The notes under the pieces: generated by a model | What the model saw: the letters and a program-made list of their open reading frames with translations, nothing else | What the model was told of the DNA's origin: nothing | Database searches by the model: none | Source: Alphaproteobacteria bacterium | Lineage (GTDB): Bacteria; Pseudomonadota; Alphaproteobacteria; RF32; CAG-239 | Direction of reading: 5' to 3' | Length of the DNA: 64,000 bases | NCBI GenBank assembly: GCA_045639065.1 | Contig: JAZUCK010000023.1 | Location: forward strand, 30,429-94,428 | Position numbers and translations under genes: made by a program | Shown: positions 1 to 64,000 of the stretch, piece by piece | How positions within the stretch are numbered: position 1 is the stretch's first letter | Layout: the number at the start of each line of letters is the position of its first letter

Positions 1-8
1 AAAAAATA

Positions 9-1097
9 ATGAATATTTTGACAAGACCGATTTTGGAAATAAATTTAGACAATATACTAAAGAATTACAATATGCTGGCTAAAATTGCGCATAATGCAAT
101 ACCGGCTGCCGTTGTAAAAGATGATGCCTATGGTTTGGGGGCTGAAAAAATTTCGCAAATGTTGTATGAAAAGGCCGATTGTCGTTGCTTCTTTGTTGCA
201 CATGCTATAGAAGGAGAACGAATTGCTCATCTTATTCCCAAGGCAACTATATATGTTTTGCAAGGAATTGGTGCAGATTCATTATTGATATTTCAAAAAA
301 TAAATAACCTTGTTCCCGTAATTTGTTCGCCTCAAATGCTCGAATTTTGGAAGCAAAATCAAATTATTGGAATAAAACCGGCAATTCAAATAGAAACAGG
401 TCTTAACAGATTAGGCTTTCGTGAAGATGATTTAGCCAAATTGTCCGAAGATGATAAAAAGATATTCGGCTTAGTATTATCTCATTTGGCTTGTGCTGAT
501 GAAAAAGATCATTTTATGAATCATCATCAAATTGAAAACTTTACCAGACTGAAAAAAGAGTATTTTCCTCATCATCAAGCAACTTTGTCAGCTTCGGACG
601 GTGTATTTTTGGGTGAAGATTTTCATCAAGATATTGTAAGATTAGGTGCTGCTATGTACGGAATTAACACGACTCCGTATCGTCAAAACCAAATGGAAAA
701 TGTGGTGGTTCTAAAAGCTCCCGTTTTACAGATAGCTAATCTGCCCAAAGGAGATTTTGTCGGATATTCTGCAACTTATAGAGCTAGCTCGGACAGAAAA
801 ATAGCCATTGTATCCATTGGCTACGGAGATGGTTTACCCCGCTCACTGTCAAATGTCGGTAAGGTCTTTTTCAAAACCTTAAATAAACTTACCGAGGCGC
901 GAATTATCGGTCGTGTGTCTATGGATAATGTTATTTGTGATGTAACTGATGTTGCCGGTTTACAATGCGGTGACATGGCATATTTTGCAGATGATTTTTA
1001 CACATTGGACGATGTGGCAAGAGATGCAGATACTATTTCTTACGAAATAATGTCACGTCTGGGAAAAAACACTCGTTTTATAAAAGTATATAAATAG
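9..1097 (+). CDS. alr: alanine racemase
   Basis: 362-aa ORF. Contains the PLP-lysine region AVVKDDAYGLGA and the C-terminal YEIMSRLG typical of Alr. Confidence 0.85.
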   Translation: MNILTRPILEINLDNILKNYNMLAKIAHNAIPAAVVKDDAYGLGAEKISQMLYEKADCRCFFVAHAIEGERIAHLIPKATIYVLQGIGADSLLIFQKINNLVPVICSPQMLEFWKQNQIIGIKPAIQIETGLNRLGFREDDLAKLSEDDKKIFGLVLSHLACADEKDHFMNHHQIENFTRLKKEYFPHHQATLSASDGVFLGEDFHQDIVRLGAAMYGINTTPYRQNQMENVVVLKAPVLQIANLPKGDFVGYSATYRASSDRKIAIVSIGYGDGLPRSLSNVGKVFFKTLNKLTEARIIGRVSMDNVICDVTDVAGLQCGDMAYFADDFYTLDDVARDADTISYEIMSRLGKNTRFIKVYK

Positions 1098-1134
1098 TTG
1101 AATTTCAATATTAAATAAAAAGTAAAACCCAAAC

Positions 1135-1203
1135 ATATTACCGCAAAAGGTATAATATTACCGCCAATGGTACAATATTACCGTTTGCGGTATTATAATA
1201 CCG
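1135..1203. repeat. three direct ATATTACCG repeats at exact 20-bp phasing, plus an inverted repeat and a palindrome
   Basis: ATATTACCG occurs at 1135, 1155 and 1175. TACCGCAAA (1139-1147) is the inverse of TTTGCGGTA (1184-1192). CGGTATTATAATACCG (1188-1203) is a perfect 16-nt palindrome. The region lies between the alr stop and the flagellin gene. Confidence 0.6.
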
Positions 1204-1434
1204 ATAAGCTGTGTTTTTTTTACAAAAATTCTCTCTGATTAAGCGATTCGTTTGGCGAGTCTTTATAAAAAATGTTTCACAAAAACATTGTTAAAAATCA
1301 ACCTGTTATAGTATGTGAAACACTTTTTTTTGCTACGTGGTGTTGTTTTGGCTTTGAATATATGATATAATGAAGGTGTAGTGTGAATAGAGACACCACA
1401 AGTAATGTGAAACTTATATTATGGGAGAAAAGCC

Positions 1435-2262
1435 ATGTCTATTACATTAACCGCTAGTATGCGTTCAAATCTTTCGTCATTAAAAGTAATTCAATCTCAA
1501 ATGGATAAAACACAAGAGCGTCTTTCTACAGGTAAGAAAGTAAACTCTGCTATTGATAATGCTTCTTCTTACTATCAAGCCCGCTCTTTAACAAACCGTG
1601 CCGCTGATTTAGATTCCTTGTTAGATAGCATGGGTCAAGGTGTTCAAACAATTCAGGCCGCCAACGAAGGTATCGAAGCTATTACTGCTTTCGTAGAACA
1701 AATGAAATCAGTAGCTGAATCAGCAGCTGCACTTGATCCTGATGCTGAGGGATATGATGACAAAGTTGCCGGATATGCCGCACAATTTGATGCAATTAAA
1801 GAACAAATTGCAGATATTGCAAAAGATTCTTCATATCAAGGTGTAAACTTGTTGATTGGTAACAGCCTAAAGGTTGTATTTAACGAAACACGTACAAACG
1901 ATCTTACTGTTACAGGTAAAAATATCGTTAATGAAATGGCTATAACAGCAGCTGCCGGCGATGCAGGTTGGAAAACAGGAGTCGAAAAAATTACTGCATC
2001 AATTGGTGAAATTACAACAGCTGTAGAAACATTGCGTTCATTTGCAACAGAACTCGGTAATAACTTTACCATTATTGAAACACGTCAAAACTTTACCGAA
2101 GCTATGATTGATGTGTTAGAAACCGGTTCGGATAAGCTTGTACTTGCCGATATGAACGAAGAATCAGCTAACTACTTGGCATTGCAAACACGTCAACAAT
2201 TGGCTATTAATTCTTTGTCATTAGCTTCTCAATCTGCACAATCAGTATTGAGCTTGTTCTAA
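1435..2262 (+). CDS. flagellin, short alphaproteobacterial type with essentially no outer domain
   Basis: 275 aa. N-terminus is ITLTASMRSNL...GKKVNSAIDNASSYYQARSL and C-terminus is QTRQQLAINSLSLASQSAQSVLSLF. A GGGAGAAAAG RBS precedes the ATG. Confidence 0.92.
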   Translation: MSITLTASMRSNLSSLKVIQSQMDKTQERLSTGKKVNSAIDNASSYYQARSLTNRAADLDSLLDSMGQGVQTIQAANEGIEAITAFVEQMKSVAESAAALDPDAEGYDDKVAGYAAQFDAIKEQIADIAKDSSYQGVNLLIGNSLKVVFNETRTNDLTVTGKNIVNEMAITAAAGDAGWKTGVEKITASIGEITTAVETLRSFATELGNNFTIIETRQNFTEAMIDVLETGSDKLVLADMNEESANYLALQTRQQLAINSLSLASQSAQSVLSLF

Positions 2263-2287
2263 TATTTAATCTCTCAAAATTTAAAAA

Positions 2288-2308
2288 GGGCGGTAAGAAT
2301 TACCGCCC
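2288..2308 (+). terminator. rho-independent terminator after the flagellin gene
   Basis: GGGCGGTAA-GAA-TTACCGCCC forms a perfect 9-bp stem, followed by a T-containing tail. Confidence 0.75.
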
Positions 2309-2397
2309 TTACGTTTAATAATTATTTATCTAAAAAAACTAATTATTAACCATATCAATGATATAATGCGTCAAAAGATTAAAATCAGGAGCCCTAA

Positions 2398-3474
2398 ATG
2401 ATTAAATTTTTCTTGTCTGTTATGAGTGTTTGTTTTTTTGTAAAATTATCATATGCCAATGAAGAGGCAGTAGTCTCATTGTTTGATGACGAACCTCAGA
2501 TAAAAAATCAAATGCAGTCGAAAGGAATTGAAAATGAAGAAAAAGAAGGTTTCTTTACATTTATGAATTTTAAGATGCCCGAAAATATGTTTTCTTCAGA
2601 TGACAATAAAAAAACATCTACAACAGATGATATTATAAAACTTGCCGATAGGGGAGATATACAATCACAATTGATATTGGGTTATGCTTATCTATATGGC
2701 GAAAAAGGTTTAAGCGTTGATTACAACAAATCATTTGAATATTATGGTAAAGCAGCTATGCAAAATGATCCGGTAGGACTTAATAATCTGGGTAGTTTAT
2801 ATTATGGTGGTATAGGAGTGAACCGTTCGTCGGCAAAAGCAGCAGTATTATTCAGAAAAGCTGCCGAATTAGGCAATCCCGATGCTGCTGTAAACATTGG
2901 TTTTATGCATGCCAGCGGAAACGGCGCAAAAAAAGATATCGAAAAAGCCTTAGAATATTTTGAATCGGCATTATCAGGAAATTCGCCTGCCGCAAAATTT
3001 ATGGTCGGATATGCTTATTACGCAGGAAAGCATCGTTCAACAGATTATGGCAAGGCTTCATCTTTGCTAAAAGAGGCCGCAGATGCCGGTTTTGATGAAG
3101 CACAAACCATTGTGGCAGATATGTATATAAAAGGTTTGGGCTTTCCGCAAAGCTATAGTAATGGTGTGACATATTTGCAAAAAGCTGTTTTACAAGGCGA
3201 CACCAAAGCGATGATAAAACTTGCCGATATTTTGGTTGAGGGTAAAAAATATGCTAAAAATATATTGTATGCCCATACTTTATATAACTTAGCGTCTGTT
3301 CGAGGTGAACACATGGCACCTCAAAAACGTGATGCTATTGAGACAAGTATGAAAATTGATGAAGTCTTAATGGCTCAAGAAAGAGCTGGTAAATATAAGG
3401 AAGAGCTATCCGAGACCACTCAATATATTAGAAAAACTTATGGTAAAAATATATCTTTATACTTTGATTTATAG
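2398..3474 (+). CDS. secreted Sel1-like repeat (SLR/TPR-family) protein
   Basis: Hydrophobic N-terminal signal-like segment. Multiple repeats of the form GDxxAQxxLGxxYxxGxGVxxDxxKAxxYYxKAA. Confidence 0.75.
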   Translation: MIKFFLSVMSVCFFVKLSYANEEAVVSLFDDEPQIKNQMQSKGIENEEKEGFFTFMNFKMPENMFSSDDNKKTSTTDDIIKLADRGDIQSQLILGYAYLYGEKGLSVDYNKSFEYYGKAAMQNDPVGLNNLGSLYYGGIGVNRSSAKAAVLFRKAAELGNPDAAVNIGFMHASGNGAKKDIEKALEYFESALSGNSPAAKFMVGYAYYAGKHRSTDYGKASSLLKEAADAGFDEAQTIVADMYIKGLGFPQSYSNGVTYLQKAVLQGDTKAMIKLADILVEGKKYAKNILYAHTLYNLASVRGEHMAPQKRDAIETSMKIDEVLMAQERAGKYKEELSETTQYIRKTYGKNISLYFDL

Positions 3475-3483
3475 TAAAAAAAA

Positions 3484-3501
3484 GGCTGTATTCTTACAGC
3501 C
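3484..3501. terminator. bidirectional hairpin terminator between the Sel1 gene and accC
   Basis: GGCTGTA-TTCT-TACAGCC, flanked by an A-run and a T-run. Confidence 0.7.
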
Positions 3502-3509
3502 TTTTTTTA

Positions 3510-4844
3510 TTAGTTGTTAAGCAAGTTTTCTAACCAGTGAATATCATAAACACCATCAACATAGTCAGGTTGAGATATGATTTTTTGATGTAGCGGAATT
3601 GTGGTTTTGATACCGTCTATAACAAATTCTTCTAGAGTTCTATGAAGACGCATTAATGCGGCATTTCGAGTTTTTCCGCTTACGATAAGCTTAGCAATCA
3701 TACTGTCGTAAAAAGGAGGAATACTATAACCTGAATATATTTCCGAATCAACTCTGACACCAAGTCCGCCCGGTGCGTGCCATTCGGTAATCTTGCCCGG
3801 ATTTGGTGCAAAAGTCGCAGGGTCTTCAGCATTTATACGACATTCAATAGCACAACCACTAAAAGAAATATCATTTTGTGAATAGCCTAATTTTGCTCCG
3901 TTGGCAATTCTAATTTGCTCTCTAACAATATCAATTCCCGTGACCGCTTCGGTAATAGGATGTTCCACTTGCAGTCTGGTGTTCATTTCCAAAAAATAAA
4001 ATTTACCGTCTTCATATAAAAATTCCAACGTTCCCGCGCTTGAGTAACCGATTTTTTCAACGGCTGAACGTGCAATTTCACCAATTTCATCTCGTTGTTG
4101 TTGGTTTAGTGCTGGAGATGGAGTTTCTTCAATTACTTTTTGGTTTTTTCTTTGAATTGAGCAATCACGCTCGCCTAAATGAACAACATTACCATACGTG
4201 TCAGCTAAAATTTGAATTTCGATATGACGAGGTTTTTGCAAGTATTTTTCCATATATACTTCATCACTGGTAAAAGAAGCTTTGGCTTCAGCTCTGGCCA
4301 TAGTATAAGCCGTTTCGATGTCTGCTTCGCTAAAAGCTACTTTCATACCTTTACCGCCGCCACCGGCCTTAGCTTTAATGATAACCGGATATCCAATTTT
4401 TTTTGCCCATTCTTTAGCTGCATCAATGTTTTCCAAAGCCGGAGAACCCGGAATTACTGGAAGACCCGAAGAAATAGCTGCTTCACGAGCCCTTAATTTA
4501 TCACCCATCATACGGATTTGTTCTGGCTTTGGACCGATAAAGGTAATACCATGTTCTGCTACCATTTCTGCAAAATCAGCGTTTTCTGACAAGAAGCCGA
4601 ATCCTGGGTGGATAGCATCAGCCCCTGTAATTATGGCTGCTGATATAATTGCAGATTTGTTAAGGTAAGATTCTGACGAGCGAGCCGGACCTATACATAC
4701 GGCTTCGTCAGCAAGGCGTACATGCATGGCATTTGCATCTGCTTCAGAATGCACCGCAACAGTTTTGATACCCATTTCTCTACACGCACGATGGATTCTT
4801 AAAGCTACTTCGCCTCGATTGGCAATCAGTATTTTTTCAAACAT
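3510..4844 (-). CDS. accC: acetyl-CoA carboxylase biotin carboxylase subunit
   Basis: 444 aa. Starts MFEKILIANRGEVALRI, with ATP-grasp motifs (GGGGKGM) and EMNTRLQVEHPITE. Confidence 0.95.
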   Translation of the reverse strand: MFEKILIANRGEVALRIHRACREMGIKTVAVHSEADANAMHVRLADEAVCIGPARSSESYLNKSAIISAAIITGADAIHPGFGFLSENADFAEMVAEHGITFIGPKPEQIRMMGDKLRAREAAISSGLPVIPGSPALENIDAAKEWAKKIGYPVIIKAKAGGGGKGMKVAFSEADIETAYTMARAEAKASFTSDEVYMEKYLQKPRHIEIQILADTYGNVVHLGERDCSIQRKNQKVIEETPSPALNQQQRDEIGEIARSAVEKIGYSSAGTLEFLYEDGKFYFLEMNTRLQVEHPITEAVTGIDIVREQIRIANGAKLGYSQNDISFSGCAIECRINAEDPATFAPNPGKITEWHAPGGLGVRVDSEIYSGYSIPPFYDSMIAKLIVSGKTRNAALMRLHRTLEEFVIDGIKTTIPLHQKIISQPDYVDGVYDIHWLENLLNN

Positions 4845-4856
4845 AGGTTTATTACC

Positions 4857-5336
4857 TTATTCTATTACCAACAAAGATTCGCCATATTCGACAGGATCAC
4901 CCGATTCAACCAAAATTTTGGTAACAGTTCCTGTGCGATGAGCCTTAACCGGATTAAATGTCTTCATGGCTTCAATAAGGCATACGATATCGCCTTCTTT
5001 TACCGTGTCGCCAATACCTACATAATCGGGTTTTGTCGGATCAGGAGATAAATATACAACACCTACTATCGGAGATTTAACTGTTCCTGCGTTATTTGAA
5101 TAGCCGTCAGCACTATAGGTTTCTTCTTTAGAAACATTTGCAGGAACAACTCCTGAAGATTGTGTTACGGGTTGAGCAACAGTTTGAACAGCTACCGGAG
5201 CCACAGCATTGGTGCAAACGAGGCCTTTTAATTTTATGCGGCAACTTTCGTCTTCATATTCAAGTTCGCTTAAATTATTTTTATTTAACACATCGGCCAG
5301 TTTACCGATAATTTTGGTGTCAATAGCATTTGCCAT
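4857..5336 (-). CDS. accB: biotin carboxyl carrier protein
   Basis: 159 aa. C-terminal biotinyl domain with an EAMK motif (LIEAMKTFNPV). Lies immediately upstream of accC. Confidence 0.9.
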   Translation of the reverse strand: MANAIDTKIIGKLADVLNKNNLSELEYEDESCRIKLKGLVCTNAVAPVAVQTVAQPVTQSSGVVPANVSKEETYSADGYSNNAGTVKSPIVGVVYLSPDPTKPDYVGIGDTVKEGDIVCLIEAMKTFNPVKAHRTGTVTKILVESGDPVEYGESLLVIE

Positions 5337-5539
5337 TATTTTTTCTCACTTTCTTAAATTAAAACGCGCGTCCTTATCAATAATTTTATAACATAACAGA
5401 AAATGTCAAAAAAACAACAAAAAATGCATTTTTAACCTAAAAAAGCTCGTTTTTTGTAAAAAAAATGCGTGAAAATCAGTAAAAAACGAATTTTTCTTTA
5501 TTTGTGTAAAAGTTATAAAAAAATAAGCATTTTAAAAAT

Positions 5540-5554
5540 TGGCACGCATTTTGC
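5540..5554 (+). promoter_or_regulatory. sigma54 (RpoN) -24/-12 promoter
   Basis: TGGCAC-gcatt-TTGCA matches the TGGCAC-N5-TTGCW consensus. It sits about 40 nt upstream of the fliK-like/flgD/flgE start. A sigma54 activator (flbD) is encoded in the same window. Confidence 0.8.
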
Positions 5555-5593
5555 ATACTGTTTCTCAGGTTTATTTTTTTGAGGATTTACCCA

Positions 5594-7129
5594 ATGGAAA
5601 TACAAGATAGAAACAGTTTGTTGCAAATATTGACTCCTGCCAAAGACGGAAAACCCCAAATTTCGTCTGTTGAAAATAATGTCTTTGCCGATATTTTGAA
5701 TTTTGCAAAGAATGAAACATCATTTCCCCAAAATGATTCTAAAGGTATAGAATTAAAGCAATCTGTGCGACAAGTTGAAGTATCTAAAAATGTTAAGGAT
5801 AAAGTTCTTGATAAAAAAGATAAAACTTCAAAAAAGACAGAAGTCGAAGACAAGGATGTGTCTAATGTAAAAAAAGAAGAAGATAAGCAAGTAAGCAAAA
5901 AAGATACAAAAGAAGATACTGCTGTTTCTCAAGATAATTCTGCTGACAGCAAGTCTGAAGTTGTAAAAGAAGATAAAAGCGCCACGGAAACAGTATCTGA
6001 AGACAAAAACGGCGACGAAGCTGTTGAAAGTGAAGTCGTTGACACTGAAGATCAATTCGCGGTTGCTCCTGTGACAGTAGCGTTGCAATCTATAGATGAT
6101 GTAGTAGTAACAAAGGATGTATCAAGCGAGAAAGTGGTGCTTTTTGAGCAGAATGCTCCGGTTTCGGCAAGTGTTGAGGAGCTTTATGTTGAAGAAATGT
6201 CAACAACCAAGCAGGAAGCAGACGTAAAAGCTTCTCAAACTGCCGTAGAAGAATTTTCAATACTGAGCGAAGAAGAAAAATTGCTTATGGAACAAGCAAA
6301 GTATTTTGATGAAAAGGTCGCTTCTGATAAAAAGCTAAAAGTAGATGTCAGCGTTTCAGAGGCAAAAATTGCCGAGCCGGTTGTAAAAGATGTTTTGAAA
6401 AATCGCTTTGAAATCGACTCAATGTTCCAATCCGTCGATGAAAACGTTGATGTTTTGGCTTCAGATATCGAAAACGTTGTCGATAAAATATCATTAGATG
6501 ATAAAAGTAACAATACTTTGGTCGAAACCAAAAATGTTATATTTAGTGAAGCCAAAATTGTTCAAGATACTGCAAGATCATCTCTTAGCAAAGATGCAAC
6601 CGTTATGGCTGTTTCTGGCAAGGAAGCCGTTACAGAAGTTGTTAATACTTCAAGAAATGAAGCTTTTGCAAAAATAAACGAAACCGCTAATCGCGATGCT
6701 TTTAAGGGAATGGCTAAAGAAGTTGTTGAACAAATCAAAGTTAATATCACTAAGTCCGCCGTAAAAGGAGTGGATACTATTGATATTCAGTTAAAGCCTG
6801 AAGATTTGGGTAAGGTGCAAATTAAAATGCATATCGCCAAAGATGGTAAGGTTCAGGCTGAAATTATTGCATCACGTGCCGAAACGGCAGATTTGTTGCA
6901 AAAAGATGCATCTTCTTTATCAAGAGCCTTTAATGAAGCTGGCTACGATACAGATGTCAAAAGCTTTACTTTCAGCTTCCAAAATGAAAATCAAGCCAAA
7001 GGTCAAGAAAAAGATGATGCCGAATTGTTGAAGTTTATCGGTGATACATTAGAGCAAGAAGCTGAATCCTTCGCCGGTAATGACAACTTGGAATATGATC
7101 CTGTTTTGGGATTAAATATTAGAGTTTAA
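5594..7129 (+). CDS. fliK: flagellar hook-length control protein FliK-like
   Basis: Long acidic/Lys-rich low-complexity N-terminal part. The C-terminal segment IDIQLKPEDLGKVQIKMHIAKDGKVQAEIIASRAETADLL resembles the FliK C-terminal domain. Lies directly upstream of flgD-flgE. ATG at 5594 is preferred over the TTG at 5579 because GAGGA sits 8 nt upstream. Confidence 0.65.
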   Translation: MEIQDRNSLLQILTPAKDGKPQISSVENNVFADILNFAKNETSFPQNDSKGIELKQSVRQVEVSKNVKDKVLDKKDKTSKKTEVEDKDVSNVKKEEDKQVSKKDTKEDTAVSQDNSADSKSEVVKEDKSATETVSEDKNGDEAVESEVVDTEDQFAVAPVTVALQSIDDVVVTKDVSSEKVVLFEQNAPVSASVEELYVEEMSTTKQEADVKASQTAVEEFSILSEEEKLLMEQAKYFDEKVASDKKLKVDVSVSEAKIAEPVVKDVLKNRFEIDSMFQSVDENVDVLASDIENVVDKISLDDKSNNTLVETKNVIFSEAKIVQDTARSSLSKDATVMAVSGKEAVTEVVNTSRNEAFAKINETANRDAFKGMAKEVVEQIKVNITKSAVKGVDTIDIQLKPEDLGKVQIKMHIAKDGKVQAEIIASRAETADLLQKDASSLSRAFNEAGYDTDVKSFTFSFQNENQAKGQEKDDAELLKFIGDTLEQEAESFAGNDNLEYDPVLGLNIRV

Positions 7130-7151
7130 CAGGTAATGGGGAGATAGTGTC

Positions 7152-7928
7152 ATGACAGATTTAAGCTCAATTATCACATCAGTAAATTCAGGTGTTTCTA
7201 AAGGAACAAATTCTGCTCAAACTTTGTCTGCCGATATGGATACATTTTTAACATTATTGACGACACAGTTGCAATATCAAGATCCTTTGGATCCGATGGA
7301 CGCATCTGAATACACTAACCAACTTGTTCAGTACTCTAATGTGGAACAAGCAATCCAAACTAACTCAAAATTGGATAATTTGCTTAATTTATCAATTTAT
7401 AATTTGGGTGTTCAAGCGACAAGTTATGTTGGCAAAACAATTCAAGCCATTAGCGATATGATGCCATTAGATAAAGGCGTGGCTAAAGCTACTTACACTT
7501 TGAGCAAAGGTGTAACAGATTGCACAATCGTATTAAAAGATATGGATGATAAGGTCGTTTATACTGCAAAAGGTGAAACATCTTCAGGTGCTCATGATTT
7601 TCTATGGGATGGTAAAAATATAAACGGCGAACAACTACCGGATGGAGCATACAAAATCGAAGTATTGACGACAGTTCCTGAAGGTGAAGCATCAGCTTCG
7701 GTAACAACAACCGTATTTGGACGTGTAACAGGTGTTGCCAGTGATGATAGCGGAATTTATTTAGGTTTGGGTGATGCTTTAACTACCACACTTGATTATG
7801 TGGTAACATCACGCAACGAAGATTATTGGGATAAATTAATTGCCGAAATTCAGAAGAATAACGGCTCTTCATCAGAAGATGAAGGAATAAAAGAAGAATT
7901 AGAACAAATAATAGCGCAAATTGCGTAA
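7152..7928 (+). CDS. flgD: flagellar hook assembly/capping protein FlgD
   Basis: N-terminal FLTLLTTQLQYQDPLDPMD motif, a FlgD Ig-like middle part (HDFLWDGKNINGEQLPDGAYK), and position upstream of flgE. Confidence 0.88.
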   Translation: MTDLSSIITSVNSGVSKGTNSAQTLSADMDTFLTLLTTQLQYQDPLDPMDASEYTNQLVQYSNVEQAIQTNSKLDNLLNLSIYNLGVQATSYVGKTIQAISDMMPLDKGVAKATYTLSKGVTDCTIVLKDMDDKVVYTAKGETSSGAHDFLWDGKNINGEQLPDGAYKIEVLTTVPEGEASASVTTTVFGRVTGVASDDSGIYLGLGDALTTTLDYVVTSRNEDYWDKLIAEIQKNNGSSSEDEGIKEELEQIIAQIA

Positions 7929-7952
7929 GTAAAAAGTTTTAGGAGAAATAAA

Positions 7953-10097
7953 ATGAGTATTTTAGGAGCATTACAAGCCGGTGTATCAGGCCTCGGAGCG
8001 CAGTCAAGCGCAATGGGAGCTATTGCCGACAACATAGCCAATATGAATACTATTGGTTATAAAAATAACAATGTATCTTTTTCAACTTTGGTAACTAAAC
8101 AGGTGTCATCAAGCAAATATTCTGCAGGCGGTGTACAATCACACACATCACAAAGCATTGATACACAAGGTTTATTATCATCTGTTTCATCAACAACCTC
8201 ATTAGCTGTGAGCGGTAACGGATATTTCGTAGTGAATTCGCACAATATTGGTGATGGTACATGGGCATATACCCGTGCCGGTGATTTCTTGAAAGATGAA
8301 ACAGGATATTTGGTAAATTCCGGAGGATATTATGCACAAGCATGGTCTTTGATGCCTTGGGATGGTACTGAATCTGCAGCAACAGTTGAAATTAACGGCA
8401 TTATTTATATGAAAGCATATAAAAATGAAAATGGCGAAACTGTATACATCAATGACAATATTGTTGATGAAAACAATCTTCGCGGTATTAACCTTTCAAA
8501 CATCGGCGGAACAGCAACACCGACAACTCAAATTGCTTTTGGTGCTAACTTGCCTTCATCAAGCCGTATTGGCGAAACTCATTCTGTTTCTACCTTAATT
8601 TATGATAGCCTTGGTAATCCGAATAACATCAGTTTGAACTATACCAAAGAAACAGCAAACTCTTGGGGCTTGAAGACTTCTATTCCTTCAGGAGCTGCTG
8701 CTATCAACCTTTACACAACTGATGGTTTGGTTTATTCATCAATCGGACAAATGGAATTTACCGACATTCCTGCTGAGGGTTCTACAATTAAAATTAACGA
8801 TACCGTTTTTGAATTTGTTAATGACAAGAATCTTGAAAATGGCAGTGCAATCGGCAACGGTAATAATAATATTGCCGTCAATATTGCCGAAGCTAATTCG
8901 GTAAAAGATGCTATTGACAGATTTTTGGAAGCAATAGAGCTCAATGTCAGAGATGCCGGACGTTTTACAAGAGATAATAATGCTATTAAAATCCAGCAAT
9001 CACTAACAGGTAATGCCTTACAAATTGATTGTAGCGGAACATTGGCTTGTGTTCAGTCGGCTGCCGATATTGATCAATCATCAGGATTATCTCAAGGTAT
9101 CTTTACCGTAGAAGCTGTTGACAATCAAATCAAAAATTGCGCATATGTCGATTTTTCATCTATCACTCAAGGTCAAAGCATAACTATTGATGGTGTGGAA
9201 TTTGTATTTGATAATGTTCAAAATGCAGATACTCCGACCAAGATATATGTTGGTTATTCCGCAGATTATTCAATGGCACAATATGTTGATATGCTTACCA
9301 GAAAGATTCAAGATTCTAATGTGGCCGAGCCTGAAAGATTTGTTGCCAGCGGAAAAACCTTGCAAATTATTCCGACATCAACAGGCGAAGATATTACTGT
9401 AAATTATACGATAACAGCTGACTTTGCTCAGATTGCCGGTGGCGATCCTGAAAATGTAATTCCTGCCACAATAACAAATAAATTTACTTATGATGATGTT
9501 GAGCAATTAGGAAGCAAAATTCCGGCCATTATGTTCAATTCTGATGGTACACCAAAGAACATAAATGTTGAAAATATGGAAATATATTGGGCAAACGGAG
9601 CTCAAGATATGACCGGTGAAGTAAAATTGGGCGATGGTGTACAAATCAAAATTAACATGGGTGAAGAAAACGTATCAACAGGTTTGACAAATCTTTCCGG
9701 AGGTTTTTCAACAAGCTACATCAACCAAGATGGGGCAACATTTGGTAGCTACGCCGGTGTAACTGTCGGAGAAGATGGTGTTGTAACCGCAGTCTTCTCA
9801 AATGGTGAAACTCGTCCTATCGCAATTATACCTTTGGCAACTTTTGTAAATGCCAATGGTATGGAAGCTCTTAACAATAACGTTTGGATTGCAACAACCG
9901 AGTCCGGAAATCCTTTGTTGACACAAGCAACTACAGGTGGCGCCGGTGAAATAGTATCATCTTCATTGGAAAGCTCAACAGTTGATTTGGCAACCGAATT
10001 TTCAAATATGATTGTTGTACAAAGAGCTTATTCGGCAGCAGGAAAGATTATGACAACTGCTGATGAAATGTTACAAGAATTAACCAATCTTGTATAA
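7953..10097 (+). CDS. flgE: flagellar hook protein FlgE (large, 714 aa)
   Basis: N-terminal rod/hook motif AIADNIANMNTIGYK. C-terminal VDLATEFSNMIVVQRAYSAAGKIMTTADEMLQEL. Has a long central insert. Confidence 0.92.
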   Translation: MSILGALQAGVSGLGAQSSAMGAIADNIANMNTIGYKNNNVSFSTLVTKQVSSSKYSAGGVQSHTSQSIDTQGLLSSVSSTTSLAVSGNGYFVVNSHNIGDGTWAYTRAGDFLKDETGYLVNSGGYYAQAWSLMPWDGTESAATVEINGIIYMKAYKNENGETVYINDNIVDENNLRGINLSNIGGTATPTTQIAFGANLPSSSRIGETHSVSTLIYDSLGNPNNISLNYTKETANSWGLKTSIPSGAAAINLYTTDGLVYSSIGQMEFTDIPAEGSTIKINDTVFEFVNDKNLENGSAIGNGNNNIAVNIAEANSVKDAIDRFLEAIELNVRDAGRFTRDNNAIKIQQSLTGNALQIDCSGTLACVQSAADIDQSSGLSQGIFTVEAVDNQIKNCAYVDFSSITQGQSITIDGVEFVFDNVQNADTPTKIYVGYSADYSMAQYVDMLTRKIQDSNVAEPERFVASGKTLQIIPTSTGEDITVNYTITADFAQIAGGDPENVIPATITNKFTYDDVEQLGSKIPAIMFNSDGTPKNINVENMEIYWANGAQDMTGEVKLGDGVQIKINMGEENVSTGLTNLSGGFSTSYINQDGATFGSYAGVTVGEDGVVTAVFSNGETRPIAIIPLATFVNANGMEALNNNVWIATTESGNPLLTQATTGGAGEIVSSSLESSTVDLATEFSNMIVVQRAYSAAGKIMTTADEMLQELTNLV

Positions 10098-10328
10098 AAC
10101 TAAATAAATCCTAAAACTAAAAAGCAAAGGGGCCTCAGAATGAAGCCTCTTTTCTTTTTCTTTATAAATATCAGTAACTAACAAAGAGGCTGTTAATATC
10201 TTAAATAAATGATTAACTAATGTGTTTTTTTAAGTTAAATGATAAATAAAAGGGGAAATGATTCGCATCAACTTGTTTTTGTAAGTTGGCGGATTCTAGT
10301 GTTTATTTGCTTATAGATTGGGGAATCT

Positions 10329-11957
10329 ATGAATAATATATTGCAGATGATAAAGAATATGTCGCCTTCAAAGGTGGCTTCAATAGCAGCTATTATCATT
10401 TTTTTGATTAGCTTTTTTGTGTATGTAGCCGTACAAATGAGCGGTAACGAATATGTTGTTTTGTATTCTGATTTAGAGTTAAGTAATGCAAAACAAATTG
10501 TAAACAAACTCGATTCTGCCGGTATTGAATATCGTTTAGAAAAAAACGGAACTGAAATTTTGGTCCCGGCCGAAGATGTTAATCACTTGCGTTTGGATAC
10601 GGTTGACTTTGCTTTGGGCTCCGGTACAACATCAGTAGGCTATGAAGTTTTTGATAATACAGATGCTTTGGGTTCAACAAACTTTGTTCAAAATGTTAAT
10701 TTGCTCAGAGCTTTAGAAGGCGAACTTGCCAGAACAATAAGTTCAGTTGATAATATCAGAACAGCTCGTGTACATTTAGTTATGCCTAAAAGAGAGATTT
10801 TTTCCCGTGAAGAACAAAAGCCGTCTGCATCAGTTATTATAAAAACAAAAGAAGGCCCTCTAAATCCTCAAAGTATACAAGCAATTCAAAAATTGATTGC
10901 TGCGGCAGTTCCAAAACTTGATATGAAGGATATCTCCATTGTAGATTCTAATGGTAACTTGCTAACCGAATTCAGCGAAGAACAAAATGAAATTGTCAAA
11001 AAGTCAAACAATGAAACAATGCGTTTGGAGCAAGAATATAAATTGAATCAACGCTTGCAAGAATTATTGGAAAAAAGCTTAGGCAAAGGAAAGGCTCAGG
11101 TTCAAGTAAACTTAGAGATGGATTTTGATGAAGTTGTTACCAATGAAGAGATATTCGATCCGGACAGTCAGGTTGTTCGCTCTCAGGCCAGTATGACTGA
11201 AGAAGGAACTTCGGGACAAGACGCATCTCAACCTGTTACCGTAGGTCAAAATATACCAAACTCTGACAGTTCGTTCCCGTCTTCAAACGGAGCTTTTGGC
11301 ACAATGTCAAAAACCGAAGAAACTATCAATTATGAAATTTCTCGTATCGTTAGAAACAAAGTAAAGAATACCGGAACTATTTCTCGTGTTACTGCAGCTG
11401 TTTCTGTTGATGGTACATATAAAAGAAACGCCGAAGGTCGTATGGTATATCAACCGCGAACTCCCGAAGAAATGGAGCGCATTACCAATTTGGTAAAATC
11501 GGCTGTCGGATATGATGCTAATCGTGGAGATTTGGTCGAGGTTGTAAATATTAAATTCTCTTCATTTATTGATGAAGAAGATAGTCTTCCTGAAAAATTA
11601 TACATGGGCTTTACCAAACAAGAACTTATGCGTATGGCCGAAGGATTAGGCGTTGCAATAGTTGCAATATTGGTTATTTTATTGGTAATCAGACCGTTGA
11701 TAAACAATGCATTTGAAGTATCAAATAATAATTCTGCAGAAAAACTTATTTCATCGGGTGTAGATGAAGACAATCTGTTGTTGTCAAACTTCTTAAGTGA
11801 TAATTATGACGATGCTGCCGATGAGCTTGTCAATATAAACAAAGTTGACGGACGCATTAAGGTATCATTGATTAAGAAACTTAATGCAACGGTTGAAAAG
11901 AACCCTGATGCTTCAGTTAATGTAATTCGTAGTTGGTTATATGGTAATGAAGGTTAA
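10329..11957 (+). CDS. fliF: flagellar MS-ring protein FliF
   Basis: 542 aa. N-terminal TM segment, YscJ/FliF domain ([44 protein letters not shown]), and a second TM segment near the C-terminus. Confidence 0.92.
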
Positions 11958-11962
11958 TTACA

Positions 11963-12991
11963 ATGGCTATAAAACAAAACGTAATAGATGATTATAATCT
12001 TTTATCCGGTCAGCAAAAAGCCGCCATTTTGATGTTGTCATTAGATGAAGAACGTTCGGCAGCAATATTTTCTATGATGGATGATGAAGAAATTAAAGAA
12101 CTATCGGTAACAATGGCTTCATTAGGTAAAGTTAACTCTAATGTTATAGAACAGTTGATTAACGAATTTAGTGATAAAATTACCGATACAGGTAATTTGG
12201 TGGGAACATACGAAAGTACGGAAAGATTATTGGCCAAAGCTTTGGATAAAGACAGAGTTTCGGTTATTATGGAAGAGATAAGAGGTCCTGCCGGTCGAAC
12301 CATGTGGGATAAGTTGGGTAATGTAAATGAACACGTTTTAGCTAACTACCTAAAGAATGAATATCCGCAAACTATTGCTGTTATTTTATCAAAGATTAAA
12401 GCAGATCATGCAGCTAAAGTTATTGCATTATTTCCCGAAAATTTTGCAATGGAAATTGTTATGAGAATGCTACGAATGGATTCTGTTCAAAAAGAAGTAT
12501 TGGACAGCTTGGAAAAAACGTTAAGAAAAGAATTTATGAGTTCTTTGTCAAAATCAACCAGAAGAGATGCTCACGAATTTATTGCAGATATATTTAATTC
12601 TCTTGATAGAAATACCGAAACACGCTTTATGGAAGCTTTGGAAGAACGCAATCGTGAAAGTGCAGAAAGAGTAAAGTCTTTGATGTTCACGTTCGAAGAT
12701 TTGACAAGAATCGATTCTCAAGGCATTCAAATTTTGTTGCGCAATATAGACAAAGACAAACTTGCTATTGCATTGAAGGGTGCTTCAGATACCTTAAAAG
12801 ATTTGTTCTTCAACAATATGTCAACTCGTGCCGGAAAAATTGTCAAAGAAGATATGGATGCTATGGGTCCTGTTCGTATGCGTGAGGTTGAAGAAGCTCA
12901 ACAATACATTGTGGCCGCAGCAAAAGATTTGGCTGCATCCGGTGATATTGTTGTTGCCGAAGGTAATGATAGTGATGAGTTGGTATACTAG
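11963..12991 (+). CDS. fliG: flagellar motor switch protein FliG
   Basis: 342 aa. Contains [33 protein letters not shown] and the C-terminal [19 protein letters not shown] segment typical of FliG. Confidence 0.93.
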
Positions 12992-13009
12992 AGTAAAGGA
13001 TAAATTGAA

Positions 13010-13810
13010 GTGGCTAATTATCAGAAATACATGTTTGATGACTTTGTCGTAAAAAACGACAATGATGAATATGTATTAGCTGATGAGGAGCAACAATTTG
13101 AATATGAACCTGAAGAAAATATAGAAACAGAATTGTTTGAATCTGAGGTCGCCGATGATAAAAATGAAGAATATGTTGAAGAAAAAATTCAAGAAACTCA
13201 AAATGTAGTACCTATAGAAAATAATGATTCTGAGTTTGTTGCATATGATTATGTGAAAGAACCCGAAACAGAAGAAAATCTGGCCGTATATACGGAAGAA
13301 GAATTTCAAGAAGCAATGGTTAAAGCCGAAGAAGTTGCCTATAACAGAGGTTTAGAAGAAGCAAAAAATTCTTCTTTAGAGAAACAAAACATATTATTGG
13401 AAGATATTAAAAATCAGTTGATGACAATCTTTACGTCGCTTGATGATAAAAAAACGGATATGGAAAAAGATACGCTTAATTTTTCGGTAAACCTTGTAAG
13501 AAAAATTTTACCGACTTTGGAAAAAGAAAGAGCCGAAAAAGAAGTGAAAAATTTTTTGGCAGAAAATTTTGCCAATTTTTCATCCCAAGAAGCTTTATCT
13601 TTTTCTTTTAATCCCGATACCATATCCAAGGTTGCCGACAGTATTGGACGATTGGCCGAACAAAATGATTTTGAAGGAAAAATTTCTGTTCACAAAGACG
13701 TGTCTTTAGGTCCTTCCGATTGTCGAGTTGAATGGAAATCCGGAGGTGTAGAACGAAAGTCATCAAATGTATTGGATAAAGTTACAAATTTGATAAATAC
13801 AAAAGAATAA
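13010..13810 (+). CDS. FliH/FlbE-like flagellar export apparatus protein (tentative)
   Basis: Acidic N-terminus and coiled-coil middle. Occupies the slot between fliG and fliN, as FlbE/FliH does in the Caulobacter fliF operon. The call is mainly positional. GTG start. Confidence 0.5.
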   Translation: MANYQKYMFDDFVVKNDNDEYVLADEEQQFEYEPEENIETELFESEVADDKNEEYVEEKIQETQNVVPIENNDSEFVAYDYVKEPETEENLAVYTEEEFQEAMVKAEEVAYNRGLEEAKNSSLEKQNILLEDIKNQLMTIFTSLDDKKTDMEKDTLNFSVNLVRKILPTLEKERAEKEVKNFLAENFANFSSQEALSFSFNPDTISKVADSIGRLAEQNDFEGKISVHKDVSLGPSDCRVEWKSGGVERKSSNVLDKVTNLINTKE

Positions 13811-13820
13811 GAGAGGGAAA

Positions 13821-14174
13821 ATGGATAATAATTTAGAACTTAATGAAATCAGCGAAGCAAGCGTTTTAGATAACGAACCGCTTTTACGCAAAGATATAGG
13901 TGTCGAGGATTTTGACATTCCTACATCTACATCGGATTTAGAAGCCGTATACAATATACCGGTTAAGGTTTCGGCCGTTTTGGGAAAAGCCAGTATGAAA
14001 GTCAGCCAACTGATGAAATTAAATAAAGGTGCTATTATTGAATTGGATAGAAAAGTTGGTGAAGCTATTGACATTTATGTAAACAATTCTTTAGTTGCTC
14101 GCGGTGAAGTGGTAGTTGTTGATAACAAACTCGGCATTACCATGACAGAAATTATCAAATCTACAGGAAAATAA
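13821..14174 (+). CDS. fliN: flagellar motor switch protein FliN
   Basis: 117 aa. C-terminal SpoA domain IPVKVSAVLGKASMKVSQLMKLNKGAIIELDRKVGEAIDIYVNNSLVARGEVVVVDNKLGITMTEI. Confidence 0.9.
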   Translation: MDNNLELNEISEASVLDNEPLLRKDIGVEDFDIPTSTSDLEAVYNIPVKVSAVLGKASMKVSQLMKLNKGAIIELDRKVGEAIDIYVNNSLVARGEVVVVDNKLGITMTEIIKSTGK

Positions 14175-14189
14175 GGATTATTACCTAAG

Positions 14190-15518
14190 ATGGAATTGCT
14201 TATAGTCGGAACACTAAATGGTCAAATCGGAGCTGCCAGTAAGATAGCAATATCAAAAGGCGGTCAGGTTTCGTTGGCCGATAGTGTTGAAAAAGCACTT
14301 GATATATTATATTCAGGCAAAAACATTGAGCTGATTATGGTTGATGTAACACTTGATGTTCACAAGCTTATTTCATCTTTGGAATCTTCAAGAATCAATG
14401 TATTGGTTGTTGCTTGCGGAGTAGCTAATGACACTTCTTTAGCGGTAAAAGCAATTAAAGCCGGAGCAAAGGAATATATCCCTCTACCTCCTGATCCGGA
14501 ACTTATCGGAGCTGTATTGGCAGCCGCAACCAGAGAAAATCATGCACTTATTTATGGAGATAAAAGAACTGAAGCTATTTTAAAAATGGCTAAGCAAATC
14601 GCTCCTTCGGAGGCTTCAGTTTTGTTAACCGGTTCTTCCGGAACGGGTAAAGAAATTTTTTCACGTTTTGTTCATGATAATTCTAAAAGGGCTAACCAAA
14701 AATTTGTAGCCGTAAACTGTGCAGCCATTCCTGAAGCATTGCTTGAATCTGAGTTGTTCGGTTATGAAAAAGGTGCTTTTACCGGAGCTGTTTCTCGCCG
14801 CATCGGAAAGTTTGAAGAAGCTTCCGGCGGTACATTATTGCTTGATGAAATATCCGAAATGGACATTTCTCTACAAGCAAAATTACTTCGTGCAATTCAA
14901 GAAAAAGAAATCGACAGATTAGGCGGAAAAGCTCCCATAAAAGTAGATACCAGAATAATTGCTACATCAAACAGGGATTTGGAAAAATGCACGCTTGATG
15001 GTACATTTCGCCAAGACCTGTACTATCGTTTGAATGTAATAAACATAAATATTCCTGATCTCAAGGATAGGGTCGGTGATATTGTAGTTTTGGCAAAACA
15101 TTTTATCAAAAAATATTCCGAGCTTAACGGTTTGCCGATGAAAGATTTATCAGCAAAAGCCGAAGAAATGTTGCTTAATTATTTATGGCCGGGTAACGTT
15201 CGTGAACTCGAAAATACTATGCACCGTGCGGTATTATTATCGACAGGCGAAGAAATTGATGAAAACTCAATTATTTTACAAACACCATCGGCCGTAAGAG
15301 AAGTAAAAGAAGATAACGATAAAAAAGAAGAAGCTGCATTTGTCGGAAAAACAGTTGCTGAAGTTGAGCGCAAGCTCATTTTGGATACTATGGAAGATAC
15401 AATGTGGAACCGTTCGGCTGCCGCCACGATATTAGGTATATCGATTCGTACACTTCGAAACAAACTGAAACAGTATCAGGAAGAAGGTTATACAATTCCT
15501 TCGTCTAATCAAGGATAG
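14190..15518 (+). CDS. flbD: sigma54-dependent flagellar transcriptional activator, FlbD-like
   Basis: Divergent receiver domain lacking the N-terminal acidic pair. AAA+ core with Walker A GSSGTGKE and the sigma54-contact motif ESELFGYEKGAFTGA. C-terminal Fis-type HTH. Follows fliN as in Caulobacter. Confidence 0.88.
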   Translation: MELLIVGTLNGQIGAASKIAISKGGQVSLADSVEKALDILYSGKNIELIMVDVTLDVHKLISSLESSRINVLVVACGVANDTSLAVKAIKAGAKEYIPLPPDPELIGAVLAAATRENHALIYGDKRTEAILKMAKQIAPSEASVLLTGSSGTGKEIFSRFVHDNSKRANQKFVAVNCAAIPEALLESELFGYEKGAFTGAVSRRIGKFEEASGGTLLLDEISEMDISLQAKLLRAIQEKEIDRLGGKAPIKVDTRIIATSNRDLEKCTLDGTFRQDLYYRLNVININIPDLKDRVGDIVVLAKHFIKKYSELNGLPMKDLSAKAEEMLLNYLWPGNVRELENTMHRAVLLSTGEEIDENSIILQTPSAVREVKEDNDKKEEAAFVGKTVAEVERKLILDTMEDTMWNRSAAATILGISIRTLRNKLKQYQEEGYTIPSSNQG

Positions 15519-15525
15519 TTAAAAA

Positions 15526-17640
15526 ATGGCCGGCAATATAACTAAAAACGGATTTTCAAGTTCAATGAAAGATATGCTCCTAAGTTCTGCTAAAAGGGGC
15601 GACTTGTTTTTTGCTTTTGCCATTATCTTGATGTTAGTTATTTTGATTATGCCAATGCCTGTGTGGTTATTGGATATATCATTGGCTATGTCTATAACCT
15701 TGGCTTGTGTTGTTTTGATGATGGCAATCTTTATCGAAAAACCGATAGAATTTAGCGCTTTTCCTCTTGTTTTGTTAATTACCACAATGTTTCGCTTAGC
15801 GCTTAATTTGGCATCGACAAGACTTATATTATCACGAGGTTATATGGGCGATAATGCAGCCGGTGAAGTAATTAAGGCATTCGGCGGCTTTATTATGGGT
15901 AACAACTTTGTTATCGGTGTTATCGTTTTTGCAATACTGGTTTTGGTAAACTTTATAGTAATTACCAAAGGTTCGGGACGTATCGCTGAGGTTGCTGCTC
16001 GTTTTGCATTAGATGCCATGCCCGGAAAACAAATGGCAATCGATGCTGATTTGTCATCAGGTTTGATAAATGAAGACGAAGCCAAAAAACGCCGTGAAGA
16101 TCTTTCCAAAGAAAGCTCATTTTACGGAGCTATGGATGGTGCTTCTAAATTCGTACGAGGCGATGCTATAGCAGGTCTCTTAATTACATTTATCAATATC
16201 GTTGCCGGTATTATTATCGGTATGGTTCAAAATGATATGAGCTTTGCACAAGCCGGCGAAACATATACTCGCTTAACTGTCGGTGATGGGTTGGTTTCAC
16301 AAGTTCCGGCATTGATTGTATCTGTCGGCGCTGGTATCTTGGTATCAAAAGCCGGTATGACCGAATCAACCGACAAAGTTTTGTTTGAACAGTTGGCTAA
16401 TTATCCGAAAGCCCTAGGTATGAGCTCCGGTTTGGCGGTGGTTTTAGGTTTAATCCCCGGTACTCCGGCCGTTCCGTTTTTTATTTTATCGGCAATAACC
16501 GGAACAACTGCATATTATTTATCTAAGCAACAAAGAGAAGAAGCAGCCAAGGTTCAGGCTGTGTTAGAGCAAGAACAAAAGCAGTCGGCTATAAGTAAAA
16601 TGACCGACGAGCCGATAGCTAATGTTTTGAAAGTTGACTTAATTCGTCTTGAAATCGGTTATGGTTTGCTTCCTTTGATAAACGATGACACCAACCGTAA
16701 ACTTACCGATCAAATAAAAGCCCTAAGAAGAGCTCTTGCCTCAGAACTAGGTTTTGTTATGCCATCAATCCGCATCCAAGATAATATGCAATTAGAGGCT
16801 AATGAATATAACATATATGTTAAGGAAGTAAAATCGGGCAAGGGCGAAATCAGACCGACACAACTGCTGGTTATGGACCCCAGAGGTGATAAGATAAATC
16901 TTCCCGGTGAAGAAACTTTAGAGCCGACTTTCGGATTGAAGGCTATGTGGATAGACCCATCCTACAGAGAAGAAGCTATGTTCAGAGGTTATACTGTTGT
17001 TGATCCTGCGACTGTTGTAACCACACATATTACCGAGTTGGTAAAAGAGAATATGTCAGAATTGTTATCATACGCCGAAACTCAAAAGTTGCTCGACGAA
17101 ATGGATAAAGAACATCAAAAGTTGGTTAAAGATCTTATACCCAATAAGATTAGCTTGGCTGCTGTTCAAAGAATTTTGAAAAACCTGTTACAAGAGCGCG
17201 TATCCATTCGTGATTTGCCAACCATTTTGGAAGGTATATCCGAAGCTGTTACCTCAACTCATAGCTTGATGTTAATAACCGAACACGTACGTTCGCGATT
17301 GTCACGCCAATTATCTAATGCTTACTCTAATGAGTTCGGCGTAATATCACTGGTTCCGCTATCTGCAGAATGGGAGCAAAATTTTGCTCAATCAATTATC
17401 GGAGACGGCGATGAAAAACAACTTGCAATGGCTCCATCTACACTCCAGTCGTTTATAACTAAGGTGCGTAATGTTTTGGAAGAGCTTGCACTAAAAGGTG
17501 AAAATCCGGTATTATTGACCAGTCCGAACATCAGACCTTTTGTTCGTTCAATTATTGAACGTTTCCGTCCGTTAAGCGCGGTAATGTCGCAAAACGAAAT
17601 TCATCCCAAGGCTAAGATAAAAACCGTAGGTCAGATATAA
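15526..17640 (+). CDS. flhA: flagellar type III export gate protein FlhA
   Basis: 704 aa. Multi-TM N-terminal half with the FHIPEP-type motif (GGFIMGNNFVIGVIVFAILVLVNFIVITKGSGRIAEVAARFALDAMPGKQMAIDADL). Confidence 0.95.
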   Translation: MAGNITKNGFSSSMKDMLLSSAKRGDLFFAFAIILMLVILIMPMPVWLLDISLAMSITLACVVLMMAIFIEKPIEFSAFPLVLLITTMFRLALNLASTRLILSRGYMGDNAAGEVIKAFGGFIMGNNFVIGVIVFAILVLVNFIVITKGSGRIAEVAARFALDAMPGKQMAIDADLSSGLINEDEAKKRREDLSKESSFYGAMDGASKFVRGDAIAGLLITFINIVAGIIIGMVQNDMSFAQAGETYTRLTVGDGLVSQVPALIVSVGAGILVSKAGMTESTDKVLFEQLANYPKALGMSSGLAVVLGLIPGTPAVPFFILSAITGTTAYYLSKQQREEAAKVQAVLEQEQKQSAISKMTDEPIANVLKVDLIRLEIGYGLLPLINDDTNRKLTDQIKALRRALASELGFVMPSIRIQDNMQLEANEYNIYVKEVKSGKGEIRPTQLLVMDPRGDKINLPGEETLEPTFGLKAMWIDPSYREEAMFRGYTVVDPATVVTTHITELVKENMSELLSYAETQKLLDEMDKEHQKLVKDLIPNKISLAAVQRILKNLLQERVSIRDLPTILEGISEAVTSTHSLMLITEHVRSRLSRQLSNAYSNEFGVISLVPLSAEWEQNFAQSIIGDGDEKQLAMAPSTLQSFITKVRNVLEELALKGENPVLLTSPNIRPFVRSIIERFRPLSAVMSQNEIHPKAKIKTVGQI

Positions 17641-17647
17641 TAAAACA

Positions 17648-18457
17648 ATGCTAAATGAAACAGAAATAACTACAGATTTTGCCAAAGAAGCTATGCAGCT
17701 TAAGGGTAAAAATATGCTCGCGGTTATTTCGGGATATCGTGGTTGCGGAAAAACATGGTTTTCATTAAATTTGGCACATGCTATGAGTTTATACAAACAA
17801 AAAGTTATGTTGTTTGATGGCGATTGCGGACTAAATAATACCAAGATACAATTAGGTCTTGATTTTGCTAATGACTTAGATGCCGTAATTTATGGAAATC
17901 GTACTTTAAATCAAGTGATTTTTAACTATGACAAAGGTCGTTTTGATATAGCTGTTGGCAACCCAGGTTCATCAGGTTTGTCAACAATGTCAATCGGGCG
18001 CTTACAAATTTTAGGTGATGACCTTAACATAATCTCTCAAAATTATGATAAGCTGATTTTAGATATGAGTTCAGGAATGAACAATTCATCAAAAGTATTG
18101 GCAGGTATGTCACAATCTGCAATCATTGTATGTAACGATGATCCTCAATCTATTGTCAGCAACTATGGTCTAATAAAGTTGATGACAACACGTTATCCGA
18201 ATACATCGTTGAGTATAGTAATAAATCAGGTAAATTATATTGAAGATGGTCTAAGGACATACAAATTACTAAAAAAAGCCTGTTCTGAGTTTATAAAGAA
18301 TGTTCCACCGTTACGTGGTATTATAAGACAAGATACCAGAGTTCGTGATTCTATAAGAAACCAAAGTACAATCATTAGTCGTTATCCTCAATCAGAAGCT
18401 GCACTTGACATAATGGCCGTAGCGCAAAGGATACTCAAAAATGAGCAATTCGATTAA
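17648..18457 (+). CDS. MinD/ParA-family ATPase, FlhG/FleN-like flagellar number regulator
   Basis: Deviant Walker A (ISGYRGCGKTWFSLNLA). Lies directly downstream of flhA. Confidence 0.7.
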   Translation: MLNETEITTDFAKEAMQLKGKNMLAVISGYRGCGKTWFSLNLAHAMSLYKQKVMLFDGDCGLNNTKIQLGLDFANDLDAVIYGNRTLNQVIFNYDKGRFDIAVGNPGSSGLSTMSIGRLQILGDDLNIISQNYDKLILDMSSGMNNSSKVLAGMSQSAIIVCNDDPQSIVSNYGLIKLMTTRYPNTSLSIVINQVNYIEDGLRTYKLLKKACSEFIKNVPPLRGIIRQDTRVRDSIRNQSTIISRYPQSEAALDIMAVAQRILKNEQFD

Positions 18458-19934
18458 CATAAACAACATTATTTCAAGTTTAAATATCACCGATAATAAG
18501 CAAACATTGCAGTTATCTGAAATTTCAAATGAATTAAAACAAGCCATACAAACTCATAAAAGCGGAATGCTGGAAGTTATAGCAAAATCTGAAGGTCTTG
18601 AATTTATTTTGCAATTAGGTGACAAAAATTTTTCAATAAATTTAAAAAACAACCTAAATTTACCATTAGAATTAGGTCAAAAAACAGAAATACCGATAAA
18701 AATAAATTCAACCGGAAAAATTTTTCCTGATTTGTTTTTATTAAAAGAGCAAACAGGTATGTCAAAATCGGAAATAGTAATCGAAACAAAAGAAAATTTT
18801 GCCTCTAAACCACCAATGACATCGATAAAGCTACAGAATTTTGTTGAACAAAATATCAAAGAGTTTTCGCTAGATGACAATACCAAGCAGCAGTTATTAC
18901 AAATTGCCAAAGACATTGATGTAAGCTTAGCTAAAATAGGCAGCCTGCCGCAAAATGAAGTAGATATTAAAAGTTTACAAAACATAATCAAAGAAATTGC
19001 CTCAAATCCTCAAAAATTAGATGTTCTAAAACCACGATTGGAACAAATTATAAATAGCTTTGTAGGTAAACAGTTGGGTGGTGAAATAATAAATAAAATA
19101 AATCAATTATATGTTGTCAAAACCCCATTAGGCGATACTTATTTTTCATCAGATATCAAAATTCCTTTATCTGAAAAAGTAACTTTAGATATAAATGCTA
19201 GTACACCAGCAATTGAACAAAAAATAAAAATAATGGATGAATTTTTGAAAAATATATTGCCGGAACATAAGTCTTCATCAAATATTGAAGCTCTACTTAA
19301 AGAAACATCGATAAAATCATTTATGGAGATTGCAAAAAATATCGATAGACAGTCCCTTACGATAATAACTTCTAAATTACCTTTTCAAAAAGACAACCTT
19401 CTTGAAAATATATATAATTTGTATAAGGGAATTGTAAATAAAGATATTACACAATGGTTGGGACGAGAAGCAATTCAAGAAATTTTATCAGATAATATAA
19501 ACGGGCAAAAAAACATCGCAGAGCTTAGCAATTTGTTGCAAAATTCTCTAAAAGAAACAGCTTCTTGGCGAATTATCGAAATGCCTTTTTATGATGGCTC
19601 ACAATTATCAGCTCTAAAAATTGCCATAAAAAAAGATAAGCAACAAAAAGATAAAAATAAGGAGAAGAAAGTAACAAGATTTGTTGTAGATACCGAATTT
19701 TCAAGATTGGGCAAATTTCAATTTGACGGTTTTTCAAAGGTTGAAACTCGTAGCCTTGATTTAATAATAAGAACAAGCGAAAAAATTTCTGATGATCTTT
19801 ATACAAATATTATCAATTTATTTAAGAAATCATTATATGATTTGAGTTATTCCGGTACCATAAAAATAAATAGTGCTGAAAATTTTATAAATTTTAATGA
19901 CGAAAATACCATTACAGAAGGGGTTTATATATAG
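18441..19934 (+). CDS. hypothetical protein in the flagellar cluster (Asn/Lys/Ile-rich)
   Basis: 497-aa ORF overlapping the upstream gene by 17 nt, suggesting translational coupling. No family recognised. The C-terminal segment loosely resembles the FliK C-terminal pattern. Confidence 0.55.
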   Translation: MSNSININNIISSLNITDNKQTLQLSEISNELKQAIQTHKSGMLEVIAKSEGLEFILQLGDKNFSINLKNNLNLPLELGQKTEIPIKINSTGKIFPDLFLLKEQTGMSKSEIVIETKENFASKPPMTSIKLQNFVEQNIKEFSLDDNTKQQLLQIAKDIDVSLAKIGSLPQNEVDIKSLQNIIKEIASNPQKLDVLKPRLEQIINSFVGKQLGGEIINKINQLYVVKTPLGDTYFSSDIKIPLSEKVTLDINASTPAIEQKIKIMDEFLKNILPEHKSSSNIEALLKETSIKSFMEIAKNIDRQSLTIITSKLPFQKDNLLENIYNLYKGIVNKDITQWLGREAIQEILSDNINGQKNIAELSNLLQNSLKETASWRIIEMPFYDGSQLSALKIAIKKDKQQKDKNKEKKVTRFVVDTEFSRLGKFQFDGFSKVETRSLDLIIRTSEKISDDLYTNIINLFKKSLYDLSYSGTIKINSAENFINFNDENTITEGVYI

Positions 19935-21065
19935 ATGAAAGACGCTCTTGGTTATTACGAAGTTTTGCAAGTATCGACAGATGCCGATTTTGAAACTATT
20001 AAACATTCTTATCGTGATTTAGCCAAAATTTGGCATCCTGACAGCAATCATGATGAGAGGGCAACGGATATATTTCAAAAATTGTCAAGAGCATACGATG
20101 TCGTCGGAAATCCTCAAAACAGACTTGTTTATGATATATTATCATTAGTATATAATAAGGAAAATTATCCTGATATTGACTCAATAGCTCCATATTCTGA
20201 TGATGACGAAGGAGTAGATGTTTGTGTCGTCGATTTAACCGAGGTAATTTCAAAAATTATAGGTTATAAGCGCTCACAAAAATATAAAATCGCCACATAT
20301 AAAACAGCATTGAAATTGAATGCAAAGGTTTCACTGGTTAACTGGCTTATAGGTTGGTGGCACCATAAAGGATTATTCTTAAACATTAAAGCAATTAGCA
20401 ATAATTTTAAGAACCCTGTTTCCAAACAAGAAACATTAAAAATTATGCTTCACAATATGATAGCTTACGCTAAGACATCACAAAATATTTTATCGGCAAA
20501 ATGTGCTGTAAGAGCTAAGTCGATGCTTTCTGAGCAGGAGAGAAAACTTGTTGATGAATATATATCATCATTAAATGTTAAGGTTGCACCGCCAAAGAAA
20601 TGGAATGAACAGGGGTTAAAACTCAGTCAACTTATAGTTCCGACAGTATTGATTTTGGCATTGATTATACGTGTTTTTGGTGGAAATATTTCCGAAAGTG
20701 ATATGTGGAAATTATTTGAAAGAAAAGGCAGTATAAACTATTATCAGACAGTAAAGACAGGATATGGAGAGAGCGTTGATGATGTTGTTGTCGGTAAAGT
20801 TATTTCTATACCGGTAAATAAATCAGATGATTCGCAATTATATCATTTGGTTGAAGATACAAAAATTATGTATGGTCCGTCTGATGATTTTGATGTAATG
20901 AAGAATATAAGTGAAGGTACAACCGTTCGACTGACGGGTATTACTCCCGATAAGAAATGGGCCAGAATTATGATTGATAACGGAGAAACAGGATTCGTTC
21001 ACCATGATGTCATAAAACAAGGTATCGGAAATGAAATACCCTATGAAAGCTCAATTATAGAGTAA
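19935..21065 (+). CDS. J-domain membrane protein with an SH3-like C-terminus
   Basis: N-terminal DnaJ J-domain (YYEVLQVSTDADFETIKHSYRDLAKIWHPDSN). Central hydrophobic segment (LIVPTVLILALIIRVF). C-terminal WARIMIDNGETGFVHHDVI resembles bacterial SH3. Confidence 0.7.
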   Translation: MKDALGYYEVLQVSTDADFETIKHSYRDLAKIWHPDSNHDERATDIFQKLSRAYDVVGNPQNRLVYDILSLVYNKENYPDIDSIAPYSDDDEGVDVCVVDLTEVISKIIGYKRSQKYKIATYKTALKLNAKVSLVNWLIGWWHHKGLFLNIKAISNNFKNPVSKQETLKIMLHNMIAYAKTSQNILSAKCAVRAKSMLSEQERKLVDEYISSLNVKVAPPKKWNEQGLKLSQLIVPTVLILALIIRVFGGNISESDMWKLFERKGSINYYQTVKTGYGESVDDVVVGKVISIPVNKSDDSQLYHLVEDTKIMYGPSDDFDVMKNISEGTTVRLTGITPDKKWARIMIDNGETGFVHHDVIKQGIGNEIPYESSIIE

Positions 21066-21864
21066 TCTTAATAGCTTCAATATGGGTGGCTAATCCCGTC
21101 GTATCATCTGTTTCAATAAAAGTTCCGCAAACAGTTCCTTTTGCTGTAGCCGGTTCAAGACGGTGTGGTGAAAATTTGTCTTTTAGACGTTCAATCGGTG
21201 CTTTTGTATCAAATCCTATAACGCTATTATAATCTCCGCACATACCGGCATCAGTTTGATAAGCCGTTCCGTTTGGCAATATTCTATCATCAGATGTTGG
21301 GACATGGGTATGTGAACCTATAACAGCTGAAACTCTGCCATCAAAATAATATGCAAAGGATTGTTTTTCGGCAGTAGCTTCGGCATGAATATCTACAAAT
21401 ATCGCATCAATGTTCTTTCCTAGTTGAAAATCGTTTAATAAGGTTTCAAGAGCTTGAAGCGGACAGTCGACAGCCTCCATAAAAACACGACCGACCACTT
21501 CGGTAACAAGAATTTTTTTACCTGAGTCAACGGGAATCACTCTGGCACCAACACCGGCTAAATTGGCCGAGTGGTTAAGCGGACGCACAATTCGTTTGTT
21601 TTCATCTAAAAAAGGATAAATATCTTTTTGGTTCCATACATGATCGCCGGTAACCAAGGCATTAACACCGGCATCAAAAAGCTGATTACAAACTTTTGGA
21701 GTGCAACCGAAACCATGAGCTGCATTATCAACATTAGCAATCAAAACATCATATTTGTATGTTTGTTTTAATTGAGCAATAGAAGCTTTAACAGCCTCTC
21801 TGCCTGATTTTGCAACGATATCACCTAAATAAACTATTTTCAATTTTTCTATATCCCGTAACAA
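21055..21864 (-). CDS. YmdB-family metallophosphoesterase
   Basis: 269 aa. Motifs KIVYLGDIVAKSGREAV, GDHVWN and GSHTHVPT are typical of TIGR00282/YmdB-like phosphoesterases. Confidence 0.8.
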   Translation of the reverse strand: MLRDIEKLKIVYLGDIVAKSGREAVKASIAQLKQTYKYDVLIANVDNAAHGFGCTPKVCNQLFDAGVNALVTGDHVWNQKDIYPFLDENKRIVRPLNHSANLAGVGARVIPVDSGKKILVTEVVGRVFMEAVDCPLQALETLLNDFQLGKNIDAIFVDIHAEATAEKQSFAYYFDGRVSAVIGSHTHVPTSDDRILPNGTAYQTDAGMCGDYNSVIGFDTKAPIERLKDKFSPHRLEPATAKGTVCGTFIETDDTTGLATHIEAIKITL

Positions 21865-21877
21865 AAGCTAAAAAAGA

Positions 21878-21902
21878 AAACCCCGTTTCAGCAACGGGGT
21901 TA
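21878..21902 (-). terminator. rho-independent terminator (minus strand)
   Basis: Minus strand reads AACCCCGTT-GCTG-AAACGGGGTT followed by TTCTTTTTT. It would terminate the zapA/6S transcript. Confidence 0.75.
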
Positions 21903-22080
21903 AGCTTAGTAAAATAATCAGAAACCGTTTAGCCGTATAAGTACATTCTTGAAACGAACCGCGGGTCAATAAGTGGGTGCCATATAAACAGACCACGATC
22001 TGCTCAGCGACAGCTCCCTATAAAATAATGTTGGCTCGGAAGACCTGCTAAATTACGTACTACGCAGTCTCTGATGCACT
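21903..22080 (-). ncRNA. ssrS: candidate 6S RNA (ssrS)
   Basis: About 180-nt non-coding gap directly downstream of zapA on the same strand, which is the conserved ssrS position in proteobacteria. By eye the 5' arm (GCGTAGTA..TAAT..CAG..CCG..AGCC..ACATT) pairs colinearly with the 3' arm, giving an interrupted rod. It ends at a terminator. No covariance model was run. Confidence 0.5.
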
Positions 22081-22093
22081 TTATGTTTAAAGC

Positions 22094-22450
22094 TTATAAC
22101 AAATTTATTTCATTTGCAAGAGTTTTCAACGAATTGTTCAATTTTTTTATTGATGAAGCCAGTTCGTCGTCGATTCGCTTGAGAGATTCATTGTCAATAC
22201 CAAAAGTTGAAGAAGATTTATTGCCTTTTTTCAGCTCGCTCAATTCATCGGCTAATAACAAACCAACCATAGCAAGAAGCATACTTTCACTGATTTGATT
22301 TGCTCCTTCACCCAAAAGTTTTGCTTTTTCGTCAAGCATACGAGATAATTGCATAATATGAAGTTCTTGACCATCTTCACAAGCAATAGCATATTCTCTT
22401 GAATTGATAGTAATCGTAATTTGAGCCATAATCTTAAAGCACCTTATCAA
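22094..22450 (-). CDS. zapA: cell division protein ZapA
   Basis: 118 aa. The N-terminus ITITINSREYAIACEDGQELHIMQLSRMLDEK is typical of ZapA. Confidence 0.8.
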   Translation of the reverse strand: MIRCFKIMAQITITINSREYAIACEDGQELHIMQLSRMLDEKAKLLGEGANQISESMLLAMVGLLLADELSELKKGNKSSSTFGIDNESLKRIDDELASSIKKLNNSLKTLANEINLL

Positions 22451-22691
22451 TAAAGCTTGTTATGTTTTCTATTTTTTTCAAAGCATTTTCTGATGCTTTG
22501 GTTAAATTATTTATAGCGACATCTTTTTGTTTTAATAAATCAGAAGCGTTTTTTGAATTGTTCGAAATCTCATTTAGCTTAATTCTAATGCACGATTCTA
22601 ATTCAATCAAATCTTTGGATAATTCGCTTAAAGCTTCACGCGTATTGTTAAAATCAAAATTTTGATTATTCATTGTTGATTTTTCTTTCAC
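22434..22691 (-). CDS. small coiled-coil protein (DUF4164-like, upstream partner of zapA)
   Basis: 85-aa heptad-rich ORF overlapping the zapA start. Alphaproteobacteria typically carry a DUF4164 coiled-coil gene at this position. Confidence 0.5.
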   Translation of the reverse strand: MKEKSTMNNQNFDFNNTREALSELSKDLIELESCIRIKLNEISNNSKNASDLLKQKDVAINNLTKASENALKKIENITSFIDKVL

Positions 22692-22766
22692 TTTTAAAAA
22701 TATTGCAATATTATTGGTTACAAATAATAAACAACTGAATAACTTTTACAAGAGATAAAAAAAATT

Positions 22767-23258
22767 ATGCCAAATATTATATTACGAATTGAACGACAAG
22801 AAGATAAAATCATAAAAAATGACGATATTTGTTGTTATTGTTTGTCATCTGATATGCCAAAATCAAAATTTGACGAAGCTACGTCCTCGGGAAAAATGGT
22901 ATTGGTTGAAGGTAATAATGCCCTAGAAAAGTGTAAAGAATACAATTTAGATGGTGTGGTAAAACAAATTGATACATCAAAACCCCTTAAGGCTCAAGTT
23001 AAGTTTTTGCGAGAAGCCTTAAAGAAAAAAACTTTGGGCATCATAATTCCTGCACGCCGTCATGAAGCCATGTTGGCAGGAGAGGTTGAGCCCGAATTTA
23101 TCGCTTTTTATTCTGATGATAAAACCAAAGATGATGACATCATTTCGTGGTATAATGATTTGTTTTTAATACCTTTGGCTTGGCTGTGTGAAGCCTCAAT
23201 TGATGACAAAAAAACAGATAATGTCGATTTTATGATTGTTTCGGCAAAAGATTTTTAA
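22767..23258 (+). CDS. hypothetical protein
   Basis: 163-aa ORF with no competing frame. Family not recognised. Confidence 0.5.
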   Translation: MPNIILRIERQEDKIIKNDDICCYCLSSDMPKSKFDEATSSGKMVLVEGNNALEKCKEYNLDGVVKQIDTSKPLKAQVKFLREALKKKTLGIIIPARRHEAMLAGEVEPEFIAFYSDDKTKDDDIISWYNDLFLIPLAWLCEASIDDKKTDNVDFMIVSAKDF

Positions 23259-23341
23259 AAATTTTGGTTGCTAAAAAAAGAAGTTTATATTAGTTTGCTA
23301 AATAATATTGCTTTTTAGAACTTTTTAATAGGAGTAAAATA

Positions 23342-23905
23342 ATGAAACAACAAGCAGGTTCAATTCGTATTGGTTGGGTTATCGAATATAAAGGAAAACC
23401 TTGGACAGTTATTAAAACTAACTTTGTAAAACCGGGTAAGGGCGGTGCTTTTATGCAGGTTGAAATGAAGGCTGTTGAAGAAGGTACCAAAACTAATGAA
23501 CGTTTCCGTACCGAAGATATGGTTGAAAAGCTTATGGTTGAAACAAAAGATTGCCAATTCTTATATGAAGATGCCACAGGCTTGACCTTTATGGAAAGCG
23601 ATACTTACGAACAATTTGCCATGGCTTCGGATATCTTGGGCGATTCTCGCCCGTTTTTGGCAGATGGTATGGAAGTTAAAGTAAGCGTTATCGACGGTAA
23701 ACCGATTTCTGTAGAATTACCTTTGCAAGTTGTGTGCGAAGTTGTAGAAACAGAACCTGTTATTAAAGGTCAAACAGTTTCTTCATCATACAAACCGGCT
23801 ATTTTGGACAATGGCGTAAGAACAGCTGTTCCCCCGTTTGTCGGCGTTGGTGACAAAATTGTCGTTGCAACCGCAGATGCATCTTATGTTGAAAGAGCAA
23901 AATAA
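23342..23905 (+). CDS. efp: elongation factor P
   Basis: 187 aa. Contains KPGKGGAFMQVEMK and the three-domain EF-P pattern. Confidence 0.93.
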   Translation: MKQQAGSIRIGWVIEYKGKPWTVIKTNFVKPGKGGAFMQVEMKAVEEGTKTNERFRTEDMVEKLMVETKDCQFLYEDATGLTFMESDTYEQFAMASDILGDSRPFLADGMEVKVSVIDGKPISVELPLQVVCEVVETEPVIKGQTVSSSYKPAILDNGVRTAVPPFVGVGDKIVVATADASYVERAK

Positions 23906-24663
23906 TGTCGTATATATCAACTAACCTTAATATGTTAATGTCTGTTGCCAAAAAGGTATCCGGCGGTTTGGCAAGAGATTTTAATGAGTTGGAAAAACTC
24001 CAAACTTCTATCAAAGGTCATACCGAATTTACTAATGCGGCAAAAGAACGCACATTAAAAAATTTGCGAGCAGAGTTACAAAAATCTCGTCCGCAAATAC
24101 CTGTTGTCGCTGTCGGAGAAAAAGCACCAAAAGGAGCTTATTTCTTGGTTTCGGCTTTAGATGGTGAACTTAACTTTGTTCATGGTATTCCTTACTTTGC
24201 GATAAGTATTGCCGAAGTTGTTGATTCTCAAGTAATATCGGCAGTTGTTTATAATCCTGCAACATCAGATATGTACTTTGCCGAAAAAGGAAATGGTGCT
24301 TTTAAGGAAGGATATCGTAATCATGAACGTATGCGCGTATCAGCAAGAAAAGATTTGTCACAAGCACTGATTTCGGCTGATGATACATATTCCGCAAAGG
24401 TAGCTTCAACACGCAAATTTGGTGCAATAAGCTTAGATTTGGCTAATTTAGCTGCCGGTAAGTTAGATGGACTTATTTCGATGTCTAATGATCCTGCATC
24501 ATACGCTGCCGGAATTTTATTGATAAGAGAAGCCGGCGGACAAATTTTTGCTAAAGAGCAAAAAGATATCCGAACTGCCGACTTGGAACTTGTATTGGCA
24601 AGCGGTAATATTGTTGCAACAAACGCTGAATTAGGTAAAAATTTATTTGATTTGGTAAAATAA
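23905..24663 (+). CDS. suhB: inositol monophosphatase/SuhB-family protein with degenerate catalytic motifs
   Basis: Colinear with SuhB (NFVHGIPYFAISIA, GAISLDLANLAAGKLDG, LLIREAGG). The DPxDGT motif reads SALDGE and the WDxAAG motif reads ASYAAG. Confidence 0.75.
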   Translation: MSYISTNLNMLMSVAKKVSGGLARDFNELEKLQTSIKGHTEFTNAAKERTLKNLRAELQKSRPQIPVVAVGEKAPKGAYFLVSALDGELNFVHGIPYFAISIAEVVDSQVISAVVYNPATSDMYFAEKGNGAFKEGYRNHERMRVSARKDLSQALISADDTYSAKVASTRKFGAISLDLANLAAGKLDGLISMSNDPASYAAGILLIREAGGQIFAKEQKDIRTADLELVLASGNIVATNAELGKNLFDLVK

Positions 24664-24681
24664 TTATATTTGGAGGAAATA

Positions 24682-25569
24682 ATGCGTTTTGGAAAAATAG
24701 CTTTACTTAGTGCTTTTGTATATGCATCTGTTGCAAATGCTCAAGACGTTATGGTTGATTTGAGTGTGTTAGACGACTTGGATACACCTTATACAAGCGA
24801 ACTGAAACCATTATTTCCTGTGTTGTCAAAAAAGGCAGAAGTAAAGGTCAAAAAGCCCTTAAAGAAAAATACAAAGTCTTCAATAAGGCCAACAAGAAGA
24901 CATAAGCCTAAAAAGACAGTTGAACAGGTTAAGCCTTTAGATGCCGATGCGGTAGTTGTTGATGTTGAGCCTGTATCAGAACCGAAAAAAGTTCAACAAA
25001 ACATATCAAATCAAGAGGTTAAGCCAAAAATTATTGAAAAACAACAGCCGGTTGCAGAAGAGCCGAAGGCTGACAAGCCAAATGCTTTAAAAAATACTGT
25101 GATTCCGCAAAAGATTATTTATGAGCCAACAACTACCGATAATGCTCAAAAAAATATTGAAAACTCCGTAGTTGATAAACAAGACTCTCCTGAAAAATCG
25201 GAAATTGTCGGTGCCGAAATTGTTGCTCCAAAAGAAGAGTTGTTGATAAAAGAAAATGAAAAAAATATCAGAGAGGCTGAATTTATAAGATTTGAAAATG
25301 ATGTAGATGAACTAAATGAAGCTCAAATGCTTCAAGTAGATGCAATCGTTTCAAAATATAAAAACGGCCCCAAAAATAAAATAGCTATTTATTCATACAA
25401 CCTTGATGATGGTGTTGACAGCTTCAAAAGAAAGCGCATAAGTCTTAATCGTGCAGTAAATGTCAGAAGCTATTTGTTGAAAAAGGGATACAAGAATTTT
25501 AGTATCAAAGTAATAAATATAAATAACGTATCTGATAAGAAAAATATAGTAGAATTGCAAGAAATTTAA
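24682..25569 (+). CDS. OmpA-like C-terminal domain protein with signal peptide
   Basis: Signal peptide MRFGKIALLSAFVYASVANA. Pro/Lys-rich linker. C-terminus KRKRISLNRAVNVRSYLLKKGY is OmpA/MotB-like. GGAGG RBS sits upstream of the ATG at 24682. Confidence 0.7.
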   Translation: MRFGKIALLSAFVYASVANAQDVMVDLSVLDDLDTPYTSELKPLFPVLSKKAEVKVKKPLKKNTKSSIRPTRRHKPKKTVEQVKPLDADAVVVDVEPVSEPKKVQQNISNQEVKPKIIEKQQPVAEEPKADKPNALKNTVIPQKIIYEPTTTDNAQKNIENSVVDKQDSPEKSEIVGAEIVAPKEELLIKENEKNIREAEFIRFENDVDELNEAQMLQVDAIVSKYKNGPKNKIAIYSYNLDDGVDSFKRKRISLNRAVNVRSYLLKKGYKNFSIKVININNVSDKKNIVELQEI

Positions 25570-25665
25570 AAAAATATTTAAATAATGCTTGCGTTATTAA
25601 ATTCCTTAATGTATAAGGGTGTAAAATTTATCGCGTTTAACGTAAGAATCTAGGAGTTTTATAAG

Positions 25666-25902
25666 ATGAAAAAAGGAATTCATCCAGATTACCACGAAAT
25701 TACATATGTAATGACAGATGGTCAAAAATACACAACACGCTCTACAATGGGCAAAGCAGGTGATGTTATCAACTTGGAAGTTGATCCTAAATCTCACCCT
25801 GTATGGACAGGTGTTCGTCGTTTAGTAGACACAGGCGGACAATTGTCTAAGTTCAAGAACAAGTTTGGTGCTTTCGGTATCAAAACTGGTGATGCTGAGT
25901 AA
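25666..25902 (+). CDS. rpmE: 50S ribosomal protein L31 (Cys-less form)
   Basis: Starts [12 protein letters not shown], with TRSTMG and [10 protein letters not shown]. The CxxC zinc ligands are absent, as in many alphaproteobacteria. Confidence 0.9.
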
Positions 25903-25936
25903 TTTAGTTATAGTTTAAATAACTTACGATTTATTA

Positions 25937-25964
25937 ACCTGCGCTTGTTATTATAAGCGCAGGT
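25937..25964 (+). terminator. rho-independent terminator after rpmE
   Basis: ACCTGCGCTT-gttattat-AAGCGCAGGT followed by GTTTTTA. Confidence 0.75.
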
Positions 25965-25989
25965 GTTTTTATTTAAAAGGTTAAAGCTT

Positions 25990-27591
25990 ATGGCAAAAAT
26001 AGCTCACTATGAAGTTTATGTTGATTCAGGAAGTGGTTGGCGTTTGATTGAAAGATTCGCTACAGACCAACGTCAAGAGGCGTATCGCTTAGCAAAAGAA
26101 TCTGAAAACGGTAATAATAAAGTAAAGATAATCAAAGAAACTTTTGAAATTGCGGATAATAGCTACGCTGAAGCTGTTGAATACATAAGTACCAAAAGTG
26201 GTGCTAAAAAAACACATAAGAGCTTAAAGGATATTGATTATCAAAAAGATTCTTCCGAAGTTGTTAAAGAAATTACATCAAGCCGTAATAACATATTTAA
26301 GGCGTTAGTTAAGTTCGTCGCTCTTGTTTTTGTAAGCTTGATTTTTGCCAATATATTTGTAAGTCTTATTTTTCCGCTTTTGGAAGTATTTGTAGGTGAT
26401 GATAATCACAATTCTATACTATTCTTTGTGTTCTTTATTGTTTTTATGGGAATAGCAATTCCATTGGTGTTAAAAAATATTCCTTGGTACATATTTGTAA
26501 AACAAGACAAAGATGAAAAAACAGATTTAGATGAAAAGCAGTTTTTTGATAAGGCAAAAACATTAGTAAAGGCTTTTAACATAAACTCTGATTTAAGTAA
26601 TTTAAGAACAAGTGCATATCCCGAAGCTCCGATAGAATACAAGCATTATCTTGTATACTACCTAAGTGAGATATTGTCGAATCTCGATGTTCAAAATGCT
26701 TTACAAACCCAATTTTCAAGACTTGGCGTAAAGTTTTTGGTTTTTGGCGGTTGTTTAGAATTGGGCAAATATGGTGATTTGAGTATGAGCGAAGCTAACT
26801 CAATTTTGTATGATGCTTTTAAAATTATTGATGGCGCATCAGCAGATTTAGAAGAGTTTTATGAAACAAAACAATCATACAGCGACAATAAAATAGCTAT
26901 ATATTTGGTGGGTGTAGGAGCATTCTTAATGCATCAAATAATACATGACAAAAAACTTTATACTAAAGTGCTTAATCGAGCATTTGATAAATGGGAAACC
27001 CAAAGGAATCCAAGTGTATACAATAAAAAAGACGAACCAAAGGTTCAAAAAGAAGAGAACAAATCTGAAAATATAGGTGTTTCTACAATTACTAAAAAAG
27101 AAGAAATATGCCTTGTTAGTATAAAAAGTGATTTAAAATTCTTAGATTCATCAGTTGAGGATCAGGAAGCTATCGCCGGAAATATCAGCACGGCAATCAG
27201 AACCATTATTGCAAACTTGATTCAAAAATATAATGGTCGCAATGTTTTGGAAAATAACGGCATTTCTTTCATAAATTTTGAAAAATTGCGTGATGCGGCA
27301 AAGTTTGCTATTGAGTACCTGAATGATATTAACACCTATGTTGAAGACAATAATGACGATAGATTGATATTGCGCAATTGCTGCGCACTTACTAAGGATA
27401 TGTACTCTGATGACAATGATAAATTGAAATATGTTAAAGATATATTTGAGCATGTTTACAATAATGAAATTGTTGTGGTTAAAGATTTTAATCAGGTTTT
27501 GGAAGGTGAGGGATATTCTCTCGAATTTTTAGGGGATAAAGCCCTAAAAGAAACAAAGGGTTCAGCCGAATTATACAAATTAAAATATTAA
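25990..27591 (+). CDS. hypothetical membrane protein
   Basis: Long ORF with 2-3 hydrophobic segments (ALVFVSLIFANIFVSLIFPLL, ILFFVFFIVFMGIAIPLVL). The start is moved to the ATG at 25990 because the upstream part of the ORF overlaps the rpmE terminator. Confidence 0.6.
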   Translation: MAKIAHYEVYVDSGSGWRLIERFATDQRQEAYRLAKESENGNNKVKIIKETFEIADNSYAEAVEYISTKSGAKKTHKSLKDIDYQKDSSEVVKEITSSRNNIFKALVKFVALVFVSLIFANIFVSLIFPLLEVFVGDDNHNSILFFVFFIVFMGIAIPLVLKNIPWYIFVKQDKDEKTDLDEKQFFDKAKTLVKAFNINSDLSNLRTSAYPEAPIEYKHYLVYYLSEILSNLDVQNALQTQFSRLGVKFLVFGGCLELGKYGDLSMSEANSILYDAFKIIDGASADLEEFYETKQSYSDNKIAIYLVGVGAFLMHQIIHDKKLYTKVLNRAFDKWETQRNPSVYNKKDEPKVQKEENKSENIGVSTITKKEEICLVSIKSDLKFLDSSVEDQEAIAGNISTAIRTIIANLIQKYNGRNVLENNGISFINFEKLRDAAKFAIEYLNDINTYVEDNNDDRLILRNCCALTKDMYSDDNDKLKYVKDIFEHVYNNEIVVVKDFNQVLEGEGYSLEFLGDKALKETKGSAELYKLKY

Positions 27592-27692
27592 CCTATGTAA
27601 ATAAGCAAAAAAAACTTGTATATTTGAAATAAAAAAACTATTCTTAAAAAAACATTTTTTAAGAACAATAGATTTATTGAAAGGATTTTATC

Positions 27693-28475
27693 ATGACAGC
27701 ACCTTTAATGCCCAAAGCAACAGCTGTATGGTTGGTTGAAAATACTACTTTGACATTTCGCCAAATATCTGTTTTTTGTGAGATTCACGAGCTTGAGATT
27801 CAGGCTATGGCTGATGGCGATGTATCGGGAAATATTCGCGGTCTTTCTCCGGTTGATAATGGTCAATTAACATGGGATGAAATTCATCGTTGCGAAGCTG
27901 ATAAAAAAGCAAACTTACAAGCTTGCGAAATGGAACGTAATGTCAAAGCTCGTAATTTGAAAGCTAAAAAGGTTTTGTCTCCATCACAACGTCAGGATAA
28001 ACCTAATGCCATTGCATGGATAATTAAAAACTATCCGCAAATAAAAGATACATTAGTCTGCAAACTTATTGGTACAACCAAAACTACAATTCAAGCAATT
28101 CGCGAAGGAACACATAAAGATTCTGCTAATATTAAGCCTAAGAATCCTGTAACAATAGGTTTGTGTTCTGAGGCAGATATTGAAAAAGCTTTATTGGCGT
28201 CTCAACCTAAACCAAAAGCCGAGAAGAAAGCAAAACCTGCTAAAAAGAAGGCTAAGCCGGCTAAGAAAAAAACTGCTAAAAAGACAGAAAAAAAAGCAAA
28301 ACCTGCCAAGAAAACAGTAGCTAAAAAGACAGAAAAAAAAGCAAAACCTGCCAAGAAAACAGTAGCTAAAAAGGCAGAAAAGAAAGCAAAACCTGCCAAG
28401 AAAACAGTAGCTAAAAAAGCTCCGGCTAAAAAGACAACAGCTAAGAAAAAAACAGCTAAAAAGGCTAAAGCCTAA
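27693..28475 (+). CDS. DUF1013 (TrcR-like) protein with a Lys/Ala/Pro-rich histone-H1-like tail
   Basis: The N-terminal 170 aa (PLMPKATAVWLVENTTLTFRQISVFCEIHELEIQAMADGD) resemble the alphaproteobacteria-specific DUF1013 family. The C-terminus consists of AKPAKKTVAKKTEKK repeats. Confidence 0.7.
   Translation: MTAPLMPKATAVWLVENTTLTFRQISVFCEIHELEIQAMADGDVSGNIRGLSPVDNGQLTWDEIHRCEADKKANLQACEMERNVKARNLKAKKVLSPSQRQDKPNAIAWIIKNYPQIKDTLVCKLIGTTKTTIQAIREGTHKDSANIKPKNPVTIGLCSEADIEKALLASQPKPKAEKKAKPAKKKAKPAKKKTAKKTEKKAKPAKKTVAKKTEKKAKPAKKTVAKKAEKKAKPAKKTVAKKAPAKKTTAKKKTAKKAKA
28275..28409 (+). repeat. 45-bp in-frame tandem repeat, three copies
   Basis: Unit GCTAAAAAGACAGAAAAAAAAGCAAAACCTGCCAAGAAAACAGTA starts at 28275, 28320 and 28365, with a partial copy at 28410. 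The copies are nearly identical. Confidence 0.9.
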
Positions 28476-28521
28476 TTTTTATAGAACATAAAAAACTCCG
28501 CTGATTTTCAGCGGAGTTTTT

Positions 28522-30276
28522 TTATCTTCCAAAAGATGCTTCTATAATCTTATTATTGATTGCCTCATTCAAATCAAAATTTGCCTGTATATTCAACTGA
28601 GGAGCAACTTGTTTTATTATTTCAGCAGCTGTCGGAACGCTATTCCAACCGGCTGTATTAAATCCAAAAGTTTCTTTTGTTCGTTTTGGGTTGTCCATCA
28701 TTACGAGCAAAGCATATTGAGGATTTGATATTGGAAACGCCGAAACAAAAGTTGTAACAACACTATTAGAATTATAACGACCATTAACCAATTTATTCGC
28801 TGTACCGGTTTTTCCGCCCACATCATAGCCAACGATATCGGCTTTTTTGCCTGAACCTTTAGTAACAACTGCTCTCATCAGTTTTCGCATTTGTTTTGAT
28901 GTATTGTCAGATATAACCCTGACGCCATCTTTATTAACAATAGATGACTTTACAAGTGTCGGATTATAATATGTTCCTCCATTTATCATAGCCGAATATG
29001 CGGCAATAATATGCATTGGTGTAACAGAAATTCCATATCCGTAACCGATTGTAGCAATATCCGAATCAGTTTTCTGCCAGTCATTTTTTGATTTTACAAT
29101 AGGATGCGCTGTTTCAACAATTTCCATTTTTAATCTTTCCATAAATTTAATTTTTTTAAGGAAATTGTATTGTTCATCGAATCCGCTTTTTAGGGCAATT
29201 CTTGCAGAAGCAATATTTGAAGAATGAACCAAAGTTTCCTCAACCGACAACCATCTGTTTTCGGGATGAAAATCCTTGATAATTCTAGCTTTTAATTTAA
29301 GGGGTTCTGTAGCATCAAAACTTTCGGATATCCTTATTTTTCCACTATCTAAAGCCATAGCAGTATTAAATATTTTTAATACTGAGCCCGGCTCATAAAC
29401 ACGAAACGTCGCTATATTTGTATCGGATGCCGGAAGTTTATTTTCTAAGTCATGTGGATTAAAATCTGGTAAAGAAACCAAAGATACAATTTCGCCATTA
29501 TTAGTATTCATTAATATTGCCGTAGCACCATCAGCATTATATTTTTTCATATTGGAGTATAAAATTGAACGTATTGTATCTTGTATACCAATATCAATGG
29601 TAAGTCTGAGAGGAATTTGTGTTTCGGTTATGATTTCATCCATTCCTTTTTCGATTCCGGTTAAGCCTTTATTATCAATACCGGCAAACCCTACCACATG
29701 TGATAGCAAATTTTTGTGCGGATATACACGTTTTTTTATTGTAATTGCTTCTAATCCCGGTTCACCTATAGCCAAAACCTGAGCATGTTGATGAGGCGTA
29801 ACACTTTTTACTATGGGAAAATTGCGTTTTTCATTTTTTAACTTATCATATACATTGTCAAATTTAAGATATGGAAATATTTTAACCAATTCTGTAGCGG
29901 TTCTTTTAGGAAATAGTACTTTTCTGTAGTTTACATTGATATCAACAAAAGGCAAAGATGTGGCAACAATATTTCCTTTTGCATCAACAATGTTTGTACG
30001 ATTGATAATTTCTTTTTGTTCTGATGTATAATTTTTGTCAGTTTTGTTTATGTTTGGTATGATGCAGACACTAAACAACCTGAAAGCAACAATTAAATAG
30101 GCTAATAAACAGAGCTTTATTCCCAATTTTATTCTTTTTTTGCCGATATCTTCGGAAGAAGATGAAGAAGGATTGTTCCATTGCGAAAACATATCCCCAC
30201 TTCCGATGCTTATTTCTTCGCCGGGAAGATAAAAATTGGAGCTGATATTTTTATTTTTTTTATTTGTATCGCGCAT
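28522..30276 (-). CDS. ftsI: peptidoglycan D,D-transpeptidase FtsI (PBP3)
   Basis: 584 aa. N-terminal TM segment. Transpeptidase motifs SxxK (GSVLK), SxN (HSSN) and KTG (GKTGTA). Located in the dcw cluster. Confidence 0.9.
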   Translation of the reverse strand: MRDTNKKNKNISSNFYLPGEEISIGSGDMFSQWNNPSSSSSEDIGKKRIKLGIKLCLLAYLIVAFRLFSVCIIPNINKTDKNYTSEQKEIINRTNIVDAKGNIVATSLPFVDINVNYRKVLFPKRTATELVKIFPYLKFDNVYDKLKNEKRNFPIVKSVTPHQHAQVLAIGEPGLEAITIKKRVYPHKNLLSHVVGFAGIDNKGLTGIEKGMDEIITETQIPLRLTIDIGIQDTIRSILYSNMKKYNADGATAILMNTNNGEIVSLVSLPDFNPHDLENKLPASDTNIATFRVYEPGSVLKIFNTAMALDSGKIRISESFDATEPLKLKARIIKDFHPENRWLSVEETLVHSSNIASARIALKSGFDEQYNFLKKIKFMERLKMEIVETAHPIVKSKNDWQKTDSDIATIGYGYGISVTPMHIIAAYSAMINGGTYYNPTLVKSSIVNKDGVRVISDNTSKQMRKLMRAVVTKGSGKKADIVGYDVGGKTGTANKLVNGRYNSNSVVTTFVSAFPISNPQYALLVMMDNPKRTKETFGFNTAGWNSVPTAAEIIKQVAPQLNIQANFDLNEAINNKIIEASFGR

Positions 30277-30309
30277 TTCTCTTCTTCAATTCAATTGGGA
30301 ATCGGTTTT

Positions 30310-30693
30310 CTAACGACTTGATTTTGCCATTTTTTTCAAGGCTTTATTGTTTTGGGCAATAATCGCAATATTTTTACGAGCTTTGTCGCGTTGCGATTCG
30401 CCCGATTCATAATTGAATGGTAGCGCAGAATAGTTAATAATTTGTTCAGGCTTGATAGGTTTTAAATCAATATGATTTTTTGCCAACTTACGAAGTCTGG
30501 TAGGGTTGTTCAAAGTTGACCATTCCGCATCAAGTACATGAATATTTTCGGCATCTTTCATATTTTGAGTAGTTATTTGCTTTAGTTCGTTTTCCATCTT
30601 ATAAACCGAATTTTTTACATGTGCCGAAATGGTAATGGAAAACATAACAATTACAATACATAAAGCATTTTTTGCAAGGCGGTTAAAATTCAT
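30310..30693 (-). CDS. ftsL: cell division protein FtsL-like
   Basis: 127 aa, single TM segment. Contains LDAEWSTLNNPTRLRKLAKNHIDLKP. Lies between rsmH and ftsI. Confidence 0.75.
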   Translation of the reverse strand: MNFNRLAKNALCIVIVMFSITISAHVKNSVYKMENELKQITTQNMKDAENIHVLDAEWSTLNNPTRLRKLAKNHIDLKPIKPEQIINYSALPFNYESGESQRDKARKNIAIIAQNNKALKKMAKSSR

Positions 30694-30722
30694 TTTAGGC
30701 TCCTACTGGGCATAAAAGCGGG

Positions 30723-31643
30723 TTAATTCCTAATTGCATAACGCAGTTTTGCTGAGCGTGAGCGACTGTTCAGCTCCAATTCTTGAGCTGTTGGTACAAT
30801 CGCTTTGGAGGCAAAGGAAAACAATGCGTCAGAGATTGAGTTTTCATTTTGGCGATAGCGTGAAATATGTTGTTTCTTATCGCTGTTTGTTTTCATAAAG
30901 GTTTTTACAATGCGGTCTTCCAAAGAATGAAAATCGACGACGACCAAGCGACCGCCTTTGTTCAATCTTAAAGTTGCACCCAAAAGACCTTTACTCAGTT
31001 CGTTTAATTCATCATTTACCGCAATACGCAAAGCTTGAAAGCTTCTGGTTGCAGGATCAATGGTTTGGTTAAATGAACGTTTGTTAATTTGATAAATAAT
31101 ATTTGCCAATTCAACAGTCGTTTCAATAGGTTTTATTTTGCGAGCTTCGACAATTTTTTTGGCAATATGGCGAGATTTTTTTTCTTCGCCATAATTATAA
31201 AGAATATCTGCCAATTGTTCTTCAGAAAGAGTGTTTACCAAATCTTTTGCAGAAACACCTGTTTGTGACATTCTCATATCTAATGGAGCATCTTTGGCAA
31301 AAGAAAAGCCTCTTTCCGATTGATCAAGTTGCATAGATGAAACACCGATATCAAATACAGCTCCATCAATGTTATCATCAATTAAATCGGCAAAATTTCC
31401 AAAGCAACCAAGTCTAAATTCAAAACGATTACCATATAGTTTTTTTAGTTCTTCTGCTCTGGGAAGGACGGTGGAATCTCTATCCAAAGCAATAACTTTG
31501 CAGTTTGCTTTATTTAAGATAGCCTCGCTATATCCGCCATTTCCAAAGGTCGCATCTACATAAGTCTTATTATCGCTTATATCAAGGCTTTCTAAAACCT
31601 CGTTTAACATAACAGGATAATGTATTTGATAATTTGCAACCAC
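30723..31643 (-). CDS. rsmH: 16S rRNA (cytosine1402-N4)-methyltransferase
   Basis: Contains HYPVMLNEVLE, DATFGNGGYS, DIGVSSMQLD and FHSLEDRIVK. Confidence 0.95.
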   Translation of the reverse strand: MVANYQIHYPVMLNEVLESLDISDNKTYVDATFGNGGYSEAILNKANCKVIALDRDSTVLPRAEELKKLYGNRFEFRLGCFGNFADLIDDNIDGAVFDIGVSSMQLDQSERGFSFAKDAPLDMRMSQTGVSAKDLVNTLSEEQLADILYNYGEEKKSRHIAKKIVEARKIKPIETTVELANIIYQINKRSFNQTIDPATRSFQALRIAVNDELNELSKGLLGATLRLNKGGRLVVVDFHSLEDRIVKTFMKTNSDKKQHISRYRQNENSISDALFSFASKAIVPTAQELELNSRSRSAKLRYAIRN

Positions 31644-32113
31644 TATTTTGCCTCCTCGTTAACAGGTCTGATAGAGGGGCGTTTTTTCAAAACTTCTGCT
31701 CTGATGCGAGCTTCTTCTTTTGCCCAATTTTCAGGGTTCCAGATTTGGAATTTGCGACCTTTGCCGACAAATACGGCAGTATCGGTAATTTGAGCATGTT
31801 TAAGGAGCTTTTCCGACAACATAATTCTTCCGGTAGAATCGAAAGAATAGCGCTTGGCATCGCCAAACACTAAGTTTGTTAAATCATCTTGAGTTTCGGA
31901 GAAGAAGTCTAAAGCATCTTCCATTTCAGATGCCAGTTTATCAAGCAACTCTTCCAAACAACCTTCAATACAAGGAGCGGTCAAACTGCGATAACAAACA
32001 ATTTCAGATTCTTTGGATTTTGTAATTGCGCGATAATCGGCAGGCAATGAAACACGGCCTTTGGTATCGACCTTGTTTACAACCGTATCCATAAATAAAA
32101 ACGTTTTACGCAA
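31643..32113 (-). CDS. mraZ: transcriptional regulator MraZ
   Basis: Two SpoVT/AbrB-like halves, each with a DxxGR motif (DTKGRVSLPADYR and DSTGRIMLSEKL). The true start may be the internal Met at 32092. Confidence 0.9.
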   Translation of the reverse strand: MRKTFLFMDTVVNKVDTKGRVSLPADYRAITKSKESEIVCYRSLTAPCIEGCLEELLDKLASEMEDALDFFSETQDDLTNLVFGDAKRYSFDSTGRIMLSEKLLKHAQITDTAVFVGKGRKFQIWNPENWAKEEARIRAEVLKKRPSIRPVNEEAK

Positions 32114-32150
32114 TTTTTTTAATCCTGTTAATTTTTAAGCTTACTTTAAA

Positions 32151-32185
32151 TGGTATAACATGGTATTTCGTGGGAATCAATGGGA
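32151..32185. promoter_or_regulatory. probable MraZ operator: four direct pentamer repeats at 10-bp phasing
   Basis: TGGTA at 32151, TGGTA at 32161, TGGGA at 32171 and TGGGA at 32181. They lie 38-72 nt upstream of mraZ. Confidence 0.6.
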
Positions 32186-32374
32186 AATTTTAGTATTTTT
32201 TTAACTGTTCGTATAATGTTCTGGATTTATCAAAGAAAAACAAGGCTCATCAAGGCGTTGCTATAGTCAAAAAAATGTGTATTTTTTTATGATGCTTTTT
32301 TTAAGATGTTTATAACTTGTTATTAAAGTTGTTTTGTGCTAAAATCAGAATCGTTTTAACACTAGGAATACTGA

Positions 32375-32983
32375 ATGTTTAGTTTTAAGAGAAAAGATTG
32401 TTTGTATTATAAATCGGCACATGGAGTTATCTGTGAGCCGATAACTATCGAGAGCCTCAGTTACGACGAAGAGTTCAAAAATGGTATTGTGTCTTTGAAT
32501 GATAGTAGTGGTGAGATAGGTTGTGTTCAATATTGTATGATAGAAAAAGATGGCAAAAAAACGCTAAAGTTTGAGGGATTGGCATCTGGTGTTGAGGGTA
32601 AAGGTGTTGGAACGAAACTTATTCTAACACTTGTTCAATTAAGTAGAGAAATGGGAGGGCATGGTCGCCTGACAGCACAGGCAAGTCCTTTTATTTTACT
32701 GGGTAAGTTTGATAGTAAAATAAGAAGACCTCTAAGTAACATGGGCTTTTATTATAAAATGGGTTTTCATGCTGATGATAAAGAAAAAGATAATCGTATT
32801 AAAGAACTTATCAAGAGAAATGAAAATATTCCATTGGAATTAAATACGTTTGCGAATATATCCCTAAGTGAAGAGGCTGCTCAAAGGCTGTTAACAAGAA
32901 ATATGCAACTTGAAAATGCATATCAAAAACAACAAGGCGAACAATTTCAAAAAGTTATGTCACAAAAAATCGTTTTTAGATAA
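32375..32983 (+). CDS. GNAT-like acetyltransferase (tentative)
   Basis: 202 aa. VEGKGVGTKLILTLVQLS resembles the GNAT motif A (Q/RxxGxG/A), and GFYYKMGF resembles motif B. Confidence 0.45.
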   Translation: MFSFKRKDCLYYKSAHGVICEPITIESLSYDEEFKNGIVSLNDSSGEIGCVQYCMIEKDGKKTLKFEGLASGVEGKGVGTKLILTLVQLSREMGGHGRLTAQASPFILLGKFDSKIRRPLSNMGFYYKMGFHADDKEKDNRIKELIKRNENIPLELNTFANISLSEEAAQRLLTRNMQLENAYQKQQGEQFQKVMSQKIVFR

Positions 32984-33050
32984 TTTTTTGCTGAATAAAA
33001 TTTTAATATAACTCTTGCAATAATTAACCGATATGTCTATTCTCTAATAG

Positions 33051-33432
33051 AGACAGTCGGACAGTTGCGCTATGGCTTGACTATAGTGAGGAAAGTCCGG
33101 GCATCAAGGGAACAAGATACCGGATAACGTCCGGCTGGGGAGACCCAAGGGAAAGTGCCACAGAGATATACCGCCAAGCTATATGTTTGGTAAGGCTGAA
33201 AAGGCGAGGTAAGAGCTCACCGCGGTGGTGGTAACACTACCGGTCCAGGTAAACCCTATCTGATGCAAGACCAAGTTAGGAGCTTCAAGGTGTTGCTTTT
33301 GCAACAAACCGGATGATATGGGGCGTTCTCTACCCACTCCAGAGGTAGGTCGCGATGAGCTGTTTAGCAATAATCAGCCAAGATGAATAACTGTCGCCTT
33401 TTAAGGTACAGAACCCGGCTTATAGGCTGTCT
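33051..33432 (+). ncRNA. rnpB: RNase P RNA, bacterial type A
   Basis: Universal motifs GAGGAAAGTCCGGGC (33089 onward) and ACAGAACCCGGCTTA (33408 onward). The 5' AGACAGTC pairs with the 3' GGCTGTCT to form P1. Confidence 0.93.
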
Positions 33433-33471
33433 TATTTTTTTTTATTTATGATTTTTTTACAAGGGCTGATA

Positions 33472-34329
33472 ATGCAACAAACAATAGCAAATGAATTAGA
33501 AATAGAAGGTGTCGGACTTCACTCCGGTATAAAATCGACTCTCAAATTAAAACCGGCTAAGGCAAACACCGGCATAGTTTTTATCAGAACGGACATCAAC
33601 GGCGCTAAACCTATATCAGCAACTTATGATAATGTTATCGATACCAAAAATTGTACATGTATCGGGCATGACAGTGAAAATAAGGTTTCGACAATCGAAC
33701 ACCTTATGTCTGCTTTGTATATTATGCAAATAGACAATGTTATTGTTGAGACAAATGCTCTTGAAATGCCTATCGTTGACGGTTCGGCACAACTGTTTTT
33801 ACAAAAATTGCAAGAAGTCGGCGTAACAAAACAAGATACACCAAGAAAATATATCAAAGTGTTGAAAAAGGTAGAAGTTGCCGATGATAAAGGAAACAAT
33901 GTTTCATTAGAACCGGCTGATGATTTTTATGTTAATTTTGTAATAGAATTTCCTTCAAAGATTGTCGGAAGACAAGAATTTGACGGTGTTATAAATCAAG
34001 AGATTTTTGCCAAAGAAATTGCACCTTGTCGCACATTTTGCGAAAAATATCAAATTGATTACCTTCGTTCAATCGGCCTTATTAAAGGAGGCTCTTTAGA
34101 AAACGGCGTGGTTTTGGATGGTGATACAATATTAAATCCCGGAGGCTTTAAGGTTAAAAATGAGTGTGTAAATCACAAGGTTTTAGATGCTATCGGGGAT
34201 ATGTACACCGCAGGTCATTCTGTTTTAGGCAAACTAACTGCAAACAAAACAGGTCATTATCATAATAACCTTATCTTAAAAGCATTGTTTGCCGATGAAA
34301 CCAATTATCAAATTATTGAAAAGGAATAA
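33472..34329 (+). CDS. lpxC: UDP-3-O-acyl-N-acetylglucosamine deacetylase
   Basis: Contains QQTIANELEIEGVGLHSG, STIEHLMSAL and HKVLDAIGDM. The start is placed at 33472 to clear rnpB. Confidence 0.92.
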   Translation: MQQTIANELEIEGVGLHSGIKSTLKLKPAKANTGIVFIRTDINGAKPISATYDNVIDTKNCTCIGHDSENKVSTIEHLMSALYIMQIDNVIVETNALEMPIVDGSAQLFLQKLQEVGVTKQDTPRKYIKVLKKVEVADDKGNNVSLEPADDFYVNFVIEFPSKIVGRQEFDGVINQEIFAKEIAPCRTFCEKYQIDYLRSIGLIKGGSLENGVVLDGDTILNPGGFKVKNECVNHKVLDAIGDMYTAGHSVLGKLTANKTGHYHNNLILKALFADETNYQIIEKE

Positions 34330-34334
34330 GACAT

Positions 34335-35060
34335 ATGAAAAAGATTGCTCTCGGACTATTGATGTTTACGGTTGCTTGCGCTTCAACTCCCGATGAGGTA
34401 AAAACAGAAACCGCCGAAGATTTGTACAATCAAGCCTATGCCGAAATGGAGCAAACCGCATGGAGAAAGGCAGCTCAAACTTTTGAAAAAATAGAGCTTG
34501 AACATCCGTATTCAAAGTTAGCCGCCAAGGCAAAATTGATGAGCGCCTATGCCTATTATAAAGATGAAAAATATGATGATGCAATTTTAAGCTTGGACAG
34601 ATTTATTCGCTATCACCCGGGCAACCAAGATGTTGACTACGCTTATTATATGAAAGGTATGTGCTATTATGACCAAATTGTAGGTTCCGAAAAAGCACAA
34701 GAAAACACTCAAAAAGCCGAAGAAGCTTTTAATCAGGTAATTGTTCGTTTCCCTGATTCTAAATATGCCAAAGATGCTTCTGGAAAGATGGCTCTTATTC
34801 GTGACCATATGGCCGGACACGAAATGGAAATCGGCAGATATTATTTGAATGAAAAAAATTATCTTTCAGCTCTGAATCGTTTTAACATTGTAGTAAAAGA
34901 TTTTCAAACTACTCCGCAAATTGAAGAAGCATTATATCGCCAAGTTGAAGTTTATACAATTTTGGGTTTGAAAAAAGAGGCTAAAGATTCATTAAATGTA
35001 TTGTCTCTCAACTACCCGAAAAGTGAATGGTATAAACGAGCTGTTGAAATAACCAAATAA
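34335..35060 (+). CDS. bamD: outer membrane protein assembly factor BamD
   Basis: Lipobox (FTVAC). TPR-like repeats containing HPYSKLAAKAKLMSAYAYYK and RFPDSKYAKDA. Confidence 0.85.
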   Translation: MKKIALGLLMFTVACASTPDEVKTETAEDLYNQAYAEMEQTAWRKAAQTFEKIELEHPYSKLAAKAKLMSAYAYYKDEKYDDAILSLDRFIRYHPGNQDVDYAYYMKGMCYYDQIVGSEKAQENTQKAEEAFNQVIVRFPDSKYAKDASGKMALIRDHMAGHEMEIGRYYLNEKNYLSALNRFNIVVKDFQTTPQIEEALYRQVEVYTILGLKKEAKDSLNVLSLNYPKSEWYKRAVEITK

Positions 35061-35074
35061 GGTAAAATAAAAAA

Positions 35075-36736
35075 ATGCTTCGCTCGCTTAACATTTCCAA
35101 TGTAGTTTTAATAGACCGGCTTGATATTGATTTCAATGCCGGCTTTGGAGTGTTAACCGGTGAAACAGGTGCCGGTAAATCTATTTTGCTTGATTCACTC
35201 GGGCTTGTTTTGGGTAAGCGCGCCGAAACATCACTCATCAGAAAAGGTGCGGACAAGCTTTCGGTAACAGCGGTTTTTGACAATGTAACCGATAAAGAAT
35301 TGCTTGAATTGTTGCAAGAAAATGATATCGAAATCGAAAATAACGAGCTGATGATTAAGCGCAGTTTGAATACTTCCGGAGTGGGCAAAATTTTTGTAAA
35401 TGACCAAGTTGTTTCGGCCAAACTGTTAAAAGAAATCGGCAAATATTTGGTTGAGATACATGGCCAATTTGACAATCAAGGATTGTTAAATCCGGCTAAT
35501 CATTTGAGCATATTAGATAATTTCGGCGGATATGAAACTTTGCTTAAAAATTGCTCTCAGGCACACAAAGAATATAAAGAAATTATCAAAAAAAGGGCTC
35601 AGGCCGAAAGCGATATCCTAAAAGCCAAAGAAGATGAAGAAAACTTGACCCATTGGATAAAAGAGCTTGAAGTTATGTCGGTAAAATCAGGCGAAATGGA
35701 AGAACTGCAATCTCGCCGCCAAGAGATGATGAGTGCCGAAAAAATTATCGAAAATTTGAATTATGCTTATGCTTCGCTTACTCAAGGTAAAGATGTTTCC
35801 TCATCAATCCGTTCGGCTCAAAGCGGGATTGCCAAGGCTAACAATTATGTTAACGGTAAATATGATGAAATATATGCGTCTCTTGATCGAGCCTTAATCG
35901 AAATAACCGACGTTGTCGAACAAATCGAAAACTTATCTTCCGAAATCGGCTTAAATTCTAACGAGCAGGAAAAAATCGACAGTAGAATTTTTGCCTTAAA
36001 AGACGTGGCCAGAAAACACGGGTGCACGGTTGATGATTTGCCCAAAACTTTGGAAGATTTTAAGAGCCAACTCAGCTCTATCGAAAAAAGTGACGAGATT
36101 TTATCCGAGCTTAGAAAAGAAGAGCAAGTCAAACGTTTGGCCTATGTTGAATCAGCCAACACCTTGCACAAAGCACGAGTTGAAACAGCTCAAAAACTAG
36201 ATAAATTGGTAATGAACGAGCTTTCGCCGTTAAAAATGGAAAAAGCCAAATTTATTACCGAAGTAAATCAAAGAAGCGAAAGCGAATGGTCGGATAAAGG
36301 TTTTGACGATGTATGCTTTACCGTTGCCACCAATCCGAACTCTCCGCAAGGCCCGATTAACAAAATTGCCTCAGGTGGTGAGCTATCACGTTTTATGCTG
36401 GCTTTGAAAGTAAACTTAGCGTCTTCTACTAATATTCCGACAATGATTTTTGACGAAGTAGATGCCGGAATAGGTGGTGCTGTTGCTCAAGCGGTGGGCG
36501 AAAGATTGTCTCGTTTGGGCAAAGAAGTTCAAGTTTTGGTGGTTACTCATGCACCTCAGGTTGCCGCACTTGGAAACTATCATTTCAAAGTTTCAAAATC
36601 TACGGTTGATGATATTACCACAACAAATATTTGTGCGCTTGATATCAATGAGCGCAAAGAAGAAATTGCACGAATGCTTGCCGGTGAAACCATTACCGAC
36701 GAAGCCCGTGCTGCTGCAGTTAAACTAATGAAATAA
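35075..36736 (+). CDS. recN: DNA repair protein RecN
   Basis: Walker A (LTGETGAGKSIL), long coiled coil, and C-terminal SGGELSRFMLALK with FDEVDAGIGG. Confidence 0.95.
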   Translation: MLRSLNISNVVLIDRLDIDFNAGFGVLTGETGAGKSILLDSLGLVLGKRAETSLIRKGADKLSVTAVFDNVTDKELLELLQENDIEIENNELMIKRSLNTSGVGKIFVNDQVVSAKLLKEIGKYLVEIHGQFDNQGLLNPANHLSILDNFGGYETLLKNCSQAHKEYKEIIKKRAQAESDILKAKEDEENLTHWIKELEVMSVKSGEMEELQSRRQEMMSAEKIIENLNYAYASLTQGKDVSSSIRSAQSGIAKANNYVNGKYDEIYASLDRALIEITDVVEQIENLSSEIGLNSNEQEKIDSRIFALKDVARKHGCTVDDLPKTLEDFKSQLSSIEKSDEILSELRKEEQVKRLAYVESANTLHKARVETAQKLDKLVMNELSPLKMEKAKFITEVNQRSESEWSDKGFDDVCFTVATNPNSPQGPINKIASGGELSRFMLALKVNLASSTNIPTMIFDEVDAGIGGAVAQAVGERLSRLGKEVQVLVVTHAPQVAALGNYHFKVSKSTVDDITTTNICALDINERKEEIARMLAGETITDEARAAAVKLMK

Positions 36737-36754
36737 TAAAAAGGAATAAATAAA

Positions 36755-38185
36755 ATGACAACACGTACACGTTTTGCTCCCTCGCCGACAGGATATATGC
36801 ATATCGGAAATTTGCGCACGGCATTATATGAATATCTTATTGCCAAAGCCAATGGTGGCGACTTTTTGCTAAGAATTGAAGACACCGACCAAAAACGTTA
36901 TGTCGAAGGCGCAACCGACATTATTTATTCCACCTTAAAAATGGTTGGTATGAATTGGGACGAAGGTCCGGATATCGGCGGTAACTATGGTCCCTATGTT
37001 CAATCAGAACGCAAAGATTTGTACGCCCCCTATGCTCACAAATTGGTAGAATTGGGCGGTGCTCATTATTGCTTTTGTGCCGAGAGAGAAAAACAAGTTG
37101 ATGAGGAAGGCAACGAGATTATAGCCAAATTTGAAGACCCTTGTAAGCACATTCCTTTGGAAGAGGCAAAAAGACGTGTTGCTGCCGGCGAACCTTATGT
37201 TATTCGTCAAACCATTAACAAAAAAGGCAAATCGCAATACGAAGACAAAGTTTATGGCACAATCGAAATCGACTATGACGAATTAGATGAAGGTGTATTG
37301 TTAAAAAGCGACGGCTTCCCGACATATAACTTTGCCAACGTTATCGATGACCATTTGATGAACGTAACCCATGTTGTCAGAGGCAGCGAATATTTGCCAT
37401 CAACTCCGAAATATAACTTGATGTATGATACTTTCGGTTGGGAAAGACCGGTATATGTTCACTTACCGCCTGTAATGAAAGATGCAACTCATAAGTTATC
37501 TAAACGCAACGGCGACGCTTCGTTCCAAGATTTGGTAGCTAAAGGTTATTTGCCGGAAGCCATCATCAACTATATTGCGCTTCTTGGTTGGAATCCGGGA
37601 ACCGAAGAAGAAATTTTCTCAATCAAAGAATTGGAAAAAATCTTCTCGGTTGAAAGATTGAACAAATCGCCGTCAATTTTCGACATTGTAAAACTTACTT
37701 GGATGAACGGCGTTTATATCCGTAACTTGAGTGAAGAAGATTTTTATAAATATGCCGAACCGTATTTTGCCGAATTGTCTGCCGGTGTAGATAAAAAAGC
37801 TTTGGCTCGTGCACTTCAACCTCGTATCGAAACCTTGGCTCAAATCCCCGAGCAAATTGCTTTTGTTAAAGAAGTTCCCGAATATTCGGCAAGTTTGTAT
37901 GAAAACAAAAAGATGAAGACCGATGTCGAAGTTGCCAAAAAAGCTTTGCCTTTGATTAAAGATGTTTTGGCAAATCAAATTGAGTGGAACAATGACGCAT
38001 TGTTTGCAGCACTTAAAGCATTGGCCGAAGCCAACGAGATGAAAAACGGTCAGATTTTGTATCCGGCACGAATTGCCTTGTCCGGTCTTGAAACCACCCC
38101 CGGCGGTGCAACCGAATTAGCCGTAGTTTTGGGTAAAGAAGAGTGTTTAAAGCGCATTGACGCTGCCATTAAGAAACTTGCATAA
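36755..38185 (+). CDS. gltX: glutamate--tRNA ligase
   Basis: Class I motifs HIGNLRTALY and KLSKRNG. Confidence 0.95.
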   Translation: MTTRTRFAPSPTGYMHIGNLRTALYEYLIAKANGGDFLLRIEDTDQKRYVEGATDIIYSTLKMVGMNWDEGPDIGGNYGPYVQSERKDLYAPYAHKLVELGGAHYCFCAEREKQVDEEGNEIIAKFEDPCKHIPLEEAKRRVAAGEPYVIRQTINKKGKSQYEDKVYGTIEIDYDELDEGVLLKSDGFPTYNFANVIDDHLMNVTHVVRGSEYLPSTPKYNLMYDTFGWERPVYVHLPPVMKDATHKLSKRNGDASFQDLVAKGYLPEAIINYIALLGWNPGTEEEIFSIKELEKIFSVERLNKSPSIFDIVKLTWMNGVYIRNLSEEDFYKYAEPYFAELSAGVDKKALARALQPRIETLAQIPEQIAFVKEVPEYSASLYENKKMKTDVEVAKKALPLIKDVLANQIEWNNDALFAALKALAEANEMKNGQILYPARIALSGLETTPGGATELAVVLGKEECLKRIDAAIKKLA

Positions 38186-38193
38186 CCAAATAA

Positions 38194-38217
38194 AAAAGCA
38201 CTCTGTTGAGTGCTTTT
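38194..38217. terminator. bidirectional terminator between gltX and argS
   Basis: AAAAGCACTC-tgtt-GAGTGCTTTT. Confidence 0.75.
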
Positions 38218-38239
38218 TTATTTTAGTAACTTATCCTAT

Positions 38240-39979
38240 TTAAGCTTTTTTTAGCATAACTTCCGGTGATTCGATACCAAGCAGGTATAACAATTTTACC
38301 AAAATATCGCGTACCAATTTTGCTAAAGCCAAACGCGAAACCATCAATTCTTTACTTTCGGCAGTCATAATCGGCGACGAATTATAAAATGTCGAGAATA
38401 CTTGTGCCAAGGTATAAACATAATCTGAAATAATGCTCGGTTCTTTTTCAGTATGAGCACGCCAAACTGCCGCATTAAGTTGTGCAATTTTCAATGCCAA
38501 ATTACGCTCATCAGTGGTTGTAATTATAACATCTTTCGGGGTTATGTTTTTCTCCTCAGCCTTGCGCAAAATCGAGTTAATTCGAGCAATTGCATATTGA
38601 ATATATGGTCCGGTTTTGCCTTCAAATTTGGCAAAATCTTCCAAATCAAAAATATAACCTGATGATGTGGTATTTTTCAAATCTTGGAATTTGATAGCTG
38701 CAATAGCTACTTGATTGACTAACTTTTCGATTTCTTTTTCGCCATAACCCTCAACTTCATTAGCTGCAGGAATAGATTCTCTGACCTTGTCTTTTGACAT
38801 TTTAATCAAGTTTTCCAAAGTCATAACTCCGCCGTCTCTGGTTTTGAAAGGCTTACCGTCTTTGCCGTTTACCGTTCCAAAGCCATAGTGTTTCATAACC
38901 AAATTCGGTGCAAATTTCAATTTGTCAACTGATTGGAAAACTTGTTCAAAGTGAAGCGATTGTCTTTGATCAACGAAGTAATAAACCTCATCGGCTTTCA
39001 AATCTTCGACCCTCATTTTGATTGTGGCAATATCGGTAATCTGATAACCGAAACCGCCGTCACGTTTAATCAAAATTGTCGGAGGCATAGGTTTGTTTGT
39101 TTCTTCCAAACGCATAATAAGTGCGCCGTCATCCATTTCGGCCAAGCCCATTTGTTTGGCCATTTCGACAACATCACCGCTGGCTTCGTGAGCATCACTT
39201 TCGCCAAGCCACAAATCAAAGTTTACATCTAATGCTACATAGTTTTTCTTAACGGCTTCAACCGAAATATCTCTGATATAACGCCATGCCTTGCGGTATT
39301 CTTCATCGCCGTCTTGCAATTTTGCGGTAATAACACGAGCAGCTTCTTTTGCTGATTCATCTTCTTTGCAACGGATATTAGCTGCCTTATAAAATTCGGT
39401 AATTTCATCAACATTATAAGTTGTGGCTTTGCTCAAGTCACCGTCGTGATTGATAATTTCGGATAAAATCATACCCATCGGAGTGCCCCAATCGCCGAAG
39501 TGAACATCAGAGATAACGTTGTTACCCAAAAAACGTTCGATTCTTGAAACAGCTTCGCCGATAACTCCCGAACGCAAGTGTCCGACATGCATGGCTTTTG
39601 CCACATTTGGCCCGCCATAATCAAGCACTACTGTTTTTGGGGTATCAATTTTTTCAATACCGAGCATTTCATCACATGACATATCTTGCATATTTTTAGC
39701 AATAAATTCATCAGCGAGCGAAATATTCAAAAACCCCGGCCCGTCAACACTGATTTTTGCCAAATCAACATCTTTTTCCAAAGCTGAAGCGATATTTGTT
39801 GCGATTTCACGAGGATTTTTTTTCTCAATCTTAGCCAAAGCCAAAGCACCGTTACACTGGAAATCGCTCAAATCAGGGCGATCGGAAACCTTAACGGTTG
39901 CAAATTTTTCATCCAAACCAAGTTCTCTAAAAACTTTTTCAACTTTTTGATTTATCAATTTTTCCAAAGATAAAGACAT
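38240..39979 (-). CDS. argS: arginine--tRNA ligase
   Basis: 579 aa. Contains PNVAKAMHVGHLRSGVIGEA and the DALR anticodon-binding C-terminus. Confidence 0.95.
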   Translation of the reverse strand: MSLSLEKLINQKVEKVFRELGLDEKFATVKVSDRPDLSDFQCNGALALAKIEKKNPREIATNIASALEKDVDLAKISVDGPGFLNISLADEFIAKNMQDMSCDEMLGIEKIDTPKTVVLDYGGPNVAKAMHVGHLRSGVIGEAVSRIERFLGNNVISDVHFGDWGTPMGMILSEIINHDGDLSKATTYNVDEITEFYKAANIRCKEDESAKEAARVITAKLQDGDEEYRKAWRYIRDISVEAVKKNYVALDVNFDLWLGESDAHEASGDVVEMAKQMGLAEMDDGALIMRLEETNKPMPPTILIKRDGGFGYQITDIATIKMRVEDLKADEVYYFVDQRQSLHFEQVFQSVDKLKFAPNLVMKHYGFGTVNGKDGKPFKTRDGGVMTLENLIKMSKDKVRESIPAANEVEGYGEKEIEKLVNQVAIAAIKFQDLKNTTSSGYIFDLEDFAKFEGKTGPYIQYAIARINSILRKAEEKNITPKDVIITTTDERNLALKIAQLNAAVWRAHTEKEPSIISDYVYTLAQVFSTFYNSSPIMTAESKELMVSRLALAKLVRDILVKLLYLLGIESPEVMLKKA

Positions 39980-39993
39980 TTTATATTTTTTCC

Positions 39994-40311
39994 TTATTGT
40001 TCACACTTAAAATAGTAATGATTCGGTACCAACAAACGACAAGTAAAAACAGTTTGCTTTACCGGAACCGCCTTATTACCTGTTTTATGTTTTTTGCATT
40101 CTTCATCGGCCAAAGTTTGTACTTCGCTGTAAGGAGTATACAAAACATTATAACATATGGCAGGATTTTCGGGAGTTGATTTTCCCACGTATAAAGCACC
40201 ATCAGAGAAACCGCCGGCTTCTCGTCGTCGATCGACAAAAGGCTTAAATTGTGCGCAACCGCAGAGTAAAGATACCAAAACTGCAATATTTATAATTTTC
40301 GTACTTGCCAA
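39994..40311 (-). CDS. small lipoprotein, function unknown
   Basis: 105 aa. Signal peptide with lipobox (VSLLCGC). Confidence 0.6.
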   Translation of the reverse strand: MASTKIINIAVLVSLLCGCAQFKPFVDRRREAGGFSDGALYVGKSTPENPAICYNVLYTPYSEVQTLADEECKKHKTGNKAVPVKQTVFTCRLLVPNHYYFKCEQ

Positions 40312-40379
40312 TTCAACAAAACTCCTTATACTTAACTAAAATTTTTAATTCCACTAACTATAACAAGAAGAAGTAAAAA

Positions 40380-40964
40380 ATGCAAGCAAACAAATATATC
40401 GGTGATGAAGCTTTTATAAAAATGTTGGAACATTATTCTTGTCCGACACCCCTAAACGTAATAAAAATGCGTTTTGCCGGAGCTATTTGCTCACCAAATA
40501 TGAACTTACGTCCGACAGATGTAATTTCATCATTTTGGGAAGAGGGACGCACACCTCGCTTAGAAACTAAGAAAGAAGCCGATTTGTTCTTTAAGTTTTT
40601 TATGGGCTTGTGGGACGAAATTTTTGAAGATGTGAAAAAAATCGGGGTAAAACTTCCGTCTTCAAAAGAAAAAGATATTCAAATTTATTGCCAAAATCGC
40701 TTCGAAGAAATTGAACAAGGATTTGTTGAGGGCTTCTTCGGCGGACAAGAAAACTTAAAAATGGCCGGATATTTGGCACAAATTGTCGATTCTTTATCCG
40801 AAATGGCAACTCTATATACCAAGATAGCGCTAAAAGGCGAAGCAACTCAAGCTACTTGGGATGCAGTTAAGCACACCGACAAAGTTGTCGAACGCTCGAT
40901 TGCTTTCATTATCGAAAATTCGGTAATGCCACGTATTGAAGACATTAAACGCAGTGTAAACTAA
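40380..40964 (+). CDS. hypothetical protein
   Basis: 194-aa ORF with no competing frame. Family not recognised. Confidence 0.5.
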   Translation: MQANKYIGDEAFIKMLEHYSCPTPLNVIKMRFAGAICSPNMNLRPTDVISSFWEEGRTPRLETKKEADLFFKFFMGLWDEIFEDVKKIGVKLPSSKEKDIQIYCQNRFEEIEQGFVEGFFGGQENLKMAGYLAQIVDSLSEMATLYTKIALKGEATQATWDAVKHTDKVVERSIAFIIENSVMPRIEDIKRSVN

Positions 40965-41620
40965 GCCAAAACACAAGAATACAGCACGGCAAAAAAGTGC
41001 ATAACCGTACCGCTAAGGACAAAGAAATGCCAAATAGCGTGGGTATATTTTTTTGACTTTTGAATATAAAACAGAACACCAAAGGTATAAAATAATCCGC
41101 CTAAAACGAGGAATATTAAACCCAGTGAGGGAATAGCGCTGACCAAAGATTTTGATGCAAAAACAATCAGCCATCCCATAATCAGATAAAGCGATATTGA
41201 CCAAATTTTAGTGCCGCTTCCCGAGGTTACGAGTTTTAATATCGTTCCCAAAATTGCCAATCCCCATATAATACCGAATATTACCCAACCGGTAACACCT
41301 CGAAGTGAAACCAACAAAAACGGAGTATAAGAGCCGGCAATCAGATAATATATGGATATGTGGTCAAACTTTTTTAATTTCTTTTTGATTTTTTCATCTC
41401 TAAAGGCGTGATAAAGAGTAGATGCGGTGTATAAAACAACCATACTTGCGCCAAAAATAGCCGTGGAAACAATCGCCCACACATCAGCATAAAGCGAAGC
41501 AAAAACTACCAACAATACAAGTCCGGTAATACTCAAACCGATACCTATACCGTGAATTATGGAGCTCCACATTTCTTCTTTTGATGAGTAGGTCCTTACA
41601 TTTGACATAACACCCTCCAA
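40961..41620 (-). CDS. hemolysin III / PAQR-family membrane protein
   Basis: Seven hydrophobic segments. Contains HAFRDEKIKK, DHISIYYLIAGSYTPF and HAIWHFFVL. Confidence 0.85.
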   Translation of the reverse strand: MEGVMSNVRTYSSKEEMWSSIIHGIGIGLSITGLVLLVVFASLYADVWAIVSTAIFGASMVVLYTASTLYHAFRDEKIKKKLKKFDHISIYYLIAGSYTPFLLVSLRGVTGWVIFGIIWGLAILGTILKLVTSGSGTKIWSISLYLIMGWLIVFASKSLVSAIPSLGLIFLVLGGLFYTFGVLFYIQKSKKYTHAIWHFFVLSGTVMHFFAVLYSCVLA

Positions 41621-41758
41621 AACAAATTATAAAAAATTTTGACATTCATTAGAAATACTGTCAAGAAGGCACTTTTTTGAGTGTAAGTATGGTGCAAGAA
41701 ACTATTGTAAAAATTTTAACAGACAATATTATATCGCATTAAAAGTTCTAAGAAGTTT

Positions 41759-43054
41759 ATGTTTGATATTCAATTTTATAAGATGGCGATGCTAAAAATA
41801 GATTTGCAAGATTTGTTTTTTGCATATTTTAACTGTCGCAAAAACAAAAGGCGCACGGTAAATGCACTTGATTTTGAATTAGACTTCGAAACCAAGCTTA
41901 TCAAATTATATAATGATATAAAAAAACGCAAATACGAAATAGGCAAATCAATAGCATTTATAGTATTTGAGCCGGTAAAGCGAGAAGTTTTTGCTGCTAA
42001 TTTTCGAGACAGAATAGTTCATCATTATATTATAGATAAAATAAACAAATATTTTGAAAAAGATTTTATAGACGACAGTTATAGTTGCCGAGAGGGTAAA
42101 GGTACCTTATACGGAGTAACACGCATATACGAATATATGCGTGAATGTTCGCAAAATTATACAAAAGATTGTCATATACTAAAGTTGGACATTCGTTCAT
42201 TTTTTATGAACATTGATAAAAATATATTATTCAAAAGCCTTAAAAAATTTTTGGACAGTAAGTATAAAAATCCTGACAAAGACACAATTTTATACCTGAT
42301 AAAAAAGGTAATTTTCAACAATCCCGAAGACAATTGTATAATAAAAGGCAAACTATCAGATTGGAACGGTTTGCCTTATTACAAAAGCTTGTTTTGGTCG
42401 AACAAAAACAACGGATTGCCCATAGGAAATCTGACCTCGCAGGTTTTTGCCAATTTTTATTTAAACTCTTTAGATAAATACATTACAAAAGATTTGGGTA
42501 TAAAATATTATGGTCGCTACGTTGATGATTTTGTAATTATCCACGAGGATAAGGAATACTTAAAGAAGGTACATATAAAAATAGCAAATTTTTTAAGACG
42601 AGAGCTAAAACTTACACTTCATCCGCAAAAAGTATATCTTCAACACTATAGCAAAGGGGTAAAATTTATTGGTGCCATAATCAAGCCCAATCGAATATAT
42701 ATCGGCAACAGGACCAAAAACGGATTGTATAATAAGATTGGCTCAAAGCTTGAGATAATGTCACAAGATTTGCCAATAGCACTCAAAGAGATTGCAAATT
42801 TTGAAGCAAGTATAAATTCATATTTTGGATTTATGCGTCATTATAACAGCTATAATTTGCGCCGTCATACCATAGAAAAACTGCAAGAAACATTTGTAGG
42901 CGATATGATGGAAGACAAAAAAGAATATAACAAGATTTCTATAGATAAGCTATTTCGTCCCTTAGAGCAAAAAAAATATCAACTGCGTCATCAACGACAA
43001 TATCGAAGGTGGCAATATAATTCAAAAAGGAGTAATAAAAATGGCAATATATAA
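41759..43054 (+). CDS. DGR-type reverse transcriptase
   Basis: 431 aa. Contains the DGR-clade signature LPIGNLTSQVFANFYLN (I/LGxxxSQ) and the catalytic YGRYVDDFVI (YxDD). No maturase/endonuclease extension. Adjacent to avd and the TR. Confidence 0.92.
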   Translation: MFDIQFYKMAMLKIDLQDLFFAYFNCRKNKRRTVNALDFELDFETKLIKLYNDIKKRKYEIGKSIAFIVFEPVKREVFAANFRDRIVHHYIIDKINKYFEKDFIDDSYSCREGKGTLYGVTRIYEYMRECSQNYTKDCHILKLDIRSFFMNIDKNILFKSLKKFLDSKYKNPDKDTILYLIKKVIFNNPEDNCIIKGKLSDWNGLPYYKSLFWSNKNNGLPIGNLTSQVFANFYLNSLDKYITKDLGIKYYGRYVDDFVIIHEDKEYLKKVHIKIANFLRRELKLTLHPQKVYLQHYSKGVKFIGAIIKPNRIYIGNRTKNGLYNKIGSKLEIMSQDLPIALKEIANFEASINSYFGFMRHYNSYNLRRHTIEKLQETFVGDMMEDKKEYNKISIDKLFRPLEQKKYQLRHQRQYRRWQYNSKRSNKNGNI

Positions 43055-43394
43055 TCAACTGCCGATATATAAGGATTCGTATCAGCTTTTGCTTGAGATA
43101 TATCAAGTTACATCAAAATTCTCTAGAGAACACAAATATAATCTAGGTCAAGATATGAGGCGAGATGCATTAGCAATGATGCGACATTTATATGGAGCAA
43201 ATATAAATATTGAGCACAGGCAAGAATATATCGACAGATTTTTAAATATGTTTGAAATGTTAAAGGTCGAAATAAGGTTATGTGTTGATATGAACATAAT
43301 GAGTATAAATCGCCTTGCGCATATCAGTTTGATAATGGATTCGATAGCCAAGCAAGCGAGGGCATGGAGAGCAAGGAGCGGTCAAAAACAATAA
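43041..43394 (+). CDS. avd: DGR accessory variability determinant (Avd-like four-helix-bundle protein)
   Basis: 117 aa, basic and helical. The N-terminus LPIYKDSYQLLLEIYQVTSKFSREHKYNLGQDMRRDA is typical of the four-helix-bundle / 23S rRNA intervening-sequence protein family. Overlaps the RT stop by 14 nt. Confidence 0.85.
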   Translation: MAIYNQLPIYKDSYQLLLEIYQVTSKFSREHKYNLGQDMRRDALAMMRHLYGANINIEHRQEYIDRFLNMFEMLKVEIRLCVDMNIMSINRLAHISLIMDSIAKQARAWRARSGQKQ

Positions 43395-43410
43395 AAGTCT
43401 TTAACTAAAA

Positions 43411-43522
43411 AAGCCGAAACGCACGGGCGTTGTTGTTGTTATTCTTATTGTTGTTGTTCCGATTGCCATCGGATGTATTTAGTTTCCATGAGTTATTTGA
43501 ATTGTACTCAGAGGAGGACCAA
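43411..43522 (-). repeat. DGR template repeat (TR), with its sense strand on the minus strand
   Basis: The reverse complement is colinear with 45316-45430. Its conceptual translation is Asn-rich: WSSSEYNSNNSWKLNTSDGNRNNNNKNNNNNARAFRL, made of AAC/AAT codons. All 17 substitutions relative to the VR are at TR adenines. Confidence 0.93.
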
Positions 43523-43719
43523 ACCTGACAATATTTTTGTTATCGTTTAAATTTTGAACGACATCTATTAAATCAGATGCTGTAGATAACCCTTTTTTAA
43601 TTAAAAAAAGCTCACTCCTAACGACACGAAATCGATAGAATTCCGGCAGAATATCCAACCGCTCCGGTTAAATATGCTAGTGTTTAAAATTTTTTATGTC
43701 AATAAGGTAAATCAAAACC

Positions 43720-43858
43720 GTCATCCCCCTGAGCGAATGCAATGAGCGAGGTAAGGCATCTTCCTTGTTTTATTTAATTTGAAGATCGCTAACCGCACTC
43801 CGCTAAAGCTTCGTTTAGGCGATGACTCATTATGTCATTCCTCATTCAAGGCGTTGAC
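43720..43858. repeat. palindromic repeat units upstream of the giant flagellin (same family as 46351-47090)
   Basis: The unit at 43720-43765, GTCAT-CCCC..TGAGCGA..GAGCGAG..AGGC-ATCTTC, is an inverted copy of the downstream B unit. The unit at 43781-43826 is GAAGAT-CGCT..AGGCG-ATGAC. A partial unit lies at 43834-43858. Confidence 0.75.
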
Positions 43859-43984
43859 AGAAAAATAATTTTTTTTATATTATTAAGGAAATATTTACAA
43901 ATTTTATGTACAAGCTATAGTATATAAGTGTGTCTTAATATAAGCGCACAATGTAAGAAATACAACCAAAATAGGAAAGAAACA

Positions 43985-46330
43985 ATGGCGAATAGCACCA
44001 TAACATTGACAGCCTCGATGCGTTCGAATCTGATGTCGCTAAAAAATATAGCCACACAAATGAGCAAGACACAAAATATCCTTTCGACCGGCAAAAAGGT
44101 AAATTCAGCCATTGACAATGCTTCCAGTTATTATCAAGCCCGAAGCCTAAGCAATCGTGCGGCAGACCTAAATGCTTTGTTAGATACAATGGGACAAGGT
44201 ATCCAAACCTTGCAAGCCGCTAATGAAGGAATTGAGGCGGCAACATCATATTTGGAGCAAGCCAAAGCAGTAATAGAACAAGCGTCATCAACCGGCGCGA
44301 CCCCTCTGACTTCACAAGTACAATTAACCGACAATGTCGAAGAGCTGTTGGCACAAGGCTATATAGCTATTGATTCGAGTATGACGGGCGAAGATATTAT
44401 GAATTTAATTGCCGAATTAGATGCCGACGGCGAAGAAATAAATCTTGTTTTAACCGAAGATATAGAAATAGATGATTATTTTGAGTTTTATGAAGCAGAT
44501 GTAACCATCAACGGTGCTGGTCATACATTAAAATTGACAAATGAGTGGGGACAACTTTATCTTGGTGGTGAAAATACAACAATAGAAAATATGACTATAG
44601 AGCACACCGGAAATAGTGATAGAGTAATTTATAGCGAAACAACAGGATTGACATTAAGAAATGTCAATATAAATCATGAATATACCGGCAACTATAGCGC
44701 ACAAACAGTATATATGGAATGTGGCGGAACAGTAGAGAATGTAAACATTAATACCAAAGCCGAATCAGTTTTAGCAGGAGTTTTAAGTTATTCCGGCGAT
44801 TTAGATATCAAAAACTTAACTATGGACTTGAGTATTGAGAAAAAAGGCTCGGTAACCGGAGTTTATGCCGGAGCCGGATATGATGGCACCGAAGGTGGCA
44901 ATGTAACGGTTGACGGCATGAGCATCAATGCTCATGGCGAGAACATCAAAGGACTTTGGGCAGCCGGCGAAGTAACAGGCTTAGAAGGTGTTTATAGCGG
45001 AAATTCGAGCATTCCACAATCATTGACCAACGGCAAAGCCAACACCCAAGCGATAGTTGCACAACTAGGTTCAGACGCCAAAGCAGCCTATGCCACAACC
45101 CAATTTTACGTTGGTGATAAGAATGGTGAGTTTGGACAGGGAAAATGGTATTTACCTTCCATTGCGGAGCTAATGGACCTTTATGGAACAGATTATGATG
45201 GTATCAATGGCGGATATGGCATAAGTGGAGCCAATGGCGACAACCTAAGCGCTATCAATACCACCCTCGGCGAATTGGCAGATGACGGTATCGCGGAGGA
45301 AATGGATGGGTGGTATTGGTCCTCCTCTGAGTTCCTTTCAAATTACTCATGGCTACTACTTACATCCGATGGCAGTCGGAACTACTCCAATAAGCATACT
45401 AACGGCTACAGCGCCCGTGCGTTTCGGCTTGTAGAAAATTGCTTTAACCCTTCACTTCTTTCCGGCGCCGAAGGCGACGGCATTCCCAAAGTGGGTGATA
45501 TAATGTATTTAGATAAGTCATGGGGCACATTAGAAGACTATGACTCATCAAAAGCCGATCAAGTAGCCGGCGTCATCTGTGGCGTGGGTGATGATGGTTC
45601 AGTAAGGGTTGTATCATTAAAAGATTTGACTTTCAGTTCATTAGATGACGCCGGAATTTTTAATCCGGACGATCCATACGGCGGAAGTACCAAATATGTC
45701 AGATGGGCAACCTATGATAACGGTAAGTGGGAAGAAAATATCGAAGCTATTACCGACGTAGATGATGCCGCGTTAGCGGCCGCGTTTAATCAGCTTAAAG
45801 GTATTAGTGTCGAAGCAATCAATAATGCTTTTACAAAAGTTGATGTAGATACATATAAAGAACAGTTCAATGACGTTATAAGCCAATATGATGATCTAAT
45901 TAAAGATGCTTCATATCAAGGTGTAAATCTACTTACCGGTGGTGAACTAAATGTTGTCTTTAATGAAACTCGCACGCACAGTTTTAATGTCAAAGGCGAG
46001 GATATTCGCTCGGATAAGTTAGGCTTAAAAACTGTAAGCTGGAATAATGCCGGCGAATTGGAAGTTACTGTCGAATCATTAAAAAATGCTATCAATAAAT
46101 TACGCTCGGTGGCAACTGATTTAGGTAATAAATATACTATTATCCAAACTCGTCAAAACTTTACCGAGGCTTTAACAGATGTATTAGAAACCGGCGCTGA
46201 TGATTTAGTATTAGCCGATATGAATGAGACATCAGCCGAATATCTGATGTTGCAAACAAGACAACAATTGGCAATCAATTCTTTATCTCTTGCTTCGCAA
46301 TCAGCCAGCTCAATCTTGAGTTTGTTTTAA
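43985..46330 (+). CDS. giant flagellin (781 aa) with a central beta-helix-like plus DUF1566/C-type-lectin-fold-like insert; the DGR target
   Basis: The N-terminal roughly 110 aa and C-terminal roughly 160 aa are colinear with, and highly similar to, the flagellin at 1435-2262 (ITLTASMRSNL..GKKVNSAIDNASSYYQARSL; QTRQQLAINSLSLASQSASSILSLF). The ATG at 43985 with an AGGAAAG RBS is preferred over 43928. The insert has repeats (IENMTIE, LRNVNIN, VENVNIN, IKNLTMD, VDGMSIN) followed by GKWYLPSIAELMDLYG...WYWSSSEF...YSARAFRLV. Confidence 0.9.
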   Translation: MANSTITLTASMRSNLMSLKNIATQMSKTQNILSTGKKVNSAIDNASSYYQARSLSNRAADLNALLDTMGQGIQTLQAANEGIEAATSYLEQAKAVIEQASSTGATPLTSQVQLTDNVEELLAQGYIAIDSSMTGEDIMNLIAELDADGEEINLVLTEDIEIDDYFEFYEADVTINGAGHTLKLTNEWGQLYLGGENTTIENMTIEHTGNSDRVIYSETTGLTLRNVNINHEYTGNYSAQTVYMECGGTVENVNINTKAESVLAGVLSYSGDLDIKNLTMDLSIEKKGSVTGVYAGAGYDGTEGGNVTVDGMSINAHGENIKGLWAAGEVTGLEGVYSGNSSIPQSLTNGKANTQAIVAQLGSDAKAAYATTQFYVGDKNGEFGQGKWYLPSIAELMDLYGTDYDGINGGYGISGANGDNLSAINTTLGELADDGIAEEMDGWYWSSSEFLSNYSWLLLTSDGSRNYSNKHTNGYSARAFRLVENCFNPSLLSGAEGDGIPKVGDIMYLDKSWGTLEDYDSSKADQVAGVICGVGDDGSVRVVSLKDLTFSSLDDAGIFNPDDPYGGSTKYVRWATYDNGKWEENIEAITDVDDAALAAAFNQLKGISVEAINNAFTKVDVDTYKEQFNDVISQYDDLIKDASYQGVNLLTGGELNVVFNETRTHSFNVKGEDIRSDKLGLKTVSWNNAGELEVTVESLKNAINKLRSVATDLGNKYTIIQTRQNFTEALTDVLETGADDLVLADMNETSAEYLMLQTRQQLAINSLSLASQSASSILSLF
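45316..45430 (+). repeat. DGR variable repeat (VR) inside the flagellin insert
   Basis: 115 nt matching the reverse complement of 43411-43522. There are 17 substitutions and one extra codon. Encodes WSSSEFLSNYSWLLLTSDGSRNYSNKHTNGYSARAFRL. The variable codons span about aa 450-476 of 781. Confidence 0.93.
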
Positions 46331-46350
46331 GTAAAAATAAAAAACAAACA

Positions 46351-47090
46351 GTCATCCCACCAAATCGACAGATTTGGTCAAGGGATCTTCAACTTTAAAA
46401 AAAGAAGAAGATGCCTAGTTTCGCTCGTCCCTCGCTCAAGGCATGACAGTTTAAATAACAATAATTAAAAGTCATCCCTCCAAATCGACAGATTTGGTCA
46501 AGGGATCTTCAACTTTTTAAAAAATTAAAAGAAGAAGATGCCTAGTCTCGCTCGTCCCTCGCTCAAGGCATGACATTATTTGATAAAAAACAAGAACCGC
46601 GACTTTTATATATTTTAAACGGGTCCGGGCGTGTGCAGAAACTTCTTATGCTTTACGTCAAAAGTGTTTGATTAAGGTAATGGATTTAAGGTGCAATGGA
46701 TATGGAAGCGTATTTTGGCGTGAAGCATTAGAAATCGAACCAGCCCGGCAATTTTTGGTTACTTTTTGTTGGCAAAAAGTAACGTAAGAAAAAAGAAGAA
46801 GATGCCTAGTCTCGCTCGTCCCTCGCTCAAGGCATGACAGTTTAAATAACAATAATTAAAAGTCATCCCTCGTTTTCGATAAGAAAACGTCAAGGGATCT
46901 TCAACTTTAAAAAAAGAAGAAGATGCCTAATCTCGCTCGTACCTCGCTCAAGGCATGACAGTTTAAATAACAATAATTAACAGTCATCCCTCGTTTTCGA
47001 TAAGAAAACGTCAAGGGATCTTCAACTTTGTAAAAAATTAAAAGAAGAAGATTGCTTGACCTCGTCGCTATACTCTTCTTAAGCGATGAC
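46351..47090. repeat. array of roughly 120-bp composite palindromic repeats (alternating A and B units) downstream of the flagellin
   Basis: A units (GTCATCCCxC-hairpin-TCAAGGGATCTTC) lie at 46351-46390, 46471-46510, 46862-46902 and 46983-47023. B units (GAAGAAGATGCCT..CTCGCTCGTCCCTCGCTCA-AGGCATGAC) lie at 46404-46447, 46531-46574, 46795-46838 and 46916-46959, with a degenerate copy at 47044-47090. A unique 220-bp segment interrupts the array at 46575-46794. Confidence 0.85.
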
Positions 47091-47179
47091 ATAATAAATT
47101 TAAATAAAAACAATGCCATAATTTTTGCTGTAAAATTATCAAAAATAGCTTGAAAAAAAATCACTTAATGATAAATTAG

Positions 47180-48253
<1,074 letters not shown>

Positions 48254-48265
48254 TATTTTGAAATT

Positions 48266-48300
48266 AAACCCCTATCTTCATGTTTAGGTAGGGGTTTTGT
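48266..48300 (+). terminator. rho-independent terminator after gap
   Basis: AAACCCCTA..(loop)..TAGGGGTTT followed by a T-run. Confidence 0.7.
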
Positions 48301-48397
48301 TTTTTTTCACTTTACAATAAAAATAAAATAAAGTAACTAAGGCTTAGTTTGAAAAAATCAATTACTTTATTTTATTATTTTACAATAAGGAAAAATT

Positions 48398-49606
48398 ATG
48401 AATTACAAAACCATTGAAGATTTGGGCAACTTAGACGGCAAGGTCGTTATGTTGCGTGCGGACTTAAATGTTCCGATGAATGAAAATTTTGAAGTAACTA
48501 ACACTGCTCGTATTGACAGAACTGTTCCCACTATTAAGGAACTTATGTCAAAAGGCGCTAAAGTTGTGGTTACATCACACTTAGGCCGCCCTGAAGGCAA
48601 AGGCGACATGGCCAACTCTTTGACTCACATCGTCAAAGATTTGGAAAAAGCTCTTGGTAAACACGTTGTGTTTGTTGGCGACTGCATCGGACCTGATGTT
48701 GAGGCTGCTATCAAAAACATGAGCGCTGACGAAGTCTTGTTGCTTGAAAATCTTCGCTTCTACAAAGAAGAGAAAAAAGGCGACGAAAACTTTGCCAAAG
48801 AATTGGTTGCTCACGTTGATGCTTATGTAACAGATGCTTTCTCTACAGCTCACCGTGACCACGCATCTATGGTTGCTGCAGTTAAAATGCGTCCTTCTGC
48901 TTTCGGTCGTTTGATGCAAGAAGAAGTAAACGCTTTGTCACAAGGTCTTAATGATCCGAAACGTCCGTTGATTGCTATTGTCGGCGGTTCAAAAGTTTCT
49001 ACCAAGTTAGACTTGTTAAACAACTTGGTTAAAAAAGTTGACAAATTGGTAATTTCCGGCGGTATGGCTCACACCTTTATGAAAGCCAGCGGAATTGACA
49101 CCGTGAACGAGGCTAACTCTTTGGTTCAAATGGATATGCTTGATACTGCCAAAGAAATTATGGCAACTGCTAAGGCTAATAATTGCAAAATTGTTTTGCC
49201 GTTAGATGTCGTAGTTTCTAAGGAATTTAAGCCTATGGCCGAACACAAAACCGTTTCATTAGACGAAATTCCGGCTGAAGGTTGGAGCTTGCTTGATGTC
49301 GGTGCAAAAACTATTGCTGCTATCAATGCTGAATTGGACGAAAGCAAAACACTCGTTTGGAACGGACCTTTGGGTGTGTTCGAAATGAAACCTTTTGACA
49401 CAGCTACTAATGCAGTTGCCGAACACGCTGCTGAATTAACTCAAGCCGGCAAATTGATGTCGGTAGCCGGTGGCGGTGACACAGTTTCTGCTTTGGCTAA
49501 TGCCGGTGTAGAAAAGAAATTTTCATACATCTCAACAGCCGGCGGTGCTTTCCTTGAATGGATGGAAGGTAAAGAACTCCCCGGAGTTGTGGTTTTGAAA
49601 AAATAA
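48398..49606 (+). CDS. pgk: phosphoglycerate kinase
   Basis: 402 aa. Contains RADLNVPM, SHLGRPEG and GGGDT. Confidence 0.96.
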   Translation: MNYKTIEDLGNLDGKVVMLRADLNVPMNENFEVTNTARIDRTVPTIKELMSKGAKVVVTSHLGRPEGKGDMANSLTHIVKDLEKALGKHVVFVGDCIGPDVEAAIKNMSADEVLLLENLRFYKEEKKGDENFAKELVAHVDAYVTDAFSTAHRDHASMVAAVKMRPSAFGRLMQEEVNALSQGLNDPKRPLIAIVGGSKVSTKLDLLNNLVKKVDKLVISGGMAHTFMKASGIDTVNEANSLVQMDMLDTAKEIMATAKANNCKIVLPLDVVVSKEFKPMAEHKTVSLDEIPAEGWSLLDVGAKTIAAINAELDESKTLVWNGPLGVFEMKPFDTATNAVAEHAAELTQAGKLMSVAGGGDTVSALANAGVEKKFSYISTAGGAFLEWMEGKELPGVVVLKK

Positions 49607-49629
49607 TCTTCTTTTCAAACTGATTAGAA

Positions 49630-49661
49630 AACCTCGCTTAAAAACATAAGCGAGGTTTTTT
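49630..49661 (+). terminator. rho-independent terminator after pgk
   Basis: AACCTCGCTTA-aaaaca-TAAGCGAGGTT followed by TTTT. Confidence 0.8.
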
Positions 49662-49755
49662 ATTGTGTTTCAAAAAAAAATAGACAAAAAATAATTGACC
49701 AAACCCTTAAAATATGATATTTTGTCTAAAATTTATCTTCAGGAGATTTTTTTTG

Positions 49756-51009
49756 ATGAATATTAGAGAATATATCAATCATATGAAAAGTGTTCGAGGT
49801 GACAGAAGTTTTGCCTTTCTTGCCGAGAGATGTGAAACATCTGAAAAAAATCCTTTTCGTATTCGTCCTGCAGAACCGATAAAAGCTGATGAGGTTCTTG
49901 TATGTGTGCTTTGTGGCGCAAACAGAAACGAAGGTGATTATATTCGTGAGTATAACGGATATTTAAAAAAAGTTGATGACTTTGTTAAAAAATCACCCAA
50001 ATTAAAAGGGTATAATATAAGAGTTTGTGTCGCTGTATGTAATTTTGGCAAGTATCATGACACTGATAGAGCTCGTTATCTGCAGCATTTGAAGCAATTC
50101 GATTATAAAAAATATAAAGAGATGATATCAAAATTACCGCCTGAGGTTAAAGAAGAAACATTAAATCCTTGCTATATTCAAGACATTTTTAATACAACCA
50201 TGCTTCCTCGTATTTCAGAAAATAAAAGTGAAACGATGCACAATATTCGTCGCCTCAATTTTGTTACTCATTGTCATGGTGCTTACGAAGTTGTAGAGAT
50301 GGAAGGCAAAATGTCTGAAAAATTATCTCTTCTGGGATATACAGCAAGTGACAAAGAGCAAATTTTTGCCCAACAGATGAGCTTAAATTTTAATCCTGAG
50401 GGGGCAAAAAATCATGCAAAATCACGTTTTTTCAATATTCAATCAGCTGCTGATTCGCATAATCATCAAACAACACCTTTGGAAGAATATTTGCTTATTA
50501 AGCCGAGTGATTTCGGAATTGCTTATATCAACAACAAAAATATTAAGACGTTGATGTGTGCTCAGGTTGATAAAAGAGGCGTCGAAGGTAATCCTCCGCC
50601 GGTATATATTGCAAGACCTGTTGAAGATCTTTTTAGGGATACAATGGAAGTAATGTCCGATAAAAATAATGATGAAACTAGAGAGCCCGAGGAAGAGGAT
50701 TATGTTTCTGAGCATTCATTTATGGGCTTTAGTCCAAAATCAAATATGAGCCGTGGTGCAAAAAAAATACAAAAAATTGCCGGAAATATACTGGAAAATT
50801 CTTTGCTTAATTCAGTCAGGCAAAAGAAGGATGAGTTTGTGCCTTTGCCATCTTTCTTAACTTTGGCAGCCGGTGATAGAACCGAGCGCTTTGAAATTGC
50901 CAAAGCTTATATAAAAGGTTGGAAAATGGTCGGCAAAACAATGATTGAAGATCCTTCCAAACTTGCTGCACATAATGCCTATCGTCGAAGACACACCATA
51001 GAACTATAA
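49756..51009 (+). CDS. hypothetical protein (orphan, 417 aa)
   Basis: Long ORF. AGGAG RBS sits 10 nt upstream of the ATG at 49756. No family recognised. Confidence 0.6.
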   Translation: MNIREYINHMKSVRGDRSFAFLAERCETSEKNPFRIRPAEPIKADEVLVCVLCGANRNEGDYIREYNGYLKKVDDFVKKSPKLKGYNIRVCVAVCNFGKYHDTDRARYLQHLKQFDYKKYKEMISKLPPEVKEETLNPCYIQDIFNTTMLPRISENKSETMHNIRRLNFVTHCHGAYEVVEMEGKMSEKLSLLGYTASDKEQIFAQQMSLNFNPEGAKNHAKSRFFNIQSAADSHNHQTTPLEEYLLIKPSDFGIAYINNKNIKTLMCAQVDKRGVEGNPPPVYIARPVEDLFRDTMEVMSDKNNDETREPEEEDYVSEHSFMGFSPKSNMSRGAKKIQKIAGNILENSLLNSVRQKKDEFVPLPSFLTLAAGDRTERFEIAKAYIKGWKMVGKTMIEDPSKLAAHNAYRRRHTIEL

Positions 51010-51172
51010 GCTACATAATCACTTTGTTTAGTATAAGTAAAAAAATACTTTAAGCTGACTATATTTTAATTGTTCACGATGGTGGAATATAAAGATGGGA
51101 TAATTAAAGCCTCTTTATTTTCAAGATGAGTGAATGCATTGTTTTTCTTTAGATTATATAAGGTAAACAAGG

Positions 51173-51218
51173 AAGAGATACCCTTTCAAGACGTTGAAAA
51201 GGTATCTCTTTTTTTTTA
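51173..51218 (+). terminator. long nested hairpin terminator
   Basis: AAGAGATACC-c-TTTCAA-gacg-TTGAAA-a-GGTATCTCTT followed by a run of 8 T. Confidence 0.7.
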
Positions 51219-51290
51219 ATCATTAAATGCTTGTTTTTTTGTCTAAAAGATGTTACAATAAGGTAAATTGTATATTTGGGAGATAAAAAA

Positions 51291-53558
51291 ATGGCAAGAG
51301 GTGCTAGAACAAAAAGTCTTCATAAAATAAGAATGTCCCGTGACGAAAGTAGAAGAAATGATCGAATAAAAGAAGCTAACATTTATTCTTTTTTCGATAT
51401 TTGGAATTGGTTTTATGAAGGTGAAGAAGGAGAAGAGGGCAAATCCATACATGACTTCAAAACACTTATAAGTGAAGAAGTTAAGGCGATTGATGCGGCT
51501 CATTACCCGGAAGACGGTTCAAATCAGCACCAGCACACTTATGAGCACCAGCCTCCTCAGAAAAGCAAAAAACAAAATAAGAGAACTCCCGCTAAAAAAC
51601 AAAGAACAAAAGTCAATAAACTTGCTTCCAATTTTTTTGCGGCAGAGGATGATTTTATTCAGAATCATGCTGCCAAATATTATGAATATCTTATGGAGAA
51701 GTCTAATATCGAAGATATTAATGATGAAAAAGAGCGCACAAAAAAGTTAGAAGATCTTAAAACTAAATATAAAGGATCTATAAGTGCTCTTGAAAAATGT
51801 CAAGAATTAGGCGCTGATTTTGAAAAATATGAGCAAACAATCAAGTTCTTAAATGAAATTCCCGAAAGTGTTCTGCTCAATATGGTTCAATATAACTTAG
51901 AGTGTGAAAAAAGAGGAAAGAAAAATCTTATTGATAAGCCCTTTGAAGAAATGTTTTCGCAACCGCATTATAAATCTACCGGTAAAGAAAGCGAAAATGG
52001 CTCAATTATAAATGAACATAGATTTAATATCGGTACCGATAATGATTCCGTTACTCATTCAATTTTAAATCTCAATGGAACAGGTTTAAATATCACATTT
52101 ATCGACGGAAAAGTTTCATTACTGTTTTGTGATGATAATATGACACAAGATCAAATTGATGCTTTGGCCGATTATTGTTTCAGATATGGTATAAAAATTG
52201 AAGACTTTGGAAACTTAAAAGGATCTAAAGTAGTTGATAATGACAATAAAGAAGTTGGAGATATAGAGGCTGTATTTGCCAAATCTACTAAAAAGGCTAT
52301 AGATAAGATTGCTCAAAATGCGGTAGATCAGGGAATAGTACCTGTTGACGATACAACCAAAGAAGTTCACATAGATCCCAGCGAAAATTTCTTTGGTGAA
52401 TTTATTCCTGAGGCTAAAGCTCTTAAACCTTTCCAGCCTAACAAAGCCATAGATGCCGCTAAAAAACTTACGGCCGGAGGTGGTGTCGTTGTTCCCAGCT
52501 GCTATTTTGGCACAACAGTCGTAAGATTCTATAGTAATGAAGATGACGTAAAAAAAGATTGCCGTATGAGTAAGGATGGAGAGGAGCTGATACATACTAA
52601 AAAATATGCCGTTACATTCAATCACTCAAGAGGTGAGGCACTTTTCTACTTAGGTAAGAAAACACAACTTTCAACAGGTGATATTCGCGTTGGTTTAGAA
52701 GCCTTAAAAGCGCAGGGATATAAGTATTTTGAATATCCGTCTATTACCAGTGACGAAGGCTTTGGTGCCGGGACACAGAAGGCTATGTTTGAGGCTTCGG
52801 TAAAAACAGGTATGCCTCTGTTATTGCGAGGCCCAAGCGGTCGAGGCTGTGATATTGGAGCTGCCGATATTGATACCATACTTGAATTTACCAACAAGAA
52901 TGATAACTTTACCGGAAAGCACGCCGAAAAAGCCGAGTATTTGATGCGTTGGTACGAGCAACTCCAAAAATATGTGGCAACAACTAATAAGCATGGCGAA
53001 TTTGCTACGGTTATGGATAAAGTAAAACAACAAGCAAGCTTTACATTGTTCCAAGCCTCGTTTAAAGGATTGATTGAAGATGAAATCAAGAAAAATATAG
53101 GTGATGACGGAAAATGGGATAATGTCGATGTTATGTCTGCATTATATGCCTACGGTAAAATAGTAGACGGTATTAAAAACGGTTACTTAGGCGGAAAACG
53201 CTATAATCCTTTGGATGAAAAGAATAATGGCGACCTTATAATGAAAGAGTTTACTCGCCTGAGACAAGCTCGTCGTCCTATTATCGAAAAAGAAATATCT
53301 GATAACTTATCTAATCTTGCGAATAGTTCTAGTAACGATAAACCTGAAAAAGTTATGAACACAATGTTGCGTAACTATAAAGGCGCTTTGGGTAAACTGG
53401 TTGGTGATCTTAAAGGATTGGGTGTTGATGTCGGATTAGGCGATTTTGATTGCAGAAGATTATACAATCCGGAGTTGAAAAAACAAACAACTTCAAATGA
53501 AACAAATAATGTTGTCACACCTGCATATAAAAAATATGCTGAGCAAGTAAGACCTTAG
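51291..53558 (+). CDS. hypothetical protein (orphan, 755 aa)
   Basis: Long ORF. GGGAG RBS sits 8 nt upstream of the ATG at 51291. Basic, low-complexity N-terminus. No family recognised. Confidence 0.6.
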   Translation: MARGARTKSLHKIRMSRDESRRNDRIKEANIYSFFDIWNWFYEGEEGEEGKSIHDFKTLISEEVKAIDAAHYPEDGSNQHQHTYEHQPPQKSKKQNKRTPAKKQRTKVNKLASNFFAAEDDFIQNHAAKYYEYLMEKSNIEDINDEKERTKKLEDLKTKYKGSISALEKCQELGADFEKYEQTIKFLNEIPESVLLNMVQYNLECEKRGKKNLIDKPFEEMFSQPHYKSTGKESENGSIINEHRFNIGTDNDSVTHSILNLNGTGLNITFIDGKVSLLFCDDNMTQDQIDALADYCFRYGIKIEDFGNLKGSKVVDNDNKEVGDIEAVFAKSTKKAIDKIAQNAVDQGIVPVDDTTKEVHIDPSENFFGEFIPEAKALKPFQPNKAIDAAKKLTAGGGVVVPSCYFGTTVVRFYSNEDDVKKDCRMSKDGEELIHTKKYAVTFNHSRGEALFYLGKKTQLSTGDIRVGLEALKAQGYKYFEYPSITSDEGFGAGTQKAMFEASVKTGMPLLLRGPSGRGCDIGAADIDTILEFTNKNDNFTGKHAEKAEYLMRWYEQLQKYVATTNKHGEFATVMDKVKQQASFTLFQASFKGLIEDEIKKNIGDDGKWDNVDVMSALYAYGKIVDGIKNGYLGGKRYNPLDEKNNGDLIMKEFTRLRQARRPIIEKEISDNLSNLANSSSNDKPEKVMNTMLRNYKGALGKLVGDLKGLGVDVGLGDFDCRRLYNPELKKQTTSNETNNVVTPAYKKYAEQVRP

Positions 53559-53564
53559 TTATAT

Positions 53565-53598
53565 AAAAAAGCCTCAGTTGTAAGACTGAGGCTTTTTT
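53565..53598. terminator. bidirectional terminator between the orphan gene and glgP
   Basis: AAAAAA-GCCTCAGT-tgtaag-ACTGAGGC-TTTTTTT. Confidence 0.8.
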
Positions 53599-53616
53599 TG
53601 GGTTATGCTACAATAT

Positions 53617-56085
53617 TTAGCAAGGTTTAATATTCCAAATTTTCTTTGCGTATTCCTTGATAGATCTATCAGATGAGAACTTGCCGATTCTGGCAACATT
53701 AAGGATTGCTTTCTTGTTCCATACTTCACGATTCAAGAAGTCTTTTTCTACCTCTTCCATTTTTTTATCAAAAGATTCTAAGTCTTCTAATACGAAGTAA
53801 TAATCACGATTCAAAAGTTCTTCAAAAATCGGCTTAAACAGCAATACATAATCTTTTTCACAGAACATATTGGAGTTCAATGCATTTAAGATACGTTTGA
53901 TATAGTTGTTGTTTTCATATAATGCTCTCGGATTATATGTAGCACGTTTGGCATGAACTTCTTCTTCGGTCAAACCGAACAAATAGAAGTTTTCTTTGCC
54001 GACGCACTCTCTGATTTCTATATTAGCACCGTCAAGTGTACCCAATGTCAAAGCACCATTTAAGGCAAATTTCATATTACCTGTTCCTGATGCCTCAAAT
54101 CCTGCGGTAGAAGATTGAATACTTAAATCAGCGGCTGGAATCAATACTTCGGCCAAAGATACTTTATAATCAGGCAAATATACAACCTTAATCATATCAT
54201 TGGTTCTTGGGTCATTATTAACAACCGATGCCACATTATTGATAAGCTTAATAATCAACTTTGCAAAGTTATATGACGGAGCGGCTTTTCCGGCAAATAT
54301 ATAAGTTTTTGCCACAGCCGGTTTTTTATTATCCTTGATAATGTCAAGATAATCGCCGATAACTTGCAAAATTGTCATCAACTGACGTTTATATTCGTGA
54401 ATACGTTTAGCATGAACAATAAACATACTTTCCGGATCAACAAATATACCGGTTGTCTTTTGAATAATCTTGGTCAGACGTTGTTTGTTTTTGAATTTGA
54501 CTTCATCAAATTCTTTAATAAACTTCTTGTCTTTGGCAAATTTTTCCAATCCTTCTAACTGATCCAAGTCGATAACCCAATCTTCACCGATTTTAGAGTC
54601 AATGAGCGATGTAAGGGCTGTGTTGGCATGTAATAACCAACGACGAGGAGTAATACCGTTGGTAACATTGGTAAACTTTTCCGGCCACAATTCATAAAAT
54701 TCGGGAACGAGCTTAGTCTTAATCAAATTAGAGTGAATTTCAGCCACACCGTTTACAGAGAATGAACCGACAATAGAAAGGTTTGCCATGCGAATAATTT
54801 GTCTGTCACCTTCACCTGATACAATCGAAACTTTTGAAAGTTTTTCTTCATTTTCACCAAATTTTGAACGAGCAAATTCCATAAATCTGCGGTTGATTTC
54901 ATAAATAATTTGCAAGTGGCGAGGCAATAACTTGCCGATAATTCTTGATGGCCATGTTTCCAATGCTTCCGGCAATAATGTATGGTTGGTGTAGGCAAAA
55001 CATTTTGTAGTAATATCCCAAGCATCAACCCATTCTTGTCCGTGAATATCAATCAAAATACGCATCATCTCGGCAATAGCAATAGCCGGGTGGGTGTCAT
55101 TAAGTTGGATAACGACTTTTTCCGGCAATTTGTGGAAGTCATCACTTTTTTCCAAGAAACGACGAACAATATCTTGAATTGCGCAAGAAGCGAAGAAGTA
55201 TTGCTGTTTTAAGCGCAATTCTCTTCCCGATTCGACGGCATCTGAAGGATACAAAACTTTTGAAATTGTCTCAGTTTCGATTTTTTCTTTCATAGCTTCG
55301 ATATAACCGCCTTCATTGAACACGTTAATATCCAACTCATCATCGGTTTTAGCAGAGAACAAACGCAAGTAGTTTACTGATTTTCCATTATACCCTACAA
55401 TCGGAAAATCGAAAGGCACACCATAAATAGTTTTTGTGTTCATCCATAAAAAGTCTTTTGAGCCATCAGGATTATTGATAACTTCGACATTACCATATAA
55501 AGGAATTTTTACAATGCGGTCACGACGAGCAAACTGCCAGGGCGATTCTTCACCTTGCCAAGAATCAGCTTGTTCGACTTGATATCCGTTTTCAAATTTT
55601 TGTTTGAACAATCCGAATTTGTAGTTAATGCCATATCCGAAACCGGGCATTCCCAAAGATGCCAAAGAGTCAAGGAAGCATGCTGCCAAGCGACCCAAAC
55701 CGCCGTTACCCAAAGCCGGATCATATTCGGTATCAAAAATTTCATTTAAGCTGATATCAGGAAAACCGTCAATTTTGATATCTTTCATAATATCGAAAAG
55801 ACCTAATGAGTGAAGGTTGTTTTCCAAAGAACGACCAAGCAAATATTCAATTGAAAGGTAGTACACACGTTTAGAATTACATTTATTATAACGGGCAATG
55901 GATTGGTACATTTTATCCATCGCAAACTCTCTGACAGCCAAAGCAATTGCTTCCAAAGCCTCATCTTTAGTAACTTCGCAAACGCGTTTACCGATAAAAT
56001 ATTGGATATAGTGTTCAATAGAGAATTTCAGTCTTGCTTTATCAATTTCACTGATAATGGCTGTATTTTTCTTCACGTCTGTCAC
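53617..56085 (-). CDS. glgP: glycogen/maltodextrin phosphorylase
   Basis: 822 aa. Contains the PLP-lysine region EASGTGNMKFALNGALTLGTLDGANIEI. Confidence 0.95.
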   Translation of the reverse strand: MTDVKKNTAIISEIDKARLKFSIEHYIQYFIGKRVCEVTKDEALEAIALAVREFAMDKMYQSIARYNKCNSKRVYYLSIEYLLGRSLENNLHSLGLFDIMKDIKIDGFPDISLNEIFDTEYDPALGNGGLGRLAACFLDSLASLGMPGFGYGINYKFGLFKQKFENGYQVEQADSWQGEESPWQFARRDRIVKIPLYGNVEVINNPDGSKDFLWMNTKTIYGVPFDFPIVGYNGKSVNYLRLFSAKTDDELDINVFNEGGYIEAMKEKIETETISKVLYPSDAVESGRELRLKQQYFFASCAIQDIVRRFLEKSDDFHKLPEKVVIQLNDTHPAIAIAEMMRILIDIHGQEWVDAWDITTKCFAYTNHTLLPEALETWPSRIIGKLLPRHLQIIYEINRRFMEFARSKFGENEEKLSKVSIVSGEGDRQIIRMANLSIVGSFSVNGVAEIHSNLIKTKLVPEFYELWPEKFTNVTNGITPRRWLLHANTALTSLIDSKIGEDWVIDLDQLEGLEKFAKDKKFIKEFDEVKFKNKQRLTKIIQKTTGIFVDPESMFIVHAKRIHEYKRQLMTILQVIGDYLDIIKDNKKPAVAKTYIFAGKAAPSYNFAKLIIKLINNVASVVNNDPRTNDMIKVVYLPDYKVSLAEVLIPAADLSIQSSTAGFEASGTGNMKFALNGALTLGTLDGANIEIRECVGKENFYLFGLTEEEVHAKRATYNPRALYENNNYIKRILNALNSNMFCEKDYVLLFKPIFEELLNRDYYFVLEDLESFDKKMEEVEKDFLNREVWNKKAILNVARIGKFSSDRSIKEYAKKIWNIKPC

Positions 56086-56291
56086 TCCTTAAAAATAGAT
56101 GTAAATACCAAGTTATCCCAATATTATTGTTAAATTGTTTGAAATATAGTTAATAACTTACAGCAATTTTACATATTAAATAATAAAACTTCGCAAATTT
56201 TTTTAATAACTATTTGAATTTTTAAAAATGGTAGTGTATTGTCAAATAAGTTATTTATAAATAAAAATATTAAAAACAATAGGAAATGTAA

Positions 56292-57644
56292 ATGAAAAAA
56301 TCTTTTTTAACAGGTTTACTTGTATCGACATCATTATTTTTTGCGCAAAACGCAAATGCAGATGACATATTTAATGTATTGGCAAAAACATATTCATCAA
56401 ATCCGACTTTACAATCTCAACGTGCGTATTTGCGTTCGATTGATGAAAATATTGCTATAGCAAAATCAGGATATCGTCCTAATTTGTCTCTTCAAGGCGC
56501 CTATCGTGATGGCGAAAACAAGGTTAAAAAAGGTGTCGGCCAAGGCGGAGATTATAACAATTTAAGCGGTGCTGCCGTAGTTTCACAGCCTGTGTTTAGC
56601 GGTTTTTCAACCGTAAATTCGGTAAAAGCTGCCGACAGAGCAATCAAGGCAGCTCAAAATAATTTATCAAATGTTGAGCAAAGCATTTTACTTGAAGCAT
56701 CGACAGCCTATTTAGATGTTTTACAAAACAGAGCTATTGTTGAATTGCAGAAAAATAACGAAGAACTATTAAAGAAAAAACTTGAAGAAACACAAGAGCG
56801 CTTTAAGGTTGGTGAGGTTACTAGAACTGATGTTTCACAAGCAGAAGCTCGCCATTCTCAAGCAATATCCGATCGTATTGCTTCAGAAGGTAATTTGCAA
56901 GCATCTGTTGCAACTTACATTGAGCTTATCGGTCAAGAACCAAATGACTTGAGTGAGCCTGTTGAAATGATAAATTATTTGCCCGCAAGTTATGATGAAG
57001 CCTTAAATTTGGCCTTGAAGAATAACTATAGCATTAAAGAAGCTCAACATTTGTACGCTTCTAAGGGTTATGAAGTATATGCTAATACAGGTGCTTTGTT
57101 CCCGACAATATCTCTAGACGGCTCAATCGGACGTAACAAGGCAGAACAGGGCGAAATTGATACCACAACCGAAAATGCCGAATGGGGCGTAAATCTAAGC
57201 ATTCCTTTGTATGCAGGTGGAGCAACCAGAGCAAAAATTCGCCAAAGTAAATACCAAAAATGGCAAGCTCAAGAAGGTGTGTTAGAAGCAAAACGTGCTG
57301 TGAAAGCATCTGTTTTGAGCGCTTGGGAATATATGAAATCTAATGAATCTCAACTAAAAGCCATCGAAGATCAAATTAAAGCCAATACTATTGCATTAGA
57401 AGGTGTTCAAAAAGAAGAAGCTTTAGGAAACAGAACAATTTTAGATGTGTTGGATTCATATCAAGAACTACTCAACTCTAAGGTTAATGACGTAAAAGCT
57501 CGCCGCACTTACTATGTTTCGGCAATGAATTTGCTTGCCTCAATGGGTAAAATGACAGCCAAAGAATTAAAGCTTGATGTCGAACTTTATGATGCACAAA
57601 AATATTATGAAGAAACCAAAGGTAAATGGCTTTCTCTTAATTAG
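56292..57644 (+). CDS. tolC: TolC-family outer membrane efflux protein
   Basis: Signal peptide (SLFFAQNANA). Two OEP repeats with the typical LQSQRAYLRS motif and coiled-coil pattern. Confidence 0.85.
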   Translation: MKKSFLTGLLVSTSLFFAQNANADDIFNVLAKTYSSNPTLQSQRAYLRSIDENIAIAKSGYRPNLSLQGAYRDGENKVKKGVGQGGDYNNLSGAAVVSQPVFSGFSTVNSVKAADRAIKAAQNNLSNVEQSILLEASTAYLDVLQNRAIVELQKNNEELLKKKLEETQERFKVGEVTRTDVSQAEARHSQAISDRIASEGNLQASVATYIELIGQEPNDLSEPVEMINYLPASYDEALNLALKNNYSIKEAQHLYASKGYEVYANTGALFPTISLDGSIGRNKAEQGEIDTTTENAEWGVNLSIPLYAGGATRAKIRQSKYQKWQAQEGVLEAKRAVKASVLSAWEYMKSNESQLKAIEDQIKANTIALEGVQKEEALGNRTILDVLDSYQELLNSKVNDVKARRTYYVSAMNLLASMGKMTAKELKLDVELYDAQKYYEETKGKWLSLN

Positions 57645-57722
57645 TTGCTAAATTACTTGATAAAAAAAATTTTTAATATAACATATATTTTGGGTTTATA
57701 ATTAAACGGGATTTAAGTGATT

Positions 57723-58748
57723 ATGTCTGATAATGTTCAAGAAAACGATATGGAAGGTATCTTATCCTCTATCAAAGATATTTTGGAAGAGGATGAAAGA
57801 CAACAGCAATCAAATGAGGTTGCTGACAGTTTTGATGCCGATAATATTTTAGATGAAGTTTTAGGATCATCAGAGGTTGATGATGTTTTGGAATTATCAC
57901 CGGATATGAGAGTTGATGAAACTATTGAAGAAAGTGTTGATGAAGACGTTTTACTTGACGTTAATGAATTGCTTACAGATGTTAACACACAAGCTGACGA
58001 AGGTGTTATAAATGAAGAGCCTGTAGCAGAAGTTGCTGACGATACGCCTGTTGCTGATGTTGAAACATTTTATGAATCTCCTGTCTCTGATGAAGATATT
58101 GCCTTGTTGAATGAACCTTTTTTTGAGACAGAAATTCCTGAAGAATCAACCCCTATAAACGAACCGTTTTTTGAAACATATGATAATGCAGAAGTTGAGA
58201 CTTTACTGGAAGATAATCACAGTGACGAACAAATACCTGACGTTTTTGAGACAGGAAATGACGCTACCGATTTATCTATAGATGAACTTTTAGGTGGTGA
58301 TGTCGCTGAACCTGTAGCAGTTGAGGAAGATTTGGCTCCGGTTTACGAAGAACCTGCAGTAGTTGAAGAAACAGCTGTTTATGACCCTGTTATAGAAATA
58401 GAGCCGGTAGTCGAAGATGTTGTAGAGGAAGAAAAACAAGATGTATCTTCCAATATAATGAGTAACTTTGCTAAGATGTTTTCTCATGAAGAAAATACAG
58501 AAGAAGCTCAAATTACATCGGTTGGCAACACGTCAAAAACTTTGGAAGATTTGGTCGTTGACGCTATTCAAAAAGCTATTGGTAAAGAAATATCGGCTAA
58601 ATGGAATAACGGTGCCGATTTTAACAGCTTTGTTGAAGCCGAAATAAGACGCCAAGTTGAAACATGGATTGCAAACAATATGAGTAACGTAATTGAGAAT
58701 ATTGTAAAAAAAGAAGTTGAGCGAGTGATAGCAAAGGTGAGTTCGTAA
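57723..58748 (+). CDS. popZ: pole-organizing protein PopZ (DUF2497)
   Basis: N-terminus MEGILSSIKDILEEDE, long acidic Pro/Glu/Val-rich linker, and C-terminus TLEDLVVDAIQKAIGKEI...VIENIVKKEVERVIAKV. Lies upstream of valS as in Caulobacter. Confidence 0.8.
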   Translation: MSDNVQENDMEGILSSIKDILEEDERQQQSNEVADSFDADNILDEVLGSSEVDDVLELSPDMRVDETIEESVDEDVLLDVNELLTDVNTQADEGVINEEPVAEVADDTPVADVETFYESPVSDEDIALLNEPFFETEIPEESTPINEPFFETYDNAEVETLLEDNHSDEQIPDVFETGNDATDLSIDELLGGDVAEPVAVEEDLAPVYEEPAVVEETAVYDPVIEIEPVVEDVVEEEKQDVSSNIMSNFAKMFSHEENTEEAQITSVGNTSKTLEDLVVDAIQKAIGKEISAKWNNGADFNSFVEAEIRRQVETWIANNMSNVIENIVKKEVERVIAKVSS

Positions 58749-58862
58749 AAGCGCATCAGCCAGAACTGACCTCAAGTTTTGAATGCCCGCAAAATTGAAA
58801 TTTTTACGGGCATCTCGTTTTATAAAATATCACTCAAATTTAAAGAAAAATAGGATTTAGAA

Positions 58863-61499
58863 ATGTTAGAAAAAAATTATACACCAAAAGATTTTGAAGA
58901 AGAAATATATAAAAAATGGGAAGCAAACGGTGATTTTAAACCGGATATGAGCTCTGATAAAGACGCATTTTGCGTAGTTATTCCGCCACCAAATGTTACC
59001 GGCGTTTTGCATATGGGACACGCATTGGATAATACCCTGCAAGATATTTTGATTCGTTACAATCGCATGCTTGGTAAAAAAGTTTTGTGGCAAGTAGGTA
59101 CAGACCATGCCGGTATAGCAACCCAGATGGTTGTTGAAAGAAATTTGGCCAAAGACGGTATCTTTCGTCATGACTTGGGCCGTGAAAAATTTATTGAAAC
59201 AGTTTGGAAGTGGCGCGAACAATCAGGCGGTACAATTTGTAAACAACTTCGTCGCTTGGGTGCATCTTGTGATTGGTCAAGAGAACGTTTCACTATGGAC
59301 GAGGGTTTAAGCAGAGCCGTATTAAAAATATTTGTAAATTTGTATAAAGACGGTTTGATTTACAAAGCCAAAAAATTGGTAAACTGGGATTCCAAATTTA
59401 TGACCGCAGTCTCCGACTTGGAAGTTATTCAAAAAGAATGTGTCGGCAAAATGTATTACTATCGTTATCCTATTGAAAACGAAGCCGGTCAATATATCCA
59501 TATTGCCACAACTCGTCCGGAAACAATGTTTGGCGATACGGCTGTTGCTGTTTCTAAAGATAACGAAAAACTAAAACATCTTATCGGTAAAAATTGTATT
59601 ATCCCGATAATCAACCGTGCGATACCGATTATCGCCGACGAACATGCCGATCCCGAAAAAGGAACAGGTGCGGTTAAGATTACACCGGCGCATGACTTTA
59701 ATGACTTTGAAGTTGGTAAACGTCATGATTTGCCCTTAATAAACATTTTAAATCCCGATGCAACATTAAACGAGAATACTCCGTACGAGGGTATGACAAC
59801 TCTTGAAGCTCGTCAAAAAACAATCGACGCATTGAACGAATTGGGACTTATGGATAAGATTGAAGATCACCCGATGGTTATTCCTTATGGCGATCGCTCA
59901 GGTGTTATTATTGAGCCTTTGATGACTGACCAATGGTTTGTTGACGCTCCTGTTTTGGCAAAAGAGGCTATCAGAGTTGTTGAAGAAGGCGAGATGGAAT
60001 TTATTCCCAAAACCTATGAAAAGACCTATTTTGAGTGGATGCGTAATATCCAACCTTGGTGTATTTCTCGTCAACTTTGGTGGGGACACCAAATGCCGAT
60101 TTGGTACGGACCGGACGGACATATTTTCTGCGAAGAAAATGAAGAGTCAGCACAAGCCGAAGCTGATAAATTCTATGGAAAGCATGAAGAATTAACCAGA
60201 GAAACCGATGTTTTGGATACATGGTTTTCTTCAGGATTATGGGCTTTTTCAACACTCGGATGGCCTGATAAAACAGAGTATTTAGATACTTTCTATCCGA
60301 CATCAGTTTTGGTAACAGGATTTGACATCATTTTCTTCTGGGTTGCTCGCATGATGATGATGAGTATGTACATGATGAAGAAAGTTCCGTTTAAGAAATG
60401 TTATATCCACGGACTTGTTCGTGATGAACATGGTCAAAAAATGTCGAAGTCAAAAGGTAATACGGTTGATCCTATGGAAACAATCGAAAAATATGGTGCC
60501 GATGCTCTTCGTTTCTTTATGGCAGCCATGGAAACTCAAGGTCGTGATGTCAATATGAGTGAAGCCCGTGTTGCCGGATATCGTAACTTTGCTACAAAAT
60601 TATGGAATGCTTCTCGTTTTGGCGAGATGAACGAAGCCAAACCTGTAGCAGATTTTAATCCTGACAATGTTACTTTAGCAGTAAATAAATGGATTATTGC
60701 CAAAGCAAAAGAGGCCACATTAGATGTTACCAAAAACCTTAATGCTTTCCGCTATTCTGATTCTGCTAACAGTATATACCAATTTGTATGGGGCTCGTTC
60801 TGCGATTGGTATATCGAAATGATTAAGCCGATTTTATATGGCGAAGACGAAAAAGCCAAAGCAGAAACCAAGGCAACATTTGCATGGGTATTGGATAGGA
60901 TTTTGGTTGTTTTGCATCCGTTTATGCCGTTTATCACCACACAACTTTGGGATAATTTAGCATCACGTAATGTAGAACTTATGCATCATGCTTGGCCGAC
61001 AGGCGAGGTTGTTGACAATCAAGCTAAAGAGGCTATCGATTGGGCAATCGATGTTATTAGTGCAATTCGTTCTTTGCGCGCGGAAATGAATTTGCCGGCA
61101 GGTGCAAAATTAAAAGCTTATATCAAAGATGATAACGCAAAAGTTTCAACATACATCAATGATTTTGCTAATATTATCTGTTCTTTGGCCAGACTTGAAA
61201 CAATTGAAATATTGCAAGGCGATGTAACATCTGATATGGTTCAAACAGTTTGCCAAACAAGCACAATTTTGCTTCCATTAAAAGGCGTTGTAGATTTTTC
61301 TGCCGAACGCGAGCGCTTGCAAAAAGAATTAGCCGGATTGGATAAAAACTTGGCCGGTTATGCTACCAAACTTTCTAATCCGAACTTTGTCGAACGAGCA
61401 CCGGCAAAAGTTGTTGAAGAAGAAAAGAAACGACAAGCCGAAGCTTTAGCCAATAAGGCAAAGGTTGAAGAAGCCTTGTTAAGAATTGCAAACTTATAA
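58863..61499 (+). CDS. valS: valine--tRNA ligase
   Basis: 878 aa. Contains PPPNVTGVLHMGHAL, KMSKSKGN and a C-terminal coiled coil. Confidence 0.96.
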   Translation: MLEKNYTPKDFEEEIYKKWEANGDFKPDMSSDKDAFCVVIPPPNVTGVLHMGHALDNTLQDILIRYNRMLGKKVLWQVGTDHAGIATQMVVERNLAKDGIFRHDLGREKFIETVWKWREQSGGTICKQLRRLGASCDWSRERFTMDEGLSRAVLKIFVNLYKDGLIYKAKKLVNWDSKFMTAVSDLEVIQKECVGKMYYYRYPIENEAGQYIHIATTRPETMFGDTAVAVSKDNEKLKHLIGKNCIIPIINRAIPIIADEHADPEKGTGAVKITPAHDFNDFEVGKRHDLPLINILNPDATLNENTPYEGMTTLEARQKTIDALNELGLMDKIEDHPMVIPYGDRSGVIIEPLMTDQWFVDAPVLAKEAIRVVEEGEMEFIPKTYEKTYFEWMRNIQPWCISRQLWWGHQMPIWYGPDGHIFCEENEESAQAEADKFYGKHEELTRETDVLDTWFSSGLWAFSTLGWPDKTEYLDTFYPTSVLVTGFDIIFFWVARMMMMSMYMMKKVPFKKCYIHGLVRDEHGQKMSKSKGNTVDPMETIEKYGADALRFFMAAMETQGRDVNMSEARVAGYRNFATKLWNASRFGEMNEAKPVADFNPDNVTLAVNKWIIAKAKEATLDVTKNLNAFRYSDSANSIYQFVWGSFCDWYIEMIKPILYGEDEKAKAETKATFAWVLDRILVVLHPFMPFITTQLWDNLASRNVELMHHAWPTGEVVDNQAKEAIDWAIDVISAIRSLRAEMNLPAGAKLKAYIKDDNAKVSTYINDFANIICSLARLETIEILQGDVTSDMVQTVCQTSTILLPLKGVVDFSAERERLQKELAGLDKNLAGYATKLSNPNFVERAPAKVVEEEKKRQAEALANKAKVEEALLRIANL

Positions 61500-61508
61500 T
61501 TTGAAAAA

Positions 61509-61537
61509 ATCCCTCTTTAACCGGAGGGATTTTTTTT
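61509..61537 (+). terminator. rho-independent terminator after valS
   Basis: ATCCCTC-tttaaccg-GAGGGAT followed by TTTTTTT. Confidence 0.8.
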
Positions 61538-61606
61538 AATCAGCTTATTGCAAAATAAAATCTCTTATTTATAATAAAAAAAGAGTTTATTTTTTTAGAG
61601 GTTAAA

Positions 61607-62092
61607 ATGCGAATTTTAGGTTTGGACCCCAGTTTATCCTCGACAGGTTGGGGAATTATCGAAGTGGAAAGCAATAGGGTAAAATATATTGCCGACGGTT
61701 TTATTCCGACAAATGCTAAAGCTCCCATTGAAGAAAGACTAAACGAAATAAACAAAATTTTGCGCGAAGTAATCGAGCTTTATAAACCTGATGAAGCATC
61801 TATCGAGCAGGTGTTTCTAAACTCTAACCCGACATCTACCATAAAACTTGGTATGGCTCGCGGTGTAGTTATTATGACACCGGCACAATATGGAATTTCG
61901 GTAACCGAATACGAACCTACAAAAGTAAAAAAAGCAGTTGTCGGCGTGGGGCGTGCCGAAAAAAATCAGGTAGAAACTATGGTGAAAATCTTGCTCCCCG
62001 GTTGCCAACCGAAGAACAACGATTCGGCCGATGCCTTGGCTATTGCCTTGTGCCATTTTCAATATCGTAACGCTTATGGAATAAAAAAATAA
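61607..62092 (+). CDS. ruvC: Holliday junction resolvase RuvC
   Basis: Starts MRILGLDPSLSSTGWGIIE, with DSADALAIALCH. Confidence 0.93.
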   Translation: MRILGLDPSLSSTGWGIIEVESNRVKYIADGFIPTNAKAPIEERLNEINKILREVIELYKPDEASIEQVFLNSNPTSTIKLGMARGVVIMTPAQYGISVTEYEPTKVKKAVVGVGRAEKNQVETMVKILLPGCQPKNNDSADALAIALCHFQYRNAYGIKK

Positions 62093-62808
62093 TGATAAAT
62101 TGGGATTTGTTAAAAGAAGAAGTTAAAAATCATATGAATTTTGACAGTTGCGGTCATGGTTTTGACCATGTTGAAAGAGTATATAACATAGCGCAAAAAT
62201 TGATGCAAAATTTGCAAAATATTGATAAAGAAATAGTCGCGCTTGCCTCACTTTTGCATGATGCCGATGATTATAAATTATTCGGACAAGAAGCCTGTGA
62301 TAATTTGACTAATGCCAAAAGAATTATGAAAGAGTGCGGTGTCGATGAAGCAACTATGCAAAAAGTTTGCGATATTATATCTTCAATGGGGTATTCAAAA
62401 CTTTTAATGGGTATCAGACCAACCACTAAAGAAGGTATGTTGGTCTCAGACGCCGATATGCTTGATGCAACCGGCATAAATGGTATAATCCGAACCCTAA
62501 ACTATGCTTTTTCACGTTGTCAAAAATATGGCACTCCGGTATTTGATAAAAACGAGTGGCCGGAAATAAATATGAGTGCCGAACGATATAAGTCACGCGA
62601 CAGAAAAAGCGACAACTGCATCAATCACTTTTTTGAAAAGACTTTGCGCTTGGGCAATCTGATGATGACCGAAGAAGGAAGACAAATGGCAAAGGTAAGA
62701 CTAAAAAGAATGGTCGAATTTTTACGCGGTTATTTTGATGAAAATGATGTGCCGGAATGGAACAAATATTTGGAAAATTACTTAAAAGAAGAAAAAATAG
62801 ACTTATAA
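62092..62808 (+). CDS. HD-domain phosphohydrolase
   Basis: Contains HGFDHVERV and LLHDADD (the H..HD..D pattern). Inserted between ruvC and ruvA. Confidence 0.75.
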   Translation: MINWDLLKEEVKNHMNFDSCGHGFDHVERVYNIAQKLMQNLQNIDKEIVALASLLHDADDYKLFGQEACDNLTNAKRIMKECGVDEATMQKVCDIISSMGYSKLLMGIRPTTKEGMLVSDADMLDATGINGIIRTLNYAFSRCQKYGTPVFDKNEWPEINMSAERYKSRDRKSDNCINHFFEKTLRLGNLMMTEEGRQMAKVRLKRMVEFLRGYFDENDVPEWNKYLENYLKEEKIDL

Positions 62809-62907
62809 AAGTTCTTTTTTTGTTCTAAATAATTAAAATAATTCTTGCAACTGAATTGTTTATTTTGTAGGCTAAAATAAGTTGATTGAAAACAAGGAAA
62901 TTAAAAT

Positions 62908-63579
62908 ATGATAGCTAAGTTAAGAGGACTTGTTGATACCATAGCCGAAGATTATTGCATTATCGATGTTAATGGCGTGGGGTATTTGGTTTTTGCTTCT
63001 GCTAAAACACTAAGCAGATTAACCTTAAACTCAACAGCATCGCTGATGATTGAAACTATTGTCAGAGAAGACAGTATTTCGCTGTTCGGATTTGCCGATG
63101 CCCTGGAAAAAGAGTGGTTTAATACCTTAACCAAAGTTCAAGGTGTCGGGGCTAAGGTGTGCTTAAGCATTATGTCGGTGCTAACTCCTAACCAACTTGC
63201 TCAAGCTGTTGCCGCTCAAGATAAATCTTCGTTTGCCAGAGCAAATGGTGTAGGTCCTAAATTAGCCGCACGCATTGTTACCGAATTAAAAGATAAAATC
63301 GTAACCGTTCCTTTAGCTAACGTTTCAAAAGACTTGAATCAAGCTGTAAATTTTGACACGGCAACCGGAGAAGTTTTGGAATATGAAGATAATTTAGTCT
63401 CACGTGATGAAGATCCAACCAAAATGGAAGACGCTATTTCGGCGCTGGTAAATTTGGGCTATCAAAGAATAGACGCTTATCGCGTAGTAAATTTAGTATT
63501 GAGTAAAAATGAAAATGCCGATACAAGCGAAATAATTCGCTTATCGTTAAAAGAATTTGCTAAGGAGCAAGTCAGATGA
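62908..63579 (+). CDS. ruvA: Holliday junction DNA helicase RuvA
   Basis: Starts MIAKLRGLV, with VNGVGYLV and the HhH motifs VQGVGAKV and [11 protein letters not shown]. Confidence 0.92.
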
Positions 63580-64000
63580 TCGATGAAAGACTGGTCAGTC
63601 CGCAAAAACAAACAGAAGATGAGAGCGCTACAAATATGCCGATAAATTTGCGCCCGCAAACCTTAGGGGATTTTGTCGGACAAACTCATGTTTGCGAAAA
63701 CTTAAAAGTTTTTATTGATGCCGCAAAAGCACGTGGTGATGCTTTAGATCACGTTTTGTTGTTTGGCCCTCCGGGTCTTGGCAAGACAACTTTGGCTTCT
63801 ATTGTTGCTAAAGAATTGGGTGTGGGTTTTCGTGCAACCTCGGCTCCGATGATTTCAAAATCAGGCGACTTGGCAGCCATTTTGACCAACTTAGAACGTA
63901 ATGATGTTTTGTTTATTGATGAAATTCATCGTTTGAATCCTGCTATTGAAGAAGTCTTGTATTCGGCGATGGAAGATTTTCAACTAGACTTGATTATCGG
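63576..64000 (+). CDS. ruvB: Holliday junction DNA helicase RuvB (5' part; continues past the window end)
   Basis: The ATG at 63576 overlaps the ruvA stop. Translation reads [12 protein letters not shown]...[14 protein letters not shown] (Walker A). Open to the window end, so it is absent from the ORF track. Confidence 0.9.

Follow-up and report, generated by a model that had tools for sequence, protein, structure and literature searches.

The element lies at positions 41759–46330 of the window, the whole 64,000-nt stretch of DNA that was analysed and to which all coordinates refer. It comprises a reverse transcriptase (RT) gene, avd, a template repeat (TR) and a flagellin-family gene bearing the variable repeat (VR), in the order RT-avd-(TR inverted)-target. 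Its features, and the other flagellar genes considered, were as follows.

41759–43054, plus strand: diversity-generating retroelement (DGR) RT gene, 431 aa, motifs IGNLTSQ and YVDD
43041–43394, plus strand: Avd accessory gene, 117 aa, overlapping the end of the RT gene by 14 nt
43396–43656, minus strand: structured DGR RNA module of ~260 nt, enclosing the TR and conserved in relatives
43640–43616, minus strand: 5' hairpin P1 of the RNA module
43607–43592, pairing with 43413–43398, minus strand: helix closing the TR into a loop
43590–43539, minus strand: bipartite hairpin of the RNA module
43411–43522, minus strand: TR, 112 nt, an inverted repeat with the VR
43674–43702, minus strand: candidate sigma-70-like promoter for the TR RNA, TTGACA-17-TAGCAT, 10/12 consensus matches
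43854–43883, plus strand: candidate sigma-70-like promoter for the target gene, TTGACA-16-TATATT, 11/12 consensus matches
43985–46330, plus strand: target gene, flagellin family, 781 aa
45316–45430, plus strand: VR, 115 nt, encoding target residues 445–482
45412–45430, plus strand: IMH-like invariant VR end, its last 19 nt, GC-rich, CGCCCGTGCGTTTCGGCTT
45462–45480, plus strand: GC-rich inverted repeat, CCGGCGCC-GAA-GGCGACGG, from DNA folding and a hairpin scan
1435–2262, plus strand: ordinary flagellin of the same genome, 275 aa, Flagellin_N 3.4e-18, Flagellin_C 2.8e-09
5579–17640, plus strand: flagellar cluster with FliK, FlgD, FlgE, FliF, FliG, a sigma-54 activator and FlhA (Pfam)

The presence at these coordinates of all four DGR parts, an intact RT, avd, TR and VR, was confirmed, and the first-pass annotation of a DGR was upheld by profile or alignment tests that the RT, Avd and the TR/VR pair each passed. 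The RT, which had been assigned to the DGR clade, carried both motifs and matched Pfam RVT_1 (5.7e-19) and phrog_1423 (2.4e-94), and its best PDB match was 8ub7, a 328-aa 'Reverse transcriptase' (3.8e-32), with group II intron and retron RTs ranking below. Matches by tblastn were to RT genes of Bacteroides, Pseudomonas and Burkholderia phages, and the organism tally of these matches included five Bordetella phage records. The overlapping gene had been described as Avd-like, in agreement with its matches to Pfam bAvd (49 bits, 9.4e-13, above the cut-off of 40) and to the PHROG 'Avd protein of DGR' (3.2e-18); NCBIfam DivGenRetAVD matched at 1.5e-11, under the model cut-off.

The earlier call of a 112-nt TR and a 115-nt VR with adenine-only differences stood, but the orientation of the TR had been overlooked: as the two were found to form an inverted repeat, the TR is read on the minus strand, opposite to RT, avd and target. 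In the alignment, 17 of 17 substitutions fell at TR adenines (8 A>T, 5 A>C, 4 A>G), for which simple arithmetic gives a chance of (41/112)^17, about 4e-8. None of the 71 non-A TR positions was substituted in the VR, an absence that was taken as a sign of recency. The length difference is one in-frame 3-nt gap in an AAY run. TR adenines are distributed 17/19/5 over codon positions 1/2/3, 20 TR codons are recodable, and those capable of becoming stops are AAA and AAG. The GC-rich inverted repeat, which starts 32 nt past the VR, is a candidate target-recognition hairpin or cruciform; a GC-rich hairpin of differing sequence was found 23–57 nt after the VR in 10/10 relatives, in a stretch poorly conserved at the protein level.

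The target flagellin and its insert

The likely start codon is the ATG at 43985 (781 aa) rather than a GTG at 43928, and a consensus scan placed the candidate target-gene promoter at 43854–43883. The protein is laid out as a D0/D1 N-terminus (residues 1–~102), a beta-helix (~150–330), a DUF1566/Lcl_C-like domain (~340–485), a further domain (~486–620) and a D1/D0 C-terminus (~624–781). The full N- and C-terminal flagellin segments described in the first-pass annotation were recovered, with both Flagellin_N (48.6 bits, cut-off 26.6) and Flagellin_C (23.9 bits, cut-off 23) above cut-off, and the VR was located, as had been claimed, inside the central insert (residues 445–482 of 781), mid-protein at the C-terminal end of the DUF1566-like domain. 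Residues 366–478 scored 28.9 bits against Lcl_C/DUF1566, under the cut-off of 34.9, and Pectate_lyase_5 fell just under its cut-off. Among the profiles proposed for checking, Flagellin_N, Flagellin_C and bAvd therefore passed and Lcl_C/DUF1566 did not, and the sub-threshold DUF1566 assignment was counted against the best explanation given below. A fold search with this domain alone returned 8q4e at E=0.94, which is not significant. The best PDB matches of the target were Caulobacter FljK/L/M/N, and the top Foldseek matches of its AlphaFold2 model (pLDDT 84.7) were FljK filaments and beta-helix tailspikes or pectin methylesterases.

The insert between the flagellin ends, consisting of the beta-helix and the DUF1566/Lcl_C-like domain, amounts to about 520 aa. 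Its size, the sufficiency of the minimal 275-aa flagellin for a filament alone, and the occurrence of up to 8–10 giant-flagellin paralogs per relative, which suggests specialised roles, would suit a variable lectin or adhesin that is secreted or attached to the filament tip or surface and retains flagellin termini only as an export and chaperone signal. This was considered possible but doubtful, as D0 and D1 are conserved over their full length, beyond an N-terminal export signal. With the 275-aa flagellin as the reference for the D0/D1 comparison, identity was 76% at the N end and 57% at the C end, and the final 43 target residues were nearly identical to those of this canonical protein. Invariant columns across 50 homologs also lay mostly in the flagellin termini, and the closest NCBIfam flagellin models were profiles of 752 and 888 positions, indicating that large flagellins of the target's type exist. 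As its D0/D1 termini are nearly those of ordinary flagellin, flagellar type III export and co-assembly with the filament were judged most likely, and the balance would tip slightly towards assembly of the 781-aa protein into the filament. The predicted genes of the flagellar cluster demonstrate a flagellar export apparatus and hook in this organism.

Related loci and natural variation

The RT-Avd-TR-flagellin cassette recurred at 12 loci in 11 other uncultured gut Alphaproteobacteria MAGs, from human and animal guts, with A-dominated TR/VR differences, Avd genes 55–66% identical and RTs 57–64% identical that adjoin a homologous flagellin. One locus was syntenic, between the same housekeeping genes (ArgRS upstream, GAPDH-PGK downstream), and a thirteenth was found in another genomic context. 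Natural variants were compared in three clusters of proteins at least 90% identical, representing three related species and different samples, and within all three the differences lay almost only in the VR. In the L030 species, the one for which variation was mapped onto the TR, 16/39 VR codons varied compared with 32/747 elsewhere (p=4e-11), and 16/16 variable VR codons were at A-containing TR codons (p=3e-4). From the confinement of variation to the VR in three species, and its restriction to A-containing codons in L030, this class of element is judged to be active in nature.

The same mechanism might instead be of benefit for escape, from host IgA or innate recognition or from flagellotropic phages, or for on/off phase variation, a tentative reading with which the gut origin of the relatives agrees. 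In-frame stops occur in relatives' TRs (TGA in L030; TAA in L060 and L008), truncated variants are common (4/10 distinct ones in the L030 species), 4/12 species representatives are frameshifted within the VR, and the AAA and AAG codons of the window TR can themselves become stops. The frameshifts could, however, be assembly artefacts, and diversity is limited to about 38 residues of one domain while the remainder of the exposed 520-aa insert is constant, a poor design against antibodies or phages. DUF1566/CLec-type DGR targets are, furthermore, generally regarded as ligand-binding surface proteins (PMC5758913).

The template RNA and its placement

The upstream and downstream TR flanks are conserved in 10 relatives. 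Using RNAalifold and pair counts, 95.5% of cells were paired and 21 pairs showed compensatory changes, with none of 500 shuffles as good and slid controls only 44–57% paired. A covariance model built from relatives only, with the window left out of training, matched the minus strand at 43656–43506 (101.5 bits, E=1.4e-25) as its only significant match in the window, and on 73 other loci (1.18 Mb) its sole match was the RT-bearing L060, outside the training set. Most of the conserved RNA elements are found 5' of the TR, the module ends 3' in a U-run, and a minus-strand terminator-like hairpin and T-run were found at 43431–43418. The TR-closing helix is consistent with the 'cPRT Stop duplex', formed between upstream and downstream segments, that has been reported for 207 DGRs (bioRxiv 10.1101/2023.10.23.563531). 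The putative TR-RNA promoter, a consensus-scan match, is suggestively placed, preceding the 5' end of the conserved module by ~20 nt.

In 11/11 relatives with a located TR, the TR lies just 5' of the RT gene and co-oriented with it; the window TR, inverted and after avd, is in an arrangement unique among the 12 loci with a TR located. As a result, the sequence 3' of the closing helix differs from that of the relatives, being antisense avd. In the Bordetella phage BPP-1 DGR, cDNA synthesis is primed by a ~140-nt spacer downstream; no equivalent of this spacer, which may be needed for priming, was evident at the window TR. The unusual TR placement and the 3-nt TR/VR length difference were counted against the best explanation.

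Both would accord with a fossil, in which the VR dates from earlier homing that has since been disabled, whether by the moving and inverting of the TR module or by the 3-nt change, as would the variant record for this strain: the target's own protein cluster has one member, and a metagenome scan gave nothing closer than 60%. Such a loss of function was considered improbable, however, since neither the RT nor the Avd ORF is disrupted and the catalytic motifs are kept, non-A substitutions are nil, and the whole RNA module moved together, with both strands of the closing helix, and still reaches its 101.5 bits against the relatives' model. Moreover, both an RT encoded on the strand opposite to the TR and codon indels facing AAC have precedents in DGRs judged functional (PMC5758913). 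The suggestion that TR and VR are a chance or ordinary duplicated repeat beside an RT from an unrelated retron or group II intron, which a generic RVT_1 match and nothing more would have allowed, is effectively refuted by the adenine-only changes, the presence of Avd, the ranking of 8ub7 above retron and intron RTs, and the recurrence of the same layout at 12 other loci.

Known systems and proposed mechanism

The element is a true DGR of a known kind, with a target class that is essentially undescribed, and it is best explained, with good probability, as a chromosomal DGR with one local target, a 'giant' flagellin paralog. With the BPP-1 DGR (brt, avd, TR, mtd) it shares the RT motifs [I/L/V]GxxxSQ and YxDD, the partner protein Avd and a TR-to-VR transfer that is specific to adenines. 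In both, the invariant VR end is GC-rich and precedes a GC-rich inverted repeat, and pairing between upstream and downstream RNA encloses the TR. The window element differs in being chromosomal rather than phage-borne, in targeting a flagellin rather than a tail-fibre tip, and in gene order, that of BPP-1 being mtd-avd-TR-brt. Like the Legionella pneumophila DGR (LdtA) and other 'category d' DUF1566/CLec2 targets (PMC5758913), it is cellular, with Avd, and places its VR in a DUF1566-type domain with a conserved 'WSSSE ... R..N.K' framework, in a target that is presumably surface-displayed. LdtA, however, is an outer-membrane-anchored lipoprotein, whereas here the variable domain is preceded by a beta-helix domain and occupies, as a graft, the place of a flagellin's outer domain, flanked by the polymerisation helices. 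Among the targets in the DGR survey of Wu et al. 2018 (PMC5758913), none is described as having a flagellin architecture. The searchable literature yielded one passing survey listing and no detailed study, 'flagellin' appearing once, without detail, among DGR target annotations (PMC6642488). Given this single bare listing, the flagellin-target idea, of which the first-pass annotation knew no described case, is essentially uncharacterised yet not absolutely unmentioned.

Several flagellins with large or functional outer domains resemble the target: those of Caulobacter multi-flagellin filaments, the large alphaproteobacterial flagellins represented by NCBIfam PRK12688/PRK14708, giant flagellins and the enzymatic 'flagellinolysins'. 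Shared features are conserved D0/D1 helices, an insert at the D1 tip and the presence of several flagellin paralogs in a genome. Hypermutation by a retroelement is not known for any of them, whereas the insert of the window target bears a lectin-like domain whose variable face is programmed. Flagellar phase or antigenic variation of the classical type, such as Salmonella Hin inversion, a DNA-inversion switch between the fixed genes fliC and fljB, likewise gives population heterogeneity in the filament protein, and relatives of the window element also have an on/off component. Hin-type variation, however, switches two fixed genes, whereas this element would use reverse transcription to vary about 20 codons, with a very large repertoire.

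In the proposed mechanism of this flagellin-targeting DGR, a ~260-nt minus-strand RNA, its strand shown and its ends estimated at about 43667 to 43400, would carry the TR enclosed by conserved helices. By analogy with DGR biology, RT and Avd, as plus-strand products, would bind the TR RNA in trans and copy it into cDNA with misincorporation opposite adenines. As sequence features suggest, the cDNA would then replace the VR at 45316–45430, guided by the GC-rich VR end, which is invariant, and by the GC hairpin beyond it. Up to 20 codons would thereby be recoded, giving about 2e21 possible peptides, in a DUF1566/C-type-lectin-like domain within the outer insert of the flagellin. The giant flagellin would finally leave the cell through the flagellar type III system and co-assemble into the filament, where it may display a variable binding surface.

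Reverse transcriptase, Avd and the repeat pair

The coding and repeat components of the diversity-generating retroelement (DGR) were located as follows.

41759-43054, + strand: reverse transcriptase (RT) ORF, 431 aa, carrying IGNLTSQ and YVDD
43041-43394, + strand: accessory variability determinant (Avd) ORF, 117 aa, beside the RT ORF and overlapping it by 14 nt
43411-43522, - strand: template repeat (TR), returned by the repeat finder as an inverted repeat with the VR
45316-45430, + strand: variable repeat (VR), encoding target residues 445-482
45462-45480: GC-rich inverted repeat, a hairpin found at the sequence level, 32 nt past the VR end

The first-pass annotation had claimed a DGR-clade RT with an overlapping Avd-like gene, and both were borne out by profile searches. 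IGNLTSQ and YVDD conform to the motifs of the DGR clade ([I/L/V]GxxxSQ and catalytic YxDD), and in agreement with them the ORF matched RVT_1 in Pfam (5.7e-19), phrog_1423, a 'Reverse transcriptase' family, in PHROGs (2.4e-94) and, as its top hit among PDB sequences, the 8ub7 series, a 328-aa 'Reverse transcriptase' (3.8e-32), whereas group II intron and retron RTs in the same database matched at 2.8e-08 or weaker. From its length and entry series, 8ub7 is presumably the Bordetella phage RT (bRT). When phage genomes were searched by tblastn with the RT, those of Bacteroides, Pseudomonas and Burkholderia phages gave hits to RT genes, and the tally by organism includes five records of Bordetella phages. 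The Avd ORF scored 49 bits against bAvd in Pfam (cut-off 40), matched the PHROGs family 'Avd protein of DGR' at 3.2e-18, and matched DivGenRetAVD of NCBIfam at 1.5e-11, under the cut-off of that model.

As TR and VR were returned as an inverted repeat, the TR must be read on the minus strand, opposite to RT, avd and target, an orientation absent from the first-pass annotation. The pairing of a 112-nt TR with a cognate 115-nt VR described there was upheld on alignment: all 17 substitutions between the reverse-complemented TR and the VR fell at TR adenines (8 A>T, 5 A>C and 4 A>G), and none of the 71 non-adenine positions was substituted. Since 41 of the 112 TR nucleotides are adenines, 17 random differences would all fall on A with a probability of about 4e-8 by our own arithmetic. 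The single length difference, 3 nt within an AAT/AAC (AAY) run, makes the VR the longer repeat and keeps the reading frame; both codon indels opposite AAC and the placement of TR and RT on different strands are documented among DGRs (PMC5758913). In the target frame the TR adenines lie mostly at codon positions 1 and 2 (17, 19 and 5 at positions 1, 2 and 3), and twenty codons are recodable, corresponding to about 2e21 peptides. Two TR codons are stop-capable (AAA and AAG), and the TR itself contains no stop. No second VR matching the TR was found within the 64-kb window.

The last 19 nt of the VR (45412-45430) are GC-rich and the same as in the TR, and the two repeats diverge beyond this IMH-like end. 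A GC-rich hairpin was also present 23-57 nt after the VR in 10 of 10 relatives, differing in sequence each time and placed in a linker that shows no protein-level conservation. Judged from sequence, the GC-rich VR end and downstream inverted repeat appear to form the IMH/inverted-repeat layout known for DGR targets (PMC5758913; see also PMC3240598). By every testable criterion, the element in the window is a DGR.

The flagellin target

The target gene probably starts at ATG 43985, with GGAAAG upstream and at the same point as its homologs, and encodes a protein of 781 aa. Its relation to flagellins was assessed against Pfam and against a second flagellin of the same window.

1435-2262, + strand: ordinary flagellin, 275 aa

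Both Flagellin_N (48.6 bits, cut-off 26.6) and Flagellin_C (23.9 bits, cut-off 23) scored above the Pfam cut-offs, and the N- and C-terminal helical regions (D0/D1) of a bacterial flagellin are present. Residues 5-102 of the target were 76% identical to the 275-aa flagellin and residues 624-781 were 57% identical, the final 43 residues being nearly the same. The target is therefore the cell's own flagellin scaffold with an insert of about 520 aa, residues 103-623, at the D1 tip, the site from which other flagellins extend their outer domains, and the location of the VR within the central insert of a protein with full flagellin termini, as first annotated, was confirmed. The best PDB matches in both sequence and fold were the Caulobacter FljK/L/M/N filaments; FljK filaments headed the Foldseek search with the AlphaFold2 model, which shows long terminal helices (pLDDT 84.7 for the whole target).

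Within the insert, residues 150-241 matched a pectate-lyase-like beta-helix slightly under the Pfam cut-off, and the middle part of the protein showed likeness to beta-helix tailspikes and pectin methylesterases. Residues 366-478 matched Lcl_C/DUF1566 at 28.9 bits (E=1.5e-06), under the cut-off of 34.9, and the VR occupies the last beta-strands of this DUF1566-like domain in the model. Many homologs of the target carry precomputed PF07603 matches, one of them being named 'DUF1566 domain-containing', and the target family profile matched the Legionella Lcl C-terminal domain (8q4e) across the VR region at E=0.0037. Residues 335-620 modelled alone gave a confident structure (pLDDT 91.5), for which Foldseek returned nothing significant in the PDB, 8q4e ranking second at E=0.94. 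On these results, a DUF1566/CLec type is regarded as likely but not proven for the VR domain. The VR framework probably groups with that of Legionella LdtA, the type case of DUF1566 'category d' targets (PMC5758913).

Flagellar genes in the window comprise FliK, FlgD, FlgE, FliF, FliG, a sigma-54 activator and FlhA, so that both export apparatus and hook are represented. The upstream regions of the target and the 275-aa flagellin gene showed no meaningful alignment that would indicate shared regulation; no clear sigma-28 or sigma-54 promoter was seen by eye, and sigma-70-like matches were at the level of consensus only.

Repeats of another kind surround the target gene. A unit of about 120 nt occurs in five tandem-like copies past it (46332-47060, + strand), with a partial inverted copy before it (43744-43776), and hairpins that differ between copies yet remain self-complementary occupy a fixed position in the unit (CCAAATCGACAGATTTGG versus CGTTTTCGATAAGAAAACG). 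The 20-nt core of the unit does not recur elsewhere in the window, and no copy of the unit was seen in the loci of relatives, several of which (L009, L060, L008 and L072) have their own unrelated repeats around the target gene.

The template RNA module

In all 11 relatives with a located TR, the TR lies directly 5' of the RT gene and co-oriented with it, with conservation extending over some 120 nt on the upstream side and some 16 nt on the downstream side, and the same flanks were found on the minus strand of the window. RNAalifold placed three elements in this region: a 5' hairpin, a bipartite hairpin beside the TR, and a 15-pair helix between a segment resembling AUUAAAAAAG, which precedes the TR, and CUUUUUUAAU at the TR 3' edge, thereby making the TR a closed loop; in the window this helix joins 43607-43592 to 43413-43398. 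In an alignment of 11 sequences, 95.5% of the cells are paired, with compensatory changes at 21 pairs; not one shuffle in 500 was as good, and slid controls were 44-57% paired. The closing helix itself, with 4 covarying pairs out of 15 and with competition from a local A/U hairpin in the single-sequence fold of the window, is moderately supported as real. A structured RNA with an upstream/downstream duplex is accordingly predicted around the TR, the closing helix matching in position the 'cPRT Stop duplex' across the TR, which is reported to be indispensable to the Bordetella DGR and has been predicted for 207 DGRs (Handa et al., bioRxiv 10.1101/2023.10.23.563531).

A covariance model trained on 10 relatives, with the window left out, matched the window significantly only once, on the minus strand at 43656-43506 (101.5 bits, E=1.4e-25), and made a single further match in 1.18 Mb of other loci, at an RT-bearing locus. 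With only the minus-strand copy found by this model, no leftover TR module was detected upstream of the window RT. No known RNA family was found by Rfam at 41-47 kb; two ordinary housekeeping RNAs lie elsewhere, and a candidate promoter lies beside the module.

21918-22073, - strand: 6S RNA
33049-33438, + strand: RNase P RNA (class A)
43702-43674, - strand: sigma-70-like promoter candidate for the TR RNA, a consensus match only

A hairpin with a U-run, also a consensus-level match, is present at the TR 3' end, and these promoter and terminator-like candidates would bound a transcript of about 260 nt, expected to run from about 43667 to 43400. In the Bordetella DGR a downstream spacer primes cDNA synthesis, whereas the window has antisense avd at that position, and no counterpart of the downstream Avd-binding stem-loop and cDNA-priming spacer was evident beside the window TR. 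The window order (RT, avd, inverted TR, target) could stem from an inversion of RT-avd within the divergent layout seen in the related loci L052, L060, L066 and L008.

Relatives, natural variation and significance

Hundreds of target homologs share the Flagellin_N - Lcl_C - Flagellin_C architecture, the few named ones being labelled as uncultured Alphaproteobacteria. Scanning a single genome for each species gave 78 loci from 32 MAGs, which carry the labels Alphaproteobacteria, Azospirillaceae or Rhodospirillales, and one MAG can contain as many as 8-10 paralogs. Record titles, with sample names such as Hadza and Nepal, an identifier from a human-gut genome catalogue, and a water-deer rectum, suggest a gut origin. 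An RT gene stood beside the flagellin gene in 12 of the 78 loci, from 11 MAGs, its product being 57-64% identical to the window RT. Avd was detected in 10 of these 12 (55-66% identical), the other two ending at a contig edge, and a TR of 111-119 nt in 11, differing from the adjacent VR almost entirely at adenines; the twelfth, L005, yielded no TR, its RT running off the contig. RT-Avd-target also occurs, in another genomic neighbourhood, at a thirteenth locus, which comes from a JGI metagenome. In the syntenic relative L001 the cassette is flanked by ArgRS and genes of 105 and 194 aa, and by GAPDH-PGK opposite, with HlyIII on the opposite side of the cassette compared with the window. The window has two unnamed ORFs of the same lengths in the same place, both lacking a Pfam or NCBIfam match, and this correspondence suggests that they are real genes.

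39994-40311, - strand: ORF of 105 aa
40380-40964, + strand: ORF of 194 aa

The TR of one relative, L072, matched VRs in a pair of flagellin paralogs carried by separate contigs of one MAG (L072 and L007, with 83% and 85% identity to the TR and differences almost all at A), and thus serves one cis and one trans target. Among the genomes compared, this was the only second VR found for a TR. A general role of the paralogs as trans targets was rejected, as other paralogs in RT-bearing MAGs match no TR and lack the RNA module; most flagellin paralogs showed neither a TR match nor a TR module within 10 kb. Two MAGs, CAKQMD01 (L014, L016-L020, L045 and L067) and CALXTO01 (L037, L040, L041, L044, L046, L055, L056, L068, L077 and L078), each contain 8-10 paralogous giant flagellins of the DUF1566 type, and within 10 kb of these there is neither an RT nor a TR module. 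Such giant flagellins, probably lectin-bearing, are a large, unstudied family, independent of the DGR.

Natural variation was examined in three clusters of proteins at least 90% identical, aligned from different samples. Outside the VR, variation was sparse and mostly two-state strain polymorphism, whereas inside it nearly every sequence was different. In the species of locus L030 (proteins P0016 and P0121-P0134), 16 of 39 VR codons were variable versus 32 of 747 elsewhere (p=4e-11), and columns with at least three residues numbered thirteen in the VR versus one outside. When variable codons were compared with TR adenines, in this one of the three species, all 16 were A-containing TR codons and none of the 13 A-free codons varied (p=3e-4). 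Such heterogeneity points to ongoing mutagenic retrohoming in three related species, and on these sequence variants the cassette class is demonstrably active in nature in relatives. For the window organism no near-identical strains were found (its protein cluster has n=1); a metagenome scan for variants of its protein gave five loci, all at 60% identity or less, and P0002, the closest homolog, was absent from the contig index searched. We infer activity in the window strain from its intact genes, lack of non-A divergence and intact RNA module.

Stops and frameshifts were found in several of the related loci.

L030: TR 7901-8019, VR 11321-11439; TGA in the TR
L060: TR 9344-9457, VR 11065-11179; TAA in the TR, VR frameshifted
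L008: TR 929-1042, VR 2848-2961; TAA in the TR
L072: TR 7695-7805, VR 11024-11135 (trans VR in L007, 11315-11425); cis VR frameshifted
L064: VR 10532-10645, frameshifted
L066: VR 3390-3501, frameshifted

The L030 TR has its in-frame TGA at codon 455, where full-length natural variants encode Cys or Trp, and four distinct variants, each with its own VR sequence, stop there to give 454-aa fragments; in this species the DGR seems to act as an on/off switch as well. The TAA in the TRs of L060 and L008 lies immediately past the conserved WSSSE, and is retained in the L060 VR (gene off) and changed to TAC in that of L008 (gene on); TR-encoded stops thus recur in the lineage. Four of the 12 species representatives have a VR that exceeds its TR by 1-2 nt and is crossed by no open frame, these being either genuine OFF variants or errors made in assembling a heterogeneous site.

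Known DGR targets include phage receptor-binding proteins, lipoproteins, pilus-associated and other surface proteins, and some signalling proteins. The first-pass annotation had been aware of no described DGR that diversifies a flagellin. This stood insofar as a full-text literature search for DGR and flagellin found no detailed account, and has to be qualified by one unelaborated 'flagellin' in a target-annotation list (PMC6642488). No flagellin target appears in the supplements of that paper, in Wu 2018 (PMC5758913), or in the main text and a portion of the supplement of Roux 2021, where 338 PF07603 targets are listed. The DGR itself is of a known kind, and the new aspect is the flagellin that hosts the VR. 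Overall, the earlier observation was confirmed and its interpretation supported.

Taken together, a tentative reading, which we place somewhat short of an even chance, is that in one lineage of gut Alphaproteobacteria a DGR has come to serve a single member of a family of lectin-bearing giant flagellins, giving a polyvalent, reprogrammable filament with an on/off switch and a self-contained TR RNA. The motility filament itself would become a binding organelle; an on/off role would follow from template stops in the relatives that only adenine mutagenesis can remove and from the commonness of frameshifted VRs; and the TR RNA would be a trans-acting module whose essential structures, unlike in the Bordetella paradigm, lie 5' of the template. 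For DGR research, a compact predicted template RNA of about 260 nt on the opposite strand helps to define minimal RNA needs. For protein engineering, the target offers a scaffold for polyvalent display, and for flagellum biology a natural example of a programmable outer domain. As the system recurs in many uncultured Alphaproteobacteria of human and animal guts and is visibly active in metagenomes of the relatives, it is ecologically real and no one-off. If true, the use of a flagellin as target would mean that a hypervariable pocket for ligand binding is displayed on a structure with thousands of copies per filament, and would link motility, adhesion and host/phage recognition in a new way.

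Follow-up and report, generated by a model that had tools for sequence, protein, structure and literature searches.

Which gene do the paired repeats in this stretch of DNA (64 kb, hereafter the window) serve to rewrite, and is the element that carries them genuine and still at work? An earlier note had paired the reverse complement of 43411–43522 with 45316–45430 and read the differences between the two as the mark of mutagenic retrohoming from a template repeat (TR) to a variable repeat (VR). Computed local alignment returned the same coordinates, pairing TR 43522..43411 on the minus strand with VR 45316..45430 on the plus strand, with similarity dropping sharply beyond both repeat ends; together with a masked-pattern scan, it delimits a TR of 112 nt (43411..43522, sense strand minus) and a VR of 115 nt whose codons, W445–L482, lie inside a flagellin gene. 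The repeats differ by 17 substitutions, all 17 at a TR adenine (seven A>T, five A>C and five A>G) and none at a TR C, G or T, exactly the count and the base specificity that the note had given; with adenine at 41 of the 112 TR positions, the hypergeometric probability of 17/17 falling on A is 2.8e-9. When every A of the TR is masked as N, the pattern matches the TR and VR sites only within the 64-kb window, where 0 matches are expected. Both repeats end in the same 18-nt, GC-rich, A-free segment, GCCCGTGCGTTTCGGCTT (45413..45430, plus strand, in the VR), after which similarity collapses, as expected of the IMH-like boundary that had been proposed.

The details of the pair called for some correction. 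The supposed end-to-end match holds for the interval ends and fails for the lengths, 112 versus 115 nt, as the VR carries one codon more than the TR within the AAT/AAC run; once this unmentioned codon is counted, 13 codons differ rather than approximately 12. The TR is indeed rich in AAY codons, but it is not proof against stops, since mutation can turn its AAA and AAG codons into them. In all, 20 codons of the VR are rewritable, which corresponds to ~1e21 possible peptides.

The enzymes expected of such an element adjoin the TR. An RT gene of 431 aa (41759..43054, plus strand; Pfam RVT_1, 69 bits; IGNLTSQ and YVDD in the translation) overlaps by 14 nt an avd gene of 117 aa (43041..43394, plus strand), whose product matches Pfam bAvd PF22296 at 49 bits (cut-off 40) and NCBIfam DivGenRetAVD NF033474 at 44.5 bits, under the cut-off of 80. 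The model libraries used contain no DGR-specific RT model. An RT search recovered related cassettes, 57–63% identical, in metagenome-assembled gut alphaproteobacterial genomes, among them the RTs that adjoin TR/VR pairs at loci L017, L018, L020, L021, L023 and L041; every one of the closest RT relatives lies beside such a pair. A group II intron or retron RT was rejected, as the corresponding models score far under their cut-offs and an Avd and a TR/VR pair are present. The sense strand of the TR (minus) is opposite to that of RT and avd (plus); a 59-aa minus-strand open reading frame at 43479–43658, which overlies the TR and the conserved leader RNA described below and lacks a family match, was discarded as a gene. 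Its neighbours (gltX, argS, gap and pgk) have housekeeping functions, which places the element in the chromosome and outside any prophage. As it combines RT and Avd with a TR/VR pair that is adenine-specific and has a common 3′ end, GC-rich and free of A, it falls under the definition of a DGR, and we are nearly certain that it is a genuine one, apparently of the DUF1566/CLec2 kind. The retrohoming signature claimed earlier is thereby upheld; what that reading overlooked, besides the one-codon length difference, is that the TR is inverted and that the target is a flagellin, with the VR in its interior.

This target, 781 aa long (43985..46330, plus strand), matches Flagellin_N at 48.6 bits (cut-off 26.6) and Flagellin_C at 23.9 bits (cut-off 23.0). 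Against NCBIfam it reaches 182 and 172 bits with flagellin families and 22 bits with FlgL, scores on which its identification as FlgL was rejected. The family profile finds Caulobacter flagellins in the PDB (E 6e-8), the top Foldseek matches of the whole AF2 model are the Caulobacter FljK/L/M/N filaments (E 5e-5), and the C terminus resembles Caulobacter flagellins as far as the final ILSLF. The same genome encodes a canonical short flagellin of 275 aa (1435..2262, plus strand), followed by a flagellar gene cluster at 5579–17640, and the 3′ end of the short gene shares 73% nucleotide identity with 46088–46330 of the target. Flagellar apparatus genes in the window comprise FliK, FlgE, FliF, a sigma-54 activator and FlhA alongside the 275-aa flagellin. 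The DGR target is thus very probably a true flagellin.

Between its flagellin ends the protein holds an insert of ~570 residues, in which Pfam models mark a Pectate_lyase_5 beta-helix (23.7 bits), then an Lcl_C/DUF1566 domain (28.9 bits, under the gathering score of 34.9), plus a further domain. The VR, residues 445–482 of 781, is hence internal and falls within the Lcl_C/DUF1566 domain. The AF2 model, built on 41 sequences, has a mean pLDDT of 83, exceeding 90 for residues 120–600, and renders the VR as beta strands of a lectin-like domain (pLDDT 95–97), with low confidence in the D0 segments. The family profile also matches the Legionella Lcl C-terminal domain 8q4e (E 7e-4); the isolated lectin-domain model gives only weak, non-significant Foldseek matches, to the Bacteroides fimbrial protein 4eps (E 0.13) and to Lcl (E 0.25), and phmmer of the central domains against the PDB yielded chance matches only. 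A lectin fold is therefore assigned to the VR domain tentatively, from matches that are weak or below threshold. At this strength, a gut alphaproteobacterium hosts a DGR acting on a lectin-like domain inserted in a flagellin.

Where would such a domain be displayed? Flagellin can accommodate a folded, functional domain in its hypervariable middle and display it on the filament, as in giant flagellins and flagellinolysin, and a lectin-like domain inserted between the flagellin D1 helices should face the filament exterior. We consider it fairly likely that the 781-aa flagellin sits in the filament. A different reading, which we regard as unlikely, takes the target to be an exported but unpolymerized flagellin-like protein, such as a secreted or hook-associated adhesin, so that the variable domain would be absent along the filament. 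The weak FlgL matches (22 bits), the low modelled confidence of the D0 segments and the very large insert all lean that way. They are offset by the much stronger flagellin-family scores, the Caulobacter-like C terminus and the 73% identity to the short flagellin in the window, and giant flagellins with large outer domains do polymerize.

The pairing of this RT–Avd family with flagellin recurs. In four other gut alphaproteobacterial genomes (L017, L018, L021 and L041) the family is paired with flagellin targets through A-specific TR/VR pairs, with 16/16 substitutions at A in L018, and at L017, L018 and L021 the cassette adjoins a homologous flagellin that holds the VR. In JAHALQ01, one of these four genomes, no DGR lies within 6 kb of the flagellin at L001; scanned with a pattern, the genome yielded one TR beside an RT–Avd cassette and, at three loci, three matching VRs (16/16, 18/18 and 16/17 substitutions at A), the targets being two flagellins and one small protein with a C-terminal VR. 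The RT–Avd/flagellin pairing is therefore conserved, and a single TR can act in trans on several targets. Further out in the RT family (L020, L022, L023 and L025), the targets are of the ordinary sort, with Lcl_C as their C-terminal domain. In a related genome, L005 5746–7731 codes for a secreted protein of 661 aa, rich in Cys, that has two Lcl_C-type domains and lacks flagellin ends; it adjoins the argS–lipoprotein pair that neighbours the DGR in the window and contains an internal repeat without adenine bias. In the related genome SUUJ01 (L002, L003, L004 and L006), flagellin paralogues number at least four, each on its own contig, and some contain the inserted domains.

Comparison across these elements brings out candidate cis-acting sequences. 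A TR leader of ~150 nt (43523..43671, minus strand), 5′ of the TR on the TR-sense strand, is conserved across six elements, that of the window and those at L017, L018, L021, L023 and L041. It contains a nested stem–loop (43590–43539, minus strand) with an outer stem formed by 43590–43585 and 43544–43539 and an inner stem formed by 43583–43575 and 43566–43558. The outer stem is 100% paired in all sequences, with both-sided changes in four of its six pairs; its score was reached in 0 of 500 shuffles, and sliding the partner column destroys the pairing. As these compensatory changes lie on the TR-sense strand, the comparative data support a functional minus-strand RNA. Just upstream of the leader start, a consensus scan marks a candidate sigma-70-like promoter (TTGACA-17-TAGCAT; 43674..43702, minus strand), from which we infer that the TR transcript could be driven. 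Folding scores were each uninformative alone (z −2.1 for the 371-nt TR transcript region; z −0.65 for 121 nt around the VR end), and an Rfam search of 41500–47300 returned no match.

A second element is specific to the VR. Downstream of it (45431..45480, plus strand), ~30 nt beginning GTAGAAAATTGCTTTAACCCTT... are conserved in DNA among targets that are otherwise ~45% identical as proteins, and are followed by a GC-rich hairpin at 45462–45480. In L038 this conservation extends beyond the stop codon, and the segment is absent downstream of TRs. Six flagellin VRs have a GC-rich hairpin at the matching offset, the stem sequence varying from one to another (z about −2). Identical IMH and IMH* sequences, as here, were anticipated by Wu et al. 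2018 (PMC5758913); since the two are identical in the window, discrimination between VR and TR must lie downstream, and the VR-only segment and hairpin would let the machinery tell one from the other. Other repeats are present in the window. A family of intergenic repeats, ~120 nt in length and with GC-rich palindromes, flanks the flagellin gene on either side (46332–47052 and 43744–43850), and it is at these repeats that contigs L007, L008 and L016 from other samples end or jump. Separately, a 45-nt tandem repeat at 28214–28462 encodes a Lys/Ala-rich stretch within the open reading frame 27693–28475.

The opposite strands of the TR and its RT set the window apart from the relatives, in which the two share a strand, with the TR a short way ahead of RT. 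In the window, as at L017 and L021, the TR is directed away from the flagellin gene; what now follows its 3′ end in the window is antisense avd, where relatives have a spacer. Given the co-oriented TR and RT of the relatives and the shared TR–flagellin orientation of L017, L021 and the window, it is the RT–avd block that appears to have been inverted in the window lineage, which would be the simplest account of the opposite-strand TR. Inverted repeats were sought where the block begins and ends, with no clear signal in this AT-rich DNA. There is a weak inverted similarity (24 nt, 71%) between 41699–41722, just upstream of the RT gene, and 43525–43548, at the leader end, which could be a trace of rearrangement or chance in AT-rich DNA. 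In L008 (1–6083), from one sample, the RT–Avd–TR block is followed by repeats, and beyond these, in place of flagellin, come a gene with a PHP domain and an operon for ribosomal proteins, an arrangement that reflects either a rearrangement or misassembly across repeats.

Strains from other samples record part of the history of the pair. An identical avd and the same RT–Avd–TR arrangement occur in 10 contigs from other samples, and the arrangement is maintained in strains 96.7–99.7% identical. The TR is conserved in these 10 contigs except for one 115-nt variant (AAT then AAC ×5) and one A>G change; eight of the 10 copies have the full-length 112-nt TR, and both recovered VRs are 115 nt. The second of these VRs comes from L036/L037, contigs of other metagenomes that encode a flagellin with identical VR flanks and with the downstream 300 nt 97.7% identical. 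It differs from the VR of the window at 25 positions, 24 of which are TR-adenine sites. Outside the VR area, the L036 gene has 78–88% nucleotide identity to the flagellin of the window, and it could represent a second, paralogous target and not an allele. Further scans for variants returned little: the N-masked TR pattern had 0 matches in the genome contigs, two metagenome scans for VR variants gave nothing or only the TR contig already known, and exact look-ups of the RT and of the flagellin found no match. The VR population within the species was thus not recovered, and the 90% identity cluster of the flagellin has a single member.

Because the lengths differ by one codon, the VR as it stands cannot have been templated exactly by the TR in its present 112-nt form. 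The 115-nt TR of L011 was considered in that role and rejected on account of one remaining C>T mismatch. The template that best accounts for both VRs is a 115-nt TR with AAT AAT AAC ×4, against which all 18 substitutions of the window fall at A; this template is one deletion away from the TR of the window and one T>C change away from that of L011. On this fit, the TR has been altered since the VR was last fully rewritten, and, the TR now being one codon shorter, no complete homing from the present TR has been fixed since it changed.

Such a history could mean that the element is a relic, its differences recording past activity and the element itself silent since the RT–avd inversion and the 3-nt TR deletion. 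The length mismatch, repeated in the eight of 10 TR copies of 112 nt against two VRs of 115 nt, is what a relic would leave, and, compared with the relatives, the TR no longer has its native sequence on the 3′ side. Yet each of RT, avd, TR, leader stem and VR-downstream element is intact, strains 96.7–99.7% identical retain the arrangement, and both indels opposite AAC runs and a split of TR and RT between strands have been reported for DGRs deemed functional (PMC5758913). We find a relic improbable, and judge it somewhat likely that the element is currently active in this genome.

The VR alleles also bear on what the rewriting might achieve. The TR codon AAG (Lys) is left unchanged in each of the eight VRs with this codon in their TR, at 45391–45393 in the window and at the matching codon in L017, L018, L021, L036, L038, L039 and L040, though the neighbouring AAY codons are heavily mutated; this constancy suggests protein-level selection on the VR. 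At the same time, four of seven distinct flagellin VR alleles are broken by a stop or a frameshift: that of L036/L037 (L036 1343–1458) has a TAA stop, that of L017 a TAA stop and a +1 frameshift, and those of L021 and L039 a +1 frameshift each. The L017 TR has a TAA as well, at a Tyr codon, and the TAA of the L036 VR is at the same codon. These alleles may be real off states made by the DGR or artefacts of consensus assembly. On the former reading, the main effect could be on/off switching, with VR stops and frameshifts silencing an immunogenic or phage-targeted filament subunit. The four broken alleles, the TAA in the L017 TR, the AAA and AAG codons of the window TR that can turn into stops and the presence of other flagellin genes would all suit a switch. 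Set against them, the stop-prone AAG codon is never mutated, the window, L018 and L040 alleles are intact, and metagenome consensus sequences may not be real haplotypes; as the main effect, switching seems to us still less likely than either reading weighed above. A plain duplicated gene fragment or gene-conversion tract arising without a retroelement, for which this analysis found no supporting evidence, is refuted by the adenine-only substitutions (P 2.8e-9), by the adjoining RT and Avd and by the recurrence of the pattern in five related loci, and has a negligible chance of being correct.

We therefore return to a chromosomal DGR that diversifies a flagellin, and consider the following mechanism fairly likely. 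The TR, with its conserved structured leader, would be transcribed off the minus strand, and a complex of RT and Avd made from the plus-strand genes would reverse-copy the TR RNA to cDNA, misincorporating opposite adenines. The cDNA would then replace the VR within the flagellin gene, with the common GC-rich segment as the 3′ boundary and the VR-only downstream element and hairpin marking the VR apart from the TR. In this way the 20 codons of the putatively lectin-fold Lcl_C/DUF1566 domain would be rewritten, the likely outcome being a filament that bears many copies of a variable ligand-binding surface. We infer as its probable use adhesion to changing gut ligands, or evasion of antibody or of flagellum-binding phage. 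For the wider clade of gut Alphaproteobacteria we entertain, with evenly balanced confidence, an extended version in which one TR rewrites the lectin domains of flagellin paralogues in trans, the filament becomes polyvalent and VR stops and frameshifts double as a subunit switch.

The closest known system is the LdtA DGR of Legionella pneumophila (CLec2/DUF1566, category 'd'; Wu et al. 2018, PMC5758913), which is likewise chromosomal with an Avd and shares with the window a VR in a DUF1566/Lcl_C-type lectin domain (tentatively assigned here), an AAC/AAT-rich TR and a GC-rich inverted repeat after the VR. LdtA, however, is an outer-membrane lipoprotein with a C-terminal VR, whereas the window target is a flagellin with an internal VR and a TR opposite to the RT strand. 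Precedents for TR/RT strand splits, AAC indels, identical IMH/IMH* and rare internal VRs are all found in Wu et al. 2018 (PMC5758913), with only one case of an internal VR in CLec2 DGRs. With the Bordetella phage BPP-1 DGR (mtd-avd-TR-brt), the window shares A-specific mutagenic retrohoming, an Avd–RT pair, a lectin-fold variable protein (tentatively so here) and an IMH-like boundary followed by a hairpin; the BPP-1 element, in contrast, is phage-borne, targets a tail fibre, has all parts on one strand and has an IMH that differs from IMH*, the two being identical in the window. The spacer that primes cDNA synthesis in BPP-1 lies 3′ of the TR, whereas the conserved RNA structure in the window lies 5′ of it. 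As in a gut Bacteroides DGR, the ligand-binding domain of a surface appendage would be diversified, and the best, though weak, Foldseek match of the isolated domain is the Bacteroides protein 4eps; the Bacteroides DGR varies a single pilus tip subunit, and that of the window, from a different phylum, would vary a repeating subunit of the flagellar filament.

Bacteria that undergo classical flagellar phase or antigenic variation likewise vary or switch flagellin antigens. To our knowledge, flagellin variation has been described through invertible promoters, recombination among flagellin genes and slipped-strand mispairing, not through templated RT mutagenesis of a lectin domain. In full-text literature searches, the only paper found to link DGRs with flagellin was Yan 2019 (PMC6642488), where flagellin is named once, as a single word in a list of targets, and whose supplements hold no flagellin entry; the large DGR surveys and the gut Bacteroides DGR study make no mention of flagella. 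As far as we could find, the target class and its display context are new, and the type of DGR is itself known.

Most DGR targets described hitherto are phage tail fibres, lipoproteins, pilus tip adhesins or signalling proteins. A target in flagellin, if true, would join templated hypermutation to the main motility organelle, which gut immunity (TLR5, IgA) also sees as a major antigen and which flagellum-binding phages use as a receptor. Since a filament is built of many flagellin copies, each with a variable lectin, it would be expected to act as a very high-avidity, quickly retargetable adhesin. The family further provides a natural test case for how a VR is recognized when IMH and IMH* are identical, for whether a TR can function from the strand opposite its RT and for the role of a conserved structured leader 5′ of the TR.

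Follow-up and report, generated by a model that had tools for sequence, protein, structure and literature searches.

A giant flagellin with a permuted lectin-like module as the probable target of an adjacent DGR

In a window of 64,000 nt from an Alphaproteobacteria bacterium (RF32; CAG-239; contig JAZUCK010000023.1, assembly GCA_045639065.1), a gene at 43985..46330 on the plus strand encodes a giant flagellin. It is probably a FljK-type flagellin with an insert between helices ND1a and ND1b that carries a permuted lectin head, the variable region (VR) of which is rewritten by the adjacent chromosomal DGR. A reverse transcriptase (RT), an Avd protein and a template repeat (TR) adjoin the gene, and every substitution between TR and VR falls on a TR adenine. 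In related species, VR is hypervariable, and the order of the lectin subdomains is permuted relative to canonical DGR targets.

The flagellin core and the site of the insert

The reading frame extends from the ATG at 43985 to a stop codon ending at 46330 (781 aa plus stop), and its start Met is that of the homologues. The window also contains a short flagellin paralogue of 275 aa (1435..2262, plus strand) made of D0/D1 only, in which Flagellin_N (11-143) is continuous and Flagellin_C spans 191-275; Caulobacter FljM and FljK match it over the full length (E 4e-26). A FliK gene is found at 5579-7129. We compared the giant protein with the short paralogue by tblastn and found 75.5% identity over residues 5-102 and 57.3% over residues 624-781. 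Pfam Flagellin_N (PF00669) matched residues 14-124 at 48.6 bits (cut-off 26.6). Flagellin_C (PF00700) matched residues 699-781 at 23.9 bits in the whole protein (cut-off 23), and residues 698-781 at 27.5 bits when residues 600-781 were searched alone. The solved FljK, FljL, FljM and FljN filaments were matched with a phmmer E of 2e-17; FljK 7-101 aligned with residues 9-103, and FljK 92-270 with residues 605-781. The domain boundaries were set from FljK and the Pfam profile coordinates, as a BLASTP comparison with Salmonella FliC was too distant for fixing them. A FlgL (hook-associated protein) identity was rejected, with FlgL models at E ~1e-4 versus 1e-50 for flagellin subfamily models.

The AF2 model of the whole protein (pLDDT 85.4, pTM 0.70) shows helices of the flagellin type together with a hairpin, and its top Foldseek matches in the PDB were the Caulobacter filaments (E 2.6e-5, 30% identity). 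The ND0 and ND1a segment (aa 1-104; 43985..44296, plus strand) is modelled as helices 10-34 and 46-102. The segment comprising the ND1b helix, the D1 beta-hairpin and CD1-CD0 (aa 621-781; 45845..46327, plus strand) has helices 622-641 and 689-780 and strands 654-658 and 666-670. This layout, with its hairpin at 654-670, agrees with the solved filament subunits. The initial annotation had assigned D0/D1 termini from their match to the short flagellin, and both the profile matches and the formal alignment confirmed them.

The same annotation placed the insert in the flagellin hypervariable region, and here it was mistaken. The insert of ~510 residues, made up of a cap, a probable right-handed beta-helix stalk and a C-type-lectin-like domain of the DUF1566/Lcl_C kind, lies between ND1a (46-102) and ND1b (622-641) and splits Pfam Flagellin_N, whose profile positions 87-136 reappear at residues 603-652 (E 0.066 in the isolated segment). 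The canonical D2/D3 site, from the hairpin to CD1, is merely ~18 residues long (671-688) and carries no insert. Outer domains classically sit elsewhere than in the ND1a/ND1b loop, which counts against the filament reading.

The stalk and the permuted lectin-like head

A small alpha/beta cap (aa 105-150; 44297..44434, plus strand) opens the insert, with helices 118-123 and 135-146 and a strand at 127-129 (pLDDT ~87-96). It is followed by a right-handed parallel beta-helix-like stalk (aa 151-330; 44435..44974, plus strand) of 16 strands with a repeat of ~25 aa, an all-beta repeat modelled by AF2 at pLDDT ~88-97. The periodic motifs that had suggested a beta-helix start at residues 200 (IENMTIE), 224 (LRNVNIN), 250 (VENVNIN), 275 (IKNLTMD) and 309 (VDGMSIN), and the modelled strands and fold matches are in line with that suggestion. 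Pectate_lyase_5 (PF20585) matched the stalk with an E of 5e-5 at 23.7-23.8 bits, just under its cut-off of 24.3. Foldseek returned pectin methylesterase (probability 0.97) and NosD (1.00), but with TM-scores of only 0.16-0.41; tailspikes and alginate lyases were further matches.

The helical half and the VR strands of the DUF1566/Lcl_C C-type-lectin-like part occupy aa 345-483 (45017..45433, plus strand). The motifs by which this segment had been recognised are found at residues 386 (GKWYLPSIAELMDLYG), 442 (GWYWSSSEF) and 475 (YSARAFRLV). Pfam Lcl_C (PF07603) matched residues 366-478 with an E of 1.5e-6, or 7e-8 for the isolated segment, at 28.9-33.2 bits, under the cut-off of 34.9; the precomputed annotation lists PF07603 for the giant flagellin, and 14 of 14 family members matched Lcl_C. 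In profile comparison, canonical DUF1566 DGR targets matched the head at 99.7% (hhalign, E 5e-26). One such target, at locus L095, passes the PF07603 cut-off at 44.6 bits and matches the giant flagellin by BLASTP (1e-9). The module thus looks grafted from classical DGR targets, as had been proposed from the sequence. The solved Lcl-CTD (PDB 8Q4E) gave a weak profile match (E 0.0014), in which VR aligned to residues 364-399, including the glycosaminoglycan-contacting K369, S371, K380, K385, S390 and K391 (PMC11162425). The VR residues are presumably surface-exposed and ligand-binding.

The stretch after VR had been described as ~150 aa of unknown fold. About half of it proved to be the lectin module's beta subdomain in a permuted position (aa 501-575; 45485..45709, plus strand; pLDDT ~88-97). 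Residues 498-574 match residues 89-165 of the protein P0420 (BLASTP E 3e-9), which there lie N-terminal to the helical part, and hhalign matched the subdomain to the canonical N-terminal positions 77-102 at 88-92%. The description still fits the other half, a helical return segment to D1 (aa 576-620; 45710..45844, plus strand) with helices 578-583, 594-601 and 609-615 and no Pfam match. Canonical proteins such as P0420 and the L095 target have the beta subdomain, then the helical part, then a C-terminal VR, whereas here the order is helical part (345-436), VR (445-482), beta part (498-574). Because the beta subdomain that follows VR precedes the helices in canonical proteins, the lectin module is either a circular permutant or a product of a tandem array. 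BLASTP of this third module against the L095 target gave an E of 0.2, and the permutation is evident only via hhalign and P0420. When only the lectin and post-VR part was modelled by AF2 (14 sequences), the pLDDT was 51, and this poor model was left out of the fold search. The internal position of VR had been attributed to insertion of the whole module into a flagellin; the nesting is real, but the permutation contributes as well and therefore makes VR internal even inside its own module.

The DGR cassette and variation among relatives

The RT (431 aa; 41759..43054, plus strand) matched Pfam RVT_1 at 69.1 bits and carries IGNLTSQ at residue 222 and YVDD at 254, motifs that we take to be DGR signatures. 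It is 55-63% identical to the RTs beside flagellin VRs of other MAGs, and 41-63% identical to the RTs found in a wider scan of related loci; a TR/VR pair with adenine-biased mismatches was present in 8 of the 11 loci of that scan that bear a giant-flagellin or insert relative. The Avd accessory protein (117 aa; 43041..43394, plus strand) matched Pfam bAvd at 49 bits (cut-off 40) and NCBIfam DivGenRetAVD at an E of 1.5e-11, under the cut-off of the latter. RT and Avd adjoin TR and the giant flagellin. Housekeeping genes (gltX, argS, gap and pgk) surround the cassette, which is flanked by an MQANK protein and HlyIII both here and in locus L021; with these neighbours and shared flanks, a phage origin of the cassette was rejected.

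VR covers aa 445-482 (38 codons; 45316..45430, plus strand), and TR lies at 43411..43523 on the minus strand, delimited by inverted-repeat arms and the alignment with VR. TR encodes WSSSEYNSNNSWKLNTSDGNRNNNNKNNNNNARAFRL, with 14 AAY codons. All 17 substitutions between the two fall on TR adenines, and VR has one extra codon, a 3-nt indel in an AAC tract; indels of one codon opposite AAC tracts have been documented for DGRs (PMC5758913). Since adenines make up ~37% of TR, 17 of 17 would occur by chance with a probability of ~4e-8. This pattern upholds the earlier identification of residues 445-482 as an internal VR of the DGR type. Twenty codons are variable, allowing ~1e21 possible proteins, on a fixed scaffold of W445, S446-448, E449, W456, G463, R465, K470, R478 and F480. 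Family-wide, codons that face TR adenines have an entropy of 3.07 bits, versus 1.02 bits for codons free of adenine. A search of the 64-kb window for a second VR matching this TR found none.

The last 18 nt of VR (GCCCGTGCGTTTCGGCTT) are adenine-free and the same as in TR, a putative IMH-like end. Past VR, a GC-rich DNA hairpin (45462..45480, plus strand; dG -8.3 kcal/mol, z -2.2) is embedded in a Gly/Ala/Ser linker. Folding of seven DGR-linked flagellin VRs gave a hairpin in each; these hairpins differ in sequence but share one register, and their offset of ~142-145 nt from the Trp codon is that of the post-stop hairpins in canonical targets with a C-terminal VR. Judging from these sequence features, the IMH-like end and the hairpin putatively serve VR replacement. 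Immediately 5' of TR, a structured RNA element of two nested helices (43539..43590, minus strand) is present in 8 of 8 flagellin-DGR loci compared. Its 16 pairs are 96% paired across the eight loci, 10 of them with compensatory changes; its score was reached by none of 500 shuffles, and slid controls were paired in just 24-54% of cells. Rfam had no family matching the TR region or its 5' element. A sigma-70-like consensus match (TTGACA-17-TAGCAT, 10/12) at 43674..43702 on the minus strand is a putative promoter for the TR RNA.

The cassette layout is unusual. Downstream of Avd, TR occupies the minus strand, while RT, Avd and VR are on the plus strand. In 11 of 11 related loci retaining TR, it lies just upstream of RT on the same strand, in the order TR>RT>Avd>flagellin or flagellin< TR>RT>Avd; the order RT>Avd>TR(inverted) is seen only here. 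The orientation of TR had not been mentioned before, and its inversion relative to RT, Avd and VR is an addition to the initial annotation. Homology to the other loci ends right after the T-run behind TR. An RNA element 3' of TR, if one is needed as in Bordetella phage BPP-1, may have been lost here.

A search for homologous giant flagellins with or without DGRs, which had been suggested, yielded 79 module-bearing loci of uncultured gut Alphaproteobacteria, of which 61 are flagellins, and the flagellin is paired with a DGR in at least nine other species. The same architecture is found in 51 complete loci and 68 aligned full-length proteins. TR/VR pairs beside the flagellins at L008, L021, L044, L053, L073, L086, L088 and L090 had 76-100% of their mismatches at TR adenines. 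At L012, where RT and Avd stand at the end of a contig, VR can be paired with the L086 TR, with 16 of 21 mismatches at adenines. Within clusters at 90% identity, the differences concentrate in VR at fixed positions, with one-codon indels, and diversification in populations was seen in five related species clusters. Stop alleles in these clusters end exactly within VR, and a TGA codon in the TR of L021 gives rise to Trp, Cys or stop alleles. The source species is represented by one sequence (cluster size 1), and an exact-match search for the 3' flank of VR in JGI metagenome contigs found nothing; because of this, ongoing diversification in the source genome is inferred from its relatives. Gut metagenomes of humans and animals commonly contain the family. 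Among the 120 relatives listed, only three bear a name from a source, two as 'hypothetical protein' and one as 'flagellin'. In the literature searched, a flagellin as a DGR target was mentioned once, within a list of DGR targets.

Proposed mechanism, alternatives and known systems

In the mechanism we propose, transcription of the minus strand would yield a TR-containing RNA with the conserved 5' stem-loop. RT, aided by Avd, would copy this RNA into cDNA and misincorporate opposite template adenines. The adenine-free 3' homology and the downstream GC hairpin would then guide the cDNA in replacing VR, and the Gly/Ala/Ser linker would accommodate the hairpin within the gene. The protein presumably enters the flagellar filament. 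If it polymerises, the filament of a cell would display thousands of identical copies of one variant, which would differ between lineages. The most likely role is a high-avidity adhesin of changeable specificity, with evasion of antibody or flagellotropic phage as a possible further effect. More tentatively, and as a picture that may well not hold, the filament would be a polyvalent display of a hypermutable lectin, with stop-capable TR codons as on/off switches and up to ~12 frozen-VR paralogues as a 'germline', giving a two-tier, antibody-like diversity on a motility organelle and one concrete mechanism behind flagellin surface diversity.

It is quite unlikely that D0/D1 serve solely as a flagellar type III export signal and that the protein is a soluble or minor adhesin, released or located at the tip, rather than a structural subunit. 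The insert does interrupt D1, splitting Flagellin_N, and could impair polymerisation; the ordinary 275-aa flagellin is available to build the filament; and D0 is modelled with a pLDDT <50 (residues 1-46), though this is usual in monomer models. An export tag, however, would need no whole D1 with ND1b, hairpin and CD1, and these parts are strongly conserved, with a family entropy of 0.95-1.09 bits in D0/D1 versus 1.9 bits in the beta-helix, besides the 57-75% identity to the short flagellin. In addition, the long alphaproteobacterial flagellin models PRK12688 and PRK14708 have inserts apparently at the same ND1a/ND1b site (profile coordinates), and some MAGs hold 8-12 giant-flagellin paralogues with every core complete. 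That the giant reading frame is an assembly chimera or a fused pseudogene is hardly credible. The contig is probably metagenome-assembled and many related entries are split ORFs, but these break in VR at stop-capable codons, as expected because of DGR mutagenesis, whereas the architecture recurs in complete loci from many independent assemblies, and the aligned full-length proteins and the confident single-chain AF2 model agree with one continuous protein.

With respect to the DGR itself, the unique RT>Avd>TR(inverted) order and the halt of homology just past the T-run would fit a recent fossil, in which an inversion of RT-Avd uncoupled TR from the enzyme and froze VR. We consider this unlikely, given that RT, Avd and the flagellin all have intact ORFs, that TR and VR differ at adenines alone without other drift, and that the covarying 5' element of TR is kept with a promoter-like site upstream of it. 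The TR RNA of BPP-1 also functions when supplied in trans. Present-day activity of the DGR in the source genome is what the diversification in relatives suggests. A different question is whether the variation serves escape instead of binding, as antigenic variation against secretory IgA or flagellotropic phages, with a lectin fold that merely tolerates mutagenesis. The surface domains of flagellins serve classically as antigens and phage receptors and are under diversifying selection (PMC7018530), and nonsense alleles are common in related populations, resembling on/off phase variation, as in the L021 TGA example. We nevertheless regard this as rather doubtful: by alignment, the variable positions would fall on the ligand-contacting face of the homologous Lcl domain, all characterised C-type-lectin targets of DGRs bind (PMC5758913), and a beta-helix stalk of ~180 residues with a lectin head resembles an adhesin design. 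The two roles can coexist.

The rewriting of a filament-borne lectin head by the DGR is the reading that we prefer. So far, the DGR targets described are for the most part tail fibres of phages, lipoproteins, and proteins anchored to a pilus or the surface, with a C-terminal VR. A flagellin target, if true, would place programmed hypervariation on ~20,000 identical subunits, the number given in PMC7643111, with very high avidity, and would couple motility with changeable adhesion or with immune or phage evasion in the gut. An internal VR would be made workable for a DGR by a permuted lectin fold and a DNA hairpin tucked into a flexible linker. If true, the reading also bears on the origin of flagellin surface-domain diversity (PMC7018530) and represents a natural design for polyvalent display libraries.

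Among known systems, LdtA of Legionella pneumophila, of the CLec2/DUF1566 VR class of Wu et al. 2018, has the same W-S-S-x-E ... W ... G ... K ... VR scaffold (PMC5758913), and its DGR shares the AAC-rich TR, RT with Avd, and a surface-displayed target, a display that is presumed here. LdtA is a lipoprotein with VR at the extreme C-terminus, whereas here a flagellin carries a permuted domain with an internal VR; unlike in LdtA, the IMH and the hairpin must therefore fall within the coding sequence. The BPP-1 DGR (Mtd, Avd, TR, Brt) provides the pattern of adenine-specific mutagenic retrohoming with an Avd, and also has a 3' homology segment rich in GC and, downstream of VR, a hairpin (PMC5758913). 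It is phage-borne, with the order target-avd-TR-RT and an essential spacer RNA 3' of TR, in contrast to the chromosomal locus described here, in which TR is inverted relative to RT and the conserved structured element is 5' of TR. Lcl-CTD is the sole solved DUF1566 structure matched (PMC11162425). Lcl forms a trimer on a collagen stalk and is undiversified, with the canonical beta-then-helix order, while the head is diversified and permuted here. In flagellinolysins (proteolytic flagellins) and in the giant flagellins known from marine gammaproteobacteria, the inserts sit at the canonical D2/D3 position, whereas the present one occupies the ND1a/ND1b loop and is targeted by a DGR. Those proteins likewise combine a conserved D0/D1 core with a large folded displayed domain. 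Their inserts, which PMC7643111 places in the hypervariable region, are enzymes or of unknown function and are not hypermutated. Among solved structures, the FljJ-O multiflagellin filaments of Caulobacter crescentus (PDB 6XKY, 8UXJ and others) are nearest to the short core as well as to the giant one, and this organism, like the source organism, has several flagellin paralogues per genome. The Caulobacter flagellins have ~273 aa and consist of D0/D1 without an outer domain, in contrast to the 781 aa of the giant flagellin.

Flagellin core of the giant protein and position of its insert

The initial annotation described a giant flagellin with D0/D1 termini, a beta-helix-like module and an internal lectin-fold VR module. 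The termini were borne out by several comparisons. Residues 5-102 and 624-781 are 75.5% and 57.3% identical, respectively, to the 275-aa flagellin encoded at 1435-2262, which is homologous over its full length to Caulobacter FljK and FljM (E 4e-26). Pfam Flagellin_N and Flagellin_C were each above cut-off in the giant flagellin, and phmmer aligned its residues 9-103 with FljK 7-101 and its residues 605-781 with FljK 92-270. AlphaFold2, run on 68 family members, gave a confident model (pLDDT 85.4, pTM 0.70) with helices at 10-34 and 46-102 before the insert and, after it, a helix at 622-641, a beta-hairpin (654-670) and a long helix (689-780). In the PDB, Foldseek matched this model best to flagellar filaments of Caulobacter (E 2.6e-5, 30% identity). 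An identity as FlgL was rejected, given an E of about 1e-4 for FlgL versus 1e-50 to 1e-53 for the NCBIfam flagellin subfamily models. The presence of a FliK gene at 5579-7129 fits a flagellated organism.

Flagellin_N runs unbroken through residues 11-143 of the short flagellin, covering profile positions 9-137. In the giant flagellin, the final part of the profile (positions 87-136) falls on residues 603-652. Given the FljK alignment and the divided Flagellin_N profile, we concluded that the 510-residue insert sits between ND1a and ND1b and splits Flagellin_N; these helix names are the established ones of Salmonella FliC. The giant flagellin has just about 18 residues at the classical D2/D3 position, which is bounded by the D1 hairpin and CD1. 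The proposed insertion into the flagellin hypervariable region needs correcting in its site, which is ND1a/ND1b and not the classical D2/D3 position. Both the short and the giant flagellin match the last 160 positions of PRK12688 (752 positions) and PRK14708 (888 positions), which are models of long alphaproteobacterial flagellins. Judged by these profile coordinates, the ND1a/ND1b loop appears to be the usual insert point in the lineage.

The permuted lectin module and its relatives

The AlphaFold2 model places a small alpha/beta cap at aa 105-150, followed by a beta-helix-like stretch (aa 151-330) whose 16 strands repeat about every 25 residues. The periodic motifs from which the beta-helix had been proposed begin at residues 200, 224, 250, 275 and 309. 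Foldseek matched this part to pectin methylesterase, alginate lyases, tailspikes and NosD with best probabilities of 0.97-1.00, but the TM-scores were modest and Pfam Pectate_lyase_5 (E 5e-5) stayed 0.5 bits under the cut-off. A right-handed beta-helix is thus the probable fold of this part.

The lectin-like part (aa 345-483) contains the VR-carrying segment for which a DUF1566/Lcl likeness had been noted. It matches Pfam Lcl_C/DUF1566 at E 7e-8, slightly under the gathering cut-off, and 14 of 14 family members match this profile. Short DUF1566 DGR targets of the canonical type matched it too (hhalign 99.7%, E 5e-26; BLASTP 1e-9). The segment after it had been described as about 150 aa of unknown fold. 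Giant flagellin residues 498-574 match residues 89-165 of the related protein P0420 (E 3e-9), and residues 345-436 match P0420 residues 193-300 (E 2e-8). P0420 has the canonical order of signal peptide, Cys-rich region, beta subdomain, helical part and C-terminal VR-like end, as does the DGR target of the related locus L095. Profile-profile comparison agreed on the shifted beta subdomain (88-92%, E about 1e-6). The swapped order of the P0420 matches indicates that the flagellin lectin module is circularly permuted, or was cut from a tandem array in a shifted register. Residues 576-620 form a helical return segment for which a Pfam search gave no match. The internal VR had been attributed to insertion of the whole module into the flagellin; the module is nested as proposed, but it is itself permuted, with the beta subdomain after the VR.

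Tandem arrays with the flagellin-type module order were found in non-flagellin proteins such as the ORF of locus L007 (6459-8789) and P0294 (1102 aa). Each of these is a secreted, Cys-rich protein in which the permuted module (helical part, VR-like segment, beta part) is repeated in tandem, in two or three copies. Such tandem proteins are a possible origin of the flagellin insert. In related bacteria (L091-L095), RTs of 55-61% identity are paired with short DUF1566 targets of the ordinary kind, which are a plausible origin of the grafted module.

The full-protein search recovered many flagellins that share this architecture at lengths of 650-813 aa; they come from uncultured gut Alphaproteobacteria, and only 3 of 120 among the relatives listed had a source-given name. 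Searched exhaustively, 1.84 billion cluster representatives yielded 192 permuted-module relatives (54 at E 1e-30 or better), indicating a restricted family. The lectin-module scan of species-representative genomes gave 79 loci. Flagellins accounted for 61 of them, 51 complete and 10 truncated at the end of a contig; the other 18 were non-flagellin or undetermined, with several tandem-module proteins among them. The loci were numerous in some gut alphaproteobacterial MAGs (12 in CALXTO bin33, numbered among L023-L081; 8-9 in CAKQMD, CAKQNT and CAKQRQ; and 6 in CALXUM). These were giant flagellins for the most part, most lacked the hairpin that follows the VR, and no RT was found within the fetched flanks of these flagellins.

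The DGR cassette and variation of the VR

The giant flagellin gene runs from the ATG at 43985 to the stop ending at 46330 on the plus strand, and its start Met is the equivalent Met in homologues. Upstream on the same strand are a 431-aa DGR reverse transcriptase (41759-43054; Pfam RVT_1, 69 bits), with IGNLTSQ from residue 222 and YVDD from 254, and a 117-aa Avd (43041-43394; Pfam bAvd, 49 bits versus a cut-off of 40). The 113-nt TR (43411-43523) lies on the opposite strand between Avd and the flagellin gene and pairs with the VR at 45316-45430. All 17 differing positions are TR adenines, for which the chance is about 4e-8 at a TR adenine content of about 37%. The VR has one additional codon inside an AAC tract; codon indels opposite AAC tracts are a known DGR feature (PMC5758913). 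The translation of the TR is WSSSEYNSNNSWKLNTSDGNRNNNNKNNNNNARAFRL, in which 20 changeable codons allow about 1e21 possible proteins and two are stop-capable (AAA at 457 and AAG at 470). The final 18 nt of the VR, GCCCGTGCGTTTCGGCTT, are adenine-free and the same as in the TR.

About 30 nt past the VR end is a GC-rich hairpin (45462-45480), coded within the Gly/Ala/Ser linker that joins the VR to the permuted beta subdomain. Each of the seven DGR-linked flagellin VRs folded has a hairpin in this register, with differing stem sequences. Measured from the Trp codon, it lies at about 142-145 nt, as do the post-stop hairpins in canonical C-terminal VR targets (L091-L094). Such a hairpin was absent from most paralogues without a neighbouring DGR.

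Adjoining TR/VR pairs with adenine-biased mismatches (76-100% at TR adenines) were found beside the flagellin in L008, L021, L044, L053, L073, L086, L088 and L090. L012, where an RT and Avd lie at the end of a contig, has a VR that fits the L086 TR with 16 of 21 mismatches at adenines. In L089 and L128 the TR, RT and flagellin were present and no VR pairing was recovered. The L073 TR also fits VRs of other MAGs (L010, L015, L056 and L079), with 80-90% of mismatches at adenines; these fits suggest additional or trans targets.

In five clusters of at least 90% identity, differences gather in the VR at fixed positions with constant scaffold residues, and one-codon indels are also present. Entropy across 68 family members was 3.07 bits at codons facing TR adenines versus 1.02 bits at adenine-free VR codons. 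Split ORFs ending exactly inside the VR were frequent among cluster members. In the L021 species (TR 4878-4996, cluster P0016), the conserved Trp codon is TGA in the TR; Trp, Cys or stop occurs there in natural alleles, and many P0016 database entries are 454-aa and 328-aa halves. Alleles of this kind amount to DGR-driven on/off variation of the flagellin. In another species the ORF breaks after the Trp, where its TR reads AAA. The L088 and L128 assemblies carry a stop or frameshift within the flagellin VR frame, and in L088 the TR, too, carries TAA, at codon 450; the two loci add to the examples of DGR-linked null alleles.

Inverted arrangement and the 5' TR element

The order TR>RT>Avd>flagellin was found in L021, L044, L053, L073 and L086, and flagellin< TR>RT>Avd in L008, L088, L090 and L128. 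Only in the window, among the loci compared, does an inverted TR come after RT>Avd. The TR and the flagellin start are 462 nt apart there, much as in the divergent type, and an inverted RT-Avd block would account for this most simply. A T-run follows the TR, and homology to the other loci ceases directly past it. The initial observation was confirmed and the core of its reading stood; the insertion site and the cause of the internal VR were revised, and the inverted TR is a further addition.

A 194-aa MQANKYIGDEAF protein and HlyIII lie side by side upstream of the cassette (40380-41620). The same two genes flank the cassette in L021 (4059-4643 and 9348-10001), and this difference in placement indicates that the cassette moved or the region was rearranged. 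Directly 3' of the flagellin stop are four repeat units of about 120 nt (46332-47060), with the core GAAGATGCCTAGTCTCGCTCGTCCCTCGCTCAAGGCATGAC at 46407, 46534, 46798 and 46919 and no further occurrence of it within the 64-kb window. A second, hairpin-containing unit is also present, and inverted, degenerate copies lie 5' of the gene (43725-43860). The repeats look REP- or MITE-like and could be tied to local rearrangement of the cassette. Elsewhere in the window are a class A RNase P RNA (33049-33438, plus strand, 280 bits) and a 6S RNA (21918-22073, minus strand, 56 bits). Two large ORFs past gap and pgk, at 49714-51009 (431 aa) and 51276-53558 (760 aa), had no Pfam match at E <= 0.001.

Sequence alignment revealed an element directly 5' of the TR that is conserved across all flagellin DGRs compared: the window (43539-43590, minus strand), L021, L044, L053, L073, L086, L088 and L090. 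Its fold is a stem-loop with two nested helices, 16 pairs in all, of which 96% are paired; covariation is strong, with compensatory changes at 10 pairs. None of 500 shuffles reached the observed score, and slid controls were far below. No Rfam family matches it. The intact ORFs, the TR and VR without differences outside adenines, the retained element and a promoter-like site 5' of it favour a window DGR that may still work.

In the full-text literature search, "flagellin" occurred once only, within a list of DGR target annotations (PMC6642488), and the literature searched gave no account of a DGR-diversified flagellin, the permuted lectin module or the 5' TR element. Wu et al. (PMC5758913) assign DUF1566 targets to the CLec2 class, for which they describe only one DGR with an internal VR. 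The 5' TR element may take the role of the BPP-1 spacer RNA, on the opposite side of the TR.
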